In this document: positions 1-64,000 of the stretch, piece by piece
Position numbering within the stretch: the stretch's first letter is position 1
How the letters are laid out: every line of letters starts with the position of its first letter
Sequence record: NC_129898.1
Length of the DNA stretch: 64,000 bases
Direction: 5' to 3' (one strand)
From: a phage
Translations under genes and position numbers: made by a program
Notes under the pieces: model-generated
The model's database searches: none
What the model was told of the DNA's origin: nothing
What the model saw: the letters and a program-made list of their open reading frames with translations, nothing else

Positions 1-159
1 GATGATTATCTTCTCTCCTGAGGCGATATTACCTTGCACACTCACCGTTTGACCAACCTTGGATGTGCCAATCTTAGTGACTTCGAACATTACATCCCGA
101 ATTACCGTTGCATAATCGCCAGACACTTTCTTACCTTCTTTAGTGATCTCAATCTTCAT
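1..159 (-). CDS. hypothetical protein, N-terminal 53 codons only (gene runs off the window start)
   Basis: Open reverse frame from ATG at 159-157 with no stop to position 1; its ATG overlaps the TGA of the upstream gene (ATGA). Confidence 0.35.
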   Translation of the reverse strand, partial: MKIEITKEGKKVSGDYATVIRDVMFEVTKIGTSKVGQTVSVQGNIASGEKIII

Positions 160-395
160 ACACTGGGCTCCTTAAATGAATCTATGTAATCAATTAAATC
201 CCAAGCATCCCTATGACCTGTCAGAGGGTATACTTCTTCAAGAGGGATCATAGCAGTAAGTCTATCAAAAACCCAATCCGGACGCAACATCTTATGGTGA
301 TATTCCCACTCACCTTCTACAGACTTTTTCTGAGTGATCAGAATCTCTGTGTAGTGTTTTGCCTGTCTTGAGTAAATTGAAAATGACTTATACAT
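156..395 (-). CDS. hypothetical protein
   Basis: 79-aa ORF in the leftward operon; no recognisable motif. Confidence 0.45.
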   Translation of the reverse strand: MYKSFSIYSRQAKHYTEILITQKKSVEGEWEYHHKMLRPDWVFDRLTAMIPLEEVYPLTGHRDAWDLIDYIDSFKEPSV

Positions 396-432
396 AGATG
401 ACCCTCCCTCTTGTTGAAAACAAAATACACTA

Positions 433-717
433 CTACCAAGTCACTGTCAAGTAGGCAACCGTGTTATTTTTCTCCGGAGAGATGCCAACAACATCCACCT
501 GCAGACCTCCTGCCCTCAAATCTCCAACGATGTGTGGAAAGTAGTCTGAGAGGTGTGATGGGAGATTTATCGAAAATCCACATCCCAGAAAGCCTGCTAA
601 CGCTTTATTTTGTATATCCCCTACAATCGCATCATAAATAGAGTTAAGCTCGTCAGGAAGCGTTACAGGACGTTTTAGAGCTAACTGGTGCAACTTGTCC
701 TTAGCACTCATTTTCAT
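433..717 (-). CDS. hypothetical protein
   Basis: Track ORF 433-786 trimmed to the internal ATG at 717-715, which overlaps the methyltransferase stop (ATGA). Confidence 0.4.
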   Translation of the reverse strand: MKMSAKDKLHQLALKRPVTLPDELNSIYDAIVGDIQNKALAGFLGCGFSINLPSHLSDYFPHIVGDLRAGGLQVDVVGISPEKNNTVAYLTVTW

Positions 718-1247
718 TTCAAGTCTGCCTCTGGTGGTGCCAACCACATAAATGGCGGCAAGTCTAGACGGTTTTTCTTGTCCCATACAAAATATGCATA
801 TGCCTGCCCATCCGTTCTACCATTGGATTGGAATGACGGACGCTTAGATATTGTGATCACAGTGGTAGGTGCATTATCAAGCCACCATTCAAATCTGGCC
901 TTGCTTTCCAGAAAATTAAGACGCAAAAGCATAATAACTACATCGGCATCTTTCAACGCCTTGTCTACAAACTCACGAGCCAAGCTGTACGGTGGGTTGG
1001 TGATAATACAGTCAACATGGTTGTATTCTGTATTCAGATAGTCAACACCTTCTTGGATTTCTCCCCATGCAGATCCTAACGGCATACGGGAGTAGAACAC
1101 ACCTGAGGCACTATTCCTGCAAGGCTCTAAGTAAGTCCAGTCTTCTGGGAACGGAATAAGGTCATACAGCCCTTCTGCACACCACTCCGGTGTCACATAC
1201 TCATCGTAAGCGTTACGTTGTTCATCAGGTTTTCTAGCACAAGTCAT
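714..1247 (-). CDS. DNA methyltransferase (N6-adenine/N4-cytosine class, NPPY motif)
   Basis: Motif IV 'DCIITNPPYS' typical of amino-methyltransferases; no cognate restriction enzyme nearby. Confidence 0.65.
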   Translation of the reverse strand: MTCARKPDEQRNAYDEYVTPEWCAEGLYDLIPFPEDWTYLEPCRNSASGVFYSRMPLGSAWGEIQEGVDYLNTEYNHVDCIITNPPYSLAREFVDKALKDADVVIMLLRLNFLESKARFEWWLDNAPTTVITISKRPSFQSNGRTDGQAYAYFVWDKKNRLDLPPFMWLAPPEADLK

Positions 1248-1263
1248 GCAAATCTCCAGATCA

Positions 1264-1290
1264 TAAAAGCCCTCCGAAGAGGGCTTTAGG
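1264..1290 (-). terminator. terminator-like hairpin after the protease gene
   Basis: Minus-strand transcript AGCCCUC-uucg-GAGGGCU followed by UUUAU. Confidence 0.45.
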
Positions 1291-1298
1291 ATTAATGT

Positions 1299-2348
1299 TT
1301 AAGCTTCTTCGACAATTCCTGCGCCCAGGATTTTTTCATTGAGCTCTTTTGCTGTTTTAATAATATTGTCCACCAGACGCTTACGAGTCTTATCTTTCAC
1401 CTGAACTTCTTCTCCGCCGTTCAGGGTGGTTTTCAATTGGGACAAAATGTCCTGAAGCTCTACCACAGAGAATCGCTGCAGATCTTCCGAGGTAATCTCA
1501 CCCAGTGCAATCTTAACGGTCTCACCACTCTCCATCTGCAGATTCAGGAACACAGTGTGAACATCACCTTTCATACCATTTTCTTTTGCAGACTCAACAG
1601 CATGAACCAGCTCGTCCAAAGATGTGCATTGGTGAATCTCTGGCAGGCCTGCTTCGCCTAGCACACCTTCTTCATCACTTTTTGCCAAAAGCTTTTTCGG
1701 TTTCTGTCCATTCTGAATGCGCTGAATGTTTTCATCGTCCAGAATAATAGCACCAGTTCGAGATGCCAGCTCTTCTCCATCTAACCACACTTCGCCGCCA
1801 GCTGTGATGGATGCGATCTCATCTTCTGTTAGCACTCCACCGTAGTATTTTTCGATCAGGCGTTCAAAACGTTTCTTCCAGTAGTTGACCTGGGTATTCA
1901 TGTTCACACCGTTACCATAGGTGCCACCTTGATAATAGTGGAACATAAATTCTGTGTCCGGAGCCACAGTTCGTTCTTTGCAACCCATCCATAAGATTGT
2001 TCCTGCTGAACAGCACATCCCTTCAGCGTGTACAACAACGCTTGCCTGAGACTCGCGGAATGCCTGCAAATACGCCATAGCAATGTGAACGCAACCACCA
2101 GGGCTGTTAATGATTACACGGATACTTTCTTCTGGCTGAGCCATACGAATCGTCTGTAGACGAGACATATGATCTTGCAGGTCGTCCAAATCGTCAATAT
2201 AAAGAACGTGGTCAACAACAGGTGTTGGGTAGCTGTATGTTTCCATAATACCACCCGGCATACCAAACATTTTGTTACTCATAGGTTCGAAACCGTTCTG
2301 TTTTTCTTTCATGCCGTGTACCATGGTGCTGCGAGGTGTTAAATTCAT
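1299..2348 (-). CDS. ClpP/S49-like serine protease with C-terminal extension
   Basis: 'IINSPGGCV' ClpP-type motif and 'MCCSAGT' serine region; about 120 extra C-terminal residues. Confidence 0.65.
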   Translation of the reverse strand: MNLTPRSTMVHGMKEKQNGFEPMSNKMFGMPGGIMETYSYPTPVVDHVLYIDDLDDLQDHMSRLQTIRMAQPEESIRVIINSPGGCVHIAMAYLQAFRESQASVVVHAEGMCCSAGTILWMGCKERTVAPDTEFMFHYYQGGTYGNGVNMNTQVNYWKKRFERLIEKYYGGVLTEDEIASITAGGEVWLDGEELASRTGAIILDDENIQRIQNGQKPKKLLAKSDEEGVLGEAGLPEIHQCTSLDELVHAVESAKENGMKGDVHTVFLNLQMESGETVKIALGEITSEDLQRFSVVELQDILSQLKTTLNGGEEVQVKDKTRKRLVDNIIKTAKELNEKILGAGIVEEA

Positions 2349-2408
2349 GAGAAATCCTTAATATTGGAAGTTGAAAGCTATTTATTTAAACCTGATTCAC
2401 ATTTACCT

Positions 2409-2720
2409 TTATTTAGCAATCACTATAGAATACTTACGATTGTCAGAAGCATCACAGCTCAATGATTGCCAGTCTACCACATACCACGTATCATTGTCAA
2501 CAATTACTTTATCGCCTGTTCTGTAGCAGGTGCTGCTTTCAATAATCCTAGACTCGATAAAGAATCTGTGTCGGCGCTCACGTAGCAACGCTAAGTTGAT
2601 TATATTACCACCACTGTCCTTGGTCCACACATTCTTGGATCCTTTATTTGCCAAAATTGTCTCGCCGTTATATACAAACAGGCAGTATATTTTATTCAGT
2701 CTCTCTTGTATTGTAGCCAT
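2409..2720 (-). CDS. hypothetical protein
   Basis: Track ORF trimmed to the ATG at 2720 (AAGGAG RBS upstream); the track start at 2768 lies upstream of a predicted promoter. Confidence 0.4.
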   Translation of the reverse strand: MATIQERLNKIYCLFVYNGETILANKGSKNVWTKDSGGNIINLALLRERRHRFFIESRIIESSTCYRTGDKVIVDNDTWYVVDWQSLSCDASDNRKYSIVIAK

Positions 2721-2750
2721 ACTGTGTCCTTCTCCTTGTTTTGTCCAGTA

Positions 2751-2779
2751 ATAATATCTAAAGCTCACCTGTTTGTCAA
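2751..2779 (-). promoter_or_regulatory. sigma70-like promoter on the minus strand (TTGACA-17-TATTAT)
   Basis: Read on the reverse complement; downstream of a terminator-like hairpin at 2786-2815. Confidence 0.4.
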
Positions 2780-2823
2780 CAACTGTTTTAGATATTTAAG
2801 GGTGGAATAACCACCCTTCTGTA

Positions 2824-3612
2824 TTACTCGGAAACAGGAGTCCAAATATGATTTGCACGATCCTCAATAAGATTGAGTGCAATCTGACGGCCTAACCCGG
2901 AACGAACGACATCGTCTGGACTATCAAAGCTAATCATTCCAACCTCAGGATCTGGATGACGCGTAAAGAAATCTGTCACCCATGCAAGGCCAGATTTACC
3001 AGGGATGTCACGTTGGCTGTTATCGCCCATAATTACAAGGGTGGCCTGATCAGAGATCCTTGTGATAATTGACAACATTTCTTCAGGATTGGTTTGCTGT
3101 GCTTCATCAATAAGGACAAAGCATCGTTCATCAAAACTACGACCACGAATGCTTTCAACCTCACAAATCTCGATACGGCTGTTCTGACCGTCTCCAAGCA
3201 TTGCTGCAAAAGCACCTTTGCCAACACGACGACAAATCGTGTCCATCATGCTTCTAAGATAGGGCCACAGTTTCTGCATTGCATTTCCAGGTTTAAATCC
3301 TGAAGTCTTTCCTGTCTGAACGTAAGGGCGTGCAACAATGATCTTATCAATCTCGTTCTTGCGCAGAAGATCCCCTGCATATGCAGATGCCATGAATGTC
3401 TTACCGGATCCAAACACACCGTTTACAATGATAATCTTACGCGACCCTAGATAATCAAGATACTTTTGCTGCTTTTTATTCATTGGTCGGAGAGCTGGAG
3501 CGGTGTGCTCTCGTTCGTCAGCAAATTTTTCAGCAGCCTTACGCAGGCGATCAGATTTGCGAGCCTCTCTAGCTTCATCACGCATGCGTTTTGTTTCTTT
3601 AGCTCGACCCAT
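2824..3612 (-). CDS. phoH: PhoH-like ATPase
   Basis: Walker A 'GVFGSGKT', Walker B 'VLIDEAQ' and PhoH-typical C-terminal region. Confidence 0.85.
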   Translation of the reverse strand: MGRAKETKRMRDEAREARKSDRLRKAAEKFADEREHTAPALRPMNKKQQKYLDYLGSRKIIIVNGVFGSGKTFMASAYAGDLLRKNEIDKIIVARPYVQTGKTSGFKPGNAMQKLWPYLRSMMDTICRRVGKGAFAAMLGDGQNSRIEICEVESIRGRSFDERCFVLIDEAQQTNPEEMLSIITRISDQATLVIMGDNSQRDIPGKSGLAWVTDFFTRHPDPEVGMISFDSPDDVVRSGLGRQIALNLIEDRANHIWTPVSE

Positions 3613-3650
3613 GTTGGGACTCCTTTCAGATTGAGATGTGCCAAGTACTT

Positions 3651-4001
3651 TTACTGCAATAGTTTTTCAATAGCCGCTTCCATGCTGCTTGCAACAGCCT
3701 GAACTCGGATATTCATCTCTTCTTGGTGGATCAGCTCCTTAAGCTCTTTAATGGTAAATTCTTTAGAGAAACCTTCTACCATAATCTTGTGTAAGGCTTC
3801 TTGCGTGTCTACCTGCAAGAACTTTTCCAGTTTGTTGGCAGAGGCTTCTAAATCAGCCCGAATACGAGGGTCATCTGTGCGATTCAGCATCAGGCGTAAG
3901 CCATCAAGATTAGTAGAAATAGCGTCTGCATGTTGAGTAACTAATCGTGGCAAAATGAGATCTACAAACTTATTAGCCAAATCGATACGTTCTTGTGTCA
4001 C
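3651..4001 (-). CDS. hypothetical protein
   Basis: 116-aa ORF starting at GTG; its start overlaps the stop of the small upstream ORF. Confidence 0.45.
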   Translation of the reverse strand: MTQERIDLANKFVDLILPRLVTQHADAISTNLDGLRLMLNRTDDPRIRADLEASANKLEKFLQVDTQEALHKIMVEGFSKEFTIKELKELIHQEEMNIRVQAVASSMEAAIEKLLQ

Positions 4002-4111
4002 TGTTGCACCCCCTCTTCATCCTCATGATGTTTCTTTTCACGCTTGTGTTTTTTCTTAAGCTCAAGCGCAATCTCTTTTTTGTACGCCTTCTTCAAGGCC
4101 TTTTTAGCCAT
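3998..4111 (-). CDS. small lysine-rich basic protein (37 aa)
   Basis: Own translation MAKKALKKAYKKEIALELKKKHKREKKHHEDEEGVQQ; strong RBS (AGAGGAGGTG) and promoter-like TTGACA-18-TATAAT just upstream; below the track size cut-off. Confidence 0.3.
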   Translation of the reverse strand: MAKKALKKAYKKEIALELKKKHKREKKHHEDEEGVQQ

Positions 4112-4140
4112 TTGGCACCTCCTCTGCTTTCATTACGCTA

Positions 4141-4170
4141 ATTATAACCAACTTAACAAGACTTTGTCAA
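4141..4170 (-). promoter_or_regulatory. sigma70-like promoter on the minus strand (TTGACA-18-TATAAT)
   Basis: Read on the reverse complement, upstream of the small basic ORF. Confidence 0.4.
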
Positions 4171-4173
4171 CAA

Positions 4174-4647
4174 TTAGTCAACCTGAACCCAACCGCCTGC
4201 TACCTTTTTAAACATTCTTTGGTTATCACTGCCTCGGAATGGTTTCTTGGTTGGTAAATCTTTTACATACTTTCCATCAATGACGATATCAGCCAGTTTA
4301 AGAACATCACTAGAGATATGCTCAAATGTGAACCCAGTATACACAAGAATAGTTTTCTTGTCACCAAACTTTTCCTTAATTCTCCTCATAAGGTTGATAA
4401 TATCTGGCTCATTATAAGTAGCCAAAGGCTCTCCACCAAGTAAAGAAATACCGCATACAGATTCATTGTCTAAATCCAACAAAATTTTCTGCAAATCTTC
4501 TTCGGTGAACTCTCTTCCTTTATCTTTTGACCAAAATGCTTGATTAAAGCAACTGGGACAAGCGTGTGGGCACCCAGATACCCACAAAGCTGTCCTAATA
4601 CCTGGCCCCTCGGTGTAAGATATCTCTGTATACCCGACAATATTCAT
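4174..4647 (-). CDS. nrdG: anaerobic ribonucleotide reductase activating protein (radical SAM)
   Basis: 'GCPHACPSC' CxxxCxxC cluster; N-terminus aligns with NrdG when started at the ATG at 4647 rather than the track start at 4665. Confidence 0.8.
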   Translation of the reverse strand: MNIVGYTEISYTEGPGIRTALWVSGCPHACPSCFNQAFWSKDKGREFTEEDLQKILLDLDNESVCGISLLGGEPLATYNEPDIINLMRRIKEKFGDKKTILVYTGFTFEHISSDVLKLADIVIDGKYVKDLPTKKPFRGSDNQRMFKKVAGGWVQVD

Positions 4648-4760
4648 ACATACTCCGCATCGCATTTAGGACAATGCCAAATAAAATCGTCCAGTGCCTT
4701 ACACCAACGAAGATTGCAATGACAACCACACTTGCAAATTTTATAAATACCTGTAGACAT
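4644..4760 (-). CDS. small cysteine-rich (zinc-ribbon-like) protein, 38 aa
   Basis: Own translation MSTGIYKICKCGCHCNLRWCKALDDFIWHCPKCDAEYV; AGGAGGTG RBS; stop overlaps the nrdG ATG (ATGA); not in the track. Confidence 0.35.
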   Translation of the reverse strand: MSTGIYKICKCGCHCNLRWCKALDDFIWHCPKCDAEYV

Positions 4761-4823
4761 GCTGCACCTCCTAGTTTACTGTGTGACAACAATATGCAAC
4801 ATCCTTGTGACTTTTGTCAAGTA

Positions 4824-5786
4824 TCAGCAACCACAACTTCCGTAGTGCTTAACCCGTTCTATAACCTCCGCTTGCTTACCTTTATTGTAAGGACGGGAGT
4901 TTGGACTGGACAGATACCCGGATACACGTCTAATCACACTGATCGTTCCCTCTTCATGGTTTCCACACTCTGGGCATACAAAGCCTTTAGCTGTTGCACT
5001 GAACTCACCAGAGAATCCACACTTAAGACATTTATCCACAGGCTGGTTAATACCAAAATACATAATGTGTTTATATCCGAAATCAACAAGAGCTTCCAAA
5101 GCATCTAAGTTGTTTTTCAGATTTGGTGTCTCTATGTACCCAATGTTGCCACCAGAGGAGATCATAGCAAAACCTTCCTCATACTTCCACTTATCAAAAG
5201 GCGAGCTATTGATCCATACTGGCTGATGGAAACTGTTGGTGAGGTATTCATGCTCGTGCTTCAACACTTCTGGGTATTCACGATCCAGACAGGTTGCAGC
5301 TTTATAGCATAAACTCTCAGAAGGTGTGCCGTACAAGCTAAATGCTAGTCCACTTTCCTTCTTGTATCGCTCACAAGCATCTTTCATGTGCTGAAGGATT
5401 CCAAGAGCTAAAGCCTTGTCACCCTCTCTGCCCAAAATCTGACAGGTTTCATACACACCAATATACCCAATACTGATGGAAGCGTACCCGTCATAGAAGA
5501 GTTTATCGATACTCTCTTCAGGATCCAGGCTAGCAAGAGCTCCTTCACACCACATGATAGGGTTATGCCCTGCCTTTGTTCCTTTTAGACGGTTAACTCT
5601 TACAAGGTGAGCCTCATATGCCAAATCCAAATATTCGTCAAGAACTGCAAAGAAATCAACACCTTCCGTTTTAGCTTTTGCCGCAATCATTGGTAGGTTA
5701 AGGCTAACAACACCCAAGTTGAATCTGCCAAGGTATTTCTCCTCGCCTGTTACAGGGTCGCTATATTTCGATAAGAAACTTCTACA
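4824..5786 (-). CDS. nrdD: anaerobic ribonucleotide reductase, exon 2 (C-terminal part)
   Basis: Begins 'CRSFLS'; C-terminal zinc ribbon CLKC...CPEC and glycyl-radical motif 'RVSGYL'; in frame with exon 1 after removing 5787-6548. Confidence 0.7.
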   Translation of the reverse strand, partial: CRSFLSKYSDPVTGEEKYLGRFNLGVVSLNLPMIAAKAKTEGVDFFAVLDEYLDLAYEAHLVRVNRLKGTKAGHNPIMWCEGALASLDPEESIDKLFYDGYASISIGYIGVYETCQILGREGDKALALGILQHMKDACERYKKESGLAFSLYGTPSESLCYKAATCLDREYPEVLKHEHEYLTNSFHQPVWINSSPFDKWKYEEGFAMISSGGNIGYIETPNLKNNLDALEALVDFGYKHIMYFGINQPVDKCLKCGFSGEFSATAKGFVCPECGNHEEGTISVIRRVSGYLSSPNSRPYNKGKQAEVIERVKHYGSCGC

Positions 5787-6548
5787 CATTATGTTCAAGG
5801 TGGTTCGCAAGGCCACCCCCGCACCATTACGTGCTGCTGCATGTCCCCATGCAGATCAGACTATATCTTCACACTTAGTGTGTCTACCATTTCGAGTGTC
5901 ATCAGCTTACACCCTACACCGCTACATTCATCACGGTTAGTCGTTAGGCATTTCGTAACAGAACTCGTAATCATAGTTATTAGGTGCACCACGTTTCAGG
6001 ATAGCAGATATTCTTTTTCTATCTATTCCTAAAACATCAGCACAACATCTCAGACTCTTAAAGTGAATAACCACACCAGTTAATTTGTGGGTGGCTTTCA
6101 CCCCGTGACATCTTGTGTAAAAAGCATAACAGTTGTTGTCGTATCCTTCTTGAGTATTGTCTGGGCAAGCTCCCCACTCAAGGTTGTATACGCTGTTATC
6201 TTTCCTGTTGTCACCTTTGTGCTTAACATATGGTAAATTGTCTGGATTTGGTAAAAACGCTTCAGCAACAAGTCTGTGAACCCTTAGGCAAACAGTCTTT
6301 TTGTTCTTGCGTATCCTGACAAGACGGTAACCTGTGTTTATCTCTTCCCACGAATGAATAATTCTTTCATTTTCGTATCGGGTGCAATAAACATTGCCCA
6401 TCTCGTCAATTTCATAACCTTCAAAATCACGAATTTGTTTTCTCATTTCAGGACTCCTCTTAGTCAGGAGTTCTGTTACGTTTAGCACGGGATTGTCCGT
6501 TCTGGAGTTTCCCCGTTTAGATAGATTTTACATGAGCAGTTATAGTTT
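5787..6548 (-). mobile_element. group I intron in nrdD carrying an HNH homing endonuclease ORF
   Basis: Exon 1 ends in U (..AUGGGU) with a complementary guide 'GCUCAU' 11 nt into the insert; 'AAGAUAUAGUCU' resembles the group I core S element; hairpin CUGCAUG-GGGA-CAUGCAG; insert ends in G; splicing joins SMG to CRSFL in frame. Confidence 0.6.
5937..6446 (-). CDS. HNH homing endonuclease (intron-encoded)
   Basis: HNH-type region 'VHRLVAEAF...HKGDNRKDNSVYNLEW'; AAGAGGAG RBS before the ATG at 6446. Confidence 0.75.
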   Translation of the reverse strand: MRKQIRDFEGYEIDEMGNVYCTRYENERIIHSWEEINTGYRLVRIRKNKKTVCLRVHRLVAEAFLPNPDNLPYVKHKGDNRKDNSVYNLEWGACPDNTQEGYDNNCYAFYTRCHGVKATHKLTGVVIHFKSLRCCADVLGIDRKRISAILKRGAPNNYDYEFCYEMPND

Positions 6549-7709
6549 ACCCATGCTTGTTACTTTGCCGTCTGTTGAACCTGTCACTTTACGATTTAGT
6601 GGAACAGAAACAAAGTCAGGATAAATCCGCTCTGCAGAGCATTCTAGAGCCAATCGTTTCAAATCGTAGTTAGGATCCCCAGGGTTCATGTTGACACCCT
6701 CCTCTAAGAAGAACAGCACTTTAGGAAACACAGGGGTGATCCGTTCTTCACCAAGACCCATTTTGTGGACTTTCAAGTAGTTTTTGGTAATCATTCTACC
6801 AAAGACCGAGGTATCCAGTCCTAAACTTAATGTGATGAATGGAGTTTGCCCGTTGACAGAAGTTAACGTATTGATTTGGTAGAGCAAAGTTTGCATACTA
6901 TCAAACACGTCTTTATCTGTCATTTGCATTGCAACAGTCTCAGCATCTGGCAACCAATGCTCCTGACAAAATTTAAGGTTCTTCTCATAGGTTGCTTCAG
7001 CATACTGTGCCAGATAATGATCAATATGGCTCATGGTTTGACCACCATATTGAGCACTAGCTACTGCACTAGAGATTTGGCTAAGGATTGTTGTTGCAAC
7101 CCCTATTGACTTCGGCTTACTGACATGGGCGTTGCCAATGTTGAATCCGTTTTCCAGCATATCCGGATAATTTACCAAACAACAGTTTGTTAACGGACTG
7201 ATCAGGTAGTCAAGATCATGCACATGGATGAAGCCTTTGTTGTGCTCTTCGGAGACACGGTCTGGCAGGATCTGTGTTGATGCAAGATGTTTGCTAAGGA
7301 TGCCTGCAAGCAGGTCACGATGAGTGTGTACATGATTAGTAGGCTTATTTGCGTTTTCTTTTGTAAATTCATCACAAGTACGATCCAAGAAGCCACTAAT
7401 ATCTGCAAGCAGTTTTCCACCTGCCTCTCTGTTATTATCTCTTGTCTGTCTATACTGGATGTATTCTCTGGCTGCACATTTTAAACCCATATCCATAAGA
7501 GCATCTTCAACAAGGATATGGATATTTTTTACAGAGATCGTGCACTGGTCGGTTGGCAGATTGTTGGCAACAACTTCATTAACCGCACAGGCAATCCGGT
7601 AAGCTTCTTCTTCAGTATGTCCAGACTCAAGTAAGGCGGACTCTGCCGCCTTGATCACCTTAATTCCGTTATAAAACTCTTCTCTACCGTCCCGTTTTAC
7701 AACTTTCAC
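6549..7709 (-). CDS. nrdD: anaerobic ribonucleotide reductase, exon 1 (N-terminal part with ATP cone)
   Basis: ATP-cone-like N-terminus (VKRDGREEF...); the track ORF continues 3 codons into the intron before a stop. Confidence 0.7.
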
Positions 7710-7984
7710 TTTTTCTCTCCAAAACCATTCTTAACAAAAGAGATGAAATCGTCAGCACCACCTATGTGGATACTGTCAAGGTTGCTTTCCAAGAAGATCT
7801 GAGGCAACGTTCTGGGAACAAATGGGCTACACTTCTCGATAAGCTCTTCTTTTGTGTATCCCTCACCTAGCGTCTTGTATACGAAAGGTATGCCTTTGCT
7901 GACTGCAAATTCTTTTGCTCTTACACAATGTGGGCAGTTATCCTTGCCGTAAATGATGATGAAAAAAGATTTTTCGCAGCTCAT
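7706..7984 (-). CDS. glutaredoxin/NrdH-like redoxin
   Basis: 92 aa with a CPHC active site in a thioredoxin-fold context, next to the nrd genes. Confidence 0.6.
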   Translation of the reverse strand: MSCEKSFFIIIYGKDNCPHCVRAKEFAVSKGIPFVYKTLGEGYTKEELIEKCSPFVPRTLPQIFLESNLDSIHIGGADDFISFVKNGFGEKK

Positions 7985-7987
7985 ATA

Positions 7988-9076
7988 TTAAAACTCCCAA
8001 ATTTCTTCTTCAGCGTCGTTAACGGTTGTGTTGACGCGGTAGTCGGTGTTAGACATTTCCTGGTTAGCCGTCTGTTGCAGTGAAGGTTTCATCCACACCT
8101 GCATAAACGGTAGCGGGTCCTTTGTTGGCGGCACAAAGTCTTTGTCGATGTCGTAATAATCATAAATCGGTGAGCAGTTATAGTCAACCCATTCTTTAAG
8201 CAACGGGGAATTAAGACCTATAATCGCTCTTCCTTCGCTGAAAATATAGTCACTCCAACCGTACTCCTTGGTCCGCACTTCGTCAAGAATTTCTTTTAAC
8301 TCACCCTTAATCTCAAGAAAGCTTTGCTCCCATGCAGGATCATCAAGCAGGATATCGATGATAGCAAAATCACCTTTCGAATGCAGCATTTCATCAAGCA
8401 TAATTTTTTGAACAAGTTGTGCCACTTGAACAAAAATACCTTGCTCAGCTACTGCGAACGTACATGCAAAACTTGCAATAAACTCAATACTTTCTAGAGC
8501 TAAAAGTGCAAAAAGTGCTCTAAGGATACATTTCCGTACAACATCTTCTTCAACACTGGAAGGATCCAGTCGGTATTTTGCACCAATAACCTCAAGCTCT
8601 TGCATATATTTGACAATAACTCCAGATCTGCTCAGCACGTTCTGGTTTTCCTGAATCTCTTCTATAATCTCGCGAGCATTAGGAAGGCATTGTCTAACAA
8701 TCTCTGAGTAAGTTAGTGCATGAAGAACCTCAATCTCAGACTGCTTCATCAACAAGGTGAAAAGCTCACTGTTGGTGATAAATGGTGAAAACAGACAAAT
8801 GATAGATCTTGCTGCAACACTGTCTGCCTCCCATTGCCACATCAGTGTCTGCACCATCACATCGTAAGTTGACTTTGAGCATGTTACGAAATCAGAAATA
8901 GACTGTGACAAATCTACTTCGTCCTCTGCCCAATCTTGTTCTTTTTGTTTTTTGTATAGTTCAAACAGCTGTGGATACTTTTTGTTAATAGAGTCGTACA
9001 TCCCCATCTGCTGTCCTAGAAACAGCGGATAATCACCAGTTTTATGAGCAGTGTTCTCAGTATTAAATACGGACAT
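7988..9076 (-). CDS. nrdB: ribonucleotide reductase small subunit (class Ia)
   Basis: Ferritin-like protein of the right size immediately downstream of nrdA. Confidence 0.8.
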   Translation of the reverse strand: MSVFNTENTAHKTGDYPLFLGQQMGMYDSINKKYPQLFELYKKQKEQDWAEDEVDLSQSISDFVTCSKSTYDVMVQTLMWQWEADSVAARSIICLFSPFITNSELFTLLMKQSEIEVLHALTYSEIVRQCLPNAREIIEEIQENQNVLSRSGVIVKYMQELEVIGAKYRLDPSSVEEDVVRKCILRALFALLALESIEFIASFACTFAVAEQGIFVQVAQLVQKIMLDEMLHSKGDFAIIDILLDDPAWEQSFLEIKGELKEILDEVRTKEYGWSDYIFSEGRAIIGLNSPLLKEWVDYNCSPIYDYYDIDKDFVPPTKDPLPFMQVWMKPSLQQTANQEMSNTDYRVNTTVNDAEEEIWEF

Positions 9077-9082
9077 TATTCT

Positions 9083-9110
9083 ACCTCTAAAATGGGGCCG
9101 AAGCCCCTTT
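9083..9110 (-). other. intercistronic hairpin between nrdA and nrdB
   Basis: GGGGC-uucg-GCCCC hairpin with a weak U-tract on the minus-strand transcript. Confidence 0.4.
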
Positions 9111-9114
9111 TAAA

Positions 9115-11430
9115 TTACAGTGCACAACTTTCGCAATACGGATCTTCAACTGAACTATCTGCAATCAAAGGATAGTTCTTTCTGGTTTCATCTTCAGCCT
9201 GTTTCTTCGCGTGAAGCTCCTCTGTCAAAGAGTCACCAGCACCAACCCGAGAGTTTAAGTAATACCATGTCTTCATCCCGAATTTAGTAGCACGGATAAG
9301 ATACCCAAGCTGCTCCTTCATTGAAATTTTACCATCTTTCAACTTGGTGTAATCAATATATAGGTCAGCACTGATTGCCTGTCCTGTGAATTTTTGAATC
9401 ACAGCATACATATCAATCATGTCGTTAGTATCAACGTCCCAAGCCGAGGTATAATACTCTTTCAGTTCATCATATTCAGGAACGATAAACAGCACCTGCC
9501 CTTGTGGTGACTTTTTAAAGATAATGTGTTCACGGACAGGATAAACCCCGTTAGTGGTGTTTGTTGCCAACGAAGAGCTTTCATTAGGCATGTATGCTTC
9601 AAGAACGCTATTACGTAGTCCACCGTTTTCAATAATTTCTTTACGTAACCCTTCCCAATCCTGCTTAAGAGAAGGATCTTTCACCACACTATCGACCTCT
9701 TTGTTATAAGTGTCGATTGGTAACCAACCATCTGGGTATTTTGTTTTATGCATCCACTCGCAGACACCACGCTCTTTTGCCAATCGTAAACTTGCCTTAT
9801 GCAAGCTGTAGCTGTGGAGCTCTGCAAGATCGTGAACAAGCTGTTTACTTTCAGGAGATCCGTAAGCAACCTTGTGGCTGGCAATAAAATGTGCAACATT
9901 GGTAAGGCCAACCCCGATGGATCTGCGTTTTTTAACAGTGCTCTCCATATTTTCATACGGATATGTCATGATTTCCATAACATTGTCAATCATAAGCACA
10001 GTGTAGTATGCAACATCCTCATACTCCTCTGGGGTAACCCTTCCCGCTACAAGAGATGACAGGAAGCACAATGCAACTTCGCCATCATCAACATCGTACT
10101 TGAAGATATTACGCATATCTGAATAGCCTTTTGTCGGGAGGGCTATTTCTGCACACAGGTTACTTGAATAGATTACATCTTTAAAAGGTGTATGTCTATT
10201 CATCTCATCTGTCCAGTACACATACAATCTGCCAACCTCGGTACGCTGAGTGATCAGTTCAACAGCAAGGTCTCTAGCACGGATCCATGTTTTAGGAATG
10301 CTGTCATCTTTAGCAATACGATCAACCTCTGCATCAAACTCCTCCATAGACATGGTGAAGATACCCTCGTGCAGTTGAGGCGCGTGCTTATAGGAAACAA
10401 GCATCCAATCTAAATTCTTAGCCACACGGTTGATAAATGACCTATTAATACCTATAGAGTAGTCCATGGTGTTGATTCTTTTTGAAGCAACAGTCATAGG
10501 GTTTCTCAAACGGATTAGCTCATCAATCTGTGGGTCTAGCGCAAGAAATGATACCGTTGCCGAACCTCCGCGTGATTGTTGTCTATTCTCCTTAACCCCA
10601 GCATCAATACCTCGATAATATGGAAGCTTACCCATATGTTTAATAGTGTTACCACGAACACCATCACCTGCAGATCTTGATGATAAATAGTAGCCAATAC
10701 CTGCTTGGTTAACCGTCATTGTGTACGCAACTTCACGTGCCACACCAATAGATTTTGCTGTATCGTCAGCTTTTATTACACAACAAGATGCATACCCTGT
10801 CTTACCTGTGCGTAGACCGTTTAAGTACGGTGTCGGGGCATTGATCTTTAAGTCTGACAGATAAGTGTATAATTTTACAACATCGTCAATACGGCGTTCT
10901 TTCGGCATATTTTTCATGACAGCCATCGCTATCCCCATGAACATCATCTGTGGGGATTCGAACAGGGTGTCTTTAAGAGTATCCTTGATCCCGTATTTGT
11001 CTCGAAACTGTTTAAGGACTGCATAGCCATAACCAAGGTCTTTACTGTGATCAATAACAGTGTCTAAAGTGTTTAACTCGGTAAAGCTATAACCCATATC
11101 CTCCCAATACCCTTTATCAACCATGGTGTTGTAAAATGATGGTAAGGAAGGGATCTTTGTAAATCCTCCAAAAGCCTCTTTATAAATCTGACCGATAAGA
11201 ACACGACCAGCCATACGAGAATGTGCTTCGTCCTTACGGCTAACACAGGAGTCTATAATAGCTTGGTTAACTTCTTTGGTTGTGCATCCATCATACAGCC
11301 GTTTGTATGCATCAAGTGCAATATGTGACCAATTGCCGTTACCGTCGTCACCGAAAATAGCTGCCTTATTTAAACGTTCCGGATCGAATGCCACTTCACA
11401 TCCGTTGCTTTTAATTACCTTGGTGATCAA
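9115..11430 (-). CDS. nrdA: ribonucleotide reductase large subunit (class Ia)
   Basis: N-terminal ATP cone, conserved 'SNLCAEIALPT' active-site region and C-terminal Cys pair (CESCAL). Confidence 0.9.
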   Translation of the reverse strand: MITKVIKSNGCEVAFDPERLNKAAIFGDDGNGNWSHIALDAYKRLYDGCTTKEVNQAIIDSCVSRKDEAHSRMAGRVLIGQIYKEAFGGFTKIPSLPSFYNTMVDKGYWEDMGYSFTELNTLDTVIDHSKDLGYGYAVLKQFRDKYGIKDTLKDTLFESPQMMFMGIAMAVMKNMPKERRIDDVVKLYTYLSDLKINAPTPYLNGLRTGKTGYASCCVIKADDTAKSIGVAREVAYTMTVNQAGIGYYLSSRSAGDGVRGNTIKHMGKLPYYRGIDAGVKENRQQSRGGSATVSFLALDPQIDELIRLRNPMTVASKRINTMDYSIGINRSFINRVAKNLDWMLVSYKHAPQLHEGIFTMSMEEFDAEVDRIAKDDSIPKTWIRARDLAVELITQRTEVGRLYVYWTDEMNRHTPFKDVIYSSNLCAEIALPTKGYSDMRNIFKYDVDDGEVALCFLSSLVAGRVTPEEYEDVAYYTVLMIDNVMEIMTYPYENMESTVKKRRSIGVGLTNVAHFIASHKVAYGSPESKQLVHDLAELHSYSLHKASLRLAKERGVCEWMHKTKYPDGWLPIDTYNKEVDSVVKDPSLKQDWEGLRKEIIENGGLRNSVLEAYMPNESSSLATNTTNGVYPVREHIIFKKSPQGQVLFIVPEYDELKEYYTSAWDVDTNDMIDMYAVIQKFTGQAISADLYIDYTKLKDGKISMKEQLGYLIRATKFGMKTWYYLNSRVGAGDSLTEELHAKKQAEDETRKNYPLIADSSVEDPYCESCAL

Positions 11431-11657
11431 TTTGCTTCCTCCACTTCATCAACGTATTTATCAAGGCAGGTATCAGTATCTTGTTGGATAAAGGTATCCT
11501 CTTCTACGGAGATATTTATAATTTTACCTGTATACTCGTCATAATAAACATCATCATACATTTTAATATCATTTGTCAGGCCGTTGAACCAAAGCCAACC
11601 AACATACTCTGACCGACTTGCAAAACCAAGATCCTTCCACTTGGAGTTATGACTCAT
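11427..11657 (-). CDS. hypothetical protein
   Basis: Track ORF trimmed to the internal ATG (MSHNSKW...) to avoid a 68-nt overlap with the upstream gene. Confidence 0.35.
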   Translation of the reverse strand: MSHNSKWKDLGFASRSEYVGWLWFNGLTNDIKMYDDVYYDEYTGKIINISVEEDTFIQQDTDTCLDKYVDEVEEAN

Positions 11658-11667
11658 CTTCACCACC

Positions 11668-12168
11668 TTAGCTTTCAATACCGAATAATTTTTCCAGGCG
11701 ATGCAGATCTTCAAAATTGAAAGGTTCATCAACAATATGAATATCTTCAGCCTTTTCAGATTGTTTTGTATACTTTCTTACATTAACACGATCTTCTACA
11801 GGGATATCATACGGAAGATCTTGAACAAGCATTGCCTCACCGGGTGCTTTATCTACATCTAAAATATCTACACCGTTATACATTTGCGGGTATCTAAAGT
11901 CTGCACGCATGACACCAGCAAATACATCTGCCTTTCGATAATGGGTTGGCTTATTTTTGCATCGAACGTTTTTTCCACGAAGAACATCAATATTTTTTAA
12001 ATCAAACCCTACAGCAAAGAGTGCAGCTCGGAGACCGTTTCGTGTGCGAACGTTAAATCCGGGAACAGTAGATAGGAAATCTAAAGTAACTGAAATAAAT
12101 GTCTTTTTAGGAATCATAACATTACTCATATCTGTCTCCATTTCTGGCTCACCAACAAAGTGAGCCAT
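11668..12168 (-). CDS. hypothetical protein
   Basis: 166-aa ORF between nrdA and thyX; no motif recognised. Confidence 0.5.
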   Translation of the reverse strand: MAHFVGEPEMETDMSNVMIPKKTFISVTLDFLSTVPGFNVRTRNGLRAALFAVGFDLKNIDVLRGKNVRCKNKPTHYRKADVFAGVMRADFRYPQMYNGVDILDVDKAPGEAMLVQDLPYDIPVEDRVNVRKYTKQSEKAEDIHIVDEPFNFEDLHRLEKLFGIES

Positions 12169-12227
12169 TATTATAGATTATCTGATGCTATTAGTCAACA
12201 CAAAAGTTACCTATCGCTGTGATAGGA

Positions 12228-13211
12228 TTAACCTTTCATGAAGTGGTTATTAAGCAGCTGTCTGTGCTGAACCCACCCACAAAAGTTGGCAGACCAGAAT
12301 TTACCATCACGGTCTTGATGGGTTACACCTTCCTGCCAAACACAGCTGTCCTGTGTGATTTCACATGAAGACAGGTAGTAGTTTAAACGTTCCATTGCGT
12401 TATCGTGATCCATAGGTGTTGCCTGGTGCTCGTAGGGGCTTGCATGAATACGATCCCCACCAATCAATTTTTTAGCCACACTGTCTGCCTTTTCAAACGT
12501 GCTGTCAATATTTCGATAAGATACTTGTGCACAGCAACTAGCACTAATAGACAGAGCTTCTTTAGTATCGAGAATGCAGAGCTTTCCTTCTGTGTCACGT
12601 ACAGCGTAGTTAAACTCTCCGTCCAAATAAACATGCTCTACATATGGGGTGTGCCATTGACCCGGTTTAAGGATTTCAGGAGTGCTATTCATAATAGCAT
12701 CCTGCATGCAATTAGCCAACATCTGAATCGTAGGATCCGCATCGTGCCAGCAACGTAGGTGGAAAAAATTATTCCACTCGGTGCTTGTTACAACTGTTTT
12801 CATGCGCTGAAACGGCTCTACTAAGCGGTTACATACTTGCTTATGGTAACCAGCAAGGGCGAACTTCTCTGCATGCCAAGCGGCGTTTTTTGCAGCTTCT
12901 TTCCAAAACTCTTCAGGGGTCATCTCCATGTCAGTGTATTCTACACGGATCTTTTGATCGTGTTCCCCTCCATCTTCCATTCCTCGCTTATTTACACCGA
13001 AGCGAACTGGCATTGCCGGATTCTCAACAATCTGCTGCAGCATCTTGCTGACAGGCACTGCACGAGAAGACATGGCGTTTCGGCTGAACATTCGATGTGT
13101 CATAAGCTCTGAGTGAATAATTCGAGGATATTCTAGCTCAAAAGTAGTGATACGCTTACCTTTCTCGGAAATGCTGTCGGCAATAATCTTTGCAGTGCAC
13201 AGTTTTAGCAT
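12228..13211 (-). CDS. thyX: flavin-dependent thymidylate synthase
   Basis: ThyX signature 'THRMFSRNAMSSRA' (RHR..S....S.R family motif). Confidence 0.85.
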   Translation of the reverse strand: MLKLCTAKIIADSISEKGKRITTFELEYPRIIHSELMTHRMFSRNAMSSRAVPVSKMLQQIVENPAMPVRFGVNKRGMEDGGEHDQKIRVEYTDMEMTPEEFWKEAAKNAAWHAEKFALAGYHKQVCNRLVEPFQRMKTVVTSTEWNNFFHLRCWHDADPTIQMLANCMQDAIMNSTPEILKPGQWHTPYVEHVYLDGEFNYAVRDTEGKLCILDTKEALSISASCCAQVSYRNIDSTFEKADSVAKKLIGGDRIHASPYEHQATPMDHDNAMERLNYYLSSCEITQDSCVWQEGVTHQDRDGKFWSANFCGWVQHRQLLNNHFMKG

Positions 13212-13411
13212 TATTTAGCTCTCCTTGTTTTAATTTTGGAAATTTCGTCTGGGTTTATGTTGGCCTTAAATGCAAGGTATCTGTTAAACATATCGGAGCA
13301 CATATCTTGGGTGATCCTAGAGGCATACACCAGCTTACCGCCCAGATCATACACCTCTATCCAGTCACCGTATCTGACTACAGGATCGCCACCTTTAGAA
13401 CATCTGCCCAT
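13211..13411 (-). CDS. hypothetical protein
   Basis: 66-aa ORF, tightly packed. Confidence 0.35.
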   Translation of the reverse strand: MGRCSKGGDPVVRYGDWIEVYDLGGKLVYASRITQDMCSDMFNRYLAFKANINPDEISKIKTRRAK

Positions 13412-13412
13412 T

Positions 13413-14006
13413 TCAAATACCTTCTAAAAACTTCCCTATTTTATACCAGCTGTTAGCGGTATAGTCAACACTAACCTTCAACTCCTCGAATTGCTCGTAA
13501 GGAGTGTCTTTTAAGATTTTAATAACTTCAGGACGTGAAGCGAATTGATTCAGGTATTCATGCCTGTCGTCAATTATAACATCTACAGCCACATTACCTT
13601 TGAAATGTGTGGCGTAGAAGCCGTGACCCTGGGTGTGATCGTCCAGATCCATAAAATCGCTGGTCCAACGCTTTAAGAACCTTGATTTAGATGCAAGGTG
13701 ACCTTTCTTACATACAGAGATAAATGCAAGCTTGTGACCACGAGCCACCAAATCTTTCATAACCTCAATAGCCCCCTCTTCAGGCTTAAGAAAGTCGTAG
13801 AGGAACGGGTCACTCCAGAAATCAAAAGGCCCTATGATGTTTTCTTTGGGGCGATCAGGCCAATACTTTGACAGATCGTAATACATCAGTCCGTTAGAAG
13901 GTTTAGCGACTGTCTTGCTGGCTGGGCCATACAAACGCTCTAGCCATTCCCACCATGCTGTTCCTGAGTCTACCAGTGTTAAATCTACATCAATTCCGAT
14001 CAGCAT
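13413..14006 (-). CDS. HAD-superfamily phosphatase (putative nucleotidase)
   Basis: HAD motif I 'GIDVDLTL' at the N-terminus; nucleotide-metabolism neighbourhood. Confidence 0.55.
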   Translation of the reverse strand: MLIGIDVDLTLVDSGTAWWEWLERLYGPASKTVAKPSNGLMYYDLSKYWPDRPKENIIGPFDFWSDPFLYDFLKPEEGAIEVMKDLVARGHKLAFISVCKKGHLASKSRFLKRWTSDFMDLDDHTQGHGFYATHFKGNVAVDVIIDDRHEYLNQFASRPEVIKILKDTPYEQFEELKVSVDYTANSWYKIGKFLEGI

Positions 14007-14011
14007 TGTTC

Positions 14012-14614
14012 TCAGACCTCTTTAGCATCAATATACTTGCACACAATCTCAGATGCGCACTCCCAAGGAGCTCCCTCAGGGTTAACAACATCAAACTCGA
14101 TACCTTTTATCCCGTTCTTCTCTAGGCTAAGGTAAGTTCTGGAATCATTTCCCCAATCATATCCTGCACGGTGGATACGGAACAGTAGAAGATCGCCACC
14201 TGTGCTGTATGCGTACTCGCCAAGGCATGCCAGCTCCTCTTTGAAGCCACCATCGGAGTAAACAACAACCCCTTTACCTTCAGGGAAATCTTTCTTCAAG
14301 GATGCGACTGCGGCCTTACCGAAAGCATCTTCACCAAAGATAGGTTTAATCAGATTTTCACTACAATGGATCATCCATTCTCGCGGAGAAACATGCTTGC
14401 CGTCTATCATTAAGAACGGGCACGGTTCTTCTTTGTAGCGGCGATCATAAAGTGCATTCCACAACTGTGGTGAAATACCAGCTGCCTTAATTGCCACACT
14501 GAATAGCATTTCCTTTACCTCGCGGTGATGCGAGTTTGGAATGGCTTCCAACAAAAGATCTGCGATATGGTCTTTTCCAGAACTTGGTGGAGCATTAAGA
14601 ACAATAATATCCAT
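14012..14614 (-). CDS. P-loop kinase, dNMP-kinase-like
   Basis: N-terminal 'NAPPSSGKD' resembles the phosphate-binding loop of phage dNMP kinases. Confidence 0.45.
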   Translation of the reverse strand: MDIIVLNAPPSSGKDHIADLLLEAIPNSHHREVKEMLFSVAIKAAGISPQLWNALYDRRYKEEPCPFLMIDGKHVSPREWMIHCSENLIKPIFGEDAFGKAAVASLKKDFPEGKGVVVYSDGGFKEELACLGEYAYSTGGDLLLFRIHRAGYDWGNDSRTYLSLEKNGIKGIEFDVVNPEGAPWECASEIVCKYIDAKEV

Positions 14615-14817
14615 TAAAAACCTCCGTGGTATTCTTCAACTGCATCAATAATACTTTTACACTTATCTACCAGTTCGTTAGCTACTACGGCATCGTCTTC
14701 CCAAACAGCCTCCTCAATCTGATCAAGCAGTGATCGCATCTTATTCATCATTTCTGGAACAAAGCTTTCTGAAAAGCTGTCTGGGATTGTTAACTCTGGT
14801 GTCATTGCGGTCTCCAA
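14614..14817 (-). CDS. hypothetical acidic protein
   Basis: 67-aa ORF. Confidence 0.35.
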   Translation of the reverse strand: METAMTPELTIPDSFSESFVPEMMNKMRSLLDQIEEAVWEDDAVVANELVDKCKSIIDAVEEYHGGF

Positions 14818-14832
14818 TCATACTGTGCGTTA

Positions 14833-15291
14833 TTAGAAGTTTGTTTTTACACGTCCCTTTTCATCTACTTCGTTGTTAGCTAAAAGCGTTACAAAGTCTG
14901 TAAAACGAACATGAAGAACTCTTTTCTTATCCAGGTATCCTAAAGCCACACCTGAGAAATTTACCATCAAAGGTGCTAAAGAAGCTCTAGCACTGAAATG
15001 CTGCTGTTCCACTCTTCCAACACCCTTAGTATAAGAAGGGTTGAGATTGTAAGTTCTGAATCCAAGTTTTGTTGGAGCTTTAGAATTAAAAACAACTTTA
15101 TAACGTTTCTTACTCAGCTTATGTTCCAGAATAAGCATGCCCTTTTCGCCACGGATAAGCTGAAAATCTGTAAAATGCTCTTTTAAGACAAAAGGTAGTG
15201 CCAGCCCCATAGCCTGCCCCCTTTGCACGGCTGTCTCACCAAAAGCTTTTGCATCAGTAAGCTCTTTAGTCAAGTCTATACTTTTGATCAT
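14833..15291 (-). CDS. hypothetical protein
   Basis: 152-aa ORF. Confidence 0.45.
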   Translation of the reverse strand: MIKSIDLTKELTDAKAFGETAVQRGQAMGLALPFVLKEHFTDFQLIRGEKGMLILEHKLSKKRYKVVFNSKAPTKLGFRTYNLNPSYTKGVGRVEQQHFSARASLAPLMVNFSGVALGYLDKKRVLHVRFTDFVTLLANNEVDEKGRVKTNF

Positions 15292-16102
15292 ACCTGGTCT
15301 CCAAAATGTATTGTAGTTCTTTCTTGCCTATACTCTTCATTCCAGCAGTCTTACCTGCTTCTTCTTGAAAAGAAGAATAGCATTCAGCAAACACTCTGTC
15401 AACACCATCAACTAAAGATTTTATGAAATATGTTGATTCTTCAGATTTTGGGTCATCCTTCCCCAATACTTTTCCAGCATTATACCCAACACGCCTTATG
15501 CAGAAGTCGTAGTCATCTGGTGTACTAAAAGAAAATAGCTTATTCTCCCCAATCTCTACAGGATCCCTATTGCACACCTTTTTCTCCCAAATTTGGAAAA
15601 CACATGGCACGTCATAAGGTTTGCCGTTGAGTAAAAACGAGTTCTTGGGGCACCTTTCGCTGTAAATAAGGTGCATCGACATGTCCAGTTTGTTTGCAAA
15701 AAATATTTTTTCAAATGTCCGTGGCAAGATGAAGGCTATAGCCCCACCAGGCTCTAGCAATGATGCACAGTGGTTAAAAAACTTGCAAGCTAAAGACGAA
15801 TTTTTGCCGAATGGAGGATTACCTATGAAGACATCAGCTTTAGGGTACACCTCTAAGAAGTTTGCCTTAATACACGGTGTTGGGCCTTCAAATTCAGGAT
15901 CTGGTACCAAATCGTACGACAGTATCTCTGAAAATAGTTTTGAAAAAGAACCCTTTCCAGCAGAAGGCTCAACGTATGCACAACTCCCATACTTACCTTT
16001 TACTTTACCAACAAGATATTCTGCATACTCAGGGTCTGTGTAATATTTGTCGTTGGACTCTTTCTTGCTCAAGGTGCCTCCAAAATGAAAAGGGAGGCGC
16101 AA
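15266..16102 (-). CDS. SAM-dependent methyltransferase (NPPF motif, probable DNA N6-adenine methyltransferase)
   Basis: Motif IV 'VFIGNPPFGKNSS'. Confidence 0.55.
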   Translation of the reverse strand: MRLPFHFGGTLSKKESNDKYYTDPEYAEYLVGKVKGKYGSCAYVEPSAGKGSFSKLFSEILSYDLVPDPEFEGPTPCIKANFLEVYPKADVFIGNPPFGKNSSLACKFFNHCASLLEPGGAIAFILPRTFEKIFFANKLDMSMHLIYSERCPKNSFLLNGKPYDVPCVFQIWEKKVCNRDPVEIGENKLFSFSTPDDYDFCIRRVGYNAGKVLGKDDPKSEESTYFIKSLVDGVDRVFAECYSSFQEEAGKTAGMKSIGKKELQYILETRYDQKYRLD

Positions 16103-16117
16103 GCCTCCCTCTACTTG

Positions 16118-17101
16118 TCAGATTATCTGAATCAGGGTGTTTTTCATCTCTTCTCGGGTACGGATGTTGTTACGATCACGAACAACAGACCCACAACCTT
16201 CGCAGCGGTAGGTTTTAAATGCACTCAGTTGAGTATACGCCAAAGCCTCTTCCTCGTGAAGGTGTTCTCCACCACAACGTGGGCAACGAACTTTTGACTC
16301 CTCATCTTGGTAGTACAACGACATGTTGGGGTGCTGCTTAGCAAACGGACGCGCCAGCAAATACAGTCCTTCCAGAGACAAGATGTCCCCAACATTATAC
16401 TCCCGCATCTGTTTAAACGCCTCAAGATCACCATGAACACACTTGATCCACATTTCAAATGTGTGGTCAATTAGTTTCTGTCTGGCCAGTTGGAAGTATT
16501 TACATGCATACTCTAACGTGTTTGCATTCAAACGGAATGCCTTTTTAATCATCTTGAGGGTGTCAACCTCTTTGTATGGGCTTGTTGGCGGCAAACCGTG
16601 AAATGCAAATCGTTGGTTAGCCCACCCACAGTCAAAACCAGAGTTGTGTGCTACTGCGACATCACATTTATCCAAATAATACCACAAATCTTGAATCAGC
16701 TCAAGATCGTTGTGGATATCCTCGCCCCACATTTTGTAATCAGGAAGAGCACAGTCAACCACGCTAGGGCTGTCTAACCATTTACCTGCGAAAGTTAGCA
16801 TATAGGGCATAATTTCAATACCGCAGGTTTGAATGTTGGTCTTATAATGCCCAAAGAACCAGCCGTTTGTTGGGGATGTCTCTGTATCATACACCCAAAC
16901 TTTAGCACCTTTGTGTTCTTCAAGGAAGCGCTCCGTTGCCTCTCCTACAATCTCTGACATATTCTCTTGTGCACGTTTAAGCTGTAGCCGGATCCAGCTC
17001 TCACGTGACTCACTACCTAAAAATTCACGAGCAATTTGTCTATTAGTGTATCCCTGTTGCTTCAGTGTTAAAATTTGCTCAAGAGTTAACTTTGTCATCA
17101 T
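16118..17101 (-). CDS. DnaQ-like 3'-5' exonuclease with N-terminal HTH and C-terminal zinc ribbon
   Basis: Exo motifs 'VWVYDTETS' and 'HNSGFDCGW'; C-terminal CPRCGG...CEGCGS. Confidence 0.6.
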   Translation of the reverse strand: MMTKLTLEQILTLKQQGYTNRQIAREFLGSESRESWIRLQLKRAQENMSEIVGEATERFLEEHKGAKVWVYDTETSPTNGWFFGHYKTNIQTCGIEIMPYMLTFAGKWLDSPSVVDCALPDYKMWGEDIHNDLELIQDLWYYLDKCDVAVAHNSGFDCGWANQRFAFHGLPPTSPYKEVDTLKMIKKAFRLNANTLEYACKYFQLARQKLIDHTFEMWIKCVHGDLEAFKQMREYNVGDILSLEGLYLLARPFAKQHPNMSLYYQDEESKVRCPRCGGEHLHEEEALAYTQLSAFKTYRCEGCGSVVRDRNNIRTREEMKNTLIQII

Positions 17102-17113
17102 CGTTAAGATTCC

Positions 17114-17335
17114 TTAGTAAAACTGAAGAATGTCTTTTAAAGCGAAGTCACGATATTCGCCCTTGTCTACATCAAATGCATGCATCAACCACTGCTCTTC
17201 TTTATGATACTCTGTAGATCCAAACCATAAACTAGGCTCAGTAACGCAGCGATCTGCAACAACACCTTTCCAGTTACGGTATTTCATTCTGATCAGAACT
17301 GAATCGCAAGGATTGAATACCTTTTTCATCCCCAT
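17114..17335 (-). CDS. hypothetical protein
   Basis: 73-aa ORF; overlaps the upstream gene end by about 60 nt, so the start is uncertain. Confidence 0.3.
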   Translation of the reverse strand: MGMKKVFNPCDSVLIRMKYRNWKGVVADRCVTEPSLWFGSTEYHKEEQWLMHAFDVDKGEYRDFALKDILQFY

Positions 17336-17879
17336 AGAAATCTCTCTCCTCAGTTTTCTTTATAAACTCCTGCATGTATGCCTCAATAGCCTCATGCTTG
17401 GTGTACTCTGAATTAATGACAAGATCGAGATCCGATTCTGCCCGTGCAATAATCGTAGCCTTAGAGCATCTCCTCAAGAACTTTGTCATATCATCTCTGT
17501 AGTTTTTGTGGAGCGGGAAGTCGCTGTAGTCTTTCTCCAGATAGTCAGCCATCCGGCGCAACGCCTCTGATAAACTGCAATCTGTGTACTCGTTACAGTA
17601 TTTCATCCAGTATTTAAGCACATACCCCTCGAAGGTATTAGTGCATTGGGACAAAACACCCCTGCAACGACCAGTCAGATGATCATGATCTAAACAAGGC
17701 TTACGAAGTGGTTCACACAAGATCGGATCAAGACCATCCTGCTCTTCTGACAATTCTTTTCGAAAGTTGGCTATGTCCTTAGAATCTTTTAGCCACCCGC
17801 TATGAACGGGGGCTTTGACAGCTTTCTTTCTTATTTTACGCTTTGCGATAATCCCTCCAGATGCGCCCTGCCTATCCAA
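17274..17879 (-). CDS. endonuclease VII-like Holliday junction resolvase
   Basis: 'PCLDHDHLTGRCRGVLSQCTN' matches the endonuclease VII zinc/His-Me core. Confidence 0.65.
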   Translation of the reverse strand: MDRQGASGGIIAKRKIRKKAVKAPVHSGWLKDSKDIANFRKELSEEQDGLDPILCEPLRKPCLDHDHLTGRCRGVLSQCTNTFEGYVLKYWMKYCNEYTDCSLSEALRRMADYLEKDYSDFPLHKNYRDDMTKFLRRCSKATIIARAESDLDLVINSEYTKHEAIEAYMQEFIKKTEERDFYGDEKGIQSLRFSSDQNEIP

Positions 17880-18460
17880 TAAGCATCTGCAAGATCGGCC
17901 TTACCTTGTACCAAATTGATCCCATCCAGGAACCCCGGTTCAGATACTTCGCAGGCCTTAACCATCAACTTTTTATCCATCGTAACAGGTTTCTTCACAG
18001 TATGCTCTTTACCTGTCCTTTTGTCAAGCTTTTTCTTCTCCTCAAAAGCAAGTTCTTCAGGAAGATGACTACGAGCAAACTTTTTGGCAGTTGTTGGTGT
18101 CACTGTGTGGACCTTAAACAGGCCGTCATTTTCACAATCTGCTAAAGCATCCCAAAGCATAACTTCAAGACCATAAAACAACCCAGCCAGTTCACGTGTG
18201 GCATCTCCTCGCGATCCGAAGGAGAGCCCTTCCATAACCACGGTGTCAACGCCGTGCGTGTGGATATAATATCTAACCTGTTTGCAGATCCAGTCAATAC
18301 GCTCAGCAGCTGTTGCAAAAGAAACCGTCCCTGGTTTCTTTTCTTTTGCAGACGAGCTTTGGGTTCGTAACACAACCTTATGAACAGGCCTACCATCGTC
18401 CCATACAACGCAGGCCGTGTGGGTAAGAGACTGGTCTATAGACAGCAGTCTTTCTCTCAT
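17831..18460 (-). CDS. RuvC-like (RNase H fold) resolvase/nuclease
   Basis: N-terminal 'LSIDQSLTHTACVV' resembles the RuvC-type first catalytic strand. Confidence 0.45.
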   Translation of the reverse strand: MRERLLSIDQSLTHTACVVWDDGRPVHKVVLRTQSSSAKEKKPGTVSFATAAERIDWICKQVRYYIHTHGVDTVVMEGLSFGSRGDATRELAGLFYGLEVMLWDALADCENDGLFKVHTVTPTTAKKFARSHLPEELAFEEKKKLDKRTGKEHTVKKPVTMDKKLMVKACEVSEPGFLDGINLVQGKADLADAYWIGRAHLEGLSQSVK

Positions 18461-18783
18461 GCTGTCTCCTCTTCATCTGGGGCATAAGCTTTGTCTTTGA
18501 ACAACACAAGGGAGCAAAGCTTAACATCTGTTTCCACACTGGTAAACATGCATAACCGCTCGCCCTCGATCAGCTCACAGTCCTCTTTTAAAACAGCAGA
18601 CCATACACGATCATCTGCGTAATCATCAGTATACAAGATGTATGCAATAGTGTCATCTTCATACAACCGCCACATACCTGTGGCAACAATAAATGTATTT
18701 TTTGTTTTAATGGTGCCTGTTGTATGGTCATCCTCAAAAACAGCTTCCATAATTGCATTATCTACAGAGTTTTTAGTCATCAA
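18457..18783 (-). CDS. hypothetical protein
   Basis: 108-aa ORF. Confidence 0.4.
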   Translation of the reverse strand: MMTKNSVDNAIMEAVFEDDHTTGTIKTKNTFIVATGMWRLYEDDTIAYILYTDDYADDRVWSAVLKEDCELIEGERLCMFTSVETDVKLCSLVLFKDKAYAPDEEETA

Positions 18784-19919
18784 ATTGCTCCAACATTTCT
18801 AAGAACATTAACAAGTTTTGTTTGGTCATTGAATGATCGCTTCATATACAAACAGTCGAAAATTATACTCATCCACTGACCTACGGAAATCCTACGGTCG
18901 ATACCATTGAAATCAGTATACTTAACGGCACCTTTCGGAAACCATTTTTTATACTGATCAATGATTGCTAACCACATCTCCTTCGGTGTGCTGCACTGAG
19001 ACAGCAAGGAGAATGCAGATGCATCTCCAAACTTTCCTTTACCAATAAGCCCTTGGTAAGGCTTAATATTGTCAGCTGAGTCACCACATAGCATTTGATA
19101 ACCGAAGAACAACATTCCATACCCACCAACATCTCCGTTTGGTTTCATGAATATGTTACCCATACCGTTATCAATAAGCATAGGAGTTTCTCTTACAAAA
19201 TCACCTTTATCGTTCCTCATCGGATCGAATACAAGCCCAGGAAGTGTTCGCTGGTCCTTATCTATAGAGATAATAAACTTGTTGAACTTACCTGTTTTCT
19301 GGTAGTGGTTCCAACCTTCAAATTGCTGGATAGCTAACCAGTCGTCAGCTTCAATACCGTTGATCACCTGAGCGTTATACTGCTTTTGGAGATACTGTCT
19401 TGCATCTTCAAGCAACAGTGGTCGAAGAGTATTGTTACGGTTGGCTTTATATCGTTCCGGCATGGGAAGATCTAGTCTGAAATTACCTGTGCCTCCAAGC
19501 ACTCCTACGCACCGATCTTCAGGAATACCAAGATAGTTAAGGACTGCGTTAGCTTTACACTTAATTGTGTGCAAGCAGTTCTCTACAGGATCAGGGGTTT
19601 GGATATCCAAGACATCGAAATCTTCACGTGTCCACGGAATAAACTCCTTGCCAGCTTTTTTACATGCAGCTTCACGGTTGGTGTTCTCAGCCTTTAACCA
19701 ACCGCCAACTGCGTTCTTCTGCCTCCCCCAAAACTCTGTTCGTGTTTTGAACACCTTCTTACGTCCGGAGGCTTTATGTGTTACCTCAATTGTCCTTTTT
19801 TCACAACTTGCTGCAGCTTGATATGCAACCTGATCGAAGTCATAATAAACTATAGCGTCAGGTTCAAGAAGATCAGCTAGACAATCTATGGACTCAATAA
19901 GTGGATATTCTCTACTCAA
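18780..19919 (-). CDS. 5'-3' exonuclease / flap endonuclease
   Basis: 'VINGIEADDWLA' and 'CGDSADNI' metal-binding motifs of the FEN family. Confidence 0.75.
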   Translation of the reverse strand: MSREYPLIESIDCLADLLEPDAIVYYDFDQVAYQAAASCEKRTIEVTHKASGRKKVFKTRTEFWGRQKNAVGGWLKAENTNREAACKKAGKEFIPWTREDFDVLDIQTPDPVENCLHTIKCKANAVLNYLGIPEDRCVGVLGGTGNFRLDLPMPERYKANRNNTLRPLLLEDARQYLQKQYNAQVINGIEADDWLAIQQFEGWNHYQKTGKFNKFIISIDKDQRTLPGLVFDPMRNDKGDFVRETPMLIDNGMGNIFMKPNGDVGGYGMLFFGYQMLCGDSADNIKPYQGLIGKGKFGDASAFSLLSQCSTPKEMWLAIIDQYKKWFPKGAVKYTDFNGIDRRISVGQWMSIIFDCLYMKRSFNDQTKLVNVLRNVGAI

Positions 19920-20220
19920 AGACCCTCCTGTTAGTTACTCTGCAAGATGGTTGGATGCTGTAATGGAATGCATCATCACTCTCTGCAATAAGCGACTCAA
20001 CATCCCAATATTTTTCAAAAAGGAACGGATTAGACCCCCAGTGGTGGGTTATTTTCATCAAGGAGTCTGGTATCAGATAACCAGAGATCTTAACTACATC
20101 ACCAGGTTGAATTGTGTTTTCATGAAGGTTGCTTGCCTTCTTCAGGATCATACCTTTATGATTCTCGTTTGCATACAACTGGACAATATCTTTATCTTCA
20201 ACAATAAAAATTTTAAGCAT
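19912..20220 (-). CDS. hypothetical protein
   Basis: 102-aa ORF. Confidence 0.4.
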   Translation of the reverse strand: MLKIFIVEDKDIVQLYANENHKGMILKKASNLHENTIQPGDVVKISGYLIPDSLMKITHHWGSNPFLFEKYWDVESLIAESDDAFHYSIQPSCRVTNRRVFE

Positions 20221-20279
20221 ACCTAGTTCTCCTAGTTTATAAATATCTGACTGATACTATCAGATTAATGACACTTTTG

Positions 20280-20573
20280 TCAAGACTTTTTAGTCTTCCT
20301 TGGAGAGCTTTTTGTTGATCTTTTCCGTTTGTGGTAGATTCCAAGTGCAGCGTTTTCTTGTGCGCACGTTTTAACAGTTCTCAGACAAGAACTTTCAGCT
20401 TTAGGCAGGTTTAACTCCCACCAACCAAGCCAGTAAAGTTCTGATTCAGACAACTGCTCAGATTCAGCCTTCCGATACAATGATTGCATACCTCTAATAA
20501 TGTCGTCCAGAGGCGTATCGAATACAAAAGCTGTCTTATCAAATTTCTCTTTTACAGGTTTCTTAGCCATCAA
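20280..20573 (-). CDS. hypothetical protein with basic C-terminus
   Basis: 97-aa ORF. Confidence 0.4.
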   Translation of the reverse strand: MMAKKPVKEKFDKTAFVFDTPLDDIIRGMQSLYRKAESEQLSESELYWLGWWELNLPKAESSCLRTVKTCAQENAALGIYHKRKRSTKSSPRKTKKS

Positions 20574-21027
20574 GGTAACCCTCTATCCACGAAAAGTCAG
20601 TCTTCCATTCCGGAACTTTACTAAGCTCACGCCACTCTGCAAAGCAGTCTCGGTAATAGGCCTCTGCCATACCTTTAGTGATCTTATTCACCTTAGCCAA
20701 CTGATTAACTGCCTGAGCATACTTCCCACGGATATTTGCTAACCCAGGGTGCACCGATGTGTGACAATCCGGGCACAGAGCTATCAGTCCGACAAGCCGG
20801 ATCACCCCCTCTTCGAAGGTGTAAAGTTCATGACACTCCACAGGGTGTTTGCTACCTTTGCCGCCACACACCTCGCAAGTGTAGTTGGCCTCTCTGTAGC
20901 ACTTCTTACGGATCTTATCCCACTCACTCTTCTTCACAGCGTTTCGGAGGTTATTATACCAAGCTGTTTCTGGGATCAGTTGTACAATAAGCCTGCGTTC
21001 AGACTTCATTAAACGTCCGTCTTCCAC
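20563..21027 (-). CDS. HNH-family nuclease
   Basis: 'CEVCGG...HPVECHE...CPDCHTSVH' arrangement. Confidence 0.5.
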   Translation of the reverse strand: MEDGRLMKSERRLIVQLIPETAWYNNLRNAVKKSEWDKIRKKCYREANYTCEVCGGKGSKHPVECHELYTFEEGVIRLVGLIALCPDCHTSVHPGLANIRGKYAQAVNQLAKVNKITKGMAEAYYRDCFAEWRELSKVPEWKTDFSWIEGYLDG

Positions 21028-21036
21028 GTATCCTCC

Positions 21037-21243
21037 TCATTCAAAGAAATGGGTGCGAGGGCAGGAACCTGCCTCACCTTGCTTCACAAGCTCATATAGC
21101 TCACCTTGGCTTGTCTCATAAAGGCAAATACGTTTACCATTGTCCCGATATACATCTACAAGGTACGCTGTCTCACCTGCAAACACGACACCACAGGCAA
21201 GGCATGCAGCCATGAACAAAATTGCCAACAGAAAATCTTTCAT
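21037..21243 (-). CDS. small membrane-anchored or secreted protein
   Basis: N-terminal hydrophobic segment FLLAILFMAACLACGVVFA; lies directly downstream of the endolysin gene. Confidence 0.4.
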   Translation of the reverse strand: MKDFLLAILFMAACLACGVVFAGETAYLVDVYRDNGKRICLYETSQGELYELVKQGEAGSCPRTHFFE

Positions 21244-21306
21244 AGTTAAATCCTCCTTAACATTCTATGAGGTAACAATACCACGTCCGTGTGGTCATGT
21301 CAATGA

Positions 21307-21777
21307 TTAATCTAGGACAACACCGCCTGACTTTTTAAACACCTCGATCAACTTTTCGATCTTCTGTTCGTGCTGACCGTACCCTGCACCTGGAAGGCTT
21401 GCCCATCGAGATCTGCAAAGATGGATGGCCTGGTGAATACGACCTTCATCAATATCATCGAGCGCCTTACACTCACGGATCAGTTGCAACGCAATCTTGT
21501 CCTGACTGGCAGGGCCAAAATCTGGTAATCCTAACTGTTTCATATAGTGTTTAGCAAACTTCTCCAGAATCTGGTAACGCCCAGCAGCAGAGGAGGTAAG
21601 TTTAGCATTTAGCTTAACGTAAACACCTGGATGCTTACTGTAATCGCTAAACAGCTTGCCCCCGACTATGACATCGTAGCCCCGATCCTTGGTAGGTTGT
21701 CTACCATTATCTGTACCTTCTGAATATGCGATCATATCCAAGAAAGCTTTTCGTTGAACATTTTTATCAAGTTTCAT
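21307..21777 (-). CDS. endolysin, lambda R-type lytic transglycosylase
   Basis: Near-collinear match to lambda R (QRKAFLDM..SEGTDNGRQ..GYDVIVGG..AGRYQ..WASLPGAGYGQ) as recalled from memory. Confidence 0.9.
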   Translation of the reverse strand: MKLDKNVQRKAFLDMIAYSEGTDNGRQPTKDRGYDVIVGGKLFSDYSKHPGVYVKLNAKLTSSAAGRYQILEKFAKHYMKQLGLPDFGPASQDKIALQLIRECKALDDIDEGRIHQAIHLCRSRWASLPGAGYGQHEQKIEKLIEVFKKSGGVVLD

Positions 21778-21918
21778 TTTTCATACTCTCCAGTTCACTC
21801 ATAACGAGCCCTGATCAGCACGTGGCTAGGTTGCACAGTGCATACATCAGGGCATATGTAGGTGCCAATTGAAAACACTCATTCAATTGGCTACCGTTAT
21901 CTACTAAACATACCTACA

Positions 21919-23202
21919 CTATTCCAGAACATCCCAAGTGTCTGGATTAACATTTCGGACGCAGATACCGACAGGGAATTGGTAGTTGTTGTCTTCTGTC
22001 CTTGCTTGATATTTAAAGGTGACAAACTTGCCGATCATTTCCTGCATCCTGCTATAGCTACGCTCCTCGTGCGTGCCTTTCATCTTCATTTTAACAACGA
22101 TGCCTTCCTTGTCAACGCAGATAAGAACACCCTCATCATTCTTATCTTTCTCAACGTCAATAACTTTCACCTCTGCGTCGTTGAACTTTTTCCATTTCAA
22201 TGCTTCAGATGTTCGCTGACCGTATTCGTATTTACCACAGAAGTTACGCATGATAGTACCTTCATACCCTTCGGACATGAATACACCAACAGATTCTTCG
22301 CAATGATCAACTGTGTACGCAATCTCTGCGTCAACAACCTTGATATGGTCAAGCATCAGAGTGGTAATGGTATCTTCTGCATCCATAAGATCCTTGCAGC
22401 GTCCAGACTCTGTTTCTGGATCCCACCACACCTTGTCACTAGGGATATCAAAAATGTGATACTCTAAGTCATAGCTACAGTACCCTCCGTAACGCAAATC
22501 ATCACGAACAGGCTCAACATCAACAGGAATATCTACCTTATTGAAGTTTTTGTATGTTGATAAGCCTGCCTTAATTGCGGCATGACGGCGTTTTTTATCT
22601 GCCTCGTAGTCTTTATCGATCTCGGCCTGAATCTCTTCCTGTGTGCGCCACCGTTTAGCAAGAGACACTATTTTCTGCAGAGGCAGACCATGAATATAGA
22701 TCTCTCCGTCGAGCTGTTTAATCCCGGTGGTGAAGTGGAAAGAACGAAGTTGCTCCAGAAGCTTTCCTTGAATAGGGTAGGACTTATTACCACGGGAAAT
22801 AAATTTAGGCTCCCCATTTTGGAAAACAACAAGTAGACGAAGGCCATCTAACTTACGCAAGATCCAGCAAGGTAATTTAAGTGCCTTTCCACGCTTCAGG
22901 TAGTCATGCACCAGCATGGGTAAAAGGTCAACGCCCTGCTCGCAATCTTCCATATTTTCAACATACCCCAGACGGACTTGTTTTTCCCACTTACTGATCG
23001 CTTCCAGCTCAGCCTGTTGCTCAGCTGTAGTTTCATTGGCACGACCAACGTTCTTAGGTGTGCAGATCGTCTCTTTGTATTGCAGTTTACCGTCAAGCTT
23101 GCCAAACTCTACGATAACCTTATCACCATCCGTGAATACTTTCCACTGTTGGTAGCTGCCATCTTTGTTCAGTGCGTACAGTGTTGTTTTGATCTGATGC
23201 AT
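21919..23202 (-). CDS. DNA ligase
   Basis: Adenylation motif I 'RKLDGLRL' and downstream 'SEGYEGTIMR'. Confidence 0.75.
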   Translation of the reverse strand: MHQIKTTLYALNKDGSYQQWKVFTDGDKVIVEFGKLDGKLQYKETICTPKNVGRANETTAEQQAELEAISKWEKQVRLGYVENMEDCEQGVDLLPMLVHDYLKRGKALKLPCWILRKLDGLRLLVVFQNGEPKFISRGNKSYPIQGKLLEQLRSFHFTTGIKQLDGEIYIHGLPLQKIVSLAKRWRTQEEIQAEIDKDYEADKKRRHAAIKAGLSTYKNFNKVDIPVDVEPVRDDLRYGGYCSYDLEYHIFDIPSDKVWWDPETESGRCKDLMDAEDTITTLMLDHIKVVDAEIAYTVDHCEESVGVFMSEGYEGTIMRNFCGKYEYGQRTSEALKWKKFNDAEVKVIDVEKDKNDEGVLICVDKEGIVVKMKMKGTHEERSYSRMQEMIGKFVTFKYQARTEDNNYQFPVGICVRNVNPDTWDVLE

Positions 23203-23471
23203 TACTCAGCCTCTTCCTTAAAAATTTTAAACATCTCTTCTTTGCTCATTACCAACCAGTCTCCCATAAAGTCAACTAACCAATCCCCTTGGTACAAGAC
23301 AAGGTTACCAAACGGCTCGACAAGCTCGCACATGCGAAGAATATCTCTGGTTCGAACAGGTGACGATGTAAACACACCTGTATCAATCCACCGTTGCAGA
23401 TCAGATACTGATGAAGAGCTTCCGTCAAACTGGTGTGCCTCTACAGGTTTAGCAAGATTAAATAACGGCAT
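23202..23471 (-). CDS. hypothetical protein
   Basis: 89-aa ORF. Confidence 0.4.
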   Translation of the reverse strand: MPLFNLAKPVEAHQFDGSSSSVSDLQRWIDTGVFTSSPVRTRDILRMCELVEPFGNLVLYQGDWLVDFMGDWLVMSKEEMFKIFKEEAE

Positions 23472-23766
23472 TGCAGTCCTCCTTCTCTAATAGGTCTTTT
23501 ATCGGGTAAACAAGCAGGTGCGGATCGTAATAACTTATAGTCTTATTCTGCCACACTATGAACTTAATTACAACTAAATTTACCACATCTTTATCCCCAT
23601 GTAGTCCAACACACAAATTTGTCCATATTTTGTGGTTGAATACTTTGCTGTCGATGTAGATCTTAGTGTCAAACTTATCCTCTATCCTACCTATAAGTTT
23701 AACCAATTCTTTCATCTGATCACCAAACACAGCATCGTTTTCAAGATCTCTGGAGTGCTTGTACAT
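23458..23766 (-). CDS. hypothetical protein
   Basis: 102-aa ORF. Confidence 0.4.
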   Translation of the reverse strand: MYKHSRDLENDAVFGDQMKELVKLIGRIEDKFDTKIYIDSKVFNHKIWTNLCVGLHGDKDVVNLVVIKFIVWQNKTISYYDPHLLVYPIKDLLEKEDCNAVI

Positions 23767-23830
23767 AACTTTCTACCTCACTTGCATACTTTCCGAAACA
23801 AGTAAAGCCGGGATCGCCCCGGCTATGTTA

Positions 23831-24544
23831 TTAAATATATTCTGTTACATCCTTGAAGCTCGAAGGCTTCATAATCTTACCTTTACTGTCGAGGAATATG
23901 ATAACTTTATTTCCGTTGTAGAATTCTTCTTTAGCAACAAAACCTTCATAGCGACCATCAAAGCGTCGCTCAAGATCTTTAATCTCCAACTCGATGAGTT
24001 GTTCAGCAGGCATATCTGCACTGGCACCGTGTGAATACCGCAGATGGTTGACGCGTGCAAACTTGCTGTCATTAGATTTTAGAACCTTCCGCATCATCCC
24101 GCACACATCACCGCGAAGCTGGAACAGCAAAGCTGTTGACAACTCTGCTAAGCGGTAAGCAGACGCTCTTTGCTTAGAGGTATTTTTCGCAGCGATCAGT
24201 GTATCATAAAATTCACCGATCTTAAACTTAAGACCTCGCGGATTATCAAACAGGTTTGACCACTTTTCATGGTTATCGTTAACAAGATAAGCGGCATAAC
24301 TTGTGACAACGTGAAGATCGCAGGCCTCTTTTAGGAGATGATCCCCACCATCACCTTTCTCCAACTCTTCCAAAACTTCATTGAACTCTTCCTCAATGAA
24401 ACTCAGCTGAAGTTCGAATGGTGTGTATGATTTTTTCACTTTAGCTGCTACACGGTTCCAATTTTCCACCCAGTTGGCAGACCAAAGGTAGTTTTCAGGC
24501 TGAGACAGTTTTTCCAGGTTGTCGATCAGTTTAGTATTCAGCAT
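23831..24544 (-). CDS. putative MazG-like nucleotide pyrophosphohydrolase
   Basis: Acidic 'EEEFNEVLEELEKGD...LKEACDLH' pattern resembles the MazG EExxE..D motif; weak. Confidence 0.35.
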   Translation of the reverse strand: MLNTKLIDNLEKLSQPENYLWSANWVENWNRVAAKVKKSYTPFELQLSFIEEEFNEVLEELEKGDGGDHLLKEACDLHVVTSYAAYLVNDNHEKWSNLFDNPRGLKFKIGEFYDTLIAAKNTSKQRASAYRLAELSTALLFQLRGDVCGMMRKVLKSNDSKFARVNHLRYSHGASADMPAEQLIELEIKDLERRFDGRYEGFVAKEEFYNGNKVIIFLDSKGKIMKPSSFKDVTEYI

Positions 24545-24558
24545 TAAAAGGCCTCCGC

Positions 24559-25320
24559 TTACAGTTCCATAAAGTTTTCTACGATGTCAATGAATGTTTT
24601 ATCAGAGAAAGCGTCAACCGCCCCGTTAAACCAAACTGGGATGCCGCGATCCTCATACTGGTAAATGTCACTACGTGAAATGCCATTCTCCCCTAAATGC
24701 TGTGAGTCGTATTTGTTAACGATCAGTAGTTTAGTCCCCTTATTACAGGCAGGGAATAGCTCCCAGTTAAAATTGATAACTGTGTTGGAGCACCCTACAA
24801 GGATAACCATATCATTGCTCGTCAGAGAAGTCAACAGGTCATACATGTCTACATACTTTGGAGCTACTTCTCCGAAGAACACTACATTAGGCTTGACCCA
24901 AGTATACTCGCTTGCATCTACCTCAGAGTATCCAATGTCTTTAATGACGTCATTCCCTTCATCATCCTCGTAGACTATTTCTGGCAAATATCCGTGGACA
25001 TGTAAAATATCTTCATGTTTTACACCAGCACGCTCCAGCAAATCATCTACATTGGTGGTCAGGTTGATCACACGACCAGACCAGCGGGAATACCATTCAG
25101 CTATCCGGAGATGTGCAAGGTTAGGATCAACACTGCCCAGAGCTACACGCCGTGCATTATAAAAGTCATGCACCTTATAGTAGTTCTTGGCAAAGGTGTG
25201 GATGTTACACACCTCATCGATGCTGAAATTCTCCCACATTGCAGTGCCACCAGATCGGAAAGTTGGGATACCAGATTCAGCGCTCAAACCAGCACCGGAG
25301 ATAATGATCAGTCGTCGCAT
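24559..25320 (-). CDS. Sir2-family (sirtuin-like) NAD-dependent enzyme
   Basis: 'ISGAGLSAESGIPTFR', 'TTNVDDL', catalytic 'HVHGY', 'VFFGE' and 'LVGCSN' sirtuin motifs; no zinc-ribbon cysteines. Confidence 0.8.
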   Translation of the reverse strand: MRRLIIISGAGLSAESGIPTFRSGGTAMWENFSIDEVCNIHTFAKNYYKVHDFYNARRVALGSVDPNLAHLRIAEWYSRWSGRVINLTTNVDDLLERAGVKHEDILHVHGYLPEIVYEDDEGNDVIKDIGYSEVDASEYTWVKPNVVFFGEVAPKYVDMYDLLTSLTSNDMVILVGCSNTVINFNWELFPACNKGTKLLIVNKYDSQHLGENGISRSDIYQYEDRGIPVWFNGAVDAFSDKTFIDIVENFMEL

Positions 25321-25328
25321 AAGTGTCC

Positions 25329-25679
25329 TCAGTAGATGTTTTGTTTAATTTCTATTCCAAACTTTTTAAACGAGTCAGCAGCAAGCATGAATTTACGAGC
25401 CGCTGATGGGTTAGAAGTATGCACGAAAATCTTCACGTTGTCAACTACAGGAGGCTTACCAAATACAAATTTTTCCTCCAGTATGCAGAAGCAATCGTAT
25501 CCTTCAAAAATTTCTCCCAAGTCGCTGTCAAAATGCCACTCAGAAACGCGTCTATATAGCTTTCCCTTGTCATTAATGAAATCCATGAACTCAGAAGAAC
25601 TCTTTAGCCAAAGAGCGTCTGGGAGCCCATAATTTGACGGATCTCTCAAATCATCTAGCCACACAATCAGCTTCTTCAT
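25329..25679 (-). CDS. hypothetical protein
   Basis: 116-aa ORF; its ATG overlaps the RNA ligase stop (ATGA). Confidence 0.45.
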   Translation of the reverse strand: MKKLIVWLDDLRDPSNYGLPDALWLKSSSEFMDFINDKGKLYRRVSEWHFDSDLGEIFEGYDCFCILEEKFVFGKPPVVDNVKIFVHTSNPSAARKFMLAADSFKKFGIEIKQNIY

Positions 25680-26611
25680 TGCATATAGTCCTCGTTGTGG
25701 AAATAGCAGTCAAGTATCTCACGGCGTTCCTGCTCCAGGAGGCAATTCCACACATCTTCTGTGTAGTTTCTACGAATGAAGTTTACCATGCCGTAAAACT
25801 CTTCGTCAACACGTTTAAAGATATCATCATCCCAAATCTTCCAAGCTCTACCCCTCATTACGACCTTCCGTGCCAGATAGTAGGGAGACTTGATCTTTAG
25901 TTGCAGGTCATAAGGGTAGTAAGGCTTACGGATCATATACCCTTCGCCCCTTGTTTCTGCAGCCAACTCTTTTGCATAGCTGAACGGAATTTCACGCACA
26001 GTGTGAGGACGTTTTGCACCAAGGTATTTGGCAATACCGTCTAAAGCTGCTTCTGGTAGCATTATTCCAGAATCATTGTATCGGCAACCGATCAAATAGG
26101 CACCATGATCTTCCTGAACAATATGCGGGTCTGAAGGGTGACAAATTTCAAACATGAATGTCATGTTTTCATGGCCCATAACCTTCTTGATAAGATCTAA
26201 ATTACCACATTGCTCCTGGATTGTTTCCTTTGCGAGGTTACAATATGGAGAATCAAGAGACCCTGTTGTTGAGAACAACAGTTCACCTTTGTGAGATGAT
26301 ACCACACCAAGGAATCCGTTCTTTTTCTCTACCGCCGTCACAAGTTTATTGTCAGGCAGGTTGGTGGAATTTTCTCCCAAGTTAAACACTTTTGTGAAGG
26401 GCCATGCCACAACATTTCCTTCATTACCGACAACAATTCCTCGGCACTCTAGTAAACGCGGAGACAAATGCCATAGATTGTTGTAAAATACTTTTCTGGC
26501 ATATTTATAGATCTTTAACCCAAGATCTGGATAATACCGACTGGTTACAAGACCTTTATTCACTAAATCATCTGCATTAAAATACTTCATCATACATTCC
26601 TCGTTTGTCAT
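25676..26611 (-). CDS. RNA ligase (Rnl1-like)
   Basis: N-terminal 'LLECRGIVV' matches the T4 RnlA 'ALECRGIMF' region; 'EKKNGFLG' nucleotidyltransferase motif I variant. Confidence 0.6.
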   Translation of the reverse strand: MTNEECMMKYFNADDLVNKGLVTSRYYPDLGLKIYKYARKVFYNNLWHLSPRLLECRGIVVGNEGNVVAWPFTKVFNLGENSTNLPDNKLVTAVEKKNGFLGVVSSHKGELLFSTTGSLDSPYCNLAKETIQEQCGNLDLIKKVMGHENMTFMFEICHPSDPHIVQEDHGAYLIGCRYNDSGIMLPEAALDGIAKYLGAKRPHTVREIPFSYAKELAAETRGEGYMIRKPYYPYDLQLKIKSPYYLARKVVMRGRAWKIWDDDIFKRVDEEFYGMVNFIRRNYTEDVWNCLLEQERREILDCYFHNEDYMQ

Positions 26612-26654
26612 TTTGTCACTCTATCTTGCCACACAAATAAACTAGTGTCAACAC

Positions 26655-26683
26655 TTGAAATGAACAAAAGAGTTATGTATACT
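26655..26683 (+). promoter_or_regulatory. sigma70-like promoter (TTGAAA-17-TATACT)
   Basis: Hexamers with 17-nt spacer about 30 nt before the kinase gene. Confidence 0.4.
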
Positions 26684-26711
26684 ACCATTAAAATTAAAAC
26701 GGAGGATTACT

Positions 26712-27122
26712 ATGTCTAAAATGCTATATATCGTGCGTGGTCTACCAGGTTCTGGCAAATCAACACTGGCAAATGCACTATCTTTAGAGGGGCTGTACCC
26801 ACATTTTGAGAACGACATGTTCTGGTACGACGACGATGGAAATTACAACTGGGATGCAAGTAAAGTAACACTTGCAGCAAAATGGTGCAAAGATAACGTA
26901 GAAGATATGATGCGTATGGGATACGACCGTGTCGTGGTAAGTAATACGTTTACAAAAGAAAAACATGTGCAAGAATATGTTGACATGGCAATCAGTCATG
27001 GGTATAGTTATACTGTGATCGTGGTTGAAAACCGCCACGGTAATAAGAGCATTCATGATGTTCCAGATAGGGTTGTGGACCGTATGGAGCGTGAGCTTAA
27101 AAACTGCATTAAACTAAAATGA
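26712..27122 (+). CDS. polynucleotide 5'-kinase (P-loop)
   Basis: 'YIVRGLPGSGKSTLA' Walker A and 'VVVSNTF' resembling the T4 Pnk kinase domain. Confidence 0.6.
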   Translation: MSKMLYIVRGLPGSGKSTLANALSLEGLYPHFENDMFWYDDDGNYNWDASKVTLAAKWCKDNVEDMMRMGYDRVVVSNTFTKEKHVQEYVDMAISHGYSYTVIVVENRHGNKSIHDVPDRVVDRMERELKNCIKLK

Positions 27123-27129
27123 GGGATGT

Positions 27130-27684
27130 ATGAAATATTTTGTAACAAGCGATACACACTTTCTCCACCAGCGAGTCATGGAGTTTGATTCATGTCAAAA
27201 ACACAGATCTCAGTATGATCACAATCTTGACAGTATGAACGAAGGAATCATTGCAGAGTGGAACTCTGTTGTATCACCAGAAGACACTGTGTTTCACTTG
27301 GGCGATATTGCATGCACTAAGGATAAGAATATCAACAACTTATTTCCAGATATTCTAAATATGTTGAACGGACATATTATTCTTGTTCGTGGTAACCATG
27401 ACACAAGGACGACTGTCAGAATTATGAAAGAGTTCGGTAATGAGGTTGTAGATTATTACGAGCTTCGCCACAACAAGAATTTGATCTGTATGAGCCATTA
27501 CCAGTTTGCAAAGTGGAACAGAAAGCCTCACGGATCAGTCCAACTGTTCGGTCATGCTCACGGAACCACACAGCAGTTGTTTGGCAGGCAGTTTGATGTC
27601 GGTTGGGATGTGTGGGGGAGACTCTTACCATTAGAAGAGGCATACCGTATTGCAATGAGTCTTGCTATTGACAGCGGGGAGTAA
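27130..27684 (+). CDS. calcineurin-like metallophosphoesterase
   Basis: 'VTSDTHF', 'HLGDIA' and 'VRGNHD' metal-binding motifs. Confidence 0.8.
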   Translation: MKYFVTSDTHFLHQRVMEFDSCQKHRSQYDHNLDSMNEGIIAEWNSVVSPEDTVFHLGDIACTKDKNINNLFPDILNMLNGHIILVRGNHDTRTTVRIMKEFGNEVVDYYELRHNKNLICMSHYQFAKWNRKPHGSVQLFGHAHGTTQQLFGRQFDVGWDVWGRLLPLEEAYRIAMSLAIDSGE

Positions 27685-27731
27685 TCCCTGCTATTTTAAA
27701 GAAAATTGCCACACAAGGAGAATCAGGAGAT

Positions 27732-28082
27732 ATGAAAGAGGAGGATAAGCTGCCATACCTTAAAGTCCCATTTGGAATACTGTCTATGTCAAAAGTTTTG
27801 AATGATACAACTGGAGAGGTTGTTGTTCTTGACTTGTATGACAAGATCGTATACTGCTACCTGCACAACTGGTATAAGCTTGGAGGAAATTCACGCTTCA
27901 CACCCAGCACAAGGAAAATTGCAGCAGATGTTGGGATAAAGAAAACAAAAGCAGCAGCGTGCGTTAAAACTTTAGAATGTGCAGGAGTGGTTGAAATATC
28001 CACACAAGGGAGAGGTAAAAGATGCACATTTTCCAAAGTTTTGCCACCAGAAGAGGTTATTCGAATGTCAACAACTGGTTAG
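27732..28082 (+). CDS. putative winged-helix DNA-binding protein
   Basis: 'STRKIAADVGIKKTKAAACVKTLECAGVVEI' has an HTH-like pattern; immediately upstream of the iteron array. Confidence 0.45.
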   Translation: MKEEDKLPYLKVPFGILSMSKVLNDTTGEVVVLDLYDKIVYCYLHNWYKLGGNSRFTPSTRKIAADVGIKKTKAAACVKTLECAGVVEISTQGRGKRCTFSKVLPPEEVIRMSTTG

Positions 28083-28156
28083 ACCAGTAAAAACTTAAAT
28101 ATCTGTACTATAAGGATTCGTATGTTTTATGTCCATCCAAGAGCAGAGGGTAGTAA

Positions 28157-28238
28157 CTGTCCGTGATACGGACACTACTGTCCGTCACGCGGACACATCT
28201 GCCCGTAATACGGACACTAACTGTCCGCAATACGGACA
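28157..28238. repeat. four tandem 18-bp palindromic iterons (CTGTCCGT-NNN-ACGGACA)
   Basis: Copies at 28157-28174, 28178-28195, 28199-28216 and 28221-28238, spaced 21-22 bp start to start. Confidence 0.85.
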
Positions 28239-28380
28239 CATAAAGAATATAACTAAAATAACTAAATAATAAAAAAAAATAAAAGATCTAGTAATTATGG
28301 TACTAAAGTACATATACTTAACTTATGTAGAATATACTAGATCCTAAGTACCATGTTTTAAATTTATTACTTACTATTGG

Positions 28381-28705
28381 TAGTGTCGGCCCTTCATTGG
28401 CACTCGCCTACGAGGGGCGAGATGCCGGGCCTCCATAGTGCACACAATGACAGGAGTGCATACATGCAGGACTGTTAACATGTGTGGGAGCGAAGCTATA
28501 GCGCAGGCCAAAGGCCGAGCACTAATGTGGACCACCGACGAAAGCTTGCCAGCGCCGTAAGGAGTCGGTTGAGAGCCTCCCGCGCGAGTTTAGTTAAAGT
28601 TTATGTGTGGAAACGGACAGGAAGGCCCCTAAATCGCCACACAGCTGCGTAAACTATACCAAGTAAGGCAATCGCACCAGTTTGATAGAAAAGCTCGTTA
28701 CAAAG
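28381..28705 (+). ncRNA. candidate structured non-coding RNA, class unknown
   Basis: GC-rich ORF-free region with many local helices (GGCCC..GGGCC, CTCGCC/GGCGAG, GGCCaaaGGCC, CCGAC..GTCGG, TGTGTGG..CCACACA) and GNRA-like loops. Confidence 0.25.
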
Positions 28706-28746
28706 CGATACAGTGAGTTTTTCTATAACTTGAAGAGGAGGCAGTT

Positions 28747-29325
28747 ATGAGTTCACGCAAAGATGACCGCGAAAAGATTGCAAAACGTTATCAGAATGAA
28801 GAACAGATGGAGAAAACTTTCAAGTGGAAGCCAGGTTTCCAGCGTAATCATTCTAACGCTCGTGATCGTAAGCATCCGGATAAGTGGCTAACACCGCCAA
28901 ATGATGGCATGCAGGTTGGTGATGAGAAGGAGCTATCGCCTGGAAAAGATGGCAACTACATTCGCACTAAGGACGCTGGTCCAAAGGATGACAGCTATCT
29001 TGTAGATAAGGTTCTTGATGGTATTGATGTAGATGTTGACACCACACGGAACTTTTTTCTTGGGTGGTATCGCACAGGTTTTTTCGACATCAAGGCCATT
29101 CGTCGTGTTTGTGATATTAAAAAGTCTGCATATGATGACGACTCGTTACATCGCACCCTGAGGCAATATTCAGAAAGATATGGTCATCCGGTTATCACTC
29201 TTGACGATGTTGACGAAGTGATGTATCATGCAGAGGTTGTTGCAGGCAGATTTGGTGATGCATATCTTGATATCCTTTCTGCAAACGATGAGGTAATGTT
29301 GAATAAGATTTACTACGAACGTTGA
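28747..29325 (+). CDS. hypothetical protein
   Basis: 192-aa ORF with GAGGAGG RBS. Confidence 0.55.
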   Translation: MSSRKDDREKIAKRYQNEEQMEKTFKWKPGFQRNHSNARDRKHPDKWLTPPNDGMQVGDEKELSPGKDGNYIRTKDAGPKDDSYLVDKVLDGIDVDVDTTRNFFLGWYRTGFFDIKAIRRVCDIKKSAYDDDSLHRTLRQYSERYGHPVITLDDVDEVMYHAEVVAGRFGDAYLDILSANDEVMLNKIYYER

Positions 29326-29335
29326 GGAGAGCTTA

Positions 29336-29524
29336 ATGAACAATCCGGTAGCAAAGAACTGTAATAAGTTCAACAAGTCTGCAATTCACACTGACAGGAA
29401 AAAGAGCTGGTCACCGGACATTGACGAGGAGCTTGAGAATTACTTTGAAGATCTGGTTACCAATGCAGGTGAGGTTGCGATTAAAGAATACGCAGACAGG
29501 AGGGATAAGGCCGGAATCTGTTGA
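29336..29524 (+). CDS. hypothetical protein
   Basis: 62-aa ORF. Confidence 0.35.
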   Translation: MNNPVAKNCNKFNKSAIHTDRKKSWSPDIDEELENYFEDLVTNAGEVAIKEYADRRDKAGIC

Positions 29525-29549
29525 CAAAAATAATGTTACCTGATAAGAT
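29521..29549 (+). promoter_or_regulatory. sigma70-like promoter (TTGACA-17-TAAGAT)
   Basis: Consensus -35 with 17-nt spacer; a second extended -10 'TGATACAAT' lies at 29572-29580. Confidence 0.45.
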
Positions 29550-29600
29550 CTGCAATATGATGTGATACAATTTTAACTTACGAGGTCTACAGGTAATGCT

Positions 29601-29843
29601 ATGTTTAAGGTTAAGCTCGTTTTCCGTTCCATGAATGAGGATTATTTAGAAGATGAAGGTGAATTTCGTGCACTAGATGATGCAATAGATTTTGCCAACG
29701 ACTTAGCTTGTATGAACACGGGTTATGGGTTGTGTTGTTGGGACGGTGGTATTCAGATCGGTGATAGCAAAATCTTCTACTTCTACCCTGAGCCGGATAA
29801 CAAACAAATTAAGTATGTTTTATTTATTTGTGCTTTACAATGA
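29601..29843 (+). CDS. hypothetical protein
   Basis: 80-aa ORF. Confidence 0.4.
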   Translation: MFKVKLVFRSMNEDYLEDEGEFRALDDAIDFANDLACMNTGYGLCCWDGGIQIGDSKIFYFYPEPDNKQIKYVLFICALQ

Positions 29844-29844
29844 G

Positions 29845-30130
29845 GTTGTTTTCGTGTATCATGATGAATATCCAATTTAAAGATGAATTTGATGGCTTTA
29901 TCTCCGGATGCTTTGAAACAGGGTTCGGAGAATGCTGAGTTCCCATTAGAGGGCTTGATAGTGCACCACACTTAAAATGGTAGGGGCAGCCAGCACATGA
30001 CGATGTGACCCCAGCCAACCTGTAATAAGGTCGAGCCAAAGCGCGGTAATGGGTCTCTGGTAACCCACTTGTTGGGTCTTGTGGTCCAGGACGCTGGGCA
30101 AGTCGCAGGGAATACCACCCTGCGGCGAAC
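29845..30130 (+). ncRNA. candidate structured non-coding region, class unknown
   Basis: GC-rich; only overlapping multi-frame antisense ORFs; helices such as CGCAGGG-aatacca-CCCTGCG and GGGG..ACAT-gacg-ATGT..CCCC. Confidence 0.2.
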
Positions 30131-30159
30131 TTGACAATCAGTATTTGCCGTGATAAAAT
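30131..30159 (+). promoter_or_regulatory. sigma70 promoter (TTGACA-17-TAAAAT with TG extension)
   Basis: Near-consensus hexamers; the track ORF start at 30131 falls inside it, so the gene is started at 30188. Confidence 0.55.
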
Positions 30160-30187
30160 CCACCTATCACGTGATAATGGAGGAAAC

Positions 30188-30526
30188 ATGGCGGATACAA
30201 CTAAAAAGCGTCGCCGTAGAGGCAGACCTCTGAAAGAGGAGTCCAACGCCATTCAGCTAGAGAAGAACATTCTTGATATGAAGGAATCTTTTATAGCGAT
30301 GGTTCCAGAAGCTCACAAAGTTTTAAGAGAGCTGATGTTGGATCCGAAAACCAAGCAAAATATTCGTCAAAGCATTGCAGAGTATGTTCTTGATAAGGCA
30401 GACCGAATGCAGGAAGAATATGATGAGATGTTTGGTGAAGAGGAAGAGGTGGTAGTAGAAGAGGCTGAAAAACCAGCACCTTTTATGCCATTTACCACAG
30501 AAATACAGCCTGTTAGCAATAGCTAA
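30188..30526 (+). CDS. hypothetical protein with basic N-terminus (possibly DNA-binding)
   Basis: Started at MADTTKKRRRRGRP with GGAGG RBS; acidic C-terminus. Confidence 0.5.
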   Translation: MADTTKKRRRRGRPLKEESNAIQLEKNILDMKESFIAMVPEAHKVLRELMLDPKTKQNIRQSIAEYVLDKADRMQEEYDEMFGEEEEVVVEEAEKPAPFMPFTTEIQPVSNS

Positions 30527-30535
30527 AATATTTTC

Positions 30536-30564
30536 TTGACAAACTTTGCTTAACAGTGTAATAT
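30536..30564 (+). promoter_or_regulatory. sigma70 promoter (TTGACA-17-TAATAT) ahead of the tRNA cluster
   Basis: Consensus -35 and good -10 about 60 nt before the first tRNA. Confidence 0.5.
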
Positions 30565-30622
30565 TGTAAACATGGTCTCCCACCTTTTCTGGCGGCTAAG
30601 GTGTAAAAGAAAGCCACCCAGT

Positions 30623-30697
30623 GCCCTGTTAGCTTAGTGGATAAAGCAGCGGCCTTCTAAGCCGTTGACACTGGTTCGAGTCCAGTACGGGGTGCCA
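30623..30697 (+). tRNA. tRNA-Arg (anticodon TCT)
   Basis: Hand-folded cloverleaf: acceptor GCCCTGT/ACGGGGT, anticodon loop CTTCTAA, T-loop GGTTCGAGTCC, encoded CCA. Confidence 0.75.
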
Positions 30698-30827
30698 AGT
30701 TCTTTTTAATGTAGCTTACTTTAGCAGAGTAAATCTTCGGCAAGTGGCGGTAACCACTTTACCGATACCTCATAGTTAGTGGTGAGAACACTAGCTATTT
30801 TAAAAAGAATTTAAATATTAGTATTTA

Positions 30828-30915
30828 GGTGAGTTAATTCCGTAGGGGTAGCGGGGCAGACTGTAAATCTGTTATCATTGCGATTCGGGTGGTTCGACTC
30901 CATCACTCACCACCA
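30828..30915 (+). tRNA. tRNA-Tyr (anticodon GTA)
   Basis: Acceptor GGTGAGT/ACTCACC, anticodon arm CAGACTGTAAATCTG as in E. coli tRNA-Tyr, long variable arm, encoded CCA. Confidence 0.8.
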
Positions 30916-31029
30916 AATTTATATTTTTAAATGCATAAATCATACAGATAATGGCATTGATATTTATCGTCGTTTATACTAGTCACTAACTGCTCGAAAA
31001 TCAGTGTCATTATCAGTATTGTTTATAAA

Positions 31030-31120
31030 AGAGGGTAGGGAGCAATGGTGCTCAAGCGGTCTTGAAAACCGTCCCGTTGAGGATGACTCGATGATGGTTC
31101 GATTCCATTATCCTCTGCCA
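31030..31120 (+). tRNA. tRNA-Ser (anticodon TGA)
   Basis: Acceptor AGAGGGT/ATCCTCT, anticodon loop CTTGAAA, 20-nt variable arm, T-loop GGTTCGATTCC, encoded CCA. Confidence 0.75.
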
Positions 31121-31218
31121 TATTGTTGACCTTGTAATTAAGCGAAAGCCGGAAGCAGAACCGGATTATCAAATGTTACAGTCGTCATCGCCGACTAGCC
31201 ACATGGTCAACATATTGC

Positions 31219-31315
31219 GCTAGGTAAGCCCTTTGGCAAGGGCGAGGATTTTTAATCCTGAAAATAGACGAGGTAGTCGTTGAATACATAGATGGTTCGA
31301 TTCCATCACCTAGCA
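31219..31315 (+). tRNA. tRNA-Lys-like (anticodon TTT) with atypically long variable region
   Basis: Acceptor GCTAGGT/ACCTAGC and anticodon arm GAGGA-TTTTTAA-TCCTG are canonical, but about 30 nt separate the anticodon stem from the T arm and CCA is not fully encoded. Confidence 0.4.
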
Positions 31316-31321
31316 CCTTTT

Positions 31322-31397
31322 GCTGATGTAGCACAATTGGCAGTGCAATTGATTTGTAATCAATAGGTTGCAGGTTCAAGTCCTGCCATCAGCACCA
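31322..31397 (+). tRNA. tRNA-Thr (anticodon TGT)
   Basis: Acceptor GCTGATG/CATCAGC, anticodon arm ATTGA-TTTGTAA-TCAAT, T-loop GGTTCAAGTCC, encoded CCA. Confidence 0.85.
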
Positions 31398-31398
31398 T

Positions 31399-31473
31399 GG
31401 CCCTGTAGCTGGAAGGTTCAAGCAAGCGACTCATAATCGCCAGACGGTGGTTCAATTCCACCCAGGGCCACCA
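31399..31473 (+). tRNA. tRNA-Met or tRNA-Ile2 (anticodon CAT)
   Basis: Acceptor GGCCCTG/CAGGGCC, anticodon loop CTCATAA, T-loop GGTTCAATTCC, encoded CCA. Confidence 0.75.
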
Positions 31474-31484
31474 AATTATAAATA

Positions 31485-31561
31485 CTCCGCGTAGCTCAGC
31501 TTGGTAGAGCGCCTGATTTGGGATCAGGAGGTCGAGTGTTCGAATCACTCCGTGGAGACCA
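31485..31561 (+). tRNA. tRNA-Pro (anticodon TGG)
   Basis: Acceptor CTCCGCG/CGTGGAG, anticodon arm CCTGA-TTTGGGA-TCAGG, T-loop GTGTTCGAATCAC, encoded CCA. Confidence 0.8.
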
Positions 31562-31607
31562 CCTTTAGTTATACTTTAAACATATACACACAAAAGGAAC
31601 CTTTAAA

Positions 31608-31877
31608 ATGTATACACTTAAAATTGTAGAGCGTGTAAATCCAACCCATACTGTAGATTTTCGTGACGATTTCAATCCTCTGGCTGTAAATCTTCGAGAG
31701 TCATATCATGAACTCAGCTGCGATGCAGTGGTGGTCTTTTTTGAAGACAACTCTGAAGGGGCGGTAGCTTGTGTTGTTGATAGTGAGCAGAAGTTTTATA
31801 TTTACAGAGATGTAGATGCATACTTGATGAATGAAAATGCAGTTACTGTTAGAATCATCCACCGAGTGCCTCGATAA
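31608..31877 (+). CDS. hypothetical protein
   Basis: 89-aa ORF after the tRNA cluster. Confidence 0.45.
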   Translation: MYTLKIVERVNPTHTVDFRDDFNPLAVNLRESYHELSCDAVVVFFEDNSEGAVACVVDSEQKFYIYRDVDAYLMNENAVTVRIIHRVPR

Positions 31878-31930
31878 GTATTAGTCTCCTTTTAGTTAGT
31901 TTCGATCTATTTAGGTTACTCAATTTTAAC

Positions 31931-31966
31931 CCGCCCCGTTAGCTGTATAGCTGCGGGGTTTTTTCG
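31931..31966 (+). terminator. rho-independent terminator-like hairpin
   Basis: CCGCCCCG..CGGGG stem followed by TTTTTT. Confidence 0.45.
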
Positions 31967-31982
31967 TTTCTGGAGCCTTAAA

Positions 31983-32381
31983 ATGATTTCAGTTTTAACA
32001 TGGCTAGGTAGGTATAGAGGGATCATAAAAGGTTTAGTTTTTGCAGCTGCTCTAGGCACAGCATACCTTGGGGCCGTGTATTGGTTTAACTCTAAGCTTA
32101 ACGCTGCTTATCAGGAAGGTGTAACAGCAACAGAGTTGAAGTGGGAGCAGATCCTTGACCAGCAACAAAAGCGAGCCGACAGGATTAAAATGGGACATGC
32201 CGAGGAGGTGAAAAACCTTGAAAAATCCCTTTCTGACTTACAGGATAAGCTGGAGGCAGCTAAGATGGCAGGTAAAGAAAAGCAGATTATTTACCTCCAG
32301 TCACCTGAGGGTAAGAAGTCAACACTCCCTGACCAGCTTATAGATATCTATAACGAGAGCATCAATCAGGAGGGTAGATGA
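31983..32381 (+). CDS. i-spanin (Rz-like)
   Basis: N-terminal transmembrane helix (IIKGLVFAAALGTAYLGAVYWF) followed by a coiled-coil-like periplasmic domain. Confidence 0.55.
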   Translation: MISVLTWLGRYRGIIKGLVFAAALGTAYLGAVYWFNSKLNAAYQEGVTATELKWEQILDQQQKRADRIKMGHAEEVKNLEKSLSDLQDKLEAAKMAGKEKQIIYLQSPEGKKSTLPDQLIDIYNESINQEGR

Positions 32382-32665
32382 GAGCCACCGTATTATTAGT
32401 TGCTTGCTTGCTTCTGTGCGGATGCGCGACAAGTGTCGAAAAAGAATATAAGATTGATCCTCCGGATGTGGGAAGATTGATTGTTAAACCGCCCGAAGGT
32501 GCTATGAAGCCTCCTGCTAAAGCTATACCTTTAAAGAAAGGTGCGCCTGATGCGGTGAATTCTGGCATTATGAGGGATAATAACCTGTCTTGCAGTAATG
32601 ATAGGGCTAAATTGATCATTTTGCAAGACTATATTAGAACACTGTTTCCAAAGGAGAGAGGTTAA
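32378..32665 (+). CDS. o-spanin (Rz1-like lipoprotein)
   Basis: Signal peptide with lipobox-like LLLCGC and proline-rich mature part; ATGA overlap with the i-spanin gene. Confidence 0.55.
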   Translation: MRATVLLVACLLLCGCATSVEKEYKIDPPDVGRLIVKPPEGAMKPPAKAIPLKKGAPDAVNSGIMRDNNLSCSNDRAKLIILQDYIRTLFPKERG

Positions 32666-34212
32666 TGTCTAAGATTTACGGACCGTGTTCTGAAAAGCAG
32701 AAGATGATCCTTGAAAACGATGCAGACATTCTTGTCATTGGTGGTGCGGCTGGTTCAGGTAAGTCGTTCCTCCTGCAGTTGATGCCGCTTAAAATTATTG
32801 ATGATCCGCACAGCTCTGTGGTTATGTTCCGAAGAACAACTCCACAGTTGGAAGGTGAGGGTGGGCTATGGCCTAAAGCAGTAGCTATTTACAGTGATCT
32901 GCCTGAAAACATTAAACCAAAGTTCAGAGAGAAGGATCATAAGTTTATTTTTCCACGGTTTGATCCGAGCACTGGCAAGTGGGACAGGAGCAAAAAAGGG
33001 GCCGTTGTAAAATACTGCCACATGGAGTATGTCCAAGATAAGCTTAACCATCAAGGCCTTGAGTACACCATGGTTTGCTTCGATGAAGGCACGCAATTCG
33101 AATGGGAGCAGATAGACTATTTGATGTCTCGTCTGCGATCTCAGTCAAAGTATCCATCAAGAATGGTTATCAGTTGTAACCCCGACTCAGAACACATGCT
33201 TGCCAAACTGGTTAGGTGGTGGTTGGACGATGAAGGGTATCCAGATCCGGAGAAATGTGGTAAGAAAAGATATTTTATCCGACGCGACGGTGAGTTTATC
33301 TGGGGAGACTCTAAAGAGGAGTTAATAGAGAAATACACCACGGTTAACGGACTGGGTGTGGAGATCAAGCCAAGACCGTTGTCATTCTCGTTTATAGGTG
33401 CAACAATTTTCGATAATCCTGTCTGCTTGAGAGACAACCCAGAATACCTTGCTTTCCTTGAAGGTCTACCAGAGCTTGAAAAAGCCCAGCTTCTTCATGG
33501 CAACTGGTTTGCCAAACCTGAGGGTGCAAACTATTTCCAAAGATCTTTCCTTCGTGATGCCGATAGAGTACCTCTTGGATCAGTATCTTGCAGGGCATGG
33601 GATAAGGCAGGAACCGAGAGAACTTCCGGTAATAAATTTCCTGACTTTACTGCCAGTGTTAAGGTAAGTAAAGATAGCGACGGTTTTTATTACCTGTCCG
33701 GGGATTATTGTCCTGAGAACGTGGATGACGGTAGGTATTCCACAGGTCTGGAAGGTAAGTTCTGTAAAAAGGCTGGGGAACGAGATGTGATCATCAGGAA
33801 ACAGGCGCAGTTTGATGGAGATGATTGCATAATCGTATTTTCTGTGGACCCCGGTCAGGCAGGTAAGAGTGAGTTCTTAACCTCGTCCAGATCCTTGCTC
33901 GCCGAAGGGTTCAGGGTTGAAGAAGATCCGATGCCTTCCAACAAATCTAAACTGACAAGGTTCTCACCTTTTGCCAATCTTGCCCAACAAGGAATGGTGA
34001 GGATTGTAAAATCCAGTTTCCATCCTGACACTCTGGAAGCATTTTTGACTGAACTTGAAAAGTTCAACGGGGAAAGATCAACATTTAACAGAAAAGACGA
34101 CTGGGCCGACTGTGTAGCTTCTGCGATTAATTTCCTGGAGAAAGAGGAGGTAGCGCTGCCTTGTGTTATTCCATCAATCTCATCACCTTCTATGTTCAAG
34201 CGTTTTATCTAA
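32665..34212 (+). CDS. terminase large subunit
   Basis: Walker A 'GGAAGSGKS', Walker B 'MVCFDEGTQ', C-terminal nuclease-like region. Confidence 0.9.
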   Translation: MSKIYGPCSEKQKMILENDADILVIGGAAGSGKSFLLQLMPLKIIDDPHSSVVMFRRTTPQLEGEGGLWPKAVAIYSDLPENIKPKFREKDHKFIFPRFDPSTGKWDRSKKGAVVKYCHMEYVQDKLNHQGLEYTMVCFDEGTQFEWEQIDYLMSRLRSQSKYPSRMVISCNPDSEHMLAKLVRWWLDDEGYPDPEKCGKKRYFIRRDGEFIWGDSKEELIEKYTTVNGLGVEIKPRPLSFSFIGATIFDNPVCLRDNPEYLAFLEGLPELEKAQLLHGNWFAKPEGANYFQRSFLRDADRVPLGSVSCRAWDKAGTERTSGNKFPDFTASVKVSKDSDGFYYLSGDYCPENVDDGRYSTGLEGKFCKKAGERDVIIRKQAQFDGDDCIIVFSVDPGQAGKSEFLTSSRSLLAEGFRVEEDPMPSNKSKLTRFSPFANLAQQGMVRIVKSSFHPDTLEAFLTELEKFNGERSTFNRKDDWADCVASAINFLEKEEVALPCVIPSISSPSMFKRFI

Positions 34213-34215
34213 GTG

Positions 34216-34244
34216 TTGCCAATCTTAATTAGATGTGGTAGAAT
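34216..34244 (+). promoter_or_regulatory. promoter-like element (TTGCCA-17-TAGAAT with TG extension)
   Basis: Between the terminase and portal genes. Confidence 0.4.
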
Positions 34245-34314
34245 AGAGTAATCGGAGATACTAGCCCTCTGACACGAGGGCTATTTTGTTATACTGTTTT
34301 GAGGGGTAAAGCTT

Positions 34315-35871
34315 GTGTCCAAAAAGAACCGCAGGAAACACAACGCCACAGCCAAAACTGTGAATAAATCTGGGAACGCAGGCGCACCAACTCATAATGT
34401 TCGTATGAGTGAGATCGGTTCTGGCGCACTTTCCCAAATTATGGCAGAATCACAATCTATGATGGTTGAGGAATTGCGTTGGCCTCAGCTGATTGCCACA
34501 GTGGAGACTATGAAATGTGATTCCACAGTTGCTACTGCCTTAGATACAAAATATGTTTTCATCACGAAAGCATTTAATGATTTTAAGATCCTTTATAATG
34601 TTAAAAGTGAAGACTCTAAGAAAGCTGCCGAGCTTATAGAGTATTCTTTGCGTAATTTGGCAAACCAGCAAACTCTTCGAGATATTGCAAGAAGCGCAGC
34701 TACCTTTAACGAGTATGGTTTTTCACTGTTTGAGAAAGTATACCGCAGAGAGAAAGAAGGTAAATATGCCGGGATGCTTCTTATTGATAAAATTGCATTC
34801 CGACCTCAGGCCAGTTTGTCCAGATCAGAGCCGTTTGTCTTTGACAAGAATAGTAGAACACTGACAGGTATTTATCAATCACCTAATGCATTTCTAAACA
34901 CGCAGAATGCACGCTGGGCTGGTCCTCTTGCTGCAATGCCTTCAAAAGGCTTTAACGAGCCTGAAATTTTCATCCCTGCCAAGAAGCTTATGCTCATGAC
35001 CTTGTCAGGAACAGAGTCTAATCCTGCAGGTGTGTCACCGATGATAGGTTGCTACAGATCTTTCCGTGAGAAAGTTCTGATTGAAAACCTTGAGGTTGTT
35101 GGCTGCTCCAAAGACCTTGGTGGTGTGCTTGAGCTGAAAATTCCTTCCAATATTCTGAACAAGGCCAGCATTGACCCGAATTCAATGGAAGGGAGAATGG
35201 TTGCAGATCTTATGCTTGACGCAGCAAATGCCCACAGTGGGGAGCAAAGTTTCTTTATACTTCCGTCTGATAGAGATAAGTCTGGTAAAGAGCTTTACTC
35301 CATGACCCTGAAGGGTGTTGACGGCATGGGTAAGCAGTATTCAACTAAAGATTTGATTGATGCCCGTAAGAAGGCGATTCTTGACCGTTTCGGTGCTGGA
35401 TTTATTAACCTCGGTAACGATAACGTTGGATCCTTCTCCCTGTCTGAGTCAAAACAGTCTATCCATGGGCATTTTGTTCAGCGTGATATAGATATTATCA
35501 CTGAGGCCTTCAATAAAGATCTTATTCCACAGCTTCTGGCATTGAATGGTATCATCCTTGAAGATGATGATATGCCTAAACTGAAACCTGGTCTGATTGA
35601 AGAAGTGGACATGGAGAGCTTCTCCAAGTTTGTCCAGAGGATCGGTGCTGTAGGTTATTTGCCAAAAACTCCTGCAGTAATTAATAAGATTCTTGAAGTA
35701 GGCGGGTTTGATGAAAGATTTGACGAGGACATGGATCAGGAAGAGCTAATGAAACTCTTGGGCCAGGACATCAGTAGAGCTGGTGATGGAATGGCTGCAG
35801 GATCCACTGGCAACGGCACTTCTAAGATGTCATCAACCAGAGATAACTCCATATCTAACATGGAAAATTAA
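34315..35871 (+). CDS. portal protein
   Basis: 518-aa ORF immediately downstream of the terminase gene; GTG start with GAGGGG RBS; assigned by position and size. Confidence 0.65.
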   Translation: MSKKNRRKHNATAKTVNKSGNAGAPTHNVRMSEIGSGALSQIMAESQSMMVEELRWPQLIATVETMKCDSTVATALDTKYVFITKAFNDFKILYNVKSEDSKKAAELIEYSLRNLANQQTLRDIARSAATFNEYGFSLFEKVYRREKEGKYAGMLLIDKIAFRPQASLSRSEPFVFDKNSRTLTGIYQSPNAFLNTQNARWAGPLAAMPSKGFNEPEIFIPAKKLMLMTLSGTESNPAGVSPMIGCYRSFREKVLIENLEVVGCSKDLGGVLELKIPSNILNKASIDPNSMEGRMVADLMLDAANAHSGEQSFFILPSDRDKSGKELYSMTLKGVDGMGKQYSTKDLIDARKKAILDRFGAGFINLGNDNVGSFSLSESKQSIHGHFVQRDIDIITEAFNKDLIPQLLALNGIILEDDDMPKLKPGLIEEVDMESFSKFVQRIGAVGYLPKTPAVINKILEVGGFDERFDEDMDQEELMKLLGQDISRAGDGMAAGSTGNGTSKMSSTRDNSISNMEN

Positions 35872-35938
35872 AAATTATCAACACAGGGGGTTGCAAAACC
35901 TCCTTTGGCGTGATAAAATAATCCACATGGGGAATAAG

Positions 35939-36358
35939 ATGCCACAGGAAGAAATGATTTCCTACGAAATCATCTACGAACCTGACACTAAAGATGCTCA
36001 CGGTGAGTGGATGAGTAAAGACACCATCAAAAAGGCTAAAGATAACTGGGACGCAGCATACGCCGCAGGACTAGTTTCTGAAAACCTTTTTCACTTGACC
36101 TCTACAGATGCTTTCACTATTGAAAAGACGTGGATTCAAGAAGAGTTTGATGTTGTAGTAATTGGCACTGAGCAGGTCATCAAGGCTGGCTCTTGGGTTG
36201 CTAAAGTTAAATACAATAATCCTGAATTATGGGAAGCTAAGAAGGCTGGCATTGTTGGTGGCCTAAGCATTCAGGCAACAGGTAATGTTGATGAAGAGAC
36301 TGGTGAAATTACCAACGTAAACTTCGGGATCAGTGTTGTAGAAGAGGGCAATGAATAA
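35939..36358 (+). CDS. hypothetical head-module protein
   Basis: Track ORF 35783-36358 overlaps the portal gene; trimmed to an internal ATG (alternative 35927). Confidence 0.35.
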   Translation: MPQEEMISYEIIYEPDTKDAHGEWMSKDTIKKAKDNWDAAYAAGLVSENLFHLTSTDAFTIEKTWIQEEFDVVVIGTEQVIKAGSWVAKVKYNNPELWEAKKAGIVGGLSIQATGNVDEETGEITNVNFGISVVEEGNE

Positions 36359-37335
36359 TGTCTGAAAAAACGATTACTATTAAAGAGAAGGGGATTGCCC
36401 TGTGCCATAAGGCGCAAGGCTATAGCGCTAACAACAGACCTGTATCTCTTTTGATGAAGAGTGATCTTCAGCCTGAGCAGTTAACAGACGATATTGTTAA
36501 GGCACTTCGCCAAGTTACTGTGGAGCTTAGTTTTGAAGAATACCTGCGTCGTTTCTTCGATATGTGGTATGATGATGCCAAAGCACTTGCACACATGCTT
36601 GGTTTTGAGATTGAAGAGGAAGCTTGGGCTAAAGAGCATCCTGATTGGGAATGGGCGCAAGCTGACGCAGAGTCTTGTATTGCATGGCTGGAAGAGCGTT
36701 GTGATAACGTGACCATTCATAAAGCTGCAAAAGAAGGCAAGCAGCTTAGTGTGGTAGATCAGTACAGCCTGCTAAAAACACAACAGATTTTTGAACAAGT
36801 AACCGCTGATCTCTTCGATAAAGAAGGGAACCTGATCAAGGCGGTACAGGAACCTACTGAGGTAGATAAAACTACCGAGGTGGATGATGTTGCAAAATCC
36901 GCAAATACCGAGGAGAATCCGGTGGACGTAACCAAAACTAAAGAGTATCTGGATCTGCTGAAGCAAGTAGAAGAGCTGAAAGCAACCCAGAGTAAAGCTG
37001 AAGAAATCATCAAGGCTCAGGTTGAAGTTGAAAAAGCTAAAATGCTGACTAAAGCTCAAGCTTTAAGCTTTGTTGGTGAAGAAGATCATGCAACCCTGGT
37101 TGACTTCATGCTGGAAAAAGCTAACGAACCTATTGTAGCTATGCTGGAGAAAGCTCAAGCCAAAATTGAAGAGCTGGAAGCAGAGGTGCATAAAACCAAA
37201 GAAGAGTTTGCCACCACTGAACATGGTAATGATGGCGAACCTGTTGTGGATGATATTGCAAAATCCGCAGAAGAAATTCTTGCTGAAAACGTTGCAAAAG
37301 CACTTGCTCGTGCACGTGCAGAATCTACTAAATAA
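36358..37335 (+). CDS. putative scaffolding protein
   Basis: Acidic, helix-rich, with internal repeats (DDVAKSA..., DDIAKSAEE); sits between portal and capsid genes. Confidence 0.45.
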   Translation: MSEKTITIKEKGIALCHKAQGYSANNRPVSLLMKSDLQPEQLTDDIVKALRQVTVELSFEEYLRRFFDMWYDDAKALAHMLGFEIEEEAWAKEHPDWEWAQADAESCIAWLEERCDNVTIHKAAKEGKQLSVVDQYSLLKTQQIFEQVTADLFDKEGNLIKAVQEPTEVDKTTEVDDVAKSANTEENPVDVTKTKEYLDLLKQVEELKATQSKAEEIIKAQVEVEKAKMLTKAQALSFVGEEDHATLVDFMLEKANEPIVAMLEKAQAKIEELEAEVHKTKEEFATTEHGNDGEPVVDDIAKSAEEILAENVAKALARARAESTK

Positions 37336-37355
37336 GACATTAACGGGGGAAATAA

Positions 37356-37745
37356 ATGATTACCGCTCAATATTCTGATATCGTGCTCGGCAAAGTTGAT
37401 TCTAGCGATGCTGGCTACAATTTTAAAGAGATGGAAATTACACTGACAGAGCACCATCATGCTGGTACTGTTGTAACAAAAACTGGCACTATCGCTAACG
37501 ATGATGGCTCAGATGTTTATGGTGTTATTGTAGACCGAGCTCTGGTAAAAGATGCAGGAAAAGTTCATCTCGCTGAGCCTCTGCAAACAGGCCAGAAATA
37601 TAAACTGGTTGTTGCAGTTCACGGTGTTACCTTTGCAAAAGATAAGCTGCTGGGGTCTAACGGTGAAGCAGCTAAGCAGGCTGTTCTTGAAAAGCTTGAA
37701 GCTCTGGGTAACAAAGTTCACGTCCAGACTCTTGGTGAAGAGTAA
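37356..37745 (+). CDS. putative head decoration protein
   Basis: 129-aa protein immediately upstream of the capsid gene; assigned by position and size only. Confidence 0.35.
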   Translation: MITAQYSDIVLGKVDSSDAGYNFKEMEITLTEHHHAGTVVTKTGTIANDDGSDVYGVIVDRALVKDAGKVHLAEPLQTGQKYKLVVAVHGVTFAKDKLLGSNGEAAKQAVLEKLEALGNKVHVQTLGEE

Positions 37746-37793
37746 GCCCTAAATTGTTCGGGAAAATATTTAAGTTTTACTTTGGAGAAATAA

Positions 37794-38804
37794 ATGATTA
37801 CTCGTAAAGATGAATTTGGCATTGTTGATTTAGGTGCTACTCTGGACCTTGTTCCGCGTCAATTTCGCCTGATCACCGGTATGGATCTGTTCGAAACTCG
37901 TCTTGGCACCTCAACAATTGCTCAGATCGAGCGTGTTGATGAAGTTGTAACCGACATTCCGGCACGCCGTCGTGGCGGTGAGCGTAACTACGTTGGTAGT
38001 GAACGTGCTCAGGTTAAAAACCTGAACATCCCGTTCTTCCCTCTGGACAAAGGCATCACTGCCGCAGATGTTCAGAACTTCCGTCGTTACTTCACCCCTG
38101 ACGCTCCGAAAACTGTTCAGGATGTAGTAACCCGCGTTGTTCGCCGTATCCGTGTTTCTCATGAAGCACTGCGTGAGAAAGCGCTGTTCCAGGCTATTCT
38201 GGGTAAATCCTATGCACCTGGTGACACCACCTGTCAGTATGATTACTACACTCTGTGGGGCGTGTCTCAGAAGTCTGTTGAGATTGACCCTGCAAAAGCA
38301 GATCAGGATCCTATGGAGGTTCTGGAAGAAGCTCGTCTGCACATCGCACTGCAAGCTGGTGATAACGCAGCTGGCTACCGTATTGTAGCTCTGTGCTCAC
38401 CAGAGTTCTTCAGTGCTATTACCCATCACCCGCTGGTAGAACTGGCATACACCTATTACGGCTCTGCTCAGGAACCTCTGCGTCGCCGTCTGGGTGCTGG
38501 CGGTCAGGACAGCGTATACCGTGTGTTTGAACATAAAGGTATCACCTTTATCGAAGATATCTCTGGCAATATTCCTAAGAAAGAAGCTCGCATTCTGCCG
38601 ATGGGTATTGATCAGATGTTCCAGCTGCACTTTGCTCCGGCAGATGATGTTAACGAAGCAAACACTCCAGCACAGGAACTGTACATGTGGTACAAACACT
38701 CTGCATACCTGCGTGAAGAGAAGATTGAATCTGAAACTTCTATGCTGGCAGTTAACACCCGTCCAGAGTTGGTTGTTAAAGTAACTCTGAAAAACGGTGG
38801 CTAA
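37794..38804 (+). CDS. major capsid protein
   Basis: 336-aa ORF with strongly biased high-expression codon use, in capsid position, followed by a strong terminator. Confidence 0.7.
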   Translation: MITRKDEFGIVDLGATLDLVPRQFRLITGMDLFETRLGTSTIAQIERVDEVVTDIPARRRGGERNYVGSERAQVKNLNIPFFPLDKGITAADVQNFRRYFTPDAPKTVQDVVTRVVRRIRVSHEALREKALFQAILGKSYAPGDTTCQYDYYTLWGVSQKSVEIDPAKADQDPMEVLEEARLHIALQAGDNAAGYRIVALCSPEFFSAITHHPLVELAYTYYGSAQEPLRRRLGAGGQDSVYRVFEHKGITFIEDISGNIPKKEARILPMGIDQMFQLHFAPADDVNEANTPAQELYMWYKHSAYLREEKIESETSMLAVNTRPELVVKVTLKNGG

Positions 38805-38828
38805 TCACTAAGGTGATTCATCCCATAT

Positions 38829-38860
38829 GGGGAGGGGGTTCTCCCCTCCCCTTTTTATTT
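38829..38860 (+). terminator. rho-independent terminator
   Basis: GGGGAGGGGG-ttct-CCCCTCCCC hairpin followed by TTTTTATTT. Confidence 0.7.
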
Positions 38861-38884
38861 ATTAGGGTTTAACAGGAGTGTCCC

Positions 38885-39700
38885 GTGAAGAGAGCCGTAT
38901 ATCCAGTTGAGTATGATCCTCTATTAAGAGTTTTCAACAATCAGTTAAGTTTCTATCAATTTTTAGCACAATATAACCCAGAAATCAATGTTGGTTTATC
39001 AGCCCTGCTGCCACCAACAGAATTCGTTATTGGCAGTGTTCACTATCCGTGCAGAACGATTGTAGACTTCTTCGAGAAGATTGCAAAACACACAGGCCTG
39101 CCAATTGATACTGGTATTTCAACTATCCGTATGGGTGTTATTCTTCTGTTCTTCACAGAGAACCTTGATGAAAGCACTTTAACACTGCAAAGCGGTGATG
39201 TCAATATCACACTCACCCCGTCAGTGTTTAAAGAGGTAGATGCCGCTTTCAAAGTTTCCGTGGCAGAGGGCCATCTGTGGGATCCTGCAGGGATGCCTAA
39301 AAAAGTGACCATAAACGATGAGCAATGCAGCATTGTTTATGAAGAAGATACCCAAACTTTCACCATCGAATGGCCTAAGAAACGCTCTCAGGTTGTAAAT
39401 CTTGGACTGACCTCTACAGTGGCCCCAGAGCCTGAACCTGAAGTTCCGGAACCACCTCTTGAGGGTGACGGTGAAGGTCCTGTAGCAGATCCACAAGATG
39501 TGGCTGTAGCCTCTTTCGCATCTGCAGCTGTTGAGAATAAGGATGAAATCCTTAAACAGGCCGCAGCTCTTAACAACGAAGATGACAAAAGTGGTTCAAA
39601 AGATGCACTCCAAACCTTTGCTAAAGAGTATGGTGTTACCTTAAGTAAGGCAAAAACTTTCCAAAATATGATGAAAGATTTTGAGGCTGCACTGGCATAA
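38885..39700 (+). CDS. hypothetical structural protein
   Basis: 271-aa ORF with an acidic, proline-rich linker. Confidence 0.45.
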   Translation: MKRAVYPVEYDPLLRVFNNQLSFYQFLAQYNPEINVGLSALLPPTEFVIGSVHYPCRTIVDFFEKIAKHTGLPIDTGISTIRMGVILLFFTENLDESTLTLQSGDVNITLTPSVFKEVDAAFKVSVAEGHLWDPAGMPKKVTINDEQCSIVYEEDTQTFTIEWPKKRSQVVNLGLTSTVAPEPEPEVPEPPLEGDGEGPVADPQDVAVASFASAAVENKDEILKQAAALNNEDDKSGSKDALQTFAKEYGVTLSKAKTFQNMMKDFEAALA

Positions 39701-39708
39701 TTTTGTTA

Positions 39709-39744
39709 AGGCCCCTTCCAAGTCAGGAATGGGGCTTTATTTTT
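39709..39744 (+). terminator. rho-independent terminator
   Basis: GGCCCC..GGGGC hairpin followed by TTTATTTTT. Confidence 0.55.
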
Positions 39745-39759
39745 ACGAGGTATTTTCAA

Positions 39760-40380
39760 ATGGCATGGTATGAAGATGAAGAGATTATCCCGTCCCCTCC
39801 TGACCATGATGGCGTAGTCGATACCCCAGAAGAACCACCAAAAGAAGATCCTGCACCTTCTGAACCTGATCCAGACCAACCTCTTATTGATATTATGAGG
39901 TTATTGCTTGGCAATGTTGATGAGGAAACACTTCCTGATGAGGTAATTAAAACATTCCTCGACATGGAGAAGCTGAAACTAAATTACCCGGCAAATCCTG
40001 ATAAGCTACCCCTGCTTAAGTACAATGTGCTTGTGCAGCTTGTGCGGTGGCTGATGATGCAGGAAGTGTCTAGCGGTAATGCAAGTATAACTTCCCGTCT
40101 GGAAAAAATAGGTGATGAGACCATAGAGATTCGTGGTGGATCTTCCTACGCCCAGTGGAAAGATTTCCTTGATTGGCTGCTGGCACACCCAGACTATGTA
40201 GACTCAGAGCTAGATGCTTATAGCAGAATGATTATCATTGGCGGTGTTCGTGTAGACGAGGGAATTCGGGTTAAATTCAATGAAAACAGTAACGGCCCGT
40301 TCGATGTTCAGGGGATTACACCTATCAGTGGTCTAAATAATCAACCTCCTCGCCACCCAAGACGCAAACGCAGTTTTTAA
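39760..40380 (+). CDS. hypothetical structural protein
   Basis: Trimmed to ATG at 39760 because the track start lies within the terminator hairpin. Confidence 0.45.
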   Translation: MAWYEDEEIIPSPPDHDGVVDTPEEPPKEDPAPSEPDPDQPLIDIMRLLLGNVDEETLPDEVIKTFLDMEKLKLNYPANPDKLPLLKYNVLVQLVRWLMMQEVSSGNASITSRLEKIGDETIEIRGGSSYAQWKDFLDWLLAHPDYVDSELDAYSRMIIIGGVRVDEGIRVKFNENSNGPFDVQGITPISGLNNQPPRHPRRKRSF

Positions 40381-40386
40381 AAATTG

Positions 40387-40415
40387 TTGCTTTTGATGTA
40401 TCTTTGTGGTAAAAT
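40387..40415 (+). promoter_or_regulatory. promoter with extended -10 (TGGTAAAAT)
   Basis: Motif TGGTAAAATACA is shared with the promoter at 43908-43936. Confidence 0.45.
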
Positions 40416-40433
40416 ACATTAGTGAGGAATATA

Positions 40434-40898
40434 ATGCTAAAGGTTAAATGTCAAACTAGGTTCAACCTAAAGCGTTTAGATCGCTTTTACAAAGACCTTG
40501 TGAAACTAGAAAGCAAAACAATAACCTACGGCTTTTATGATGAACCTCACCCGTCAGGCTTAAATATGGCAACATTGGCAGCTATTCACAACTTCGGTTG
40601 GAACGGGCTGCCTGTTCGCAATTTCATGGAGACGGCCTTTGCATTTCACAGCACGCAACTGCAGACCTTGACAGAAAAATTGTTGAGAGCTATGGCTAGA
40701 GGATCAAGTGCAGAGGCTGTTCTTAAGCAGATGGGGGACACAGGGGCCAAAGCTATCCAGTTTGTTATTGAGGCTGGGCAGTTTAGTAACCCTACTGTTA
40801 GTGAGAAGTGGGCACAAGAGAAGGGCTTCAACGAGGCTATGCGGCATTACGATGTGCTGCTGGAATCTGCAACCTTTAAAATTGGACAGCAAAAATAA
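40434..40898 (+). CDS. hypothetical structural protein
   Basis: Started at ATG 40434 (GAGG RBS); the track start is a GTG at 40422. Confidence 0.45.
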   Translation: MLKVKCQTRFNLKRLDRFYKDLVKLESKTITYGFYDEPHPSGLNMATLAAIHNFGWNGLPVRNFMETAFAFHSTQLQTLTEKLLRAMARGSSAEAVLKQMGDTGAKAIQFVIEAGQFSNPTVSEKWAQEKGFNEAMRHYDVLLESATFKIGQQK

Positions 40899-40907
40899 GG
40901 GGGTTGA

Positions 40908-41333
40908 GTGGCAGCAGGTTATAAGCTGATAGGAAAGAACAGGCTAATACCCCGTAAAACATTCAAAGGTCGCCACAGAGTGTATAACAAAACAGTTGGT
41001 GGTCCTTTTGCTAACGAGGGGTTAGAACTTGAGTATGAAGAGTTTGATGTCTTAGAGTGTGTTGTGCAGCCGTTGACAGGAAGGGCAGCTAAAGATTACT
41101 CCTCTCAAATAAATCCTGAAGGTGACAGACAGTACGAGGCTTTTACAGTTTACTCCTCAACCAAGTTGTACAGTCCAGATGAAGGAACATATGCAATGGC
41201 TGATCAAATTCAGCTGCCTGACATCCGTGGTGACTTGAAATGGTTTACCGTTTTAAAATGCGATGCATATGTAACGTCTGGTGGTGGAAGATATAGATTT
41301 TTTGTGGTAGAAGAGCCTGAAGGAGAAGATTGA
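40908..41333 (+). CDS. hypothetical structural protein
   Basis: 141-aa ORF, tightly packed. Confidence 0.45.
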   Translation: MAAGYKLIGKNRLIPRKTFKGRHRVYNKTVGGPFANEGLELEYEEFDVLECVVQPLTGRAAKDYSSQINPEGDRQYEAFTVYSSTKLYSPDEGTYAMADQIQLPDIRGDLKWFTVLKCDAYVTSGGGRYRFFVVEEPEGED

Positions 41334-41884
41334 TGGAAGCTTTCGAAAAAGTTTTTTCTGATCTTGAAACAACCATTGCTAAGCTTGTCAAGGTTGCCAC
41401 AGGAAGAACTGTAGTTCTGGCAGAAAGCTCTACCATACCGAAGCCGGAAGGTGAGTTTGTACTTTTACAAACCTTGGCGATCAATCCAACCACTTGGGAA
41501 GATAACGAGTTTCAAGATGCGGAGGGTAATGCTTACGTAACACACAGTTACACTGTTACTTATCTGTTAACAGCTTATCGTGGCAGGGCATATGCTGCAC
41601 TTAGCAGAGTATTGCAAGCAATAAATCTTCCAATGTTTTATGACAAGTATTTCCCTCTGGGATCGTGCTTTGCTTACTCTAACAATTCAACAATCTCCCC
41701 TCAAAGGGTGCCGTTGAATAAGCAGACGTATGAAAATAGAGCCACGGTAATGCTGACATTTAACGTAAGGTTTGTTGAGACAGACATTGGGGCTTTTGAG
41801 GATCTTCAGGGAATTAAGGCTGAAATAACCACACACTTCCCTTCACCCAATTCTGATAAATCGGTTACAGACAGTGGTCAGTAA
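41330..41884 (+). CDS. hypothetical structural protein
   Basis: 184-aa ORF overlapping the upstream stop. Confidence 0.45.
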   Translation: MMEAFEKVFSDLETTIAKLVKVATGRTVVLAESSTIPKPEGEFVLLQTLAINPTTWEDNEFQDAEGNAYVTHSYTVTYLLTAYRGRAYAALSRVLQAINLPMFYDKYFPLGSCFAYSNNSTISPQRVPLNKQTYENRATVMLTFNVRFVETDIGAFEDLQGIKAEITTHFPSPNSDKSVTDSGQ

Positions 41885-41956
41885 TCGTTATAATTGTGTA
41901 GTGTAATGATTACACTGCGTGTTTGATATCCGTGCACAGATATTAAGAGGAAACAA

Positions 41957-43333
41957 ATGCCATATTTAGATAAAGTGGTAGATGTTACAGTTAACCTCGG
42001 AACCCAGCCTATTGACACTGTAGGTTTCGAAACTCCGCTGTTCATCGCTATCCACAACAACTTCACTGAGCGAGCTCGCGTATATGCGGAGCTGGATCAG
42101 ATGGTGGAAGACGGTTTCGCACAAGGCTCTGCAGCTTATGAGTTTGCAGCAAAAGCTTTCGGCGGTGTATTCCCTCCGCAGTATGTTATGATCGGCAGAC
42201 AGGCAAAAGAAAAAACCACTGTAGATTTTAAAGGTATTGCTGCCGCAGCTGATACTGATGTCGTAATGACTATTGCAAAAGGTAGCTACAATACTTCTCT
42301 GATAGTGCCTATCTCTGGTGGAACAGGTGCAACTCAGATTGCAGAGTCAATGAAGACTAAAATTGAAGCAGATGATAGCTTGAACGATATCACTGTAGCG
42401 GCTGAAGACGGTGTTCTCACCATCACGGGTGACTGTACTGTTGGTTATCATACTGGTAACTATACAATCAAAAATATCGCCAATGCTGAAAAACCTTCTA
42501 CAGTAGTTGATAAGATCAATGCTGAGCGTGACAATTGGTACTTCCTGTGCCATGAAGACCACACCGACATTGAAGCATGTGCTAAGTGGGCTCAGGCTAA
42601 CTACAAGCTGCATGTCTACTCTACTGCAGAAGATGTGACTGGTAAAGATAATAACATCGCCACCAAACTAATGGCTGCACAATATGACAGTGTTGGCATG
42701 TACGATCCTCGTGCAGATAAGGACTTCCCGGAGGGTGGTATCATAGGTGCTATGGCATCCAACGATCCGTCCTATGGTGACAGTTTGCACTTAAAACAGA
42801 TGCCGGGTGTGATTGCACCATCTTTGACTTTAACTCAGCGTATGGCGATTTGGGAAAACCACGTTAACTTCTATAGAATGATTAACGGTGTCGGCGCTTT
42901 CTGGGAAGGTAAGTGTGCTTCAGGTCAGTATGCAGACGCTATTCGTTTTGCACACTGGATCAAGTTCAGATCTGAAGAATCCATGTTCGGGTACATGCAT
43001 CGCCGCTCCAATATGGGTTTAAGCATGAAGATGTCTGATGATGATCTTCCGGTTATCAAGTCTGTTCTGATGAACAACCCGATCAATACTGGCATTAAGA
43101 ATGGTGCGATCCTGACAGGTTTTGACGAAGACAACAATGTGTTCTACGACCCGATCATCACAGTTCCTAAACGTGCAGAAATCCCAACCAATCAGTTGGC
43201 TGCTCGTGTTCTGGAAGGTGTGAAAGTAGAACTGGTGTATAACAACGCCCTGCACTTCGTTCGTATCCGGATCAACGTCCTCCTGGACAAAGTTGGTTCT
43301 AAATCCACCAATGCTGTTGCAATGACTGAATAA
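41957..43333 (+). CDS. major tail protein (sheath-like or large tube protein)
   Basis: 458-aa ORF with high-expression codon use, upstream of a 157-aa tail protein and the chaperone/tape-measure genes. Confidence 0.5.
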   Translation: MPYLDKVVDVTVNLGTQPIDTVGFETPLFIAIHNNFTERARVYAELDQMVEDGFAQGSAAYEFAAKAFGGVFPPQYVMIGRQAKEKTTVDFKGIAAAADTDVVMTIAKGSYNTSLIVPISGGTGATQIAESMKTKIEADDSLNDITVAAEDGVLTITGDCTVGYHTGNYTIKNIANAEKPSTVVDKINAERDNWYFLCHEDHTDIEACAKWAQANYKLHVYSTAEDVTGKDNNIATKLMAAQYDSVGMYDPRADKDFPEGGIIGAMASNDPSYGDSLHLKQMPGVIAPSLTLTQRMAIWENHVNFYRMINGVGAFWEGKCASGQYADAIRFAHWIKFRSEESMFGYMHRRSNMGLSMKMSDDDLPVIKSVLMNNPINTGIKNGAILTGFDEDNNVFYDPIITVPKRAEIPTNQLAARVLEGVKVELVYNNALHFVRIRINVLLDKVGSKSTNAVAMTE

Positions 43334-43343
43334 GGAAGACTAG

Positions 43344-43817
43344 ATGGAAACTCAAATTTTAACTCCTTATGCATATGACCCTAAAAAGGTCAAACTGTAT
43401 CTGATGCAGCAGCGTGTCACTGGCTTCGCTGCTGACACCAAGATCGTTGTTTCAAGAAACGAAGACAACATCTACCCTCACGTCGGTGTGGATGGTGAAA
43501 TGTCTGCAGCTCTGTCTCGTAACCAATCTGGTGTTATGACTGTGTCCTTGCAGAACACTTCTGTATGGAACGCTTACCTTTCTGACTGGCAGAAACAGGC
43601 ATCTATTACTGGTCTGGTATTCTTCCCGGTTCTGCTGGAAGGTAGCCAAGGTCCTGGTATTTCTACAATCGGTTGGATCCAGAAACAGCCTGACCTGACT
43701 TATGGAACCGAAGTAGGTCAACTGGACTGGGATATCGGTATTCTGGATGCATGGCTCAACCGTGACAACATCACTGGTGCTCTCACTGGCCTCGCAGGTC
43801 TTGCAGGTATTATCTAA
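43344..43817 (+). CDS. tail tube-like protein
   Basis: 157-aa ORF between the major tail gene and the chaperone pair; followed by a terminator. Confidence 0.45.
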   Translation: METQILTPYAYDPKKVKLYLMQQRVTGFAADTKIVVSRNEDNIYPHVGVDGEMSAALSRNQSGVMTVSLQNTSVWNAYLSDWQKQASITGLVFFPVLLEGSQGPGISTIGWIQKQPDLTYGTEVGQLDWDIGILDAWLNRDNITGALTGLAGLAGII

Positions 43818-43835
43818 GGGCACACTTTAGCATAG

Positions 43836-43866
43836 GCCTCACCTTCGGGTGGGGCTTTTTGCTTTT
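43836..43866 (+). terminator. rho-independent terminator
   Basis: GCCTCACC-ttcg-GGTGGGGC hairpin followed by a T-run. Confidence 0.6.
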
Positions 43867-43907
43867 ATGGTTTTGACACACGCTCTTGAATTGCTTGAAA
43901 GGTTAAA

Positions 43908-43936
43908 TTGACAATGCACCGTAATCATGGTAAAAT
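43908..43936 (+). promoter_or_regulatory. sigma70 promoter (TTGACA-17-TAAAAT with TG extension)
   Basis: Consensus -35, 17-nt spacer, TGGTAAAAT. Confidence 0.55.
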
Positions 43937-43979
43937 ACACAAATATGGTGCACAACATGACTAATAAGGATGCTATAAA

Positions 43980-44453
43980 ATGGCTATAAACTTTAGACCT
44001 ACAACAGAGATTGATTTAGCAGGGCACAACTTTGTGATCACCCACTGGGGTCCGATGAAAGCAATGAAAAACATGCCTAAAATCGGTAAGATTGTGGCTG
44101 TCCCGCTAGGTGCTATCGGTGGATCTATTCTCTCAGGCGGTCAGAATATGGCAGAGGTCCTTCCTACAGCCCTGGCTTACCTGTTCCAAGAACTTGATGA
44201 TAACTCTATTGAAGAGTTATTTAAAATCTTGTTCGAAGATATTACCGTGGATGGTGTGGATAAGCTTAACCCTGATGTTGTGTTTGCAGGGCATCTGCTG
44301 GAGATGATTAAGCTGGCAGGTAAGGTTCTGGAGGTTAACTACGGCTGTTTTTTCACACAAGACGGTTTAGGAAGCCTTCTGGAGATGTTACAGCAGATGG
44401 GTATGATTCAGCAGGTGAACAATCTGGATCAGACTCCGGAAGAGCAGGAATAA
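43980..44453 (+). CDS. tail assembly chaperone (G-like)
   Basis: 157-aa acidic protein directly upstream of the tape measure gene; contains slippery TTTTTTC at 44347-44353. Confidence 0.6.
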   Translation: MAINFRPTTEIDLAGHNFVITHWGPMKAMKNMPKIGKIVAVPLGAIGGSILSGGQNMAEVLPTALAYLFQELDDNSIEELFKILFEDITVDGVDKLNPDVVFAGHLLEMIKLAGKVLEVNYGCFFTQDGLGSLLEMLQQMGMIQQVNNLDQTPEEQE

Positions 44454-44713
44454 GCAAGGTTGTTGTGAGGGCCAGTGAGTGGGCAGCCAAGAACAGTTCA
44501 CTCAACTGGTTCGACTTTCTTTGGTGCAGGGTGCTCAAGAATTTCAAAGGGGAAAATTTTGAATCGCTAAATCTTGCAGATATGGCGTATTTCCTGAAGC
44601 TCTGTGAGTATCTTGATATCGAAGAATTCCTAGATACCGTCCAAAACAGGGAAATGGAGCGGGAGCAGAAGGCTGCCGCAGCTGCTGCGAAAGCTAAACG
44701 CAGGAGAGGATAA
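43980..44713 (+). CDS. tail assembly chaperone frameshift product (GT-like)
   Basis: The -1 frame is open from 44312 to 44713 and overlaps the G-like ORF; slippery heptamer in the overlap. Confidence 0.45.
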
Positions 44714-44718
44714 TCTAA

Positions 44719-44756
44719 GGGCCGGATTCCTTTTCTGGGATCTGGCCCTTTTTATT
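44719..44756 (+). terminator. terminator-like hairpin
   Basis: GGGCCGGAT..ATCTGGCCC stem followed by TTTTTATT. Confidence 0.45.
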
Positions 44757-44767
44757 ATGAGGAAAGC

Positions 44768-47107
44768 ATGGCTACAAACAAAATAGTTGCCACAACAGTC
44801 AACAAGATTGGCTTTGAGATAGAGAACTCCTCCTACAAAAAAGCTGTAGAGAAAATTCGCAGTATTGGGAGGGAGTTCAGGAAACTGGGCGAGGATTTTA
44901 ACTCAGCCAACCCAATGAGTAGATGGCAGGCAGTGGCTGTTAAAACCCAGCAAACAATGCAGCGGGTTGCCAGACAGCAATCTCAGGCAAATGCTAAACT
45001 TCACAGGGAGAGCGTAGCACAAGCCAAGAAAGAGGCTGCAGTAAGGGCTGCAATAGAACGTAGGGAAAACGCAAGACGTAAACAGGCTGTAGGTAATCTT
45101 ACCGCTAAAAATCCAGAAATGGCCAGGATGCGTAAGTTCTACCAGCAGCAAGCTAAAGAGGCCAAAAAGGCTGCCAAATCTACACCAGTGTCTTACGGCG
45201 GTTATAAGGCACCAAAGGCAAGAGTTTTGGCTAATGCCAAATCTTTCAAGTATATCCCAGGTAACCCTAATATGGGTGGTGTGGCTTCCGACCCTAACCT
45301 TGTGAAAGCTCAGACAGCCGCTATGAATCGTTATCATAGACAGCTAAGAAGAGACAGTAAAGCTGGTATGGATAATAAGCTTATGTCTGATCGTGAGGCA
45401 AGGAGAACCCACCTCTACAACTCTGCGATAAGACTTTCTGCCAAGTATGGGGCCGGATTCCGTGGAAGCTTGGCAGGATACTCAGAGTTAGAGTCCAGGT
45501 TTGCTCGCGGGGAGATGAAAAAGTCAACCTTTAACGCCCACCTGTCAGCTCTGCAGTCTGGATTTAAAAGCGCCACCAGCCAAACGCTTACACTAGGTGA
45601 TGCCATGAGGGACTTACGTAGGTCTGTTATTAATGCAACAGCTGCGTATACTGCTTTCTCTGGATTTACTGCTGTGAACAGATCTGGTCACATGATGGAG
45701 GGGGCAAGTGCTGCTCTTACTGCTGTTACTGGAGATCCAAACAAAGCCAACAGTGAGGTTGCGTTTGTCCAGCAAGAGGCTATGCGTCTTGGTTTTGATC
45801 TCAAATCTGGTCTTCAAGGTTACGCCCAGATGGCGGTAAACGCCAAAAACCAGATGACAAATCAAGAGGTGCATGAGCTATTCTCTGCATACTCACAGTA
45901 TGCTGCTGCTTACGGTGCCGATGAGGTAAAATACCAGCGTGGCATCATGGCAATCCAGCAAATGCTCGGTAAAGGACAGGTAATGTCCGAAGAACTGAAG
46001 CAACAACTTGCTGAAGCATTGCCTGGTGCATACGAACCTTTTATCAAAGCCACCAAAGAGGCTTTTGGTCTTTCTGAACTATCCATGGATCAGTTCATGG
46101 ACATGATGAAGAAAGGTGAGGTTAAAACAGCCAAGATCATGAAGTATGTGGCTAAGTACATGAACGAGGCATCTGCAGCTGGTTATGAAAGAATGCAGAA
46201 GTCTAACGTACTGGCAGAAAACAGGCTGAAAACCTTCATCGAACTATCTCGTCAGAAGCTGTTCACCCGTTGGGCTGATGAATTAACAGAGTTCTATTAT
46301 ACACTGATTCGCACAGGTGAGACTTTGCAATTTGTGTGGGATGCCTCTGGTGATTTTGTTAGCGGGTTTGTGAGAGGCCTCAACTGGGTAGTTGGTGAAC
46401 TAAACAATACCATAGTCAAGATCCGCATGTTTTTCCTTGAATGGGGGATTAAATGGGGATTCATAACAGCTAAGACGAAGGAATATTCTGAAGAGCTTAA
46501 TGACACCTTTAGCTATGCTAAATGGGCAGGGTTTGCTGCTGCCATCATGCTGGTAGTGAACGCCCTGACAAAAGGTTTTGTCATGGCATCTATGCTTGTA
46601 AAAACCTTCAAATTCCTTAGTTCTATAAGAGGCGCAGCTGGAGCAGCAGGTGCAGGTGCAGCTACCACAGAAGGATCTGGTGGTGGTGCGGCAGGAAAAG
46701 GGGGAGGTGGCCTCAAGACACCTGGCGGTAAAGTTGGCCTGCTTGGGAAGCTTGGTATTATCGGTACAATATTAAGTGCCGGGGAGTTATTTAATGACCG
46801 TTTCAACCCGCTGAGTGAGAGAAATCAGCAACTGGATACTATCAGCGATATGATTCGCAAAGATATCATATCGGGAGGTAACGGGTTTGTTGATCCTTTG
46901 GACACCTTACCGGGAGGGACTCTTCCGTTGCCGGGTGGTCCTGGTTTTGCTTCTCAATTAAGAACTATGGAAATGCTACCTTTAGAGATCAGTGATGGCA
47001 AAATCACGATTTCAATAGATGAGGGGGAGTTTAGCAAAATACTTGATGCAAAACTTGAGTGGGAGAATAACAAAGATATTAACTTTATGTCAACAGATCT
47101 TTGGTAA
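44768..47107 (+). CDS. tape measure protein
   Basis: 779 aa, helix-rich N-terminal two thirds, hydrophobic segments and Gly-rich stretch near the C-terminus; follows the chaperone pair. Confidence 0.75.
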   Translation: MATNKIVATTVNKIGFEIENSSYKKAVEKIRSIGREFRKLGEDFNSANPMSRWQAVAVKTQQTMQRVARQQSQANAKLHRESVAQAKKEAAVRAAIERRENARRKQAVGNLTAKNPEMARMRKFYQQQAKEAKKAAKSTPVSYGGYKAPKARVLANAKSFKYIPGNPNMGGVASDPNLVKAQTAAMNRYHRQLRRDSKAGMDNKLMSDREARRTHLYNSAIRLSAKYGAGFRGSLAGYSELESRFARGEMKKSTFNAHLSALQSGFKSATSQTLTLGDAMRDLRRSVINATAAYTAFSGFTAVNRSGHMMEGASAALTAVTGDPNKANSEVAFVQQEAMRLGFDLKSGLQGYAQMAVNAKNQMTNQEVHELFSAYSQYAAAYGADEVKYQRGIMAIQQMLGKGQVMSEELKQQLAEALPGAYEPFIKATKEAFGLSELSMDQFMDMMKKGEVKTAKIMKYVAKYMNEASAAGYERMQKSNVLAENRLKTFIELSRQKLFTRWADELTEFYYTLIRTGETLQFVWDASGDFVSGFVRGLNWVVGELNNTIVKIRMFFLEWGIKWGFITAKTKEYSEELNDTFSYAKWAGFAAAIMLVVNALTKGFVMASMLVKTFKFLSSIRGAAGAAGAGAATTEGSGGGAAGKGGGGLKTPGGKVGLLGKLGIIGTILSAGELFNDRFNPLSERNQQLDTISDMIRKDIISGGNGFVDPLDTLPGGTLPLPGGPGFASQLRTMEMLPLEISDGKITISIDEGEFSKILDAKLEWENNKDINFMSTDLW

Positions 47108-47120
47108 TAAACAGCACACA

Positions 47121-47145
47121 GGGGGCTCCGGCCCCCTTTATTTTA
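47121..47145 (+). terminator. rho-independent terminator
   Basis: GGGGGCTCCGGCCCCC hairpin followed by TTTATTTTAT. Confidence 0.6.
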
Positions 47146-47151
47146 TCGGTG

Positions 47152-47180
47152 TTGTAAAAACGGCTATTTTATGATACAAT
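47152..47180 (+). promoter_or_regulatory. promoter with extended -10 (TGATACAAT)
   Basis: TTGTAA-17-TACAAT with TG; same extended -10 as at 29572-29580. Confidence 0.4.
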
Positions 47181-47213
47181 ATTTAGATGGTATCGGAGTG
47201 TCCTGGAGAGGTT

Positions 47214-48098
47214 ATGCCAAGCAATATAGTTGATGAAAAAGACCTGTACAAGCCTCAAGAGGTTAAATCTCCAAAGGCTGAAAAGGCAGAACAGCAAACT
47301 GAAAGCGATGTAAAGTACACTATGTTTGTCAGCGGTCTTAACTATGGTGGTCGCAATACGGAGATGAAGGGTAAAAACTTTACTAACGATCTTGCCATCA
47401 TCTTCGATCAGATTGAGAACTACTCTTTCAAACATACTGTTGATAAGACTGATTTTGCGGTGGAAGATAAATCTACCCTGTCAGACCACGCTGTAATTAA
47501 AGATGGTGTATTTTCTTTTACTGGTAGGGTAAATACATCACCACATATAATCTATGAGCAAAACTACATTGACAGGAATACTGACTCTAAAAACCCTGCA
47601 GCATCTATGCGACCGGGCGCTGCACTGGAGGCTTTGACTGAGATCATTAATAAGCGCCAGTTGGTTTCTTTGGTTACCGAGGAAAGACTCCTTGAGAACT
47701 ACATCATAACCAGCCTTTCTGCCAACAAGTCTGTTGGTGAAGGTGCTGCGATGGTGTTTGATGTAGAACTTACAGAGTTCCGCACATTCTACTTGAACAA
47801 GGTTGTTAATGCAACTGTATACAGCAACCCTAAGAAAGTAGGCAAGACCCAGCAAAAAGGTGCTGTCAACGACTGTAAGAATGGCAGTAACGTAGGTAAC
47901 AAGAGGGACACAGGGGCATTTGCAGACACTGCCTCCACAAATGCCGCAGAAGAGTGGCAGCCATACAAATCTATGATGTGGACGGATGAAAACGGTGTTA
48001 CCCAATCCGCAGCAGATTGGTATTATCAGGAATATGGAAGACCTTCTACCATAGTCCCATCTGAGCAGGGAAACTACAACAAAGTTAACGGAAAATAA
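47214..48098 (+). CDS. tail/baseplate protein
   Basis: Started at ATG 47214 (GGAGAGG RBS); the track start 47187 lies in the promoter. Confidence 0.45.
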   Translation: MPSNIVDEKDLYKPQEVKSPKAEKAEQQTESDVKYTMFVSGLNYGGRNTEMKGKNFTNDLAIIFDQIENYSFKHTVDKTDFAVEDKSTLSDHAVIKDGVFSFTGRVNTSPHIIYEQNYIDRNTDSKNPAASMRPGAALEALTEIINKRQLVSLVTEERLLENYIITSLSANKSVGEGAAMVFDVELTEFRTFYLNKVVNATVYSNPKKVGKTQQKGAVNDCKNGSNVGNKRDTGAFADTASTNAAEEWQPYKSMMWTDENGVTQSAADWYYQEYGRPSTIVPSEQGNYNKVNGK

Positions 48099-48110
48099 GG
48101 GGAGCGTGTA

Positions 48111-48491
48111 ATGGAACTTAAAGATTGGTGCATAATCACCTTTGTGTGGGACATTGACGGCTTTCCTGATCAAACCATGCGTGTTGTTTTAGACAATGAG
48201 ACGTATGAAATGCGTATGCAATGGAATGAGAGGGATGAGTCCTGGTGGTTATCTCTTGGTCCGGTAGGTGACAGCCCTTTAGTAACTAGAAAAGTAACAG
48301 CTTGTCAAGATATTCTAGACGGACTGCATTACAGAGACGATTTACCGAAAGGTAGATTGATGGTGCTGTCGTTTAAAGACGATCAATATTGGGGAAGGGT
48401 TGGAAGATACAACCTTGGAGCAAGGTCTGAGCTGCAACTTGTATACGGTACCCCAGTTGATCTTTACAAGGAACAGCAAGGGTTAGAATAA
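48111..48491 (+). CDS. tail/baseplate protein
   Basis: 126-aa ORF in the tail operon. Confidence 0.45.
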   Translation: MELKDWCIITFVWDIDGFPDQTMRVVLDNETYEMRMQWNERDESWWLSLGPVGDSPLVTRKVTACQDILDGLHYRDDLPKGRLMVLSFKDDQYWGRVGRYNLGARSELQLVYGTPVDLYKEQQGLE

Positions 48492-49489
48492 TGGCAGAGT
48501 ACAGACGTAGAACATGGCGACTGTTGTTTGGTCGTCCTGTAGAGCATGGCGGTAAATCAAAAACCAATATCCCAAAATCTGTTGAAAAGAAAGGAGAGAG
48601 TGATTCCGGAGTTTATGAGATTAGTTCGGACACTGGTGCTGCCAATATAGAGTTTGACATACAAAAGGACAATACCAAAGAGCCAAACAAAGGCTATGTG
48701 ACAGTTTACAACCTGTCTGACGATACAGTTAACTATCTAGATATGCATCAAGCTGATGCTCTTGCAGTTATGTTTGAGGCTGGCTATGATAATGAGAACC
48801 AGTTGATATTCTCTGGAACTGTAGAGTTTGTTGAGGACAGATGGGAAGGCCCGACCAGAAAAACTAAGTTCATCTTTGGGGATGGCACTGAGAACATCAT
48901 TAAGTGCCAAAGCACAAGATCTTATCAGAAAGGTACACCTCTGAACTCTGTGCTTAATGACCTACTGAAGGATATGAACTTGCCAAAAGGTAGGGTTGTT
49001 GGTTTTGGAAACCAGACTTTGCAATACTCTATGGCTTTCTCTGGAAACACTGCAGAGAACCTCCGCAGGTTTGCAAGGCTGACCAACTCGACGTTTAGCG
49101 TTCAGGATGGGGCTTTGTATTGGACCAAGGTTGGAAAAAGGTTCAAGGATTCTGTGTTTGAAATAAGTGCAGAATCTGGGATGCACGGATCACCTACTCC
49201 TAAAAACCCAGAACCTGCTAAAAAACGAAAAGCTAAAGCTGCTGCGAAAGGTGGCACAAGTAAGAAAAAGAAAAACCCGAGAGAGGATGTTGGTCTTACT
49301 GTAACCACATGTCTCAACGGAGCTATCCTCCCAGAGTCCACCATTTATCTTAAAAGCAGGCAGTACACAGGCTTCTATAAGGTGATCACAGTGCATCATA
49401 AGGGCACCATAGAAGGTGGTGATTACACTACAGAGCTTGGCCTTGGGGAAACAGTGGGTGGAGTTGTTGACAAAACTGAGGAGGTATAA
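48491..49489 (+). CDS. putative baseplate hub protein
   Basis: 332-aa ORF preceding the spike-like gene; assigned by position. Confidence 0.35.
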   Translation: MAEYRRRTWRLLFGRPVEHGGKSKTNIPKSVEKKGESDSGVYEISSDTGAANIEFDIQKDNTKEPNKGYVTVYNLSDDTVNYLDMHQADALAVMFEAGYDNENQLIFSGTVEFVEDRWEGPTRKTKFIFGDGTENIIKCQSTRSYQKGTPLNSVLNDLLKDMNLPKGRVVGFGNQTLQYSMAFSGNTAENLRRFARLTNSTFSVQDGALYWTKVGKRFKDSVFEISAESGMHGSPTPKNPEPAKKRKAKAAAKGGTSKKKKNPREDVGLTVTTCLNGAILPESTIYLKSRQYTGFYKVITVHHKGTIEGGDYTTELGLGETVGGVVDKTEEV

Positions 49490-50166
49490 TGGCAATAAAT
49501 AGGAAAGATGCTGCTGTAAGATCCTTTATAGAAAAAATAATGAGGGACTACCACACCAGTATCAGGGCCAGAGTTGTCAGTGTAGATTACAGTATCCCCT
49601 CCGCAGCAGTGCAGCCAATAGCTGAAACCACGTTTGATGACGGAGATGTTGAGAGATACCCTCTTATCTATGATGTGCCAATCCAGGTGATGTCTGCAAA
49701 CAGTGGGAAGGCAAGGTTAACACTTCCTATTAAGGCTGGAGATGTTGTAGGATTGCAGTTTTCAGAGAGAAATGAAAACAATAATGATGATCAACAAACT
49801 CACGGCCTGTTTCCAGGGTGGGCAATAACCTCTGTTCATTCAGACTCTAACGCTCTGCAGATCGATCCTGATAATGTAGAGTTATGGAATGATAGGGTTT
49901 ATTTTAAGCTTACACCTTCTGGTGATTTTGAGCTTCAAACACCCGGTGGGACATTACGGTGCGACAGCAGCGGGGAGTTTTCTTTCACCAACGGAGCTGC
50001 CAATTTACGAGCTGCTGTGGACGGAAATATTAGAATGAATGGTGCCACAATAGACCCATCGGGCAGAATCATAACTGCTGCTGGTGTGGATTTGGACTCA
50101 TTCTATGCAGAATATAAAGGTCATACCCACTCTTGCCCTGATGGTGAGACAAGTGGACCGCACTAA
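49489..50166 (+). CDS. baseplate central spike-like protein
   Basis: C-terminal 'HTHSCPDGETSGPH' HxH tip motif resembling P2 gpV-type spikes. Confidence 0.5.
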   Translation: MAINRKDAAVRSFIEKIMRDYHTSIRARVVSVDYSIPSAAVQPIAETTFDDGDVERYPLIYDVPIQVMSANSGKARLTLPIKAGDVVGLQFSERNENNNDDQQTHGLFPGWAITSVHSDSNALQIDPDNVELWNDRVYFKLTPSGDFELQTPGGTLRCDSSGEFSFTNGAANLRAAVDGNIRMNGATIDPSGRIITAAGVDLDSFYAEYKGHTHSCPDGETSGPH

Positions 50167-50178
50167 TAGAGGGCTTGC

Positions 50179-50895
50179 ATGGCTACGCTTTATAGTGATA
50201 TATTGATGGACCCACAGACAGGCGATTTGGCGATAGACAAAGGTCTTAAGTTGATAGACTCGAACCAAGTAAGTCTGCGCCAGCGCCTGTGGATGAGGTT
50301 TAATACCTGGAAAGGGAGCTGGTACTTTGACGAATTGTTTGGCTTCCCTTATATGGACTTTCTTAGCAAGAAAGTCATGAAGACTGTTCTTGATAACAAG
50401 ATTATGGAAGTGGCAAGACAAGAGCCGGATGTGCTAAACATCATAAACTTCCAATCTACCATGGATCGAAGATCGAGAACATATCAAGCGTTCTTTGAGG
50501 TTGTTACCAAGGAGAACGAGATTGTAAGACTTGCTTTCGTAGGTCTTGATCAGTTTACCTATCCACAACCTGATTCTGGGACAACCTCTCTATGTGATGA
50601 TGAAGGTTGGATTAAGTGGGCTAATAAACTGTATTACCTGATCAACTTCAGGTTGCCTAGAACCGGGGATGCCACATGGTGGAACCAGTATGCTGGTCCT
50701 GAGATGGAAAACCCGATCCCTGTAGGATCTCTGTTGACTCAGGATAAAGATCTGCTGATGACCGAGGCAGAACAAACCATTAACCGCAATACCTGGACGC
50801 TTGCTCCAGATGAGCGCGAATACTCTGGTGTTATTGCTACCTCTAATGATGAGGCTATTGCCAACCAGTCTGGTCGTGCTATTGATGTTAACTAA
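50179..50895 (+). CDS. baseplate wedge protein (gp25/W-like N-terminus)
   Basis: N-terminal region loosely resembles gp25/gpW-like baseplate proteins. Confidence 0.35.
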   Translation: MATLYSDILMDPQTGDLAIDKGLKLIDSNQVSLRQRLWMRFNTWKGSWYFDELFGFPYMDFLSKKVMKTVLDNKIMEVARQEPDVLNIINFQSTMDRRSRTYQAFFEVVTKENEIVRLAFVGLDQFTYPQPDSGTTSLCDDEGWIKWANKLYYLINFRLPRTGDATWWNQYAGPEMENPIPVGSLLTQDKDLLMTEAEQTINRNTWTLAPDEREYSGVIATSNDEAIANQSGRAIDVN

Positions 50896-50904
50896 GGAGA
50901 AATC

Positions 50905-51573
50905 ATGGCTGTAGCTTATCCTACAATACCAATTCCAGATCTTGAAGATGCAGAAACAGTCCTGAGTGATGACTTCTTGGTTGTCAATCAGACTGATGGG
51001 ACAAGAAAGGCTAAGATTGACGATGTTGTCAACGATCTCAGCATTACCAAAATAGTCTATTTCACAGAGGGTGGTTATCTTAAGAGCAAGAAGGACTTTG
51101 CTTATGACCCAGAGACCAAGCGCTACTACACGTGGAACGGGGATTATCCTAAAATAATCCTTCCAGACTCTACTGTAGAGGGTGCTGGAGGTGTGTCTGC
51201 AAAAGCCTGGTCTGTTTTTGGGGAGCTTGCTGCAACTTCTTCTGGCAGAATAGTTGATTACGGATCTATTGGTGGTCAGCTTGATATGGATCTTGAAGTT
51301 GCGGACACTTTTAAAGTTCGACTAACTTCAAATACCACAATCTCTTTTGAAAATCAAACAGAAGGCCTTGAAGGGGTGGCGAGAACTATAACCGTATGCA
51401 TTACTCAGACCTCTGGAGGCAACAAAGTCTATTGGCCTGATAATGTTAAATGGGCATACGGAAGAGATCCTATCCTAACATTTACAGCTGGTGCAACAGA
51501 TATTTTCAAGTTAGAAACCTACGACAACGGGCTAACTTGGTACGGGGCACTGATTATAGCAGGAGCTATCTAA
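50905..51573 (+). CDS. tail fibre/tailspike N-terminal anchor-domain protein
   Basis: N-terminus paralogous to the first ~110 residues of the 1479-aa fibre (DDFLVVNQTDGTRKAKIDDVV vs DDYLVVQQPDLTRRVKIGDVV). Confidence 0.5.
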   Translation: MAVAYPTIPIPDLEDAETVLSDDFLVVNQTDGTRKAKIDDVVNDLSITKIVYFTEGGYLKSKKDFAYDPETKRYYTWNGDYPKIILPDSTVEGAGGVSAKAWSVFGELAATSSGRIVDYGSIGGQLDMDLEVADTFKVRLTSNTTISFENQTEGLEGVARTITVCITQTSGGNKVYWPDNVKWAYGRDPILTFTAGATDIFKLETYDNGLTWYGALIIAGAI

Positions 51574-51574
51574 G

Positions 51575-54172
51575 ATGCGTATTCAACACAACATTGATAA
51601 CGTATTTCAGATGATTGAGGGGCACAGGAAGTGCCTCGATAACAACACAGGCATTACCAATCTCCCCACGCAGAACAAACTGGTAAACCAGGATGGACTT
51701 ATAGCGTCAGGTTGGTCAGGGAGTAAGATAAATAATGATTGGGCAATGCATGAAGCTCAGGCTGTGTTGATTCTGGGGTACATTGAGGCATACAGGGCAT
51801 CAAAAAGCGATTTTTACCTAGATAGGGCCAAAGAAGCTTGGGAAGCCTACAACAGTCATCTTCTGGGTGCCTATGCAGTAGAAAGTAAAATGCAAAGATT
51901 GTCCCACTACCCATTATCCACAGATGGGGTTCCATCACATGGTGGATTTAAAGATGTAGTGGTGTCTTTTACCAATGGTAGAGGAAAAATCCCAGCTGGA
52001 TCTCCGACATGGGGGGAATACTTAGACAAGGCATTCCAAGCGTATAACGGTGTGCTAGGAAGAAACACTGTAGACTCTGATGTTTACGGCGGCACAGATG
52101 CTAACCCAAATTGGACAACATCTGGATTAAGTTGGTGGGTTGAGTGGTATATAGCATGGGATGGTAACCGCTATTGGGCCAACGGTAGCATAGCCGACAG
52201 TGGTCATACGTCTGTAGAGTTCGGCACAATCCAACTGCAGGATAAGGGTGTTACAGGCAGCCACAAGGTAACCTACTGTGTAAGATTGCCACAAGAGCAG
52301 GGTGGATCGGTGATACCTGCTGGATCCCCTGTAATTGTAAATCCTATAAATGTGGTTGCAGACAATCAAGCCCCAGAGTTGGATGGGGAAGAAATGTGGT
52401 GTGACGCTTGTTATCAACTCTACACCTTGACAGGTGAGGAAAAGTATTACACAGCGTTTAAGCAGTCTTACAACAAGCTGCTTAATTTCAGCGATATAAA
52501 TGCCTACGACAAACTGTTTAGAAAGACCACGTTAATTAAGGCACCGTTCACAGATGGTACTTGTCTAGTCGCAGGAACAGTTCCTGTCATGAGCAGGGAC
52601 AGCGACGGGTATATCAATTTTAGAATGAACGCACGTCAGCCTTGCGAAATAATTCAAAAAGGGACTACATACAAGATAGGCAGAGATGCTGAAATTGTTA
52701 TGAATTTCGGAGGAGAAGGGGTTCTGTTCCAGCCACACTTCATCCTTAACGATGGCAACAATAACAAAAAACAGTATAGGATAGGTGTCCCTTTTGGAGG
52801 GGCAGAGGTAACAGAGACAGTTGCCAAGGTTACTGATTTCGTAGAGGTGGTTGGTAAAGATGGTAACCCGTATCTCTTACCAAAAGAGGAAAACATTGTC
52901 GTAAGCGGTGGCGCTAGTGTTAGTATGCAGTATGATACCGACATTTATAACCACTCCGACAACTTCACCCGTTGCAACATAGCAAGAGGCAAGGTAACTT
53001 TCAATTTTGGAAGAGAGATTTCTTTAAACTCAGTAACTTATCGATCAGATGATGAGATGATAAGGGTCAAATTTCTTGACAAAGACCGTTGGTTATGGTA
53101 TGCTGATCTATATGCCACTAATGGACAATGGATAACAGAAACTCTTACCCTAGGTGATTTTAAACTAGACCCAACACAACCTCATCACACAGAAGATGAG
53201 ATTAAACCTTTCTTTGCTAACCCTAAAGGAATTACCTCTGTAGATTTCAGTCTGAGCGACAGGCAGATAGGCAATGGCTTGTTCGATCTGTATTGCGTCA
53301 ACACGCTGCCACAATTTTATGTTGCAGATAGGGATGCTTATCTGATCTGGTTTAGTGTATGGATGGCAAGCAAGACAGAATCAACAGCCAAGGTTGGTGA
53401 TTGCTATGTCAGAAACTACAAGCAAGGTGCCTACAGGCACACCCCAGGTGTGTTCCCTGCCGGAAAGGTGATAGACAAGGAAAATTATCTCTTAGAGGAA
53501 AGGCCAAATTGGCCCTATCCTGGAATGCAATATCCGGTAGTCTACTGTATGGGTGCGGAAAACATAGATCGCCAAAGATTGGCAAATACCATTGGATTTA
53601 TGTACGACTCCCAAGTTTGGTATAACAACACATTTAAAACAGAAGGGCCAGTTGCATCTCGCTATGTATGGCAGAGGGGTAATGAGGGGTTGACTGGTTG
53701 GTGGGAGATGGTAGATAACTCTAAACTCCAATCAAGAGCCTTTGTTGCTGCGTGTCGCACACTATATGAGCTTAAGAAACATAAAGAACCTGTTGATGAA
53801 AGACTGTTCCTGTTCTGCCAGAAATGGGCATGGTTCCTCAACAGATTCCAGTCATCTCATTCCGGAAATCTTCCTACAGACTTCAACACCTCAGGAGGAT
53901 ATTCTTATCAAGACAGAGGTGACAGGATGTGGGTGGTAGGTGAATGGCTTGCAGGTTGCTGCTGGCTAGGCCTTTGTGGGTATTCAGAGACAATACCTCA
54001 AATAGATATTGTTGTAGAAGCCTGTGTGAAGTTACTGCAAAAGCACCACTTCATTAACGGGGATAATGTTTTAAACGGCTGCTGGGCAGTTTCTGATCCG
54101 GTAGGCTATCACTCTGGCGAAATCCTTCGCGGTCTGGGACTTTATGCTCAATACCGTGGATTGTACCTTTAA
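51575..54172 (+). CDS. tailspike-like protein, possible glycan-degrading domain
   Basis: 865 aa starting 2 nt after the anchor-domain ORF; N-terminal region suggests an alpha-helical toroid-type fold (weak). Confidence 0.45.
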   Translation: MRIQHNIDNVFQMIEGHRKCLDNNTGITNLPTQNKLVNQDGLIASGWSGSKINNDWAMHEAQAVLILGYIEAYRASKSDFYLDRAKEAWEAYNSHLLGAYAVESKMQRLSHYPLSTDGVPSHGGFKDVVVSFTNGRGKIPAGSPTWGEYLDKAFQAYNGVLGRNTVDSDVYGGTDANPNWTTSGLSWWVEWYIAWDGNRYWANGSIADSGHTSVEFGTIQLQDKGVTGSHKVTYCVRLPQEQGGSVIPAGSPVIVNPINVVADNQAPELDGEEMWCDACYQLYTLTGEEKYYTAFKQSYNKLLNFSDINAYDKLFRKTTLIKAPFTDGTCLVAGTVPVMSRDSDGYINFRMNARQPCEIIQKGTTYKIGRDAEIVMNFGGEGVLFQPHFILNDGNNNKKQYRIGVPFGGAEVTETVAKVTDFVEVVGKDGNPYLLPKEENIVVSGGASVSMQYDTDIYNHSDNFTRCNIARGKVTFNFGREISLNSVTYRSDDEMIRVKFLDKDRWLWYADLYATNGQWITETLTLGDFKLDPTQPHHTEDEIKPFFANPKGITSVDFSLSDRQIGNGLFDLYCVNTLPQFYVADRDAYLIWFSVWMASKTESTAKVGDCYVRNYKQGAYRHTPGVFPAGKVIDKENYLLEERPNWPYPGMQYPVVYCMGAENIDRQRLANTIGFMYDSQVWYNNTFKTEGPVASRYVWQRGNEGLTGWWEMVDNSKLQSRAFVAACRTLYELKKHKEPVDERLFLFCQKWAWFLNRFQSSHSGNLPTDFNTSGGYSYQDRGDRMWVVGEWLAGCCWLGLCGYSETIPQIDIVVEACVKLLQKHHFINGDNVLNGCWAVSDPVGYHSGEILRGLGLYAQYRGLYL

Positions 54173-54175
54173 CAT

Positions 54176-54198
54176 AGGGGGCTGTTTGCCCCCTTTCA
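54176..54198 (+). terminator. weak terminator-like hairpin
   Basis: GGGGGCTGTTTGCCCCC followed by TTT. Confidence 0.3.
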
Positions 54199-54207
54199 GG
54201 AGAAAGA

Positions 54208-57200
54208 ATGGCTGATATTAAAGTTGTCAGAATTGAATCTCTTCCTGCCACTACCGCAGTGGCAGAGGATGATTACCTGGTTGTTCAACAACCAGACCTG
54301 ACCCGTCGTGTAAAAATTGGCGATGTTGTCCATATAGATGGGACTGTTTCTCATGTAATCTCCTTTAAGGAAGGTGGTAAGTTAAACGGCCCAATGGATT
54401 TTGCCTACTTCGAAGAGGAAGACCTCTACCTGCGTTGGAAAGGCGAATTTCCGCACACTGTTCCTGCACTGTCTTCACCGTACGCCGATGGTGGGATTAC
54501 CGATGCTGCATGGATGGTATATACAGACCCGTCCTTAAGAGAGGAGCTGGAGTCTACCATTGGCGCATCTATGATCATGACAGCCGAGGGGCAGTCTGTA
54601 CAGGATGTAATGGATGTTACTGTTCAGACAGCCAACGATGCCAAAGCACTTGCACAGCGGGTAGATTTTGGTACGGTGCATACTGTAGGCGATGTCATTC
54701 ACCTTGTCAACTTTGTTGGTCCTGCAGTTATTGAAGAGGGAAGAACTACTAACTACCCTTCTGAAGCAGCTGGTGAAAAATTTCTGAACGGTGTGGTATC
54801 TCGTCGTGATACTACAACTGTTGATGGTATTTTCCGTGGCGCTACCTCCGGAGCCATGTATACCATTGCAGTAACCAACGGTGTAGCAACAACAAAAAGA
54901 ATAGCACTTCGTGATGAATTTAAACGCCTGGAGGCAAACAATCCAACAAGAACAGTTATCCGTGCTGGAGATGATTTAAACACGGCAGGGTACTTGCAGC
55001 TTGATGCAACAGGCCGTTGGGGTATGTGGAACCAGCAAACAGCCTCGTGGCAACCTCTTGCTATAGAGCAAGGCGGTACAGGAGCCAGAGATGCCGCTGG
55101 AGTCCGTATCAATATCGGTGCTTTCTATAAGCAACGTGCAGCCCTTGAGGCAAATTTCAATATCAATAACTTAACTGGTAATCAGGACGGCATATACTAC
55201 CAGCCAATGACTGCTAATGCAACTGAGGAAAATGGTTATCCTGCAGGTTCTGGTGCTGGTCACTTGATTGTTTGGCAGAACAATGCTAACGGTGGCACAG
55301 GCTGTCGTCAGGAATACTATCCATTCTCTAACGTGGATGTTTGGTATTTGAGAACCTATCAGGCCAACACAAACCAATGGACTGCATGGCAGCCGATGGT
55401 CAGACCTCGGAATGATGACACCTTCAGATCTCATATCGGCCTTGGTAAAAACAACTCACCTGCTTTCGGGCACCTTTACTTAGCTCAGTACTCAGGAGAT
55501 GTTAAATCTGCCTCAGGTATTCTCCATGGAGATAAATATAACACTGATGGTGTTCTTGAGCATGGTTATAGGATCTACTCAGAGGTAAGAAACGACAATA
55601 AGGCTTGGTTAACAATCCACCTGCACAAAGGTGCAAAAGGATCTGAAACTCATCGGTATTTGGGTTTCCGCGAAGATGGTGTATTAGACTGTCCTAAATA
55701 CATGCAGGTTGGGGATCTTACTGGTCAGCTGACAAACTGGGGACTTGGAGAATGGATTCGTAGTTCAGGGGCAGAAAGAGGGTTCTGGGGTTCCAAGAAA
55801 GCCGCTAAGATGGTCGTCTGGGATGGCGGTATGGATGAATCTGGTAATGGTACTCTAGAATGGGGTGTTTATAACAACCGGAAGGCCAAGTGGGAACCTT
55901 TACCTCAAGCCGCAGGTGGCACTGGGGCTACAACCCTGGCAGATGCTCAGAATCTGTTCAAAGTTCCTATAGCTGCGGGTGTCAAAGATTTCTTAACACT
56001 GCCAAGAACTGCAGGGATGGAAGATGGGAAATACTACCCAATCATCGTTAGAACAGATCCGTATTATGCTCCAGCAACTGGCACTGATATTACCCTAGTC
56101 ACCAGATCGTCATCTGGCGGTGACCCTATGAACTGCGCCACCTTACAGTGTCACTATAGAACTGGCGGTTGGACAGATAGAGGGGACTCTTTCTACGGGG
56201 TAGTGAATTTCTATCAAAATGAAAAAGCACTTCTTGGGATGGTTGCTCCAACAAGGGGTAAACAAGAGTATGTTGCTTTCTATGCAGAGGCTCGTGCTTT
56301 CCCTGTCAGCATATACGCAAGCAGAAATGTTGTCGAAGTGTTTACCAGAGAGCAAGATTATCAAGTCGGCTCTGTAACAAACAATCAGGACGGTGTTAAG
56401 TTCGTTGCACCTCTCCAGTCAGCAGATTTAAATCTGGCTGTTCTCGGAGATAACAATACCAACACCAGACCTATTGTTGACTTCAAAGGTACCTCTGGGT
56501 TCTACACTGGCGGCGGCACACAGTGGCACTATATAGGCACTGCTGAACGCTATGCGGTGATGAGCAAAATGAACATGCCTAAAGTCGAACTATGGGCTGA
56601 CGGTATTGACTATTTGTGCTACGGCAGTCCTAGAAAGGCGTTATTCTCTAACGCAGGATTCCAGTGTGCATCAGATGGGACAGATGATCTTACTAACGGT
56701 ACGTTTACCTCTAAATGTGGTAATGGTGCTGGCCTCCAAGGTCAAGCAGAGTTCAGGTCTACTCCAGAAGCTGGTCAAGTTATTGTTCGTGATGTTGTAG
56801 GTTCCGCTCACAGATTCTACAATTTCAACAAAGACGGTACTTTCTCGGCCCCTGGTGGTTTTGTATGCCACACAGGTGCAGACTGGAACAACCAGTTCGG
56901 AAATAATAATCCGTCCAAAATACTGGCTGGCAACGTCAACGGGCCTGAAGGTTCAATGGTTGTTGGCGGGTTGTCTGTGGCGTTTTCTGGAAACTATGCT
57001 TTCCAGATGGCAGGTCGTTTAGATCAGCTGTACACCCGTTCCATAGAGCAGGGTAACCACAGAGCGTGGAACAAAGTTATTCAGCACCGTGGTCAAGGGT
57101 TGGGGACTAGCGACCTTAACGATTACAAAGCGGATCGCGAAGGTATCTACCATCAAGAGGCAAATGCCAACGCCACAGCGGAAAGACACTACCCACCAGG

Positions 57201-58647
57201 ACAGCAGATGGCTGGTACGCTGATCGTGCTTAGAAACTCTGCCAACGAGGGTACAGGGTGTGTCCAGATATATAAAATGTATCTTGGAGGAACGTGGGAA
57301 AGGTACTATAATAACACTGGCAGCGGAATGAACTGGAGCCCTTGGAAGAGAACGAGCTTCCCAGAAAGTACAACTGCCCCAGTCATGCCTGACCTGTGGT
57401 TGCCTTTAACCTCTAATCTAAAACCTGTACTAGGTGAAGGTGAGATGGTGTTCTCCAGACCTTCTACAGCAACATATTTCACTAAGCGCGGTGTCATGGC
57501 TGTTGCACAGGCAAACCAACCACGTTTCGAAAGAGATGGTCTGCTCATTGAAGGTCAAAGGACAAATCTGATGCTTAATAGTGAGGACCCGAGCAAGTGG
57601 GGGGCAAGTCAACAGATCACTGTTGGCAACACTGTAACAAACACTAACGGAACAAAAGGTGCAAGATTTACAGTAAACACCATATCCGGTGTAGAAACAA
57701 CGGCGTTAAACCTGGCTACAGTTCCAGCCACTCGGGGTGCAGATGTGACAGGTGATGAGAAATTTTGTACTGGATCTATTATTGCAAGAGGTGGTAAAGC
57801 TCACCAGAGACTGCGTGTAAGATTCGACATGTATAACGGATCCACCACAGTATTCCAGGGTGATGCCTATGTTAACCTGTCAACACTTGAAGTTAAAACA
57901 ACAGGTGGTGCAGCTGGGAGAATTAAAGTAAAAGCTGAGAGATGGCAAACAGCCGGACCTGCTTGGATAAGGGTTGTTGCTACGTTTGAGGCAGCGGCCT
58001 CTGACATGAATATTGGGTGCCAGTTCCAGATTTCACCACCGGAGGGTTCTCAACATGCCGTAGGGGATTGGATTGACGTCGCAATACCTCAGTTTGAGTT
58101 AGGATCTTGTGAGTCCTCGTTTATCCCTACAGGGTCTTCACCAGTGACTAGGGCAGCAGACCTTTGTAAATTCCCAATGACTGATAATTTAGCACCTAGA
58201 CCGTTCACCATCGCCGCTACGGTGGATGCCAACTGGAGAGGTTGGGGAAAAGCTCCTAACGCAGCTCCTAGGGTTATTGATACAGAGCTCCATCAATCCG
58301 GTGCTGCATTTATCATGGGTTTTGGCTCTTCAGCAAATATTGCAGATGATGGTTACCCATATTGCGATATTGGCGGTTCAAACAGACGTGTCTATGAGAT
58401 GGCTAAAACACGTAAATTGAAGATTGGGTTCAGGATAAAAGATGACGGTAAAACCTGCTCTTTTGCTAACGGATTGGTAAGTACGGAAACGCAATCTTCT
58501 TGGGAATTCCTGGCAGGAGGCGCTTTCATCCGTATCGGTGGGCAAACCGCAACTGGTGAAAGACATTTGTTTGGTCATATCAAGGATATAAGGGTTTGGA
58601 ACTCTGCACTGACCGACACCCAGCTTATGATGGAGAGTGTTGAATAA
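54208..58647 (+). CDS. large tail fibre protein
   Basis: 1479 aa; N-terminal anchor domain shared with 50905-51573; two paralogous internal modules. Confidence 0.7.
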   Translation: MADIKVVRIESLPATTAVAEDDYLVVQQPDLTRRVKIGDVVHIDGTVSHVISFKEGGKLNGPMDFAYFEEEDLYLRWKGEFPHTVPALSSPYADGGITDAAWMVYTDPSLREELESTIGASMIMTAEGQSVQDVMDVTVQTANDAKALAQRVDFGTVHTVGDVIHLVNFVGPAVIEEGRTTNYPSEAAGEKFLNGVVSRRDTTTVDGIFRGATSGAMYTIAVTNGVATTKRIALRDEFKRLEANNPTRTVIRAGDDLNTAGYLQLDATGRWGMWNQQTASWQPLAIEQGGTGARDAAGVRINIGAFYKQRAALEANFNINNLTGNQDGIYYQPMTANATEENGYPAGSGAGHLIVWQNNANGGTGCRQEYYPFSNVDVWYLRTYQANTNQWTAWQPMVRPRNDDTFRSHIGLGKNNSPAFGHLYLAQYSGDVKSASGILHGDKYNTDGVLEHGYRIYSEVRNDNKAWLTIHLHKGAKGSETHRYLGFREDGVLDCPKYMQVGDLTGQLTNWGLGEWIRSSGAERGFWGSKKAAKMVVWDGGMDESGNGTLEWGVYNNRKAKWEPLPQAAGGTGATTLADAQNLFKVPIAAGVKDFLTLPRTAGMEDGKYYPIIVRTDPYYAPATGTDITLVTRSSSGGDPMNCATLQCHYRTGGWTDRGDSFYGVVNFYQNEKALLGMVAPTRGKQEYVAFYAEARAFPVSIYASRNVVEVFTREQDYQVGSVTNNQDGVKFVAPLQSADLNLAVLGDNNTNTRPIVDFKGTSGFYTGGGTQWHYIGTAERYAVMSKMNMPKVELWADGIDYLCYGSPRKALFSNAGFQCASDGTDDLTNGTFTSKCGNGAGLQGQAEFRSTPEAGQVIVRDVVGSAHRFYNFNKDGTFSAPGGFVCHTGADWNNQFGNNNPSKILAGNVNGPEGSMVVGGLSVAFSGNYAFQMAGRLDQLYTRSIEQGNHRAWNKVIQHRGQGLGTSDLNDYKADREGIYHQEANANATAERHYPPGQQMAGTLIVLRNSANEGTGCVQIYKMYLGGTWERYYNNTGSGMNWSPWKRTSFPESTTAPVMPDLWLPLTSNLKPVLGEGEMVFSRPSTATYFTKRGVMAVAQANQPRFERDGLLIEGQRTNLMLNSEDPSKWGASQQITVGNTVTNTNGTKGARFTVNTISGVETTALNLATVPATRGADVTGDEKFCTGSIIARGGKAHQRLRVRFDMYNGSTTVFQGDAYVNLSTLEVKTTGGAAGRIKVKAERWQTAGPAWIRVVATFEAAASDMNIGCQFQISPPEGSQHAVGDWIDVAIPQFELGSCESSFIPTGSSPVTRAADLCKFPMTDNLAPRPFTIAATVDANWRGWGKAPNAAPRVIDTELHQSGAAFIMGFGSSANIADDGYPYCDIGGSNRRVYEMAKTRKLKIGFRIKDDGKTCSFANGLVSTETQSSWEFLAGGAFIRIGGQTATGERHLFGHIKDIRVWNSALTDTQLMMESVE

Positions 58648-58979
58648 TGAATACTTTTACCCTTTGGTTCACTGGCAGGGAGGATTTTAACGGTTTCATG
58701 GACGAAATCGGCTTTTACGAGAACGAGGTGTTGCAAAACACCCTTCTTGTAGAGGTTGTCGGGTTCATTTACACAGAAACTGAAGACACTTATGAGGCCG
58801 AGGACGAGTTTGGCAACATGGTTGTCTACCCAGTTTGCGAGAAAAGTAAATTGTTTTATGTCAACGTTCTGGCTCTGGACGAGGATGCAGAAAACATCGT
58901 CTCGAAAAGCGGAAAAGTTGTAGATCCGATAAGGTTGAACATGTTCGACCAATCAGTATCTACCTTGGAAGCACTTTAA
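58647..58979 (+). CDS. putative tail fibre assembly/chaperone protein
   Basis: 110-aa acidic ORF overlapping the fibre stop (ATGA). Confidence 0.4.
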   Translation: MNTFTLWFTGREDFNGFMDEIGFYENEVLQNTLLVEVVGFIYTETEDTYEAEDEFGNMVVYPVCEKSKLFYVNVLALDEDAENIVSKSGKVVDPIRLNMFDQSVSTLEAL

Positions 58980-58985
58980 AGTATT

Positions 58986-59014
58986 GCCCTCGCTTCGGCG
59001 GGGGCTTTTTGTTT
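58986..59014 (+). terminator. rho-independent terminator
   Basis: GCCCTCGC-ttcg-GCGGGGGC hairpin followed by TTTTTGTTTG. Confidence 0.6.
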
Positions 59015-59076
59015 GTATTGCGTATTAACTTAAAATCTGGTAAAATAACTACCATAATTGTTAACCGGGAGGCACA

Positions 59077-59667
59077 ATGTTTTTATGGGAAAGGCCTAGA
59101 TACCTTCCAGACATTAGACTGGAGCTACTGGCAGACATCGTTACATTTAAAAGCCCGTTTACAGGTAAGACGCAAAAAGTCACCTATGCCACGCCTAACT
59201 GGAAGGGCACTTTGACGGTTTCCAATATCAGCGAGTCTCAGTTGTTGGAGCTTAAAAGTTTTGTTGATCAGGTTTACAAAGATGGAAATATTTTTCTTAT
59301 CAAGGCTTATGGGCATTCAGTTACCTCCAACGAGCCAATCGCTCTTGGACCAACCGGTAACGACGATTTTTTGAAGACGGTTGGTTGGGAGCCTAACAGG
59401 GATATAGCCAGAGCTGGGGATAAAATATCTGTCAATGATGAGTTGAAAGTGGTGACAGCCTCAGTACGAAGTGATGGTGTTGGGGCCGCTGTTATAAACA
59501 TATCTCCAAGACTTAGGAAACCTATTGCCGCAGGGGATACCATGAAGATAATAACTCAATCTCCGAAGGGTAGATTTCATATCAGGGATCTTTATAAAAT
59601 TAAGCAAAAGGTTGATGCTATGCAGAAAGGTGACAATATAGTTATCAACTTCTTTGAGGATTTCTAA
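59077..59667 (+). CDS. minor tail protein
   Basis: 196-aa ORF with GGGAGG RBS. Confidence 0.45.
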   Translation: MFLWERPRYLPDIRLELLADIVTFKSPFTGKTQKVTYATPNWKGTLTVSNISESQLLELKSFVDQVYKDGNIFLIKAYGHSVTSNEPIALGPTGNDDFLKTVGWEPNRDIARAGDKISVNDELKVVTASVRSDGVGAAVINISPRLRKPIAAGDTMKIITQSPKGRFHIRDLYKIKQKVDAMQKGDNIVINFFEDF

Positions 59668-60220
59668 GATGATAAGAGCGCCATTAGATAATTTATTTCT
59701 TGAAAAGCTAGAGCTTGATGGTGTTGAGATCTTAATTGCTGCAAAGCTAGAGCTGCCAACAGGGACTGTCAGGGTGTGCTCAGGAACTGGTGTTGTGGTG
59801 ATTGAGGGGCAACATTTTATAGGGATAGGTGGATCAGCAACATTGACTGCTGTGTCTGAGAAAGATGCCACCAACTTCGGATCTGTGGTAGCAACATTGA
59901 ACGGGTTTGATCCTAAATATGTTGGCGATCTACTGAAGACGGAGTACTCTGGTTGCCGTGCCACGTTATATATCACCGCTATGGAGAATGGTTTACCTGT
60001 CACAACTAATGGCTTGTTTGACGGCCTTATAACAGACATGGCTATTCAGACAGGGGAGAATAGTGCTCTGTCCATATCCATCTCTTCCATCTTCAACAGC
60101 TGGTTAAGAGGTTTTCCTTATCGATACACAGAGGAAAGCCATAGTTCAAGAAACGATAATGACAGATTTTTTAAATATGTAGATCAGGTGGCGAGCCGCC
60201 CGATCATTTGGGAGGTTTAA
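59654..60220 (+). CDS. minor tail protein
   Basis: 188-aa ORF overlapping its neighbours. Confidence 0.45.
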   Translation: MRISKMIRAPLDNLFLEKLELDGVEILIAAKLELPTGTVRVCSGTGVVVIEGQHFIGIGGSATLTAVSEKDATNFGSVVATLNGFDPKYVGDLLKTEYSGCRATLYITAMENGLPVTTNGLFDGLITDMAIQTGENSALSISISSIFNSWLRGFPYRYTEESHSSRNDNDRFFKYVDQVASRPIIWEV

Positions 60221-60645
60221 TGAGCACACATCCTCGTTTAGTAGACTGGCAAGAAAGGTTGTGGAAAGTATTTGACGAAGAAGCCACCGTCCCGTTTGAA
60301 TGGGGATTCCACGATTGTTGCACTTTTGCTGCTAAGTGTGTTGATGCCCAATACGGAACAGATTTTCTTTCTAACTTTGAAGGAACGTATAAAACAGAGT
60401 TGGAAAGCAAGAGATGGTGCATGCTTCGTTTCAAAACCACACACCTGCCTACTGTTTTTGATCTCTTTTTGACTCGACTGGATACTCCTAAACAGGTCCA
60501 GCGTGGTGATATTGTTATTTTCGAAGGTCTGAACGGCCTCACCGCTGGTGTGTTTTGGAACAACCTGATTTGGGCGAAAGGTGATAAAGGGATCTTTACG
60601 TTCGATATGAAAGATTCTATCGTTGTTGATGTCTGGAGGTATTAA
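60208..60645 (+). CDS. minor tail protein, possible NlpC/P60-like peptidase fold
   Basis: 'GFHDCCTF' Cys-containing motif with downstream His; weak. Confidence 0.35.
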   Translation: MGGLMSTHPRLVDWQERLWKVFDEEATVPFEWGFHDCCTFAAKCVDAQYGTDFLSNFEGTYKTELESKRWCMLRFKTTHLPTVFDLFLTRLDTPKQVQRGDIVIFEGLNGLTAGVFWNNLIWAKGDKGIFTFDMKDSIVVDVWRY

Positions 60646-63600
60646 TGCCAATTGCAATGATTGATAACATCGTTGCTTCTGCAAGATCTTCAAGTTATGA
60701 CTGGAACGCATCCAAGGCAGCTCTGGCTGACAGCCTGAACACTGTTACCACCAGAACTCTGGATAAGATTTTCGAGGGCAACAAATCTTACAGAAGTCAG
60801 CAAGATAGACAAAAGCTTCTCAGATCTTCTGCTGCACCTTGCTCTGTAGTATATGGAAAGACACGCACATCTGGATTGCTTGCGTTTTTGGAGCAGGACA
60901 GGGACAGAACCCTTCATTGTGCTATTGTTCTTGCTAATCATCCCTTGGAAGGCATAGAAGATATACTTATCGACGGTAATCCTATTTCTTCGTATGGCGA
61001 TTTGGTATCGTGGGAGTTACATAACGACAGGAAAACCTCTGATCCTTTCATGGGCACACACTGCCCTTCATGGTCACCAGACATGATAGGCAGAGGGATC
61101 AGTTGGCTACGTGCCAGCTTCAAGTTTGACCCCAACAAGTTTCCTTTTGGGTTGCCAAACGTTACACTCGTCAAGGTTGGTAAAAAATGTTATGATCCTC
61201 GTATCAGTAAGGAGGTGTATACCAATAACGCTGCCTTGGTGATTCTGGACTACCTAAGAACGTACCTCAAATGTCCCGACGAAACTATCAACTGGGAGTC
61301 CTTCAAGGAAGCTGCCAACATATGTGACGAAGCTGTAAGAAACGCAGACGGAACCAGTGAGCGTCGTTACACCATTAATGGTGAGTTTGACATGGATGAA
61401 GCACCAGCAAGTATTATGGCAGAAATGCTGAAAGCTTGTGGTGCAGATCTTAGCTATGTAGCTGGTAAATATGGTCTGCTGGTAGGTGCATACTATGGCC
61501 CGGCAACAATGACACTGAGTGAGGACTGTGTTTGCGGTGAGGTTAAGATCTATCCGGAAGCCTCCTTCGATAAAAGATCGAACACAATAACTGGCAGATT
61601 CACCAGTCCAACCAAAGGGTATTCTGAAACAGACTTCCCATCGGTGTTCGTACCTGAGTGGGTAGAGAAGGATGGAGAAAGAAAGATAATTGATATAGAT
61701 TATCGTTTTGTTACCAGTCCTTATCAAGCTCAGCGTGTTTCCGCAATATTCTTAAGACGTGCCAGAGCTGGCAGGATTATTGAAGTAACCTGCAATATGC
61801 GGGGTTTTAAATTTAAGCCTGGGCGTTACGTTACGATGGACCTTCCAAGTATTGGTATAGTGGGCCAAGAAATGAGGGTTCTTGAATGGGAGTTCACCAA
61901 AAAGGGCGGTGTCAAGGTAAAACTCCGTCAAGATGCTAAAGAGTGGAATGATGCCACAGGGCAACTTCCAGACTCTGGAGATGTAAATATTCCGATATCT
62001 CCATCTGGTGTAGCTCAACCGCAAAACTTCAGATACTCTGTTCTTCAAGCCGGGGAAGTAACTCACGGTGTTTTGGCTTGGGACAACGTTGGGACTTATG
62101 CTCAAAACATTGTGCAGGTAAGAAAGAACGGAGAGATTATTTGGACAGCACAAACAGTCGAGCAGTTTGTCCGCGTAGAGGGATTGACCAAAGGGTCATA
62201 CACAGCAACCGTGGTTGCAACATCTTATAAAGGTGGTGTATCTCCAGAAGCGTACTGCGAGTTTAACATTCAGGCACCTGAAGCCCCGGTTTCTGTAGAA
62301 GTTAAGCAGGGATACTTTGCTATCACCCTGATTCCGCACAGCAGGGACTTAGCAAGTGTAAGCACCCAGTATGACTTTTGGACATCTGGTATGACAAGGT
62401 TGCCGGACACAAGTGATGCAACCGTTACTTCAAAAGCCACCCGCATGGGTGTTGGTTCAACTTGGACATCTGAAGGTCTGCAGAACGATAAGATTTATTA
62501 TTGGTATATTCGAACCACAAATGCTTTTGGTAGTTCTCAGTTTGTAGAGTGTGCTGCACGCTGCTATACCTCCATTGAAGATTTGATGCCTCAGATAGAT
62601 GCTGAATTTAAAAAGACAGAAACTTATAAAGAGTTGATGAGCACTTTAGATTCCTCTATTGAAGAGGTTGAAAATCGTGTCACAGAACTTAACAAGTACA
62701 TGGACGGAAGGGTAGATGAGGCATTCCAACAACTTGGGGATAGGATAGGTGCTGTAGTTACAGAGACAACTCAGAAGTTTGAGGATGTCAATGGCAATAT
62801 CACAGCGCTGGATAAGAAACTTGTTGCTGCACAGAACAAGTTCACCAACGATCTGAACACTGAAAGTGGAAGACTGGCATCCCTGATTGAGACAACCAAT
62901 AAAGCAACCACTGATCTTCTGAACAAAAAGACAGAGGCTTTAGATGAGAAATTGGTTGCAGCCAAAGGGGAGTTGGTAGAACAAATAGGTGGAGTGGAGA
63001 GCGGATACCTTGCCGGAGATAAAACTCTGGATGGCAAGATCAATACCCAGAGAACAGAACTTGACGCAAGCATCTTGAGCACCAATAAGGCGACAGTGGA
63101 TCTTCTTAACAGGACCTCTGAAACTCTGGATCAAAAGATCAGTCAGACAAACGCGACGGTATCTAAGAACTATACCACCCTTGACGGTAAGATAACTACC
63201 GCAAAAACTGATCTCAATACCTTGATTGCCAATACCAACAAGGCCACCACAGATTTGTTGAATCAGAAAACCTCCGCACTGTCGGAGCAGATAACTTCTG
63301 CACGTGGGGAGATTTCTACCAACAAACAGGCGATTGCGGATTTGGATGGTAAGCTGACCTCCACAAAAACAGTACTGGACGCTACAATCTCCGATACCAA
63401 CAAAGCAACTGTGGATCTTATTAACGGCACAGCGTCAGCTATTCGTCAAGAACTTGCTGTTGCTAAGCAGGAGATCATTGATGATGTTGGGGATGTATCA
63501 GAGCTAAGAGCTGCAGTGGCTACAACATCTAAGGCTGTGACCGACTTAGAGGGCAAAGTAAATGCTCAATGGGGCACAAAAATACAGGTAGACTCCGCAG

Positions 63601-64000
63601 GGAATAAGTATGTGGCAGGTATCCAATTGGGAATGGAAGGTTCTGGAGGCCAAGTTCAATCATACTTCATGGTTAGTGCAAACAACTTTGCGGTATACAA
63701 CCCTGGGAATGGAACAGCAACCCTTGCTTTCGCAATTAAGAACAACCAAGCGTTCTTGAAAGATGCCTTTATAGAGAACGGGACGATCTCTTCTGCCAAG
63801 ATTGCACAAGAAATTTCGTCTAACAACTACGATGGCAACGGGTACCATAAATACGGTTGGTATATTAACAAGAACGGGCACGCCCAGTTTATGGATGTGT
63901 GGGTGAAAGGTAACATCAACGCTAGTGCAGGTAACTTCACAGGGGCAGTTAACGCCACCAGTGGTACCTTCCGTGGGGATGTTTATGCCAATAATGGTAG
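60645..64000 (+). CDS. large tail fibre/host-specificity protein with FN3-like domain and C-terminal periodic repeats (3' end beyond window)
   Basis: ATG at 60645 overlapping the upstream stop; frame read through to the window end without a stop (hand translation); FN3-like segment; repeated TNKATTDLLN..K..L units. Confidence 0.65.
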   Translation, partial: MPIAMIDNIVASARSSSYDWNASKAALADSLNTVTTRTLDKIFEGNKSYRSQQDRQKLLRSSAAPCSVVYGKTRTSGLLAFLEQDRDRTLHCAIVLANHPLEGIEDILIDGNPISSYGDLVSWELHNDRKTSDPFMGTHCPSWSPDMIGRGISWLRASFKFDPNKFPFGLPNVTLVKVGKKCYDPRISKEVYTNNAALVILDYLRTYLKCPDETINWESFKEAANICDEAVRNADGTSERRYTINGEFDMDEAPASIMAEMLKACGADLSYVAGKYGLLVGAYYGPATMTLSEDCVCGEVKIYPEASFDKRSNTITGRFTSPTKGYSETDFPSVFVPEWVEKDGERKIIDIDYRFVTSPYQAQRVSAIFLRRARAGRIIEVTCNMRGFKFKPGRYVTMDLPSIGIVGQEMRVLEWEFTKKGGVKVKLRQDAKEWNDATGQLPDSGDVNIPISPSGVAQPQNFRYSVLQAGEVTHGVLAWDNVGTYAQNIVQVRKNGEIIWTAQTVEQFVRVEGLTKGSYTATVVATSYKGGVSPEAYCEFNIQAPEAPVSVEVKQGYFAITLIPHSRDLASVSTQYDFWTSGMTRLPDTSDATVTSKATRMGVGSTWTSEGLQNDKIYYWYIRTTNAFGSSQFVECAARCYTSIEDLMPQIDAEFKKTETYKELMSTLDSSIEEVENRVTELNKYMDGRVDEAFQQLGDRIGAVVTETTQKFEDVNGNITALDKKLVAAQNKFTNDLNTESGRLASLIETTNKATTDLLNKKTEALDEKLVAAKGELVEQIGGVESGYLAGDKTLDGKINTQRTELDASILSTNKATVDLLNRTSETLDQKISQTNATVSKNYTTLDGKITTAKTDLNTLIANTNKATTDLLNQKTSALSEQITSARGEISTNKQAIADLDGKLTSTKTVLDATISDTNKATVDLINGTASAIRQELAVAKQEIIDDVGDVSELRAAVATTSKAVTDLEGKVNAQWGTKIQVDSAGNKYVAGIQLGMEGSGGQVQSYFMVSANNFAVYNPGNGTATLAFAIKNNQAFLKDAFIENGTISSAKIAQEISSNNYDGNGYHKYGWYINKNGHAQFMDVWVKGNINASAGNFTGAVNATSGTFRGDVYANNG

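Follow-up and report, generated by a model that had tools for sequence, protein, structure and literature searches.

Which substrate does a sirtuin encoded by a phage act on when its gene is packed behind that of an RNA ligase? The question is raised by a locus in the window, as we call the whole 64,000-nucleotide stretch of phage DNA that was analysed (NC_129898.1). This stretch comes from an E. coli phage of the rV5/FV3-like type and shares 98-98.6% identity with FV3-type Vequintavirus genomes; the six-gene set found in it is also present in FV3 and HMD-6. This neighbourhood is real, and as a computational prediction it is not new: in their paper, Iyer et al. (2022; Viruses 14:1977; PMC9503650, section 3.7.3) described it with "Escherichia phage V5" as the prototype, comprising a sirtuin, a T4-like tRNA ligase, cREC, a nucleotide kinase, MazG and a calcineurin-like phosphoesterase, and predicted a NAD+-utilising RNA repair in which the sirtuin removes 2'-phosphates from RNA as KptA/Tpt1 does. 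Biochemically, it is a prediction only; experiments on the T5 Sir2-like protein, on cREC or on sirtuins of phages were looked for in a literature that included few subscription journals, and only two papers came up, both of them comparative genomics by one group. We give a probability of about 45% to the reading that the sirtuin, its 116-aa neighbour and the MazG-like protein supply the NAD-linked part of a phage module of six genes that repairs RNA after breakage, with tRNA as the likeliest substrate. This mechanism was proposed by Iyer et al. (2022); several checks of our own fit it, and none contradicts it.

Layout of the locus

All six components lie adjacent to one another within 23831-27684 of the window, according to the ORF list and to Pfam and PHROG profiles:

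25676..26611, minus strand: Rnl1-type (T4 RnlA-like) ATP-dependent RNA ligase, 311 aa, at the head of the unit
25679..25329, minus strand: cREC protein, 116 aa (ORF list)
25320..24559, minus strand: Sir2-family enzyme, 253 aa, zinc-less and CobB-like (ORF list)
24544..23831, minus strand: MazG-like protein, 237 aa, last gene of the unit
23806..23824, minus strand: intrinsic-terminator-like hairpin, AGCCGGGGCGATCCCGGCT then TTACTTGTTT (consensus scan and sequence reading)
26712..27122, plus strand: P-loop kinase, 136 aa, probable polynucleotide 5'-kinase, divergent from the ligase operon
27130..27684, plus strand: calcineurin-like metallophosphoesterase, 184 aa, probable RNA 3'-end healing phosphoesterase

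The minus-strand unit consists of four genes, in the order Rnl1-type RNA ligase, 116-aa cREC, Sir2 and 237-aa MazG-like protein, while the kinase and the calcineurin-like phosphoesterase are transcribed divergently out of the intergenic region shared with the ligase operon. The sequence-only reading had placed the cREC, Sir2 and MazG-like genes exactly, and the operon it proposed, in which an RNA ligase and a protein of nucleotide pyrophosphohydrolase type accompany the sirtuin, is borne out by the ORF packing and the domain matches. Translational coupling had also been claimed, and part of this claim stands: the ligase stop and the cREC start overlap (ATGA), which makes true coupling of these two genes plausible, but the cREC/Sir2 junction (a gap of 8 nt with GAGGA inside) and the Sir2/MazG-like junction (14 nt, with GGAGG inside) are close-packed and not overlapping. 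The GC-rich hairpin followed by a T-run, 7 nt past the MazG-like stop codon, is probably the end of the four-gene transcript, the site being a consensus match of a kind no commoner in the scanned region than in shuffled sequence. At the other end, a TTGACA is found 5' of the ligase (approximately 26651-26646, minus strand), for which the sigma-70 scan gave no good -10 partner. Beyond the MazG-like gene, the window continues with a DNA ligase and replication genes.

The sirtuin

Every NAD-binding and catalytic motif of the family can be seen in the translation of the 253-aa protein (GAGLSAESGIPTFR at residue 9, TTNVDDL at 88, HVHG at 107, FFGE at 148 and LVGCS at 174), so that the complete motif set first reported for it is confirmed. 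Together with the match to Pfam SIR2 (PF02146; E=1.7e-26, 93.7 bits against a cutoff of 24) and the fold matches given below, these motifs define the NAD-binding Rossmann core of the Sir2/sirtuin family; phrog_2162 also matches (E=3e-108). The protein is a single domain, and fifteen of its residues (G9, A10, G11, S16, F21, R22, N90, D92, H109, G110, F149, E151, G176, S178 and N202) are invariant in 51-54 homologs; the catalytic residues of both Sir2 and cREC are invariant across their respective clades. The phage sirtuin almost certainly uses NAD.

Canonical sirtuins typically carry a Cys4 zinc ribbon, whose role is structural and not catalytic. The phage protein has only three cysteines (C38, C177 and C192) and none between the catalytic HG (H109-G110) and F149-G-E, a segment containing four in E. 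coli CobB; 0-1 Cys occur there in 116 of the 123 sequences compared, and the lack of a zinc-ribbon cysteine set noticed earlier extends to a loss of the ribbon across the clade. The AF2 model (pLDDT 90.6) nevertheless keeps beta strands in the position of the ribbon (E110-118, E124-128), and its best Foldseek matches are CobB (6rxm/1s5p), Sir2-Af1 and SIRT5, with normalisation-dependent TM-scores of ~0.65-0.85. The best sequence match is likewise E. coli CobB (32% identity over 187 aa), with Sir2-Af1 and SIRT5 also found.

The phage protein has in common with CobB and human SIRT5 the GAG, FR, N-x-D, catalytic His, FGE and GxS elements and the Y-x-x-R pair. In the alignment with CobB, Y54 (conserved in 124/124 sequences) takes the place of Y92, and R57 (123/124) that of R95; the acyl-pocket correspondences from CobB to phage are A76 to C38, Y92 to Y54, R95 to R57, I131 to V91 and V187 to V146, and 123-124 of the 124 clade members keep the class III Tyr/Arg pair and the residues of the acyl pocket unchanged. 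Besides the missing zinc cysteines, the differences comprise an extra C-terminal region, the replacement of the CobB TQNID by TTNVD in 123/124 phage-clade sequences, and a clade-specific segment after GxS, where CobB has GTSGHVYPAAGF and the phage clade GCSN.VINFNWELFP with V181, I182 and F184 invariant; this last difference suggests a changed substrate cleft. Among NCBIfam models only those of deacylases match, and the scores fall far under the CobB equivalog cutoffs (120 vs 243 and 101 vs 320 bits). Judged by its sequence, the phage sirtuin falls in a clade of phage proteins that descends from class III (CobB/SIRT5-like) sirtuins, related to them but not an ortholog. It is strongly acidic (pI 4.7, net charge -16, with -8 in the segment replacing the zinc ribbon; clade median pI 5.1), as is the catalytic core of CobB.

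Two identities were rejected. The bacterial defence Sir2 NADases, to which the protein had at first been likened, share with it the Sir2 Rossmann fold, the NAD substrate and, broadly, the setting of phage-host conflict (ThsA, DSR1/2, SIR2-HerA, SIR2-APAZ). The analogy fails: no PADLOC family matches at E<=0.01, the fold matches are all to CobB, SIRT5 and Sir2-Af1, no defence Sir2 is found among the top 50 PDB fold matches to the model, and the phage protein, encoded by the phage and not by the host, has no detectable sequence relationship to these effectors nor a sensor domain or partner of their kind (SLOG, HerA, pAgo). The Macro-linked SirTM toxin-antitoxin type was also discarded, as no Macro domain is found by Pfam in the seven cluster or adjacent proteins or in the FV3 annotation; the absence of a Macro partner was likewise remarked by Iyer et al. 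(PMC9503650). Nor is the protein a homolog of KptA/Tpt1, being a sirtuin with SIR2 as its only Pfam match, and any resemblance to that family would be functional and not familial.

The neighbouring proteins and their recurrence

The 116-aa protein, left as an unknown by the sequence-only reading, can be named: it carries a cREC (cyclic-phosphate-processing receiver) domain (Pfam cREC_REC, PF20274; E=2.3e-13, 51.1 bits, cutoff 27). D9, D10, R12, D51, D53, H87 and N90 are invariant in 17 homologs, including the Nudix-cREC fusion of Serratia phage BF and the protein of Proteus phage Privateer, and these conserved acidic residues occur in an RNA-repair/ADP-ribose setting instead of one with a histidine kinase. 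In Proteus phage Stubb, the cREC gene lies inside a tRNA gene array, and in Privateer it lies no more than ~2.5 kb downstream of RtcB. The domain is called uncharacterised by Iyer et al. themselves (PMC9503650).

As for the next gene, the MazG-like nucleotide pyrophosphohydrolase expected at this place is indeed found: the 237-aa protein is a member of the all-alpha NTP-pyrophosphohydrolase superfamily (MazG / HisE / dimeric-dUTPase-like), which it joins by its four-helix core with the ExxE...ExxD metal-binding motif and by matching models or folds of the superfamily, and has an uncharacterised alpha/beta part at its C-terminus. The sequence matches of its family are PRA-PH and MazG, with no dUTPase family among the matches listed. 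The family is limited to related phages of the Vequintavirinae, Mydovirus and Stephanstirmvirinae type, and its distribution nearly equals that of cREC (323 vs 357 records, with almost identical genus counts). A distant relative (P0159) is found on a contig of only 2 kb, whose gene context is uninformative.

The ligase matches Pfam RNA_lig_T4_1 (E=8e-15, 55.7 bits, cutoff 28.3) and phrog_562 (E=8e-66), and has a candidate motif I at K96-K-N-G; its score against TIGR02308, the T4 RnlA equivalog, is far under the cutoff (38 vs 242 bits), and it is therefore a distant Rnl1 relative (~25% identical to T4-like RnlA) and not a T4 RnlA ortholog. The kinase is matched by Pfam AAA_33 (E=5e-11), phrog_2071 (E=4e-58) and the "polynucleotide kinase" phrog_505 (E=4e-10), and the phosphoesterase by Metallophos (E=1.6e-6), Metallophos_2 (E=3.6e-6) and phrog_547 (E=1.6e-52). 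No solved structure in the PDB was matched by the sequence of the ligase or of the kinase, or by a profile built for the MazG-like family.

The comparison with the type 2 neighbourhood of Iyer et al. (V5/rV5 and Proteus phage Mydo) gives an identical list of six components in the same phage genus; nothing material differs, and the window is another isolate of the prototype group. The published description is one of comparative genomics, and the function is as much a prediction in the window as it is there. Mydovirus KNP2 holds the six genes on one strand within ~7 kb in an order unlike that of the window (phosphoesterase, ligase, cREC, kinase, Sir2, DNA ligase, MazG-like), the kinase ortholog lying between cREC and Sir2; the linkage of the module thus survives rearrangement. 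In KNP2, as in Vibrio phage Chester, phosphoesterase orthologs are found beside the ligase. The orthologous Rnl1-like ligases of Pseudomonas phage phiPsa347 and Chester have as neighbours a kinase, metallophosphoesterases, HD, Nudix and Macro domains, PRPP synthetase and Nampt, with neither sirtuin nor KptA beside the ligase in these two phages.

Our own scans also reproduced the links in unrelated phages, which pair the same sirtuin clade with other domains processing phosphate ends and ADP-ribose. A T5-like phage encodes a HAD_SAK_2 "RNA repair" phosphatase (E=6e-18) ~370 bp downstream of Sir2, with two small ORFs between them, and in Serratia phage BF the second gene before Sir2 is 2H/Acb1-like and the Nudix-cREC fusion (E=1e-24) comes after Sir2, this cluster being adjoined by Nampt and NMNAT. 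The sirtuin clade is present in 1005 of 50,697 deposited phage records, mostly rV5-, T5- and phi92-like phages of Escherichia, Salmonella and Klebsiella; with cREC in 357 records, about two thirds of the sirtuin records have no detectable cREC, and the breakdown by genus suggests that an Rnl1-type ligase is present in few of the T5-like carriers. A distance of ~25 kb separates the sirtuin from the genes for the ligase, cREC and the MazG-like protein in Phapecoctavirus; both there and in Mydovirus, the MazG-like gene is 3-5 kb from cREC and Sir2 is not its neighbour. On the other side of the proposed equivalence, a query with E. coli KptA retrieved 98 phage records, almost all from jumbo phages of Erwinia, Dickeya and Klebsiella and none from the phage group of the window, and this complementary pattern of KptA and sirtuin agrees with functional equivalence. 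A displacement of the sirtuin by KptA within one and the same neighbourhood was looked for in Klebsiella phage KpLz-2_45 and Erwinia phage RAY, where Pfam gave nothing informative for the genes around KptA. The annotation of FV3 includes ThyX and ribonucleotide reductases, and no NAD salvage, dUTPase, KptA or Macro genes.

RNA repair weighed against other functions

Host anticodon nucleases and toxins leave RNA breaks with 2',3'-cyclic-phosphate and 5'-OH ends. The sequences establish the identities of the domains, the intactness of the active-site residues, the operon structure and the repeated association of these genes in other phages. In the proposed mechanism, for which we infer all the enzymatic activities as well as the RNA substrate, the Rnl1-type ligase, the P-loop kinase and the metallophosphoesterase would heal and seal such breaks, and the sirtuin would spend NAD+ in taking a phosphate off RNA, namely a 2'-phosphate left at or beside the junction. 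The cREC protein would open cyclic phosphates on the RNA end (creating the 2'-phosphate substrate), on the ADP-ribose by-product, or on both, and the MazG-like enzyme would split the pyrophosphate of that by-product to give AMP, a role which would be that of the Nudix domain in the jumbo-phage version. Sirtuins and Tpt1 have a comparable chemistry: an oxygen nucleophile attacks C1'' of NAD and nicotinamide leaves, after which the 2''-OH of ADP-ribose attacks the acyl carbon in sirtuins or the phosphorus in Tpt1.

Known repair systems offer two points of comparison. The Pnkp and Rnl1 proteins of T4 repair tRNA and counter the anticodon nuclease PrrC. T4, a virulent E. coli phage like that of the window, likewise has an Rnl1-family ligase together with a P-loop 5'-kinase and an enzyme acting as 3'-end phosphoesterase. 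In the window, kinase and phosphatase are encoded separately, the phosphatase belongs to the metallophosphoesterases, like that of Clostridium thermocellum Pnkp, and is not a HAD domain, and the arm of sirtuin, cREC and MazG is absent from T4. In the splicing and repair of tRNA in fungi and plants, Trl1 combines cyclic phosphodiesterase, kinase and Rnl1-clade ligase, and is followed by Tpt1/KptA. The same logic would apply to the phage, with separate polypeptides, a receiver-fold cREC in place of the 2H enzyme as the proposed cyclic phosphodiesterase, and a sirtuin in place of an ADP-ribosyltransferase-fold protein as the proposed phosphotransferase.

Several observations count against RNA repair. 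The sirtuin has the look of an ordinary class III deacylase, with the CobB acyl-pocket positions kept, and its strong acidity is not expected of a stand-alone RNA-binding enzyme. The carriers lacking cREC, the apparent scarcity of Rnl1-type ligases among T5-like carriers, and the separation of the sirtuin from the other genes in Phapecoctavirus point the same way, and the E. coli host already encodes KptA. CthPnkp and lambda phosphatase remove 2',3'-cyclic phosphates (PMC2190708), and by analogy the metallophosphoesterase of the cluster could remove them alone, in which case no 2'-phosphate would be left for the sirtuin. Moreover, the synteny is largely among related myoviruses, and common descent could be its cause.

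The main rival is a conventional protein lysine deacylase, that is, a phage CobB-like deacetylase or desuccinylase resetting the acylation of host or phage proteins in the course of infection, to which the RNA-repair neighbours would be mechanistically meaningless. The closeness in sequence and fold to CobB, Sir2-Af1 and SIRT5, the exclusive NCBIfam matches to deacylase models, the invariant Tyr/Arg pair and acyl pocket, an acidity like that of the CobB core, and the many carriers in which cREC and (by the genus breakdown) the ligase are lacking or distant are all what a deacylase would lead one to expect. We nonetheless regard it as unlikely, given scores far under every CobB equivalog cutoff, the clade-wide loss of the zinc ribbon, the TTNVD substitution and the altered stretch after GxS; furthermore, CobB is already supplied by the host, and the recurrent neighbours (cREC, HAD_SAK, 2H and Nudix) are of the phosphoesterase and pyrophosphatase kind, with zero acyltransferase or protein-modification genes.

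More improbable still is an ADP-ribosyltransferase or NAD glycohydrolase for counter-defence or takeover, which would modify either a nucleic-acid end or some host target (a toxin or a nuclease that cleaves tRNA, for instance), or just consume NAD+, with cREC and the MazG-like protein clearing the ADP-ribose products. The residues for NAD binding and nicotinamide cleavage are intact, and the gene of Serratia phage BF stands beside Nampt and NMNAT, as would suit a heavy NAD consumer whose nicotinamide is recycled. Established phage ADP-ribosyltransferases that modify host proteins also exist, namely Alt, ModA and ModB of T4. An ADP-ribosyltransferase activity is possible for sirtuins in conflict systems, as noted by Iyer et al. 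Nevertheless, the protein is unlike the NADase Sir2 families of defence systems, no Macro partner was found by Pfam in the cluster or in the FV3 annotation, no target can be named, and the depletion of NAD would be costly to a phage which, to judge from FV3, has no annotated salvage genes to compensate. We give equally low odds to a cluster that is partly shared ancestry, with the MazG-like protein being a dUTPase-type or house-cleaning dNTP pyrophosphatase of nucleotide metabolism that lies beside the sirtuin by inherited myovirus gene order. The ThyX and ribonucleotide reductases of FV3 with no annotated dUTPase, the replication genes that follow, the confinement of the family to related phages and its separation from cREC and Sir2 in Mydovirus and Phapecoctavirus would suit this explanation, against which stand the PRA-PH and MazG matches with no dUTPase among those listed, the near-matching distributions of the MazG-like and cREC families, the tight unit with Sir2 ending in a terminator-like hairpin, and the Nudix pyrophosphatase that takes the equivalent place, fused to cREC, in jumbo phages.

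In this sense, the anti-defence function first suggested for the sirtuin is kept as counter-defence by the repair of RNA cut by host nucleases, which is the best reading of the context, while host takeover through NAD consumption found no specific support. A bolder version of RNA repair is held more tentatively: the phage protein may be the first sirtuin-fold enzyme acting on RNA, transferring an RNA 2'-phosphate (or terminal phosphate) to NAD+, with the class III Tyr/Arg anion pocket perhaps re-used for phosphate; together with cREC in place of the 2H cyclic phosphodiesterase and the MazG-like protein in place of Nudix, it would provide enterobacterial phages with a full tRNA heal-and-seal pathway of the fungal type that works without Tpt1 and is directed against anticodon nucleases. 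Since an RNA-acting sirtuin is already in print as a prediction, novelty would rest on its proof; the genome scan adds nothing beyond the 2022 publication, and its value is that of a pointer to a testable prediction. If the RNA-repair reading is true, sirtuins would gain a nucleic-acid substrate and the cREC domain its first function, and phages of E. coli, Salmonella and Klebsiella would hold a NAD-dependent route for undoing the tRNA cleavage by host defences, which would affect host range and the choice of therapeutic phages, as rV5-like and T5-like phages are commonly used.

Organization of the sirtuin locus

The DNA comes from a Vequintavirus, an E. coli myovirus of the rV5/FV3 type. Phages EPFV3-03/2025 and FV3 share 98.6% and 98.0% identity, respectively, with window 23000-27000, and at least 80% of that segment is covered in 117 phage records. 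Four minus-strand ORFs lie head to tail (ligase, 116-aa, Sir2 and 237-aa proteins), and this unit and a kinase/phosphoesterase pair diverge from one common intergenic region. The gene order and coordinates proposed by the sequence-only reading agree with the ORF positions and strands.

Features of the locus (window coordinates)
27130..27684, plus strand (divergent from the ligase operon), calcineurin-like phosphoesterase, 184 aa
26712..27122, plus strand (divergent from the ligase operon), P-loop kinase, 136 aa
26611..25676, minus strand, RNA ligase, 311 aa
25679..25329, minus strand, cREC_REC protein, 116 aa
25320..24559, minus strand, Sir2 protein, 253 aa
24544..23831, minus strand, MazG-like protein, 237 aa
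23824..23806, minus strand, terminator-like GC-rich hairpin with T-run, 7 nt past the MazG-like stop

The ligase stop and cREC start overlap (ATGA), and the cREC/Sir2 and Sir2/MazG-like gaps, of 8 and 14 nt, carry Shine-Dalgarno-like GAGGA and GGAGG, respectively. At ~26600-26700, in the intergenic region from which the ligase operon and the kinase and phosphoesterase genes diverge, coding strand and GC skew change sign; the cumulative GC skew minimum lies near 24-26 kb. Two conserved minus-strand ORFs of unknown function, of 102 aa (phrog_7684) and 89 aa (phrog_14585), occupy 23202-23766, between the terminator-like hairpin and an ATP-dependent DNA ligase gene, the last base of the 89-aa ORF being the first of the DNA-ligase start. 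Four repeats of 21-22 nt in tandem (TAACTGTCCGTGATACGGACAC and variants), each with a palindromic core GTCCG-N5-CGGAC, occupy 28154-28239 and resemble an array of iterons or operators; the ORF ~70 nt upstream of them (27732-28082) carries the annotation "replication initiation protein" in relatives. A tRNA gene cluster (30623-31561) lies ~3 kb from the repair module; several ARAGORN and Rfam calls conflict within it, and the discordant ones may stem from tRNA genes that are atypical or degenerate.

Discordant tRNA calls
30828-30912, tRNA, Rfam only
31030-31120, tRNA-Ser, ARAGORN only
31219-31317, tRNA of 97-99 nt with a 4-nt "anticodon", weak Rfam score (37.5 bits)

The sirtuin and its partner proteins

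The 253-aa protein matches Pfam SIR2 (93.7 bits, E=1.7e-26). All the sirtuin motifs listed by the sequence-only reading are found in the translation (residues 9-22, 88-94, 107-110, 148-151 and 174-178), as is the absence of a zinc-ribbon cysteine set, C38, C177 and C192 being its sole cysteines. When 51-54 diverse homologs are aligned, the NAD-binding and catalytic residues (G9, A10, G11, S16, F21, R22, N90, D92, H109, G110, F149, E151, G176, S178 and N202) prove invariant. AlphaFold models the protein with confidence (pLDDT 90.6), and the PDB folds closest to this model are those of CobB from E. coli, Sir2-Af1 from Archaeoglobus and SIRT5 from humans (TM-score ~0.65-0.85, depending on normalisation); sequence searches also retrieve CobB (1s5p) and SIRT5 (E ~3e-21).

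The phage sirtuin is 32% identical to host CobB over 187 residues; its scores with the NCBIfam deacylase models are 101-120 bits, below their cutoffs of 243-320. The zinc cysteines, four in CobB, are lost across the phage clade (0-1 Cys in 116 of the 123 sequences compared), TQNID has become TTNVD in 123/124 sequences, and the segment following GxS reads GCSN.VINFNWELFP, its CobB counterpart being GTSGHVYPAAGF. The class III Tyr/Arg pair is kept in the clade (Y54/R57, equivalent to CobB Y92/R95), together with the remaining acyl-pocket positions. The protein is strongly acidic (pI 4.7, net charge -16; clade median pI 5.1), as is the segment that replaces the zinc ribbon (net charge -8).

The 116-aa protein, taken as unknown in the sequence-only reading, is in fact a cyclic-phosphate-processing receiver domain (cREC_REC, PF20274, E=2.3e-13). 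Across 17 homologs, among them a jumbo-phage Nudix-cREC fusion, its acidic residues of receiver type (D9, D10, D51 and D53) never vary, nor do R12, H87 and N90. In several public phage records this gene already carries the label cREC, and the 237-aa gene that of a nucleotide pyrophosphohydrolase. The ligase is a distant member of the Rnl1 family (Pfam), and the kinase resembles polynucleotide kinases (phrog_505).

Distribution among phages

Of 50,697 phage records searched by tblastn, 1005 contain a member of the sirtuin clade (rV5-like, T5-like, phi92-like, Mydovirus and jumbo phages), 1054 an Rnl1-like ligase, 357 cREC and 323 the MazG-like protein, the last with a genus breakdown nearly that of cREC. 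Some 20-25 "Campylobacter phage" records attributed to C. jejuni (GenBank MG065635, MG065652, MG065676, MG065682 and others) match the Vequintavirus genes of E. coli at 92-100% identity throughout the sirtuin locus; host misattribution or contamination of these records seems likely.

The linkage outlasts rearrangement: Mydovirus KNP2 carries, on one strand and in this order, phosphoesterase, ligase, cREC, kinase, Sir2, DNA ligase and MazG-like genes. In Phapecoctavirus, ligase, cREC and MazG-like genes lie within ~5 kb of each other and the sirtuin ~25 kb off. Neither ligase nor cREC was found in the 5-kb flanks of the sirtuin in a T5-like phage; a HAD_SAK_2 "Swiss-army-knife RNA repair" phosphatase (E=6e-18) lies ~370 bp 3' of it, past two small ORFs. 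Serratia phage BF has a 2H/Acb1-like phosphodiesterase two genes 5' of the sirtuin, a Nudix-cREC fusion directly 3', and Nampt and NMNAT/ADP-ribose pyrophosphatase genes adjoining the cluster. Its 2H-family gene (locus L004, 4281-4727) matches Pfam Acb1, an anti-CBASS phosphodiesterase (E=3.6e-15), and the product could be a cyclic-nucleotide eraser, instead of or besides an RNA-end enzyme.

By itself, cREC is also found up to ~2.5 kb 3' of RtcB (phage Privateer) and, in the T5-like Proteus phage Stubb, inside the tRNA array (locus L015, 4926-5273), with tRNA-Met and tRNA-Gly on either side. Rnl1-like ligase orthologs (~43% identity) of Pseudomonas phage phiPsa347 and Vibrio phage Chester (loci L011 and L012), near which no sirtuin was found, neighbour kinase, metallophosphoesterases, HD and Nudix proteins, PRPP synthetase and Nampt, and in Chester a Macro domain as well. 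The ligase has here a second connection with NAD/ADP-ribose genes, one that does not involve the sirtuin. KptA homologs (98 phage records, nearly all jumbo Erwinia, Dickeya and Klebsiella phages) and the sirtuin have largely complementary distributions; a Pfam scan of KptA flanks in Erwinia phage RAY and Klebsiella phage KpLz-2_45, made to see whether KptA has a neighbourhood equivalent to that of the sirtuin, gave no informative hits.

A proposed role for the sirtuin in RNA repair

The best-supported reading is the published scheme of NAD+-utilising RNA repair, in which cREC and other phosphoesterases generate a 2'-phosphate or process an ADP-ribose cyclic phosphate by-product (Iyer et al., 2022; PMC9503650). 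cREC was defined in 2021 by the same group (PMC7824862) and is, by their own statement, experimentally uncharacterised (PMC9503650); the literature searched yielded no subsequent experiments on phage sirtuins or cREC. Ligase, kinase and metallophosphoesterase would heal and seal RNA cut by host nucleases, most likely tRNA, and sirtuin, cREC and MazG-like protein would form an NAD-dependent side arm for the phosphate left or required by the ligation route. Sirtuins and Tpt1 share a first step, attack of an oxygen nucleophile on C1'' of NAD+ with loss of nicotinamide, and in both the ADP-ribose 2''-OH then attacks the transferred group; by analogy, sirtuin chemistry on an RNA phosphate is plausible. 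The sirtuin is recurrently accompanied by a pyrophosphatase (MazG-like in this phage, Nudix in the jumbo phage) and by an esterase of the phosphate or cyclic-phosphate type (cREC, 2H or HAD), a pattern consistent with a by-product that has both a pyrophosphate and a cyclic phosphate.

We give this RNA-repair reading a probability of only about 0.45, because we infer everything past domain identity and gene linkage, and because some observations run contrary to it. Most sirtuin carriers lack cREC and, by genus breakdown, also an Rnl1-type ligase; KptA is also host-encoded; and the metallophosphoesterase may strip cyclic phosphates fully, by analogy with the complete removal described for CthPnkp and lambda phosphatase (PMC2190708). 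The acidity of the sirtuin and its retained CobB-like acyl pocket also count against RNA repair. This pocket would suit a plain CobB-like protein deacylase, the main rival reading, which we consider less likely than RNA repair; judged by sequence, the phage protein is not a CobB ortholog. Still less probable is an ADP-ribosyltransferase or NADase directed against a host target. The sequence-only reading had drawn an analogy with defence Sir2 NADases, which does not hold: none of 5027 PADLOC defence models matches the sirtuin, and the top 50 PDB fold matches, led by CobB, Sir2-Af1 and SIRT5, include no Sir2 of the defence type. Its broader idea of an NAD-using phage enzyme in an RNA-repair/counter-defence setting stands in spirit.

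Neighbourhoods of this kind have been published for the same phage genus, and the present locus is a typical example, so it is not novel; its lasting interest lies in the predicted action of a sirtuin on RNA.

Follow-up and report, generated by a model that had tools for sequence, protein, structure and literature searches.

The window analysed here is the whole 64,000-nucleotide stretch of phage sequence record NC_129898.1. Six of its genes, encoding an RNA ligase, a kinase, a phosphoesterase, a cREC protein, a Sir2-family sirtuin and a MazG-like protein, all lie within positions 23831–27684, and the features of the region are arranged as follows:

23806..23824, minus strand: intrinsic-terminator-like hairpin, closing the ligase-cREC-Sir2-MazG unit
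23831..24544, minus strand: MazG-like nucleotide pyrophosphohydrolase, 237 aa, last gene of the leftward unit
24559..25320, minus strand: sirtuin, Sir2-family, 253 aa
25329..25679, minus strand: cREC, predicted cyclic-phosphate-processing Receiver domain, 116 aa
25676..26611, minus strand: Rnl1-type ATP-dependent RNA ligase, longest open reading frame, 311 aa
26612..26711, no strand: intergenic spacer between two diverging transcription units, 100 bp
26712..27122, plus strand: stand-alone minimal P-loop polynucleotide 5'-kinase, 136 aa, AAA_33 / N4BP2-like
27130..27684, plus strand: calcineurin-type metallophosphoesterase, candidate 2',3'-cyclic phosphodiesterase / 3'-phosphatase, 184 aa
30623..31561, plus strand: tRNA gene cluster (ARAGORN, Rfam), given as context of the module without implying membership

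An earlier note on this DNA had described the ligase, kinase and phosphoesterase as a divergently arranged RNA repair set. The three open reading frames sit exactly where it placed them and its family assignments hold, all three proteins passing the curated Pfam cut-offs. This part of the module is real, but the module does not stop at 25676: the cREC, Sir2 and MazG-like genes had been missed. Over 3.5 kb, the segment carrying the three genes matches 119 phage records at 94–98.5% identity, so the gene set does not reflect chance. Compared with FV3/V5-like phages the window is 95–98% identical, FV3-like records already name these genes, and RNA repair genes are already annotated in more than 100 relatives and described in the literature. 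The region upstream of the module is rich in nucleotide-metabolism genes.

The 100-bp gap claimed between the two strands exists between the longest open reading frames (26612–26711), but Met8 (ATG at 26590, product of 304 aa) is the most likely start of the ligase, which makes the spacer about 120 bp. A GAGGAA lies 6 nt upstream of this ATG and homologues begin MKFN...; several relatives annotate a shorter ligase of 305 aa, starting at Met7. On the plus strand, the spacer holds a sigma-70-like site, TTGAAA-17-TATACT, at 26655–26683, where the phage Gotham record has a predicted promoter, and GGAGG precedes the kinase ATG. The minus strand has a good -35 element (TTGACA at 26651–26646) but a poor -10 element, and no convincing sigma-70 promoter for the ligase strand was identified in the spacer. 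GC skew changes sign here, and the spacer coincides with a genome-wide switch of coding strand. The divergent arrangement described in the earlier note does not characterise the system as such, given that 79 of 80 related loci lack any pair of these genes facing apart; this layout is peculiar to Vequintavirus, and in nearly all other phages the three genes point the same way.

The ligase, the kinase and the phosphoesterase

The ligase is an Rnl1-type RNA ligase and not a DNA ligase, as indicated by both a profile match to T4 Rnl1 and model comparison. It matches Pfam RNA_lig_T4_1 (PF09511) with 55.7 bits against a cut-off of 28.3, and has a PHROG match at 8e-66. Nucleotidyltransferase motifs I, III, IV and V are all kept, with the Lys of KxxG as nucleophile: K96-x-N98-G99 (I), F154-E155 (III), E223-G224 (IV) and K239-x-K241 (V) are invariant in 25 homologues, and their T4 Rnl1 counterparts we take to be K99, E159, E227/G228 and K240/K242. 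Also invariant in 25 homologues are the Rnl1-specific upstream elements ECRG (R57) and PFTKVFN (K74, F76), which align with ECRGI (R54) and PMEKFFN (K75/F77 in PxxKFFN) of T4. The single sequence found nothing useful in the PDB and a family profile was required, which reached T4 Rnl1 (2c5u) at 1e-12 over T4 residues 49–250. An AF2 model (pLDDT 90.7) has T4 Rnl1, Rnl3 and the fungal Trl1 ligase as its top Foldseek matches, with far weaker scores for DNA ligases.

The protein is not a T4 RnlA equivalog, scoring 38.4 bits against a cut-off of 242 for NCBIfam TIGR02308. We found no recognisable counterpart of the C-terminal tRNA-specificity domain of T4 Rnl1 (T4 residues ~255–374), the profile alignment ending at T4 250, and the C-terminal part as modelled would hold about 68 helical residues as against about 120 in T4 Rnl1. 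As this domain is absent or short, a preference of the ligase for tRNA can only be inferred. A ligase match in Ralstonia phage RSP15 is annotated 'metallophosphoesterase', which led us to suspect a fusion of phosphoesterase and ligase there; we rejected it, as the product is a mis-annotated 311-aa ligase adjoining a separate kinase and phosphoesterase.

The kinase was correctly described as a polynucleotide-kinase-like P-loop enzyme lacking a fused HAD phosphatase. It passes Pfam AAA_33 (43.4 bits, cut-off 27), has a PHROG match at 4e-58, and shares with its homologues an invariant Walker A (GLPGSGKST; G10-x2-G13-x-G15-K16-S17-T18), D35 and an E106-N-R-H109 motif. D35 aligns with the Asp of NRDDF in Pnkp1 and is a candidate general base. 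As with the ligase, the single sequence gave nothing useful against the PDB, and it took a family profile to match Pnkp1, CthPnk, T4 Pnk and PSTK. T4 Pnk is the top Foldseek match of the AF2 model (pLDDT 82.5), and the best TM-scores, 0.71–0.72, are to T4 Pnk and CthPnk. There is no C-terminal HAD/DxDxT acylphosphatase domain, the 136 aa being the kinase domain alone, and the GenBank labels '3'-phosphatase, 5'-polynucleotide kinase' in relatives are therefore over-annotation.

The phosphoesterase is, as proposed, a calcineurin-type metallophosphoesterase encoded by its own gene, with its active site intact and its metal-binding motifs invariant. It matches Pfam Metallophos (29.1 bits, cut-off 21.5) as well as Metallophos_2, and phrog_547 at 1.6e-52. 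All of D8-x-H10, G58-D59, G88-N89-H90-D91, H123 and G141-H142-x-H144 are unchanged across 16 homologues, and judged by the motifs DxH, GD, GNH[DE], H and GHxH the binuclear metal site is complete. A C-terminal HH motif kept by most family members is missing from this protein. Searched against all PDB sequences, the family profile matched aq_1665 at 1e-22 and GpdQ-like phosphohydrolases at 3e-4, whereas neither the phosphatase of CthPnkp nor lambda phosphatase came up at E-values of 0.01 or below; the sole close solved relative is the uncharacterised Aquifex aq_1665 (1xm7). Gene context makes the protein a candidate for a role in healing. Such a use of a metallophosphoesterase is not new: bacterial Pnkp heals with one (PMC2190708, PMC3675462), and the phage V5 neighbourhood is published (PMC9503650).

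Linkage across phages and the proposed repair of RNA

To place the three genes in context, we counted neighbours within 8 kb of a ligase homologue in 80 metagenomic phage loci. The linkage extends across many divergent phages: a kinase was present in 74 of the 80 loci, a phosphoesterase, usually adjacent, in 62, and both in 59. When ligases were collapsed at 55% identity, both partners were found in 14 of 20 clusters, and the linkage occurs in two different gene orders. Further, kinase and ligase form a single open reading frame in 11 of the loci. The ligase-kinase-phosphoesterase triad is a conserved core in many phage lineages, and a common heal-and-seal RNA repair pathway, predicted from this gene context, is well supported.

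In such a pathway, the 136-aa kinase would phosphorylate the 5'-OH of broken RNA, the metallophosphoesterase would open and then remove the cyclic or 3'-phosphate to leave a 3'-OH, and the ligase would self-adenylylate on Lys96, pass AMP to the 5'-phosphate and seal the break. Vequintavirinae cREC, sirtuin and MazG-like proteins would probably add to or back up the 3'-end clean-up, or process by-products. We think it reasonably likely that the module is an RNA heal-and-seal repair set of a Vequintavirus (rV5/FV3-like) coliphage. What favours this is the combination of Rnl1 motifs, a P-loop kinase, a complete metal site, the linkage and the kinase-ligase fusions, along with the operon anatomy, the tRNA or tmRNA genes close to many ligases, the dispensability of the Bas54 homologues and the matching published prediction for phage V5. 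Several observations count against it. The phosphoesterase is related to healing phosphatases of characterised function (CthPnkp, lambda phosphatase) at the superfamily level only and lacks the C-terminal HH motif, and the ligase has no recognisable counterpart of the T4 tRNA-specificity domain. Where kinase and ligase are fused, the phage has no phosphoesterase nearby, with no replacement within ~3 kb of the fusion in locus L053. Some of the linkage could also reflect synteny, since the module sits in a region of nucleotide-metabolism and DNA-ligase genes.

The three proteins might instead not form one pathway, the phosphoesterase being a general or signalling phosphodiesterase or a protein phosphatase, the kinase a nucleotide kinase belonging to the neighbouring nucleotide-metabolism genes, and their adjacency to the ligase incidental. 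The phosphoesterase has no characterised close relative, a block of nucleotide metabolism lies upstream, and UMP-CMP, shikimate and gluconate kinases are also among the structures that the kinase model resembles. These resemblances come at lower TM-scores, however, with polynucleotide kinases the best structural matches of the model, and neither the fusions nor a linkage that persists among ligases below 55% identity and in two gene orders fits incidental adjacency. We consider this reading very improbable.

The gene set probably mends cut tRNAs. That the substrate is tRNA, that the phosphoesterase acts on RNA 3' ends and that the purpose is counter-defence we infer; by analogy with the T4 paradigm, the target would be the damage done by anticodon nucleases. 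The tRNA cluster reported about 3 kb downstream was found at 30623–31561, encoding Arg-UCU, Tyr-GUA, Ser-UGA, a long-arm Lys-UUU, Thr-UGU, Met/Ile-CAU and Pro-UGG, and in 31 of 60 related loci the ligase has tRNA or tmRNA genes within 8 kb.

The same chemistry could serve a purpose other than countering anticodon nucleases, such as mending the mRNA and rRNA of phage or host after cleavage by toxin RNases, maturing the phage's unusual tRNAs, or healing 3'-phosphate/5'-OH DNA nicks for the nearby ATP-dependent DNA ligase. Odd tRNAs are indeed encoded nearby, T4 Pnkp acts on DNA too, and the DNA ligase lies 2.5 kb from the RNA ligase on the same strand, with one within 8 kb in 26 of the 80 loci. 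The phosphoesterase also has a weak match to the ligase-associated DNA-damage endonuclease PdeM, but at 20.5 bits this is far under the cut-off of 150. Moreover, the 74 loci with a kinase near the RNA ligase stand against those 26 for DNA ligase, and the kinase is fused to RNA ligase, never to DNA ligase. We regard another purpose as decidedly unlikely.

The leftward unit and an NAD+-dependent alternative

The ligase appears to be co-transcribed with cREC, the sirtuin and the MazG-like gene, an operon anatomy for which tight gene spacing and a terminator are the support. The cREC gene overlaps the ligase stop codon by 4 nt, the sirtuin gene lies 8 nt downstream of cREC, and the MazG-like gene begins 14 nt after Sir2. 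The hairpin that follows has an 8-pair stem with 6 G-C pairs and then a T-rich tail, and the phage Gotham record annotates a terminator at the same site. cREC matches Pfam cREC_REC (51.1 bits, cut-off 27), with D9, D51 and D53 conserved at at least 90%; its role in cyclic-phosphate processing is a prediction (PMC7824862, PMC9503650). The sirtuin matches Pfam SIR2 (1.7e-26) and phrog_2162 (3e-108), carries GAGxS, TTNVDDL and HG motifs, and has been proposed to act on RNA 2'-phosphate like KptA/Tpt1 (PMC9503650). The MazG-like protein matches phrog_671 (5e-22) and has no Pfam match. PADLOC gave no informative match for the six proteins, the sirtuin not matching defence-type Sir2 models.

These genes could instead serve an NAD+-dependent pathway of the fungal and plant style (Iyer et al. 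2022, PMC9503650), in which cREC or the metallophosphoesterase would open the cyclic phosphate to a 2'-phosphate, the kinase would phosphorylate the 5' end and the ligase would seal the break. In the manner of KptA/Tpt1, the sirtuin would then move the 2'-phosphate left at the junction to NAD+, and the by-products, ADP-ribose cyclic phosphate or nucleotides, would be processed by the metallophosphoesterase, cREC and MazG-like proteins. The paper that makes this proposal gives two more sirtuin contexts from other phages and labels the removal of 2'-phosphate by the sirtuin a prediction (PMC9503650). Tight packing of the six genes, four of them in one leftward unit with a terminator, agrees with it, as does the co-directional occurrence of the same set in Proteus phage Mydo, where it adjoins NAD+ salvage genes. 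The modelled ligase fold, too, is about equally close to the fungal Trl1 ligase and to T4 Rnl1.

A search of the window's first 20 kb for NAD+ salvage genes like those of Mydo found only genes for ribonucleotide reductase, thymidylate synthase, exonuclease, PhoH and protease. Phosphoesterase and kinase are widespread partners of the ligase, whereas the sirtuin, MazG and cREC genes are restricted to certain lineages: of the 20 divergent ligase clusters, just 2 have Sir2 and MazG, and 5 have cREC. Forty-four of the 59 triad loci carry none of these three genes within 8 kb, so the triad seems able to suffice by itself and orthologous ligases must work without 2'-phosphate removal. Sir2 occurs together with the ligase solely in related phages of ~145 kb, which may be plain synteny, and no sirtuin is known to have RNA 2'-phosphotransferase activity. 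We think the NAD+-dependent pathway unlikely.

Known systems and significance

The window matches a published neighbourhood. Iyer, Burroughs, Anantharaman and Aravind 2022 (Viruses 14:1977, PMC9503650) described a sirtuin-centred RNA repair neighbourhood, 'type 2', predicted to use NAD+, with Escherichia phage V5 and Proteus phage Mydo as prototypes. Its membership, a co-located sirtuin, T4-like tRNA ligase, cREC, nucleotide kinase and MazG pyrophosphatase, is found here in full, together with the calcineurin-like phosphoesterase; the phage belongs to the same group as V5 and is its close relative, with no substantive difference. The paper takes the sirtuin as its centre and calls the phosphoesterase 'occasional', whereas in our survey, centred on the ligase, phosphoesterase and kinase are the common partners.

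T4 Rnl1 (RnlA) and Pnkp (PseT), which counter the anticodon nuclease PrrC, follow the same logic of kinase, phosphatase and ligase. The ligases belong to the same family and share catalytic residues, and the kinases share a fold class and an equivalent catalytic Asp. The window differs in having a separate metallophosphoesterase instead of the HAD (DxDxT) phosphatase fused in T4 Pnkp, and a ligase that is only a remote relative of T4 Rnl1, with no single-sequence match and a much shorter C-terminal domain.

Pnkp-Hen1 systems (Clostridium thermocellum Pnkp; Capnocytophaga Pnkp1-Rnl-Hen1) likewise combine a P-loop kinase, an ATP-dependent ligase and a binuclear metallophosphoesterase, there a 2',3'-cyclic phosphodiesterase/phosphatase (PMC2190708, PMC3675462, PMC4411300). 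To CthPnk and Pnkp1 the window's kinase has weak profile but good structural matches. The three activities share one polypeptide in those systems, whereas here they are spread over three genes on two strands, and relatives have kinase-ligase fusions only. Furthermore, the phosphoesterase belongs to an aq_1665-like subfamily and not to the lambda-phosphatase/CthPnkp clade, the ligase is Rnl1-type, and no methyltransferase, and hence no Hen1 2'-O-methyltransferase partner, was found among the open reading frames from 21919 to 29325 (Pfam, PHROGs). Fungal and plant Trl1 also pairs an Rnl1-family ligase domain with a P-loop kinase, the ligase model matching Trl1-LIG structures at ~1e-12, and the sirtuin might supply a NAD+-dependent step parallel to Tpt1 (KptA). 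Here there is neither a 2H cyclic phosphodiesterase domain nor a Tpt1/KptA homologue, and the components are separate genes.

The module is real, ordinary and already known as a prediction, and as a genome-scan finding it adds nothing beyond database annotation and the 2022 comparative-genomics paper. A more far-reaching proposal, which we hold to be doubtful, is that aq_1665-like metallophosphoesterases are a distinct RNA 3'-end-healing clade within a self-sufficient three-gene tRNA repair kit, alongside a kinase of minimal size (130 aa) and a short ligase of the Rnl1 type, extended in Vequintavirinae by a Tpt1-like NAD+-using sirtuin. If so, the kit would be spread over hundreds of Escherichia, Pseudomonas, Vibrio, Acinetobacter and Streptomyces phages, and the sirtuin would have a new activity, the NAD+-dependent removal of RNA 2'-phosphate.

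Defences that cleave tRNA are a growing theme (PrrC, RloC, PARIS, retron-associated nucleases, Schlafen-like nucleases and Cas12a3), and almost no phage repair system has been tested apart from T4 Rnl1/Pnkp. In the literature we found no experiments on Vequintavirus RNA repair and no biochemical or genetic test of these proteins. The module is a good candidate for experiment: it is compact, present in the genetically tractable BASEL Vequintavirinae and dispensable on K-12, and it includes two enzyme classes without known activity, the aq_1665-like phosphoesterase and cREC, together with a sirtuin of predicted new activity. Indeed, in Bas54 (Vequintavirinae) the homologues of the module genes can be disrupted by transposons when the host is E. 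coli K-12, which is what one would expect of an accessory set for counter-defence.

Two diverging units in a Vequintavirus locus

The repair gene set in the window is real, ordinary for Vequintavirus phages and already known as annotation and published prediction. The split, differently composed form that the earlier note regarded as unusual is not new. Over the 3.5 kb around these genes, Escherichia phage EPFV3-03/2025 is 98.5% identical to the window, phage FV3 96.8% and over 100 other rV5-like myophages in this genus 94–96%. Relatives' records label the ligase 'RNA ligase (1 and tail attachment protein)', the kinase 'polynucleotide kinase' or 'ATPase', the 184-aa gene 'phosphoesterase', the cREC gene 'cyclic-phosphate processing receiver domain-containing protein', the sirtuin gene 'SIR2 NAD-dependent deacetylase' and the MazG-like gene 'nucleotide pyrophosphohydrolase'. 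The 'tail attachment' function is a name inherited from T4 gp63, without support here. About 18–23 GenBank records named 'Campylobacter phage', with Campylobacter jejuni as host (for example, MG065652 C11), are 94–99% identical to E. coli rV5/FV3-like phages here, which suggests a submission set of mislabelled or contaminating phages.

Features of the repair locus
23806-23824, terminator-like hairpin at the end of the ligase-cREC-Sir2-MazG run
23831-24544, minus, MazG-like pyrophosphohydrolase gene, 14 nt beyond the sirtuin gene
24559-25320, minus, sirtuin gene, 8 nt beyond the cREC gene
25329-25679, minus, cREC gene (Pfam cREC_REC, 51 bits), overlapping the ligase by 4 nt
25676-26611, minus, RNA ligase ORF, 311 aa (Pfam RNA_lig_T4_1, PHROG)
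26655-26683, plus, predicted promoter, annotated at the same site in phage Gotham
26712-27122, plus, kinase ORF, 136 aa (Pfam AAA_33, PHROG)
27130-27684, plus, phosphoesterase ORF, 184 aa (Pfam Metallophos, PHROG)
30623-31561, tRNA gene cluster

The ORF coordinates confirm the positions, strands and 100-bp gap between diverging ligase and kinase that the earlier note had read from sequence, and its family assignments hold, with all three proteins above the Pfam curated thresholds and PHROG matches of 1e-52 to 1e-66. The downstream tRNA cluster was also located. The RNA repair reading was right in outline but incomplete, since the cREC, sirtuin and MazG-like genes had been overlooked. The ligase probably starts at 26590, leaving a spacer of about 120 bp, because Met8 is preceded at 6 nt by a GAGGAA box, the homologues start MKFN... 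and the annotated product in several relatives is 305 aa.

Gene spacing, the terminator hairpin and the phage Gotham record, which annotates a terminator at the hairpin site as well as the promoter, therefore define two diverging units, ligase-cREC-Sir2-MazG leftward and kinase-phosphoesterase rightward. The units part where coding strand and GC skew switch genome-wide, the six genes share one direction in Proteus phage Mydo, and among the surveyed loci only the rV5-like one is divergent. The 'divergent control region' described in the earlier note is therefore a lineage-specific rearrangement and no design feature of the repair system. In Mydo (527-3074 of its locus), nicotinamide phosphoribosyltransferase and PRPP synthetase genes for NAD+ salvage adjoin the repair set; a search of the large ORFs in window 1-20000 gave none.

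Family assignment of the three proteins

A single-sequence search of the PDB with the ligase gave no match. Its family is large (1686 relatives at E ≤ 0.001), and the family profile matches T4 Rnl1 (2c5u) at 1e-12. Across 25 aligned members (41–50% identity), R57, K74/F76 (PFTKxFN), K96-x-N-G99, F154-E155, E223-G224 and K239-x-K241 are invariant, pairing in the profile alignment with T4 ECRGI, PMEKFFN, KEDG, FEF, EGYV and KIKS. In Foldseek, T4 Rnl1 is the closest structure to the AlphaFold model (pLDDT 90.7); archaeal Rnl3 and the ligase domain of fungal Trl1 follow (all about 1e-12), and DNA ligases come solely above 1e-5. Motifs, profile and model neighbours identify an Rnl1-type RNA ligase, not a DNA ligase, the identity that the earlier note had named as refuting its proposal; this answer is at the sequence level. 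Judged by its score against the T4 RnlA equivalog model (38 bits, cut-off 242), the protein is not an equivalog of RnlA, and no counterpart of the T4 C-terminal tRNA-specificity domain is detectable in the profile alignment or the model, which ends in about 68 helical residues. In Ralstonia phage RSP15, a homologue of this ligase (2914-3849 of its locus) is mis-annotated 'metallophosphoesterase' and the adjoining kinase 'NEDD4-binding protein'; tRNA genes lie 2–3 kb upstream.

Relatives of the kinase are stand-alone enzymes of about 130 aa and form a very large family, with the Walker A motif, D35 and the SNT and ENRH motifs invariant in the family alignment. Its profile matches the PDB weakly (3e-5 to 3e-3), and the matches spanning most of the protein (Mucorales Trl1-type kinase, Pnkp1, PSTK, CthPnk and T4 Pnk) are RNA or polynucleotide kinases. 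T4 Pnk is the best Foldseek match of the model (pLDDT 82.5), whose TM-scores are highest to T4 Pnk and CthPnk (0.71–0.72) and 0.45–0.62 to small-molecule kinases. Several GenBank records use the label '3'-phosphatase, 5'-polynucleotide kinase', whose phosphatase half is wrong, because the 136-aa protein has no HAD domain.

All five metallophosphoesterase motifs are invariant across 16 phosphoesterase homologues (28–45% identity). The sole close solved relative, Aquifex aq_1665 (1xm7), is a structural-genomics protein without assigned function, and the profile found neither CthPnkp phosphatase nor lambda phosphatase in the PDB at E up to 0.01; genomic context therefore makes this protein a candidate 3'-end healing enzyme. 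Metallophosphoesterase-type healing is established in bacterial Pnkp (PMC2190708, PMC3675462). A C-terminal HH dipeptide (...DHH), present in 13 of the 15 other aligned homologues, is missing from the window protein; the Vequintavirus C-terminus is ...AIDSGE.

Gene linkage and the predicted pathway

We surveyed 80 IMG/VR loci from a ligase profile scan (36–88% identity) for partners among six-frame ORFs within ±8 kb, counting again over 20 ligase clusters at 55% identity.

Genes near the RNA ligase (loci; clusters)
Kinase: 74/80; 17/20
Phosphoesterase: 62/80; 16/20
Kinase and phosphoesterase: 59/80; 14/20
DNA ligase: 26/80
MazG-like: 13/80; 2/20
cREC: 13/80; 5/20
Sir2: 11/80; 2/20

The usual order is phosphoesterase-ligase-kinase or kinase-ligase-phosphoesterase, tightly packed on one strand. 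In eleven loci, representing nine distinct sequences, a single protein of about 430 aa combines kinase and ligase, matching AAA_33 plus RNA_lig_T4_1 in Pfam; such a fusion strongly indicates that the two enzymes act together. On the fusion-phage contigs L042, L045 and L049-L053, no phosphoesterase was found near the fusion; a tmRNA gene lies about 5 kb downstream, with tag peptides AANDANYGDYALAA and ANDDVYNLALAA. Among cultured phages, 677 records contain the ligase, with hosts including Escherichia, Pseudomonas, Vibrio, Streptomyces, Klebsiella and Acinetobacter.

The evidence best supports heal-and-seal repair in the manner of T4, with the triad as a self-sufficient core: the kinase would make the 5'-phosphate, the metallophosphoesterase would remove the 2',3'-cyclic or 3'-phosphate and the ligase would seal the RNA break. 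A published prediction instead describes NAD+-using RNA repair, with the sirtuin acting like KptA/Tpt1 (PMC9503650), and PMC7824862 defined cREC and connected it with RNA ligases. The sirtuin route is possible for the Vequintavirinae extension, but it is weakened by orthologous ligases mostly having no sirtuin, cREC or MazG nearby (all three are missing within ±8 kb in 44 of the 59 triad loci), and the linkage survey likewise makes it unlikely that the ligase requires a 2'-phosphate end.

For heal-and-seal repair, the substrate would, by analogy with T4, be tRNA cut by host anticodon nucleases, with which dispensability on K-12 and tRNA/tmRNA proximity are consistent. tRNA or tmRNA genes lie near the ligase in 31 of 60 loci, a count that includes related phages and has no proper baseline. 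The HIDEN-SEQ preprint (10.1101/2025.11.20.689424) covers the Vequintavirinae phage Bas54, and its supplementary tables record many transposon insertions in bas54_0206-0211, homologues of all six window genes; the phage can thus do without them on E. coli K-12, which fits accessory counter-defence genes. We found no biochemical or genetic studies of Vequintavirus repair proteins in the literature, and the remaining value of the gene set is as an experimental system.

Other observations in the window

The ARAGORN call 'tRNA-??? (atcc)' at 31219-31317 (plus) is a tRNA by Rfam (37.5 bits), with the anticodon loop UUUUUAA of Lys-UUU and, within its variable region, an additional arm of 26 nt (stem GACGA/UCGUU). 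It folds as a cloverleaf plus an extra hairpin (-34.8 kcal/mol, z = -4.0), an unusual class-II-like long-arm tRNA-Lys, at least 95% identical in more than 110 Vequintavirus genomes, whose records label it Lys or OTHER or leave it unannotated. PrrC classically targets tRNA-Lys(UUU). At 30828-30912 (plus), Rfam (39 bits) detects a long-variable-arm tRNA-Tyr (GUA) that is annotated in relatives and was missed by ARAGORN in the window. At 4824-7709 (minus), the anaerobic ribonucleotide reductase NrdD apparently occupies two ORFs (N-terminal half 6540-7709, C-terminal half 4824-5816) about 720 bp apart, with a 183-aa ORF (5937-6488) in the gap; the split may reflect interruption by a mobile element or homing endonuclease.

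What the first reader, a model, noticed from the sequence alone, without database searches (positions are those of the whole stretch)
28083..28380. Four tandem palindromic iterons plus an AT-rich tract after a winged-helix gene: candidate origin or operator array
Four near-identical 18-bp palindromes (CTGTCCGT-NNN-ACGGACA) at 28157-28238 are spaced 21-22 bp apart, about two helical turns, which would put dimeric binding sites on the same DNA face. They are followed by about 140 bp of AT-rich DNA with short direct and inverted repeats, and preceded by a small gene with an HTH-like segment (27732-28082). That is the classic iteron-plus-unwinding-element layout of a replication origin or partition site, or else a cooperative operator array. 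Neither is expected at this spot from the flanking gene content.
Basis: seen in the sequence. Interest (0 to 1): 0.65.

Follow-up and report, generated by a model that had tools for sequence, protein, structure and literature searches.

The report
Candidate replication origin in rV5-like phage
Just after a small DNA-binding gene, this E. coli phage (rV5/FV3 group) carries four evenly spaced palindromic repeats next to the easiest-to-melt DNA in its genome, and the gene's nearest characterised relative is the repeat-binding domain of a proven replication initiator, so this is most likely the phage's still-unmapped replication origin, though a transcriptional operator is not excluded.

Summary
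Four TGTCCG-N5-CGGACA palindromes lie at 28158-28238, spaced 21/21/22 bp (4 found at up to 1 mismatch, 0.05 expected). They occur nowhere else in the window or in the complete rV5 genome. The adjoining tract (28240-28362) is the least stable 100-bp duplex in the window (z about 5.9) and in rV5 (z 5.6). Iteron half-sites and AT tract are 4-10 times more conserved than synonymous sites, between hypervariable linkers.

Sister genera show the same layout with different proteins and repeats. In Erwinia phage Hena1 the tract is again the genome's least stable 100 bp and lies about 42 kb from the terminal repeats.

Best reading (about 0.5): a lambda/RepA_N-style iteron-plus-unwinding origin with an unusually small, single-domain initiator. 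Main rival (about 0.28): an operator array. No binding or replication data exist. The rV5 genome paper could not locate an origin.

The parts
27668..27697 (+). Sigma-70 promoter of the winged-helix gene (TTGACA, 18-nt spacer, TATTTT, with a TG extended -10)
   Evidence: Consensus scan, 10 of 12 matches. Annotated as promoter P76 at the equivalent place in rV5. The surrounding intergenic stretch is highly conserved, pi 0.015. Transcription from here would run through the gene into the iterons, because no terminator is predicted.
27732..28082 (+). Gene for a 116-aa single-domain winged-helix protein (rV5 gp075 homologue); proposed iteron-binding initiator
28133..28153 (.). Hypervariable linker marking the 5' edge of the module
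   Evidence: pi 0.36, with 16 of 21 sites variable among 14 phages, against 0.10-0.13 at third codon positions.
28158..28174 (.). Iteron 1, TGTCCGTGATACGGACA
   Evidence: Absent in phage nomo.
28179..28195 (.). Iteron 2, TGTCCGTCACGCGGACA
28200..28216 (.). Iteron 3, TGCCCGTAATACGGACA (one half-site mismatch, shared by most relatives)
28222..28238 (.). Iteron 4, TGTCCGCAATACGGACA, abutting the AT tract
   Evidence: The junction CGGACAC/ATAAAG is invariant in all relatives whatever the copy number.
28240..28362 (.). AT-rich tract, proposed DNA-unwinding element. It contains tandem ATAACTAAA (28249-28266), an A-run (28270-28284) and two interleaved inverted-repeat pairs (28285-93 with 28335-43; 28297-304 with 28347-54).
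   Evidence: Least stable 100 bp of the window, z about 5.9, and of the complete rV5 genome, z 5.6; most AT-rich 100 bp of rV5. pi 0.026, which is 4-5 times lower than third codon positions. No sigma-70 promoter or terminator predicted.
28276..28288 (-). GATCTTTTATTTT, a perfect match to the E. coli oriC 13-mer consensus GATCTnTTnTTTT (consensus taken from established knowledge)
   Evidence: The only perfect match in the window. This is weak evidence: 2.9 matches at up to 1 mismatch are expected by chance, GATC and AGATCT are over-represented genome-wide, and the match is not conserved in sister genera.
28363..28383 (.). Variable junction marking the 3' edge of the module
   Evidence: pi 0.15, with 10 of 21 sites variable.
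28384..28700 (+). Adjacent GC-rich conserved non-coding block (candidate structured RNA). It always travels with the module; its functional link to the module is unknown.
   Evidence: 55% GC. pi 0.060 with no codon periodicity. The block, the iteron/AT region and the gene each match 118 phage records. No Rfam family. RNAalifold gives 93 pairs, including one compensatory UA-to-CG change in the closing helix.

Best explanation
Proposal: the segment 28154-28362 is an iteron-type origin of replication of Vequintavirus phages, and the gene just upstream (27732-28082) encodes its origin-binding protein.

Proposed mechanism, with each step marked as shown or inferred:
1. Host RNA polymerase transcribes the winged-helix gene early from its own strong sigma-70 promoter. 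The promoter is shown by sequence; the timing is inferred.
2. Dimers of the 116-aa protein bind the two to four TGTCCG-N5-CGGACA palindromes. These are spaced about two helical turns apart, so the dimers would sit on one face of the DNA and form a small nucleoprotein array like the lambda O-some or the RepA_N-iteron complexes. This is inferred from homology to the PLE RepA N-terminal domain and from the genus-by-genus co-variation of protein and repeats.
3. The strain of this array, together with negative supercoiling and transcription reading through from the upstream promoter, opens the adjoining tract, which is the least stable duplex of the genome. The low stability is shown; the opening is inferred.
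4. The protein has no second domain, so the phage's own enzymes would have to enter the bubble either without a dedicated recruiting domain or through the protein's short C-terminal tail. The candidates are the T7-gp4-like primase-helicase, the Pif1/SF1B helicase and the T7-like DNA polymerase. This step is speculative and is modelled on the SF1B-helicase dependence of PLE RepA.

The protein may also act as a transcriptional brake on downstream genes, as plasmid Rep proteins act on their own promoters.
For: 1. The array is real, unique and non-random: 4 sites against 0.05 expected, and no other site with 0-1 mismatch in the 137,947-bp rV5 genome.

2. The flanking tract is the least stable 100 bp in the window, at -100.4 against -133.5 +/- 5.6 kcal/mol, and in the complete rV5 genome, z 5.6.

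3. Selection acts on the DNA itself. Half-sites have pi 0.012, spacers and linkers 0.050, and the AT tract 0.026, against 0.10-0.13 at third codon positions. Hypervariable edges (0.36 and 0.15) delimit a module of about 210 bp.

5. The layout matches lambda ori, which has four 19-bp imperfect inverted-repeat iterons flanked by an AT-rich tract. There, two iterons plus the AT tract suffice for unwinding (PMC7466680). This fits the natural variation from 4 to 2 copies seen here, always with the AT-proximal junction kept.

6. Independent replication in other genera. Seunavirus, Mydovirus and Henunavirus phages have a different small winged-helix protein of the same family (BLASTP 4e-6; DUF6945/HTH_36; PHROG 8102 at 4e-35) next to different repeats, followed by an A-rich tract. 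In all four further viral contigs the tract is the least stable 100 bp of the locus, z 4.9-5.2. In the complete Hena1 genome the three palindromes are unique and the tract is the least stable 100 bp of 148.8 kb, z 4.9.

7. No sigma-70 promoter or intrinsic terminator is predicted anywhere between 28083 and 28746, either by my scan or in the authors' tables. A conventional operator would therefore have nothing obvious to control.

8. The locus lies 1.5 kb from the divergent-transcription switch. Active T4 origins also lie near such switches (PMC3016281).
Against: There are no experimental data on binding, unwinding or replication for any member.

The protein is only the DNA-binding domain. It lacks the C-terminal domain that lambda O, RepA_N and PLE RepA have, and all relatives found are equally short, 104-121 aa. 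How a replisome would be recruited is therefore unexplained.

Beyond 4ro3, sequence profiles hit ordinary MarR/SlyA-type repressors and not RepA_N. Pfam RepA_N itself is not hit.

In the sister genera the repeats sit upstream of the small gene's start, where its own promoter should lie, in a divergent intergenic region. That is what an autoregulated repressor looks like, and promoter regions are AT-rich anyway.

The EspYZU12 homologue also weakly hits a PRTase-associated winged-helix family and heads an NAD-salvage operon.

The module is far from the replisome genes, about 62 kb away in rV5.

GC skew is uninformative because it tracks transcription (PMC3606486); the Hena1 global minimum lies elsewhere.

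There are no DnaA boxes nearby.

Copy number is not fixed, varying from 2 to 4.
Confidence: 0.5

Rival explanations
1. Operator array. The winged-helix protein is an ordinary phage transcription factor, and the four palindromes are its cooperative operators. Bound dimers would either block RNA polymerase reading through from the upstream promoter into the GC-rich RNA block, gp073 and the tRNA cluster (a roadblock or feedback brake), or activate or repress an unrecognised phage-specific promoter in the AT tract.

For: The protein is a single domain with no replication-specific part.

In Hena1 the homologous repeats flank and follow the small gene's own TTGACA-type promoter; in EspYZU12 and KpS11 they lie just upstream of its start codon, where no promoter was read. 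That is the classic layout for autoregulation.

The array lies between two co-oriented transcription units with no terminator. A structured RNA candidate begins right after the tract.

Most GenBank records call the protein 'putative transcriptional regulator'.
Against: No promoter is predicted within 28083-28746 by two independent scans. The only plausible -10 element near the start of the GC block is not conserved.

No copy or half-site of the palindrome occurs at the gene's own promoter in Vequintavirus.

The hypothesis does not explain why the adjoining tract is the least stable duplex of the whole genome, and strongly conserved, when it is not a divergent promoter region.

The nearest characterised homologue is an initiator and not a repressor.

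The two roles are not mutually exclusive, since plasmid Rep proteins perform both.
Confidence: 0.28
2. RNA-level element. The palindromes act in the transcript as four tandem 6-7-bp hairpins in the 3' untranslated region of the winged-helix mRNA. They would stabilise it against 3' exonucleases or serve as processing sites, in the manner of bacterial REP/BIME elements.
For: The array is almost certainly transcribed: there is a strong promoter upstream and no terminator. Each unit can form a short G+C-rich hairpin. The array lies immediately 3' of a gene.
Against: Natural variants break the pairing rather than compensate for it. TGTCCG changes to TGCCCG, giving a C-A mismatch, in iteron 3 of most phages and in iteron 2 of phiWec193. 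No compensatory pair was seen.

Conservation is concentrated on the 6-nt half-sites with free spacers, which is the signature of a protein-binding site.

The hypothesis does not explain the co-variation of repeats with the adjacent protein across genera. In Hena1 two of the three repeats lie upstream of the presumed -35 of the small gene's promoter and would not be transcribed with it; in EspYZU12 and KpS11 the repeats lie between the A-rich tract and the start codon, where no promoter was mapped.
Confidence: 0.05
3. Packaging (pac) or partition site. The small winged-helix protein would be a small-terminase-like or centromere-binding protein, and the repeats its recognition site.
For: rV5 is reported to be circularly permuted, which implies headful packaging from a pac site (PMC3606486). 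No small terminase is annotated, and the large terminase gene lies 4.5 kb downstream on the same strand. Some small terminases use winged-helix domains (established knowledge). One assembly (A141) is linearised exactly at iteron 1.
Against: No terminase or ParB family is hit in Pfam, PHROGs or the fold searches.

The model shows only a winged helix, with no oligomerisation domain.

In Hena1, which has mapped 519-bp direct terminal repeats, the homologous module lies about 42 kb from the ends.

These are virulent phages, for which no plasmid state is known.

The A141 break is most simply an assembler artefact at a repeat.
Confidence: 0.04

Closest known systems
Vibrio cholerae PLE satellite replicon (RepA and its ori iterons; PDB 4RO3; Barth et al. 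2020, PMC7145576)
   Different: PLE RepA has an additional C-terminal domain, and the phage protein stops after the DNA-binding domain. PLE iterons have 13-bp inverted arms converging on a poly-A centre, whereas here the arms are 6-7 bp around a mixed 3-5-nt spacer. PLE is a satellite, while this is the genome of a virulent phage. Binding and replication are demonstrated for PLE and for nothing here.
Bacteriophage lambda ori and O protein
   Same: Both have four iterons of about 18-19 bp, each an imperfect inverted repeat bound by a dimeric winged-helix domain, followed on one side by an AT-rich unwinding tract. Both are transcribed through from an upstream early promoter. In lambda two iterons plus the AT tract suffice (PMC7466680), which parallels the natural variants here with 2 to 4 copies.
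   Different: Lambda ori lies inside the O gene, between its two domains. O has a C-terminal domain that recruits P-DnaB. There is no detectable sequence similarity to O, only weak hits to O-like PHROGs. The phage here brings its own T7-like replisome and does not use host DnaB.
RepA_N plasmid initiators of Gram-positive bacteria (pSK41, pTZ2162; PDB 4pql, 4pt7, 4pta, 5kbj)
   Different: Pfam RepA_N is not hit and the sequence E-value is about 1. There is no genus-specific C-terminal domain. The iterons lie outside the gene rather than within it, and they have no central poly-A.
Phage T4 oriE with its iterons and RepEA/RepEB (PMC3016281)
   Same: Both are in a large virulent myovirus. Both have a cluster of evenly spaced repeats near a transcription-divergence point, small early proteins implicated, and an unproven role for the repeats.
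   Different: The T4 repeats are 12-nt direct repeats and not palindromes. No homology between the proteins was tested or is evident. T4 origins work through R-loops.
Iteron plasmids (pSC101, R6K, P1, F; review PMC4980987)
   Same: The order AT-rich tract, iterons, rep gene, seen in the sister genera, is the standard plasmid arrangement. The Rep protein doubles as an autorepressor.
   Different: Plasmid Rep proteins have two winged-helix domains and use DnaA boxes and host DnaB/DnaC. Here there are no DnaA boxes and the protein has a single domain.

Membership tests
PLE RepA-NTD-like winged helix (Pfam DUF6945; PDB 4RO3) | Significant sequence similarity to the domain | tested here: met
   phmmer to 4ro3 1.8e-6 over residues 13-90; profile 9.2e-8. 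Pfam DUF6945 scores 27.1 bits, just below the 28-bit cut-off, E 4.6e-6.
PLE RepA-NTD-like winged helix (Pfam DUF6945; PDB 4RO3) | Same fold over the full domain, including the N-terminal beta-hairpin and helix ahead of the winged-helix core | tested here: met
RepA_N replication initiators (Pfam PF06970) | Match to the RepA_N N-terminal domain model | tested here: not met
RepA_N replication initiators (Pfam PF06970) | Second, host-specific C-terminal domain | tested here: not met
   The protein ends at residue 116, right after the wing. All relatives found are 104-121 aa. The downstream gene gp073 has no detectable similarity to anything.
RepA_N replication initiators (Pfam PF06970) | Semi-palindromic direct-repeat iterons converging on a poly-A centre, at or in the rep gene | tested here: inconclusive
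   Semi-palindromic direct repeats lie 75 bp after the gene, so that part is met. The centres are GAT, CAC and AAT and not poly-A, and the array is outside the coding sequence. Criteria are taken from PMC7145576.
Iteron-type replication origin (lambda ori / plasmid oriV kind) | Cluster of repeated initiator-binding sites, unique in the replicon | tested here: met
   Four sites against 0.05 expected. They are the only ones in the whole rV5 genome. Half-sites are under strong purifying selection.
Iteron-type replication origin (lambda ori / plasmid oriV kind) | Adjacent easily melted AT-rich DNA-unwinding element | tested here: met
   Least stable 100 bp of the window and of rV5, z 5.6-5.9. The same holds in Hena1, z 4.9, and in four further loci. 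Actual unwinding was not tested.
Iteron-type replication origin (lambda ori / plasmid oriV kind) | The cognate initiator binds the repeats | not testable with these tools
   Inferred only, from adjacency, from homology to an iteron-binding domain, and from the co-variation of protein and repeat sequence across four genera.
Iteron-type replication origin (lambda ori / plasmid oriV kind) | Replication actually starts there, or the fragment confers replication | not testable with these tools
   No replication-mapping data for any Vequintavirinae phage were found. The rV5 authors could not define an origin.
Operator of a phage repressor or activator | Binding sites overlap or adjoin a promoter that they control | tested here: not met
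   In this window no promoter is predicted between 28083 and 28746, and there is no palindrome at the gene's own promoter. In Hena1 the feature is met by reading the sequence; in EspYZU12 and KpS11 the repeats lie just upstream of the small gene's start, but no promoter was identified there. Phage-specific promoters cannot be excluded.
Small terminase / pac site | Terminase small-subunit domain or oligomerisation core; site at the start of the packaging series | tested here: not met
   No terminase family is hit in Pfam, PHROGs or the fold searches. The Hena1 module lies about 42 kb from the mapped terminal repeats. Packaging starts in Vequintavirus itself were not testable.

The most novel reading that the evidence does not exclude
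Across the Vequintavirinae, replication of a genome of about 140 kb from a virulent phage would be started by a minimal initiator of about 105-120 aa. This initiator is only the RepA_N/PLE-RepA-type DNA-binding domain and has no recruiting domain. It would act purely by remodelling two to four iterons next to the genome's weakest duplex. The phage's own Pif1/SF1B helicase and T7-like primase-helicase would then enter the opened DNA.

This would make these phage proteins the natural source of the N-terminal domain of the PLE satellite's RepA. It would also give a simple system for the open question of how RepA_N-type initiators work.

The conserved structured RNA candidate that starts at the edge of the tract (28384-28700) might be part of the same device, for example as a primer or regulatory transcript.
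Probability: 0.3. Interest if true: 0.65.

Novelty: new member of a known kind. Interest (0 to 1): 0.5.

Why it matters
rV5-like phages (Vequintavirus) are widely used in E. coli O157 biocontrol and in phage-therapy collections, yet their origin of replication has never been located. The rV5 genome paper tried skew analysis and found only transcription switches.

This module is a concrete, cheaply testable candidate: a fragment of about 210 bp plus one 116-aa protein. If confirmed, it would do the following:
- Map the origin for a whole phage subfamily.
- Give a minimal model for RepA_N/PLE-RepA-type initiation, whose mechanism is still unknown.
- Link a phage-satellite initiator to phage-encoded relatives.
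- Provide a handle for engineering these phages, for example conditional replication or origin-based plasmids amplified on infection.

If the module turns out to be an operator, it would still define the DNA target of a conserved early regulator.

The work also corrects annotation. ORFs called across the iterons and in the GC-rich block are probably not genes. The RefSeq name 'replication initiation protein' now has some evidence behind it, although it remains unproven.

Tried and rejected
GC skew as origin evidence. The global cumulative minimum in rV5 lies less than 2 kb from the array. However, the minima simply follow divergent transcription, as the rV5 authors noted, and in Hena1 the global minimum is at another switch. 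I treated this as uninformative.

oriC-like motifs. A perfect 13-mer GATCTTTTATTTT is present, but the chance expectation is not negligible, GATC and AGATCT are over-represented genome-wide, and the motif is not kept in sister genera. I gave it minor weight. There are no DnaA boxes within several kb and no IHF consensus in 27900-28800.

Promoters. Neither my scan nor the published tables find a sigma-70 or 'late' (TGGTAAAATA-type) promoter in the module. The TGGTACT elements resemble extended -10 boxes but lack the conserved final T, and the TACTAT near 28372 is not conserved.

Coding ORFs across the repeats. The 46-aa ORF at 28129-28269 would be frameshifted by the 22-bp and 43-bp copy-number deletions.

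Split initiator. I tested whether the downstream gene gp073 (28747-29325) could be the missing C-terminal domain. It has no Pfam, NCBIfam or PDB hit and no similarity to the gene that follows the module in sister genera, so the idea is unsupported.

Small terminase or pac site, and partition. Both were rejected as described under the rival explanations.

Distant homologues. An exhaustive HMMER search finds essentially one cluster plus marginal HTH_36/DUF6945 proteins, and the word-based search finds only near-identical proteins. No informative multi-domain relative was found.

Syntenic locus. In sister genera the phosphoesterase is followed directly by RNA ligase and there is no module at that position. 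The analogous module sits instead in their divergent intergenic region.

Half-sites against spacers within the array. The half-sites have 3 of 48 variable sites and the spacers and linkers 6 of 38. The trend is right but not significant on its own.

Rfam for the GC-rich block. Nothing was found; the best hit was rli43 at 18.8 bits against a cut-off of 100. The single-sequence fold z-score is only -1.5.

A search of viral contigs with the mixed alignment failed because no stretch was conserved enough. With the sister-family alignment it returned only four loci.
Full report
WHAT THE WINDOW IS. The 4 kb around the finding is 99.6% identical to Escherichia phage EPFV3-03/2025 and 98% identical to phage FV3. 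It is 90-97% identical to well over a hundred rV5-like phages of the genus Vequintavirus, which are virulent myoviruses with genomes of about 137 kb. The gene order here is: Sir2, a small gene and RNA ligase on the minus strand. A divergent switch follows at about 26.65 kb. Then come polynucleotide kinase, phosphoesterase, the 116-aa gene, a 660-bp non-coding stretch, three small genes, a tRNA cluster, the spanins and the large terminase, all on the plus strand.

CHECK OF THE OBSERVATION. The sequence shows four units of 21-22 bp whose cores are TGTCCG-N5-CGGACA, at 28158-74, 28179-95, 28200-16 (TGCCCG in the left arm) and 28222-38. At up to one mismatch the window holds exactly these four, against 0.05 expected from shuffles. 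In the whole rV5 genome the only sites with 0-1 mismatch are the same four.

The 120-140 bp that follow are 80-90% A+T. They form the least stable 100-bp duplex of the window, at -100.4 kcal/mol against -133.5 +/- 5.6, and of the complete rV5 genome, z 5.6. The tract contains a tandem ATAACTAAA, an A-run and two interleaved inverted-repeat pairs.

THE MODULE IS UNDER SELECTION AND HAS SHARP EDGES. I aligned 14 Vequintavirus sequences, 12 GenBank phages and 2 metagenome contigs.
- Third codon positions of the flanking genes have nucleotide diversity 0.10-0.13.
- The iteron half-sites have 0.012 and their spacers and linkers 0.050.
- The AT tract has 0.026.
- The 21 bp just before iteron 1 (28133-53) reach 0.36, and the 21 bp after the tract (28363-83) reach 0.15.

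So 28154-28362 behaves as a discrete functional DNA element. Copy number varies in register: most phages have four, nomo and FFH2 have three, YN3 has two, and one metagenome contig carries a hybrid copy. The junction between the last iteron and the tract (CGGACAC/ATAAAG) never changes. These deletions of 21, 22 or 43 bp would frameshift the 46-aa ORF that some records annotate across the repeats, so that ORF is not a gene.

THE ADJACENT PROTEIN. The 116-aa product has its own strong sigma-70 promoter at 27668-97, which is P76 of the rV5 annotation. Its variation pattern is that of a coding sequence.

It is nearly an orphan. An exhaustive HMMER search of 1.8 billion representatives finds one cluster plus a few marginal HTH_36/DUF6945 proteins. 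Pfam gives DUF6945 and HTH_36 just under threshold. PHROGs places it in family 12838, named 'replication initiation protein', with weak hits to other initiator families.

Barth et al. (PMC7145576) identify 4RO3 as the N-terminal domain of RepA of the Vibrio cholerae satellite PLE. They show that RepA binds the semi-palindromic 'repeat 3' iterons of the PLE origin, and that both the protein and the iterons are required for PLE replication during ICP1 infection. The nearest characterised relative of the protein in this window is therefore the iteron-binding domain of a proven initiator.

The difference is that the phage protein is that domain alone. It has no C-terminal domain, and every relative recovered is 104-121 aa.

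COMPARATIVE EVIDENCE. The gene, the iteron/AT region and the GC-rich block that follows each match 118 phage records, all of them E. coli-type Vequintavirus; I did not check that the three record sets are identical. At the syntenic position in sister genera there is no such module.

Those genera do, however, have a different small winged-helix protein of the same family. The evidence is BLASTP 4e-6 against the window protein, DUF6945 and HTH_36 hits, and PHROG 8102 'replication initiation protein' at 4e-35 or PHROG 8453. Its gene starts at their divergent intergenic region, and next to it lie genus-specific repeats:
- two AGCCTaTGCTCAAATTGA units 23 bp apart in Seunavirus and Mydovirus;
- three TTATTCCCnnTCGGGTATA palindromes in Henunavirus.

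In each case an A-rich tract follows. In four further viral contigs of this group, that tract is the least stable 100 bp of the 8.3-kb locus, z 4.9-5.2.

In the complete Hena1 genome the palindromes occur only there, and the tract is the least stable 100 bp of 148.8 kb (z 4.9, tied with one other site). The module lies about 42 kb from the annotated 519-bp terminal repeats.

So protein and repeats change together from genus to genus while the architecture stays the same. This is what is expected if the protein binds the neighbouring repeats and the weak duplex beside them matters.

INTERPRETATION. The layout is four dimer-sized palindromes at about two helical turns, then an unwinding-prone tract, next to the gene of a RepA-NTD-like protein, and transcribed through from an early promoter. 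This is the layout of lambda ori, where two iterons plus the AT tract suffice for unwinding (PMC7466680), and of RepA_N and PLE origins. T4 offers a precedent for iterons at an origin of a large virulent myovirus, near a transcription-divergence point (PMC3016281).

I therefore rate an iteron-type origin of replication as the best explanation, at about 0.5. The steps that are shown are:
- the uniqueness of the array, its spacing and the selection acting on it;
- the extreme duplex instability of the tract;
- the fold and homology of the protein;
- the absence of predicted promoters or terminators in the 660-bp gap.

The steps that are inferred are binding, opening, and above all how a single-domain protein would hand the opened DNA to the phage's T7-like primase-helicase and polymerase. 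The dependence of PLE RepA on an SF1B helicase, together with the Pif1-type helicase of rV5 and Hena1, suggests one route. That is speculation.

THE MAIN RIVAL. An ordinary operator array remains credible, at about 0.28, for these reasons:
- The fold is shared with MarR-type repressors, which are the next profile hits.
- The protein has no replication-specific part.
- In Hena1 the repeats flank and follow the small gene's own promoter; in EspYZU12 and KpS11 they sit just upstream of its start. AT-rich DNA is expected in such regions anyway.
- The EspYZU12 protein also weakly resembles a PRTase-associated winged helix and heads an NAD-salvage operon.

In Vequintavirus itself there is no promoter for the array to control. 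A roadblock to read-through, or a phage-specific promoter feeding the structured-RNA candidate at 28384-28700, cannot be excluded. The two roles may coexist, as they do for plasmid Rep proteins.

An RNA-hairpin role, a pac site and a partition site have little support. Details are under the rival explanations.

WHAT IS KNOWN AND WHAT IS NEW. Several GenBank records mark the array as an unexplained 'repeat_region'. RefSeq calls the gene 'replication initiation protein', while most other records say 'putative transcriptional regulator'. I found no paper that describes the repeats, connects them to the gene, or maps an origin in any member of the subfamily. The rV5 genome paper states that skew analysis revealed only transcription switches.

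The finding is thus a new, undescribed member of a well-known kind of element. Its unusual feature is a domain-minimal initiator. It is not a member of RepA_N proper: that Pfam model is not hit and the C-terminal domain is absent.

LIMITS. Everything rests on sequence, predicted structure and comparison. GC skew, the oriC-like 13-mer and the GATC sites carry little weight. The first structure model was only moderate, although two models and two search methods agree. Divergence within Vequintavirus is small (5-10%), so the selection argument depends on contrasts within one alignment. The experiments listed under next steps, above all early-infection marker-frequency sequencing and EMSA, would settle the matter quickly.

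Noticed in passing
window 28384-28700 (+): A GC-rich (about 55%) conserved non-coding block starts exactly where the AT tract ends. It has pi 0.060 with no codon periodicity and no Rfam family. The RNAalifold consensus has 93 pairs, including a closing helix (28381-91 with 28513-24) that carries one UA-to-CG compensatory change in three phages. An 18-nt deletion in rV5 and Murica still leaves a hairpin. The ORFs annotated here (rV5 gp074, BASEL bas59_0201 and 0202) are probably spurious. It is a candidate novel structured RNA, and it matches the same number of phage records (118) as the iteron module.
   Followed up: partly
window 29900-30150 (+): A second conserved (pi 0.038), GC-rich (53%) non-coding block without codon periodicity. 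Its fold z-score is -1.9. It ends just before a sigma-70 promoter, which is rV5 P74. It may be another stable RNA upstream of the tRNA cluster.
   Followed up: partly
window 28133-28153 and 28363-28383: Two 21-bp stretches bracketing the module are far more variable (pi 0.36 and 0.15) than synonymous sites (0.10-0.13). These are local hot spots of substitution or recombination at the edges of a conserved element, and I have no explanation for them.
   Followed up: no
window 28129-28269 (+): A 46-aa ORF running through the iterons is annotated as a hypothetical protein in BASEL phages. The natural 22-bp and 43-bp copy-number deletions would frameshift it, so it is an annotation artefact.
   Followed up: yes
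GenBank MG0656xx records (hits H23, H24, H28, H30, H31, H33, H145 and others): Eighteen records named 'Campylobacter phage' are about 95% identical to E. coli rV5-like phages, so the host label looks doubtful. One of them (A141, MG065672) is linearised exactly at the first base of iteron unit 1 (window 28154), probably because the assembler broke at the repeat.
   Followed up: no
window 31219-31317 (+) and 30828-30912 (+): The first is an over-long (97-99 nt) tRNA-like gene for which ARAGORN calls a four-base anticodon; Rfam tRNA scores it 37.5 bits, and relatives name it tRNA-OTHER or tRNA-Lys. The second is a tRNA seen only by Rfam (39 bits).
   Followed up: no
rV5 genome, L014 4013-6618 (record 104,013-106,618): A 2.6-kb ORF-free region at a convergent transcription switch contains the second least stable 100-bp window of the rV5 genome (105,964; z 4.0). 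It could be a second origin, a terminus or an RNA locus, and should be watched in any replication-mapping experiment.
   Followed up: no
L015 1454-1726, L016 1489-1764, L017 1678-1948, L027-L030 about 3680-4000: Sister genera (Seunavirus, Mydovirus, Henunavirus) carry an analogous module in their divergent intergenic region. It consists of a small DUF6945/HTH_36 winged-helix gene, two or three genus-specific repeats, and an A-rich tract that is the locally or genome-wide least stable duplex. The EspYZU12 protein also weakly hits Pfam 'wHTH-PRTase associated' and heads an NAD-salvage operon.
   Followed up: partly
window 32665-34212 compared with rV5 record 58027-60872: The large terminase gene is a single uninterrupted 515-codon ORF in this window. 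In rV5 it is annotated as joined from three pieces with an HNH endonuclease gene inside, so intron or intein content varies within the genus.
   Followed up: no
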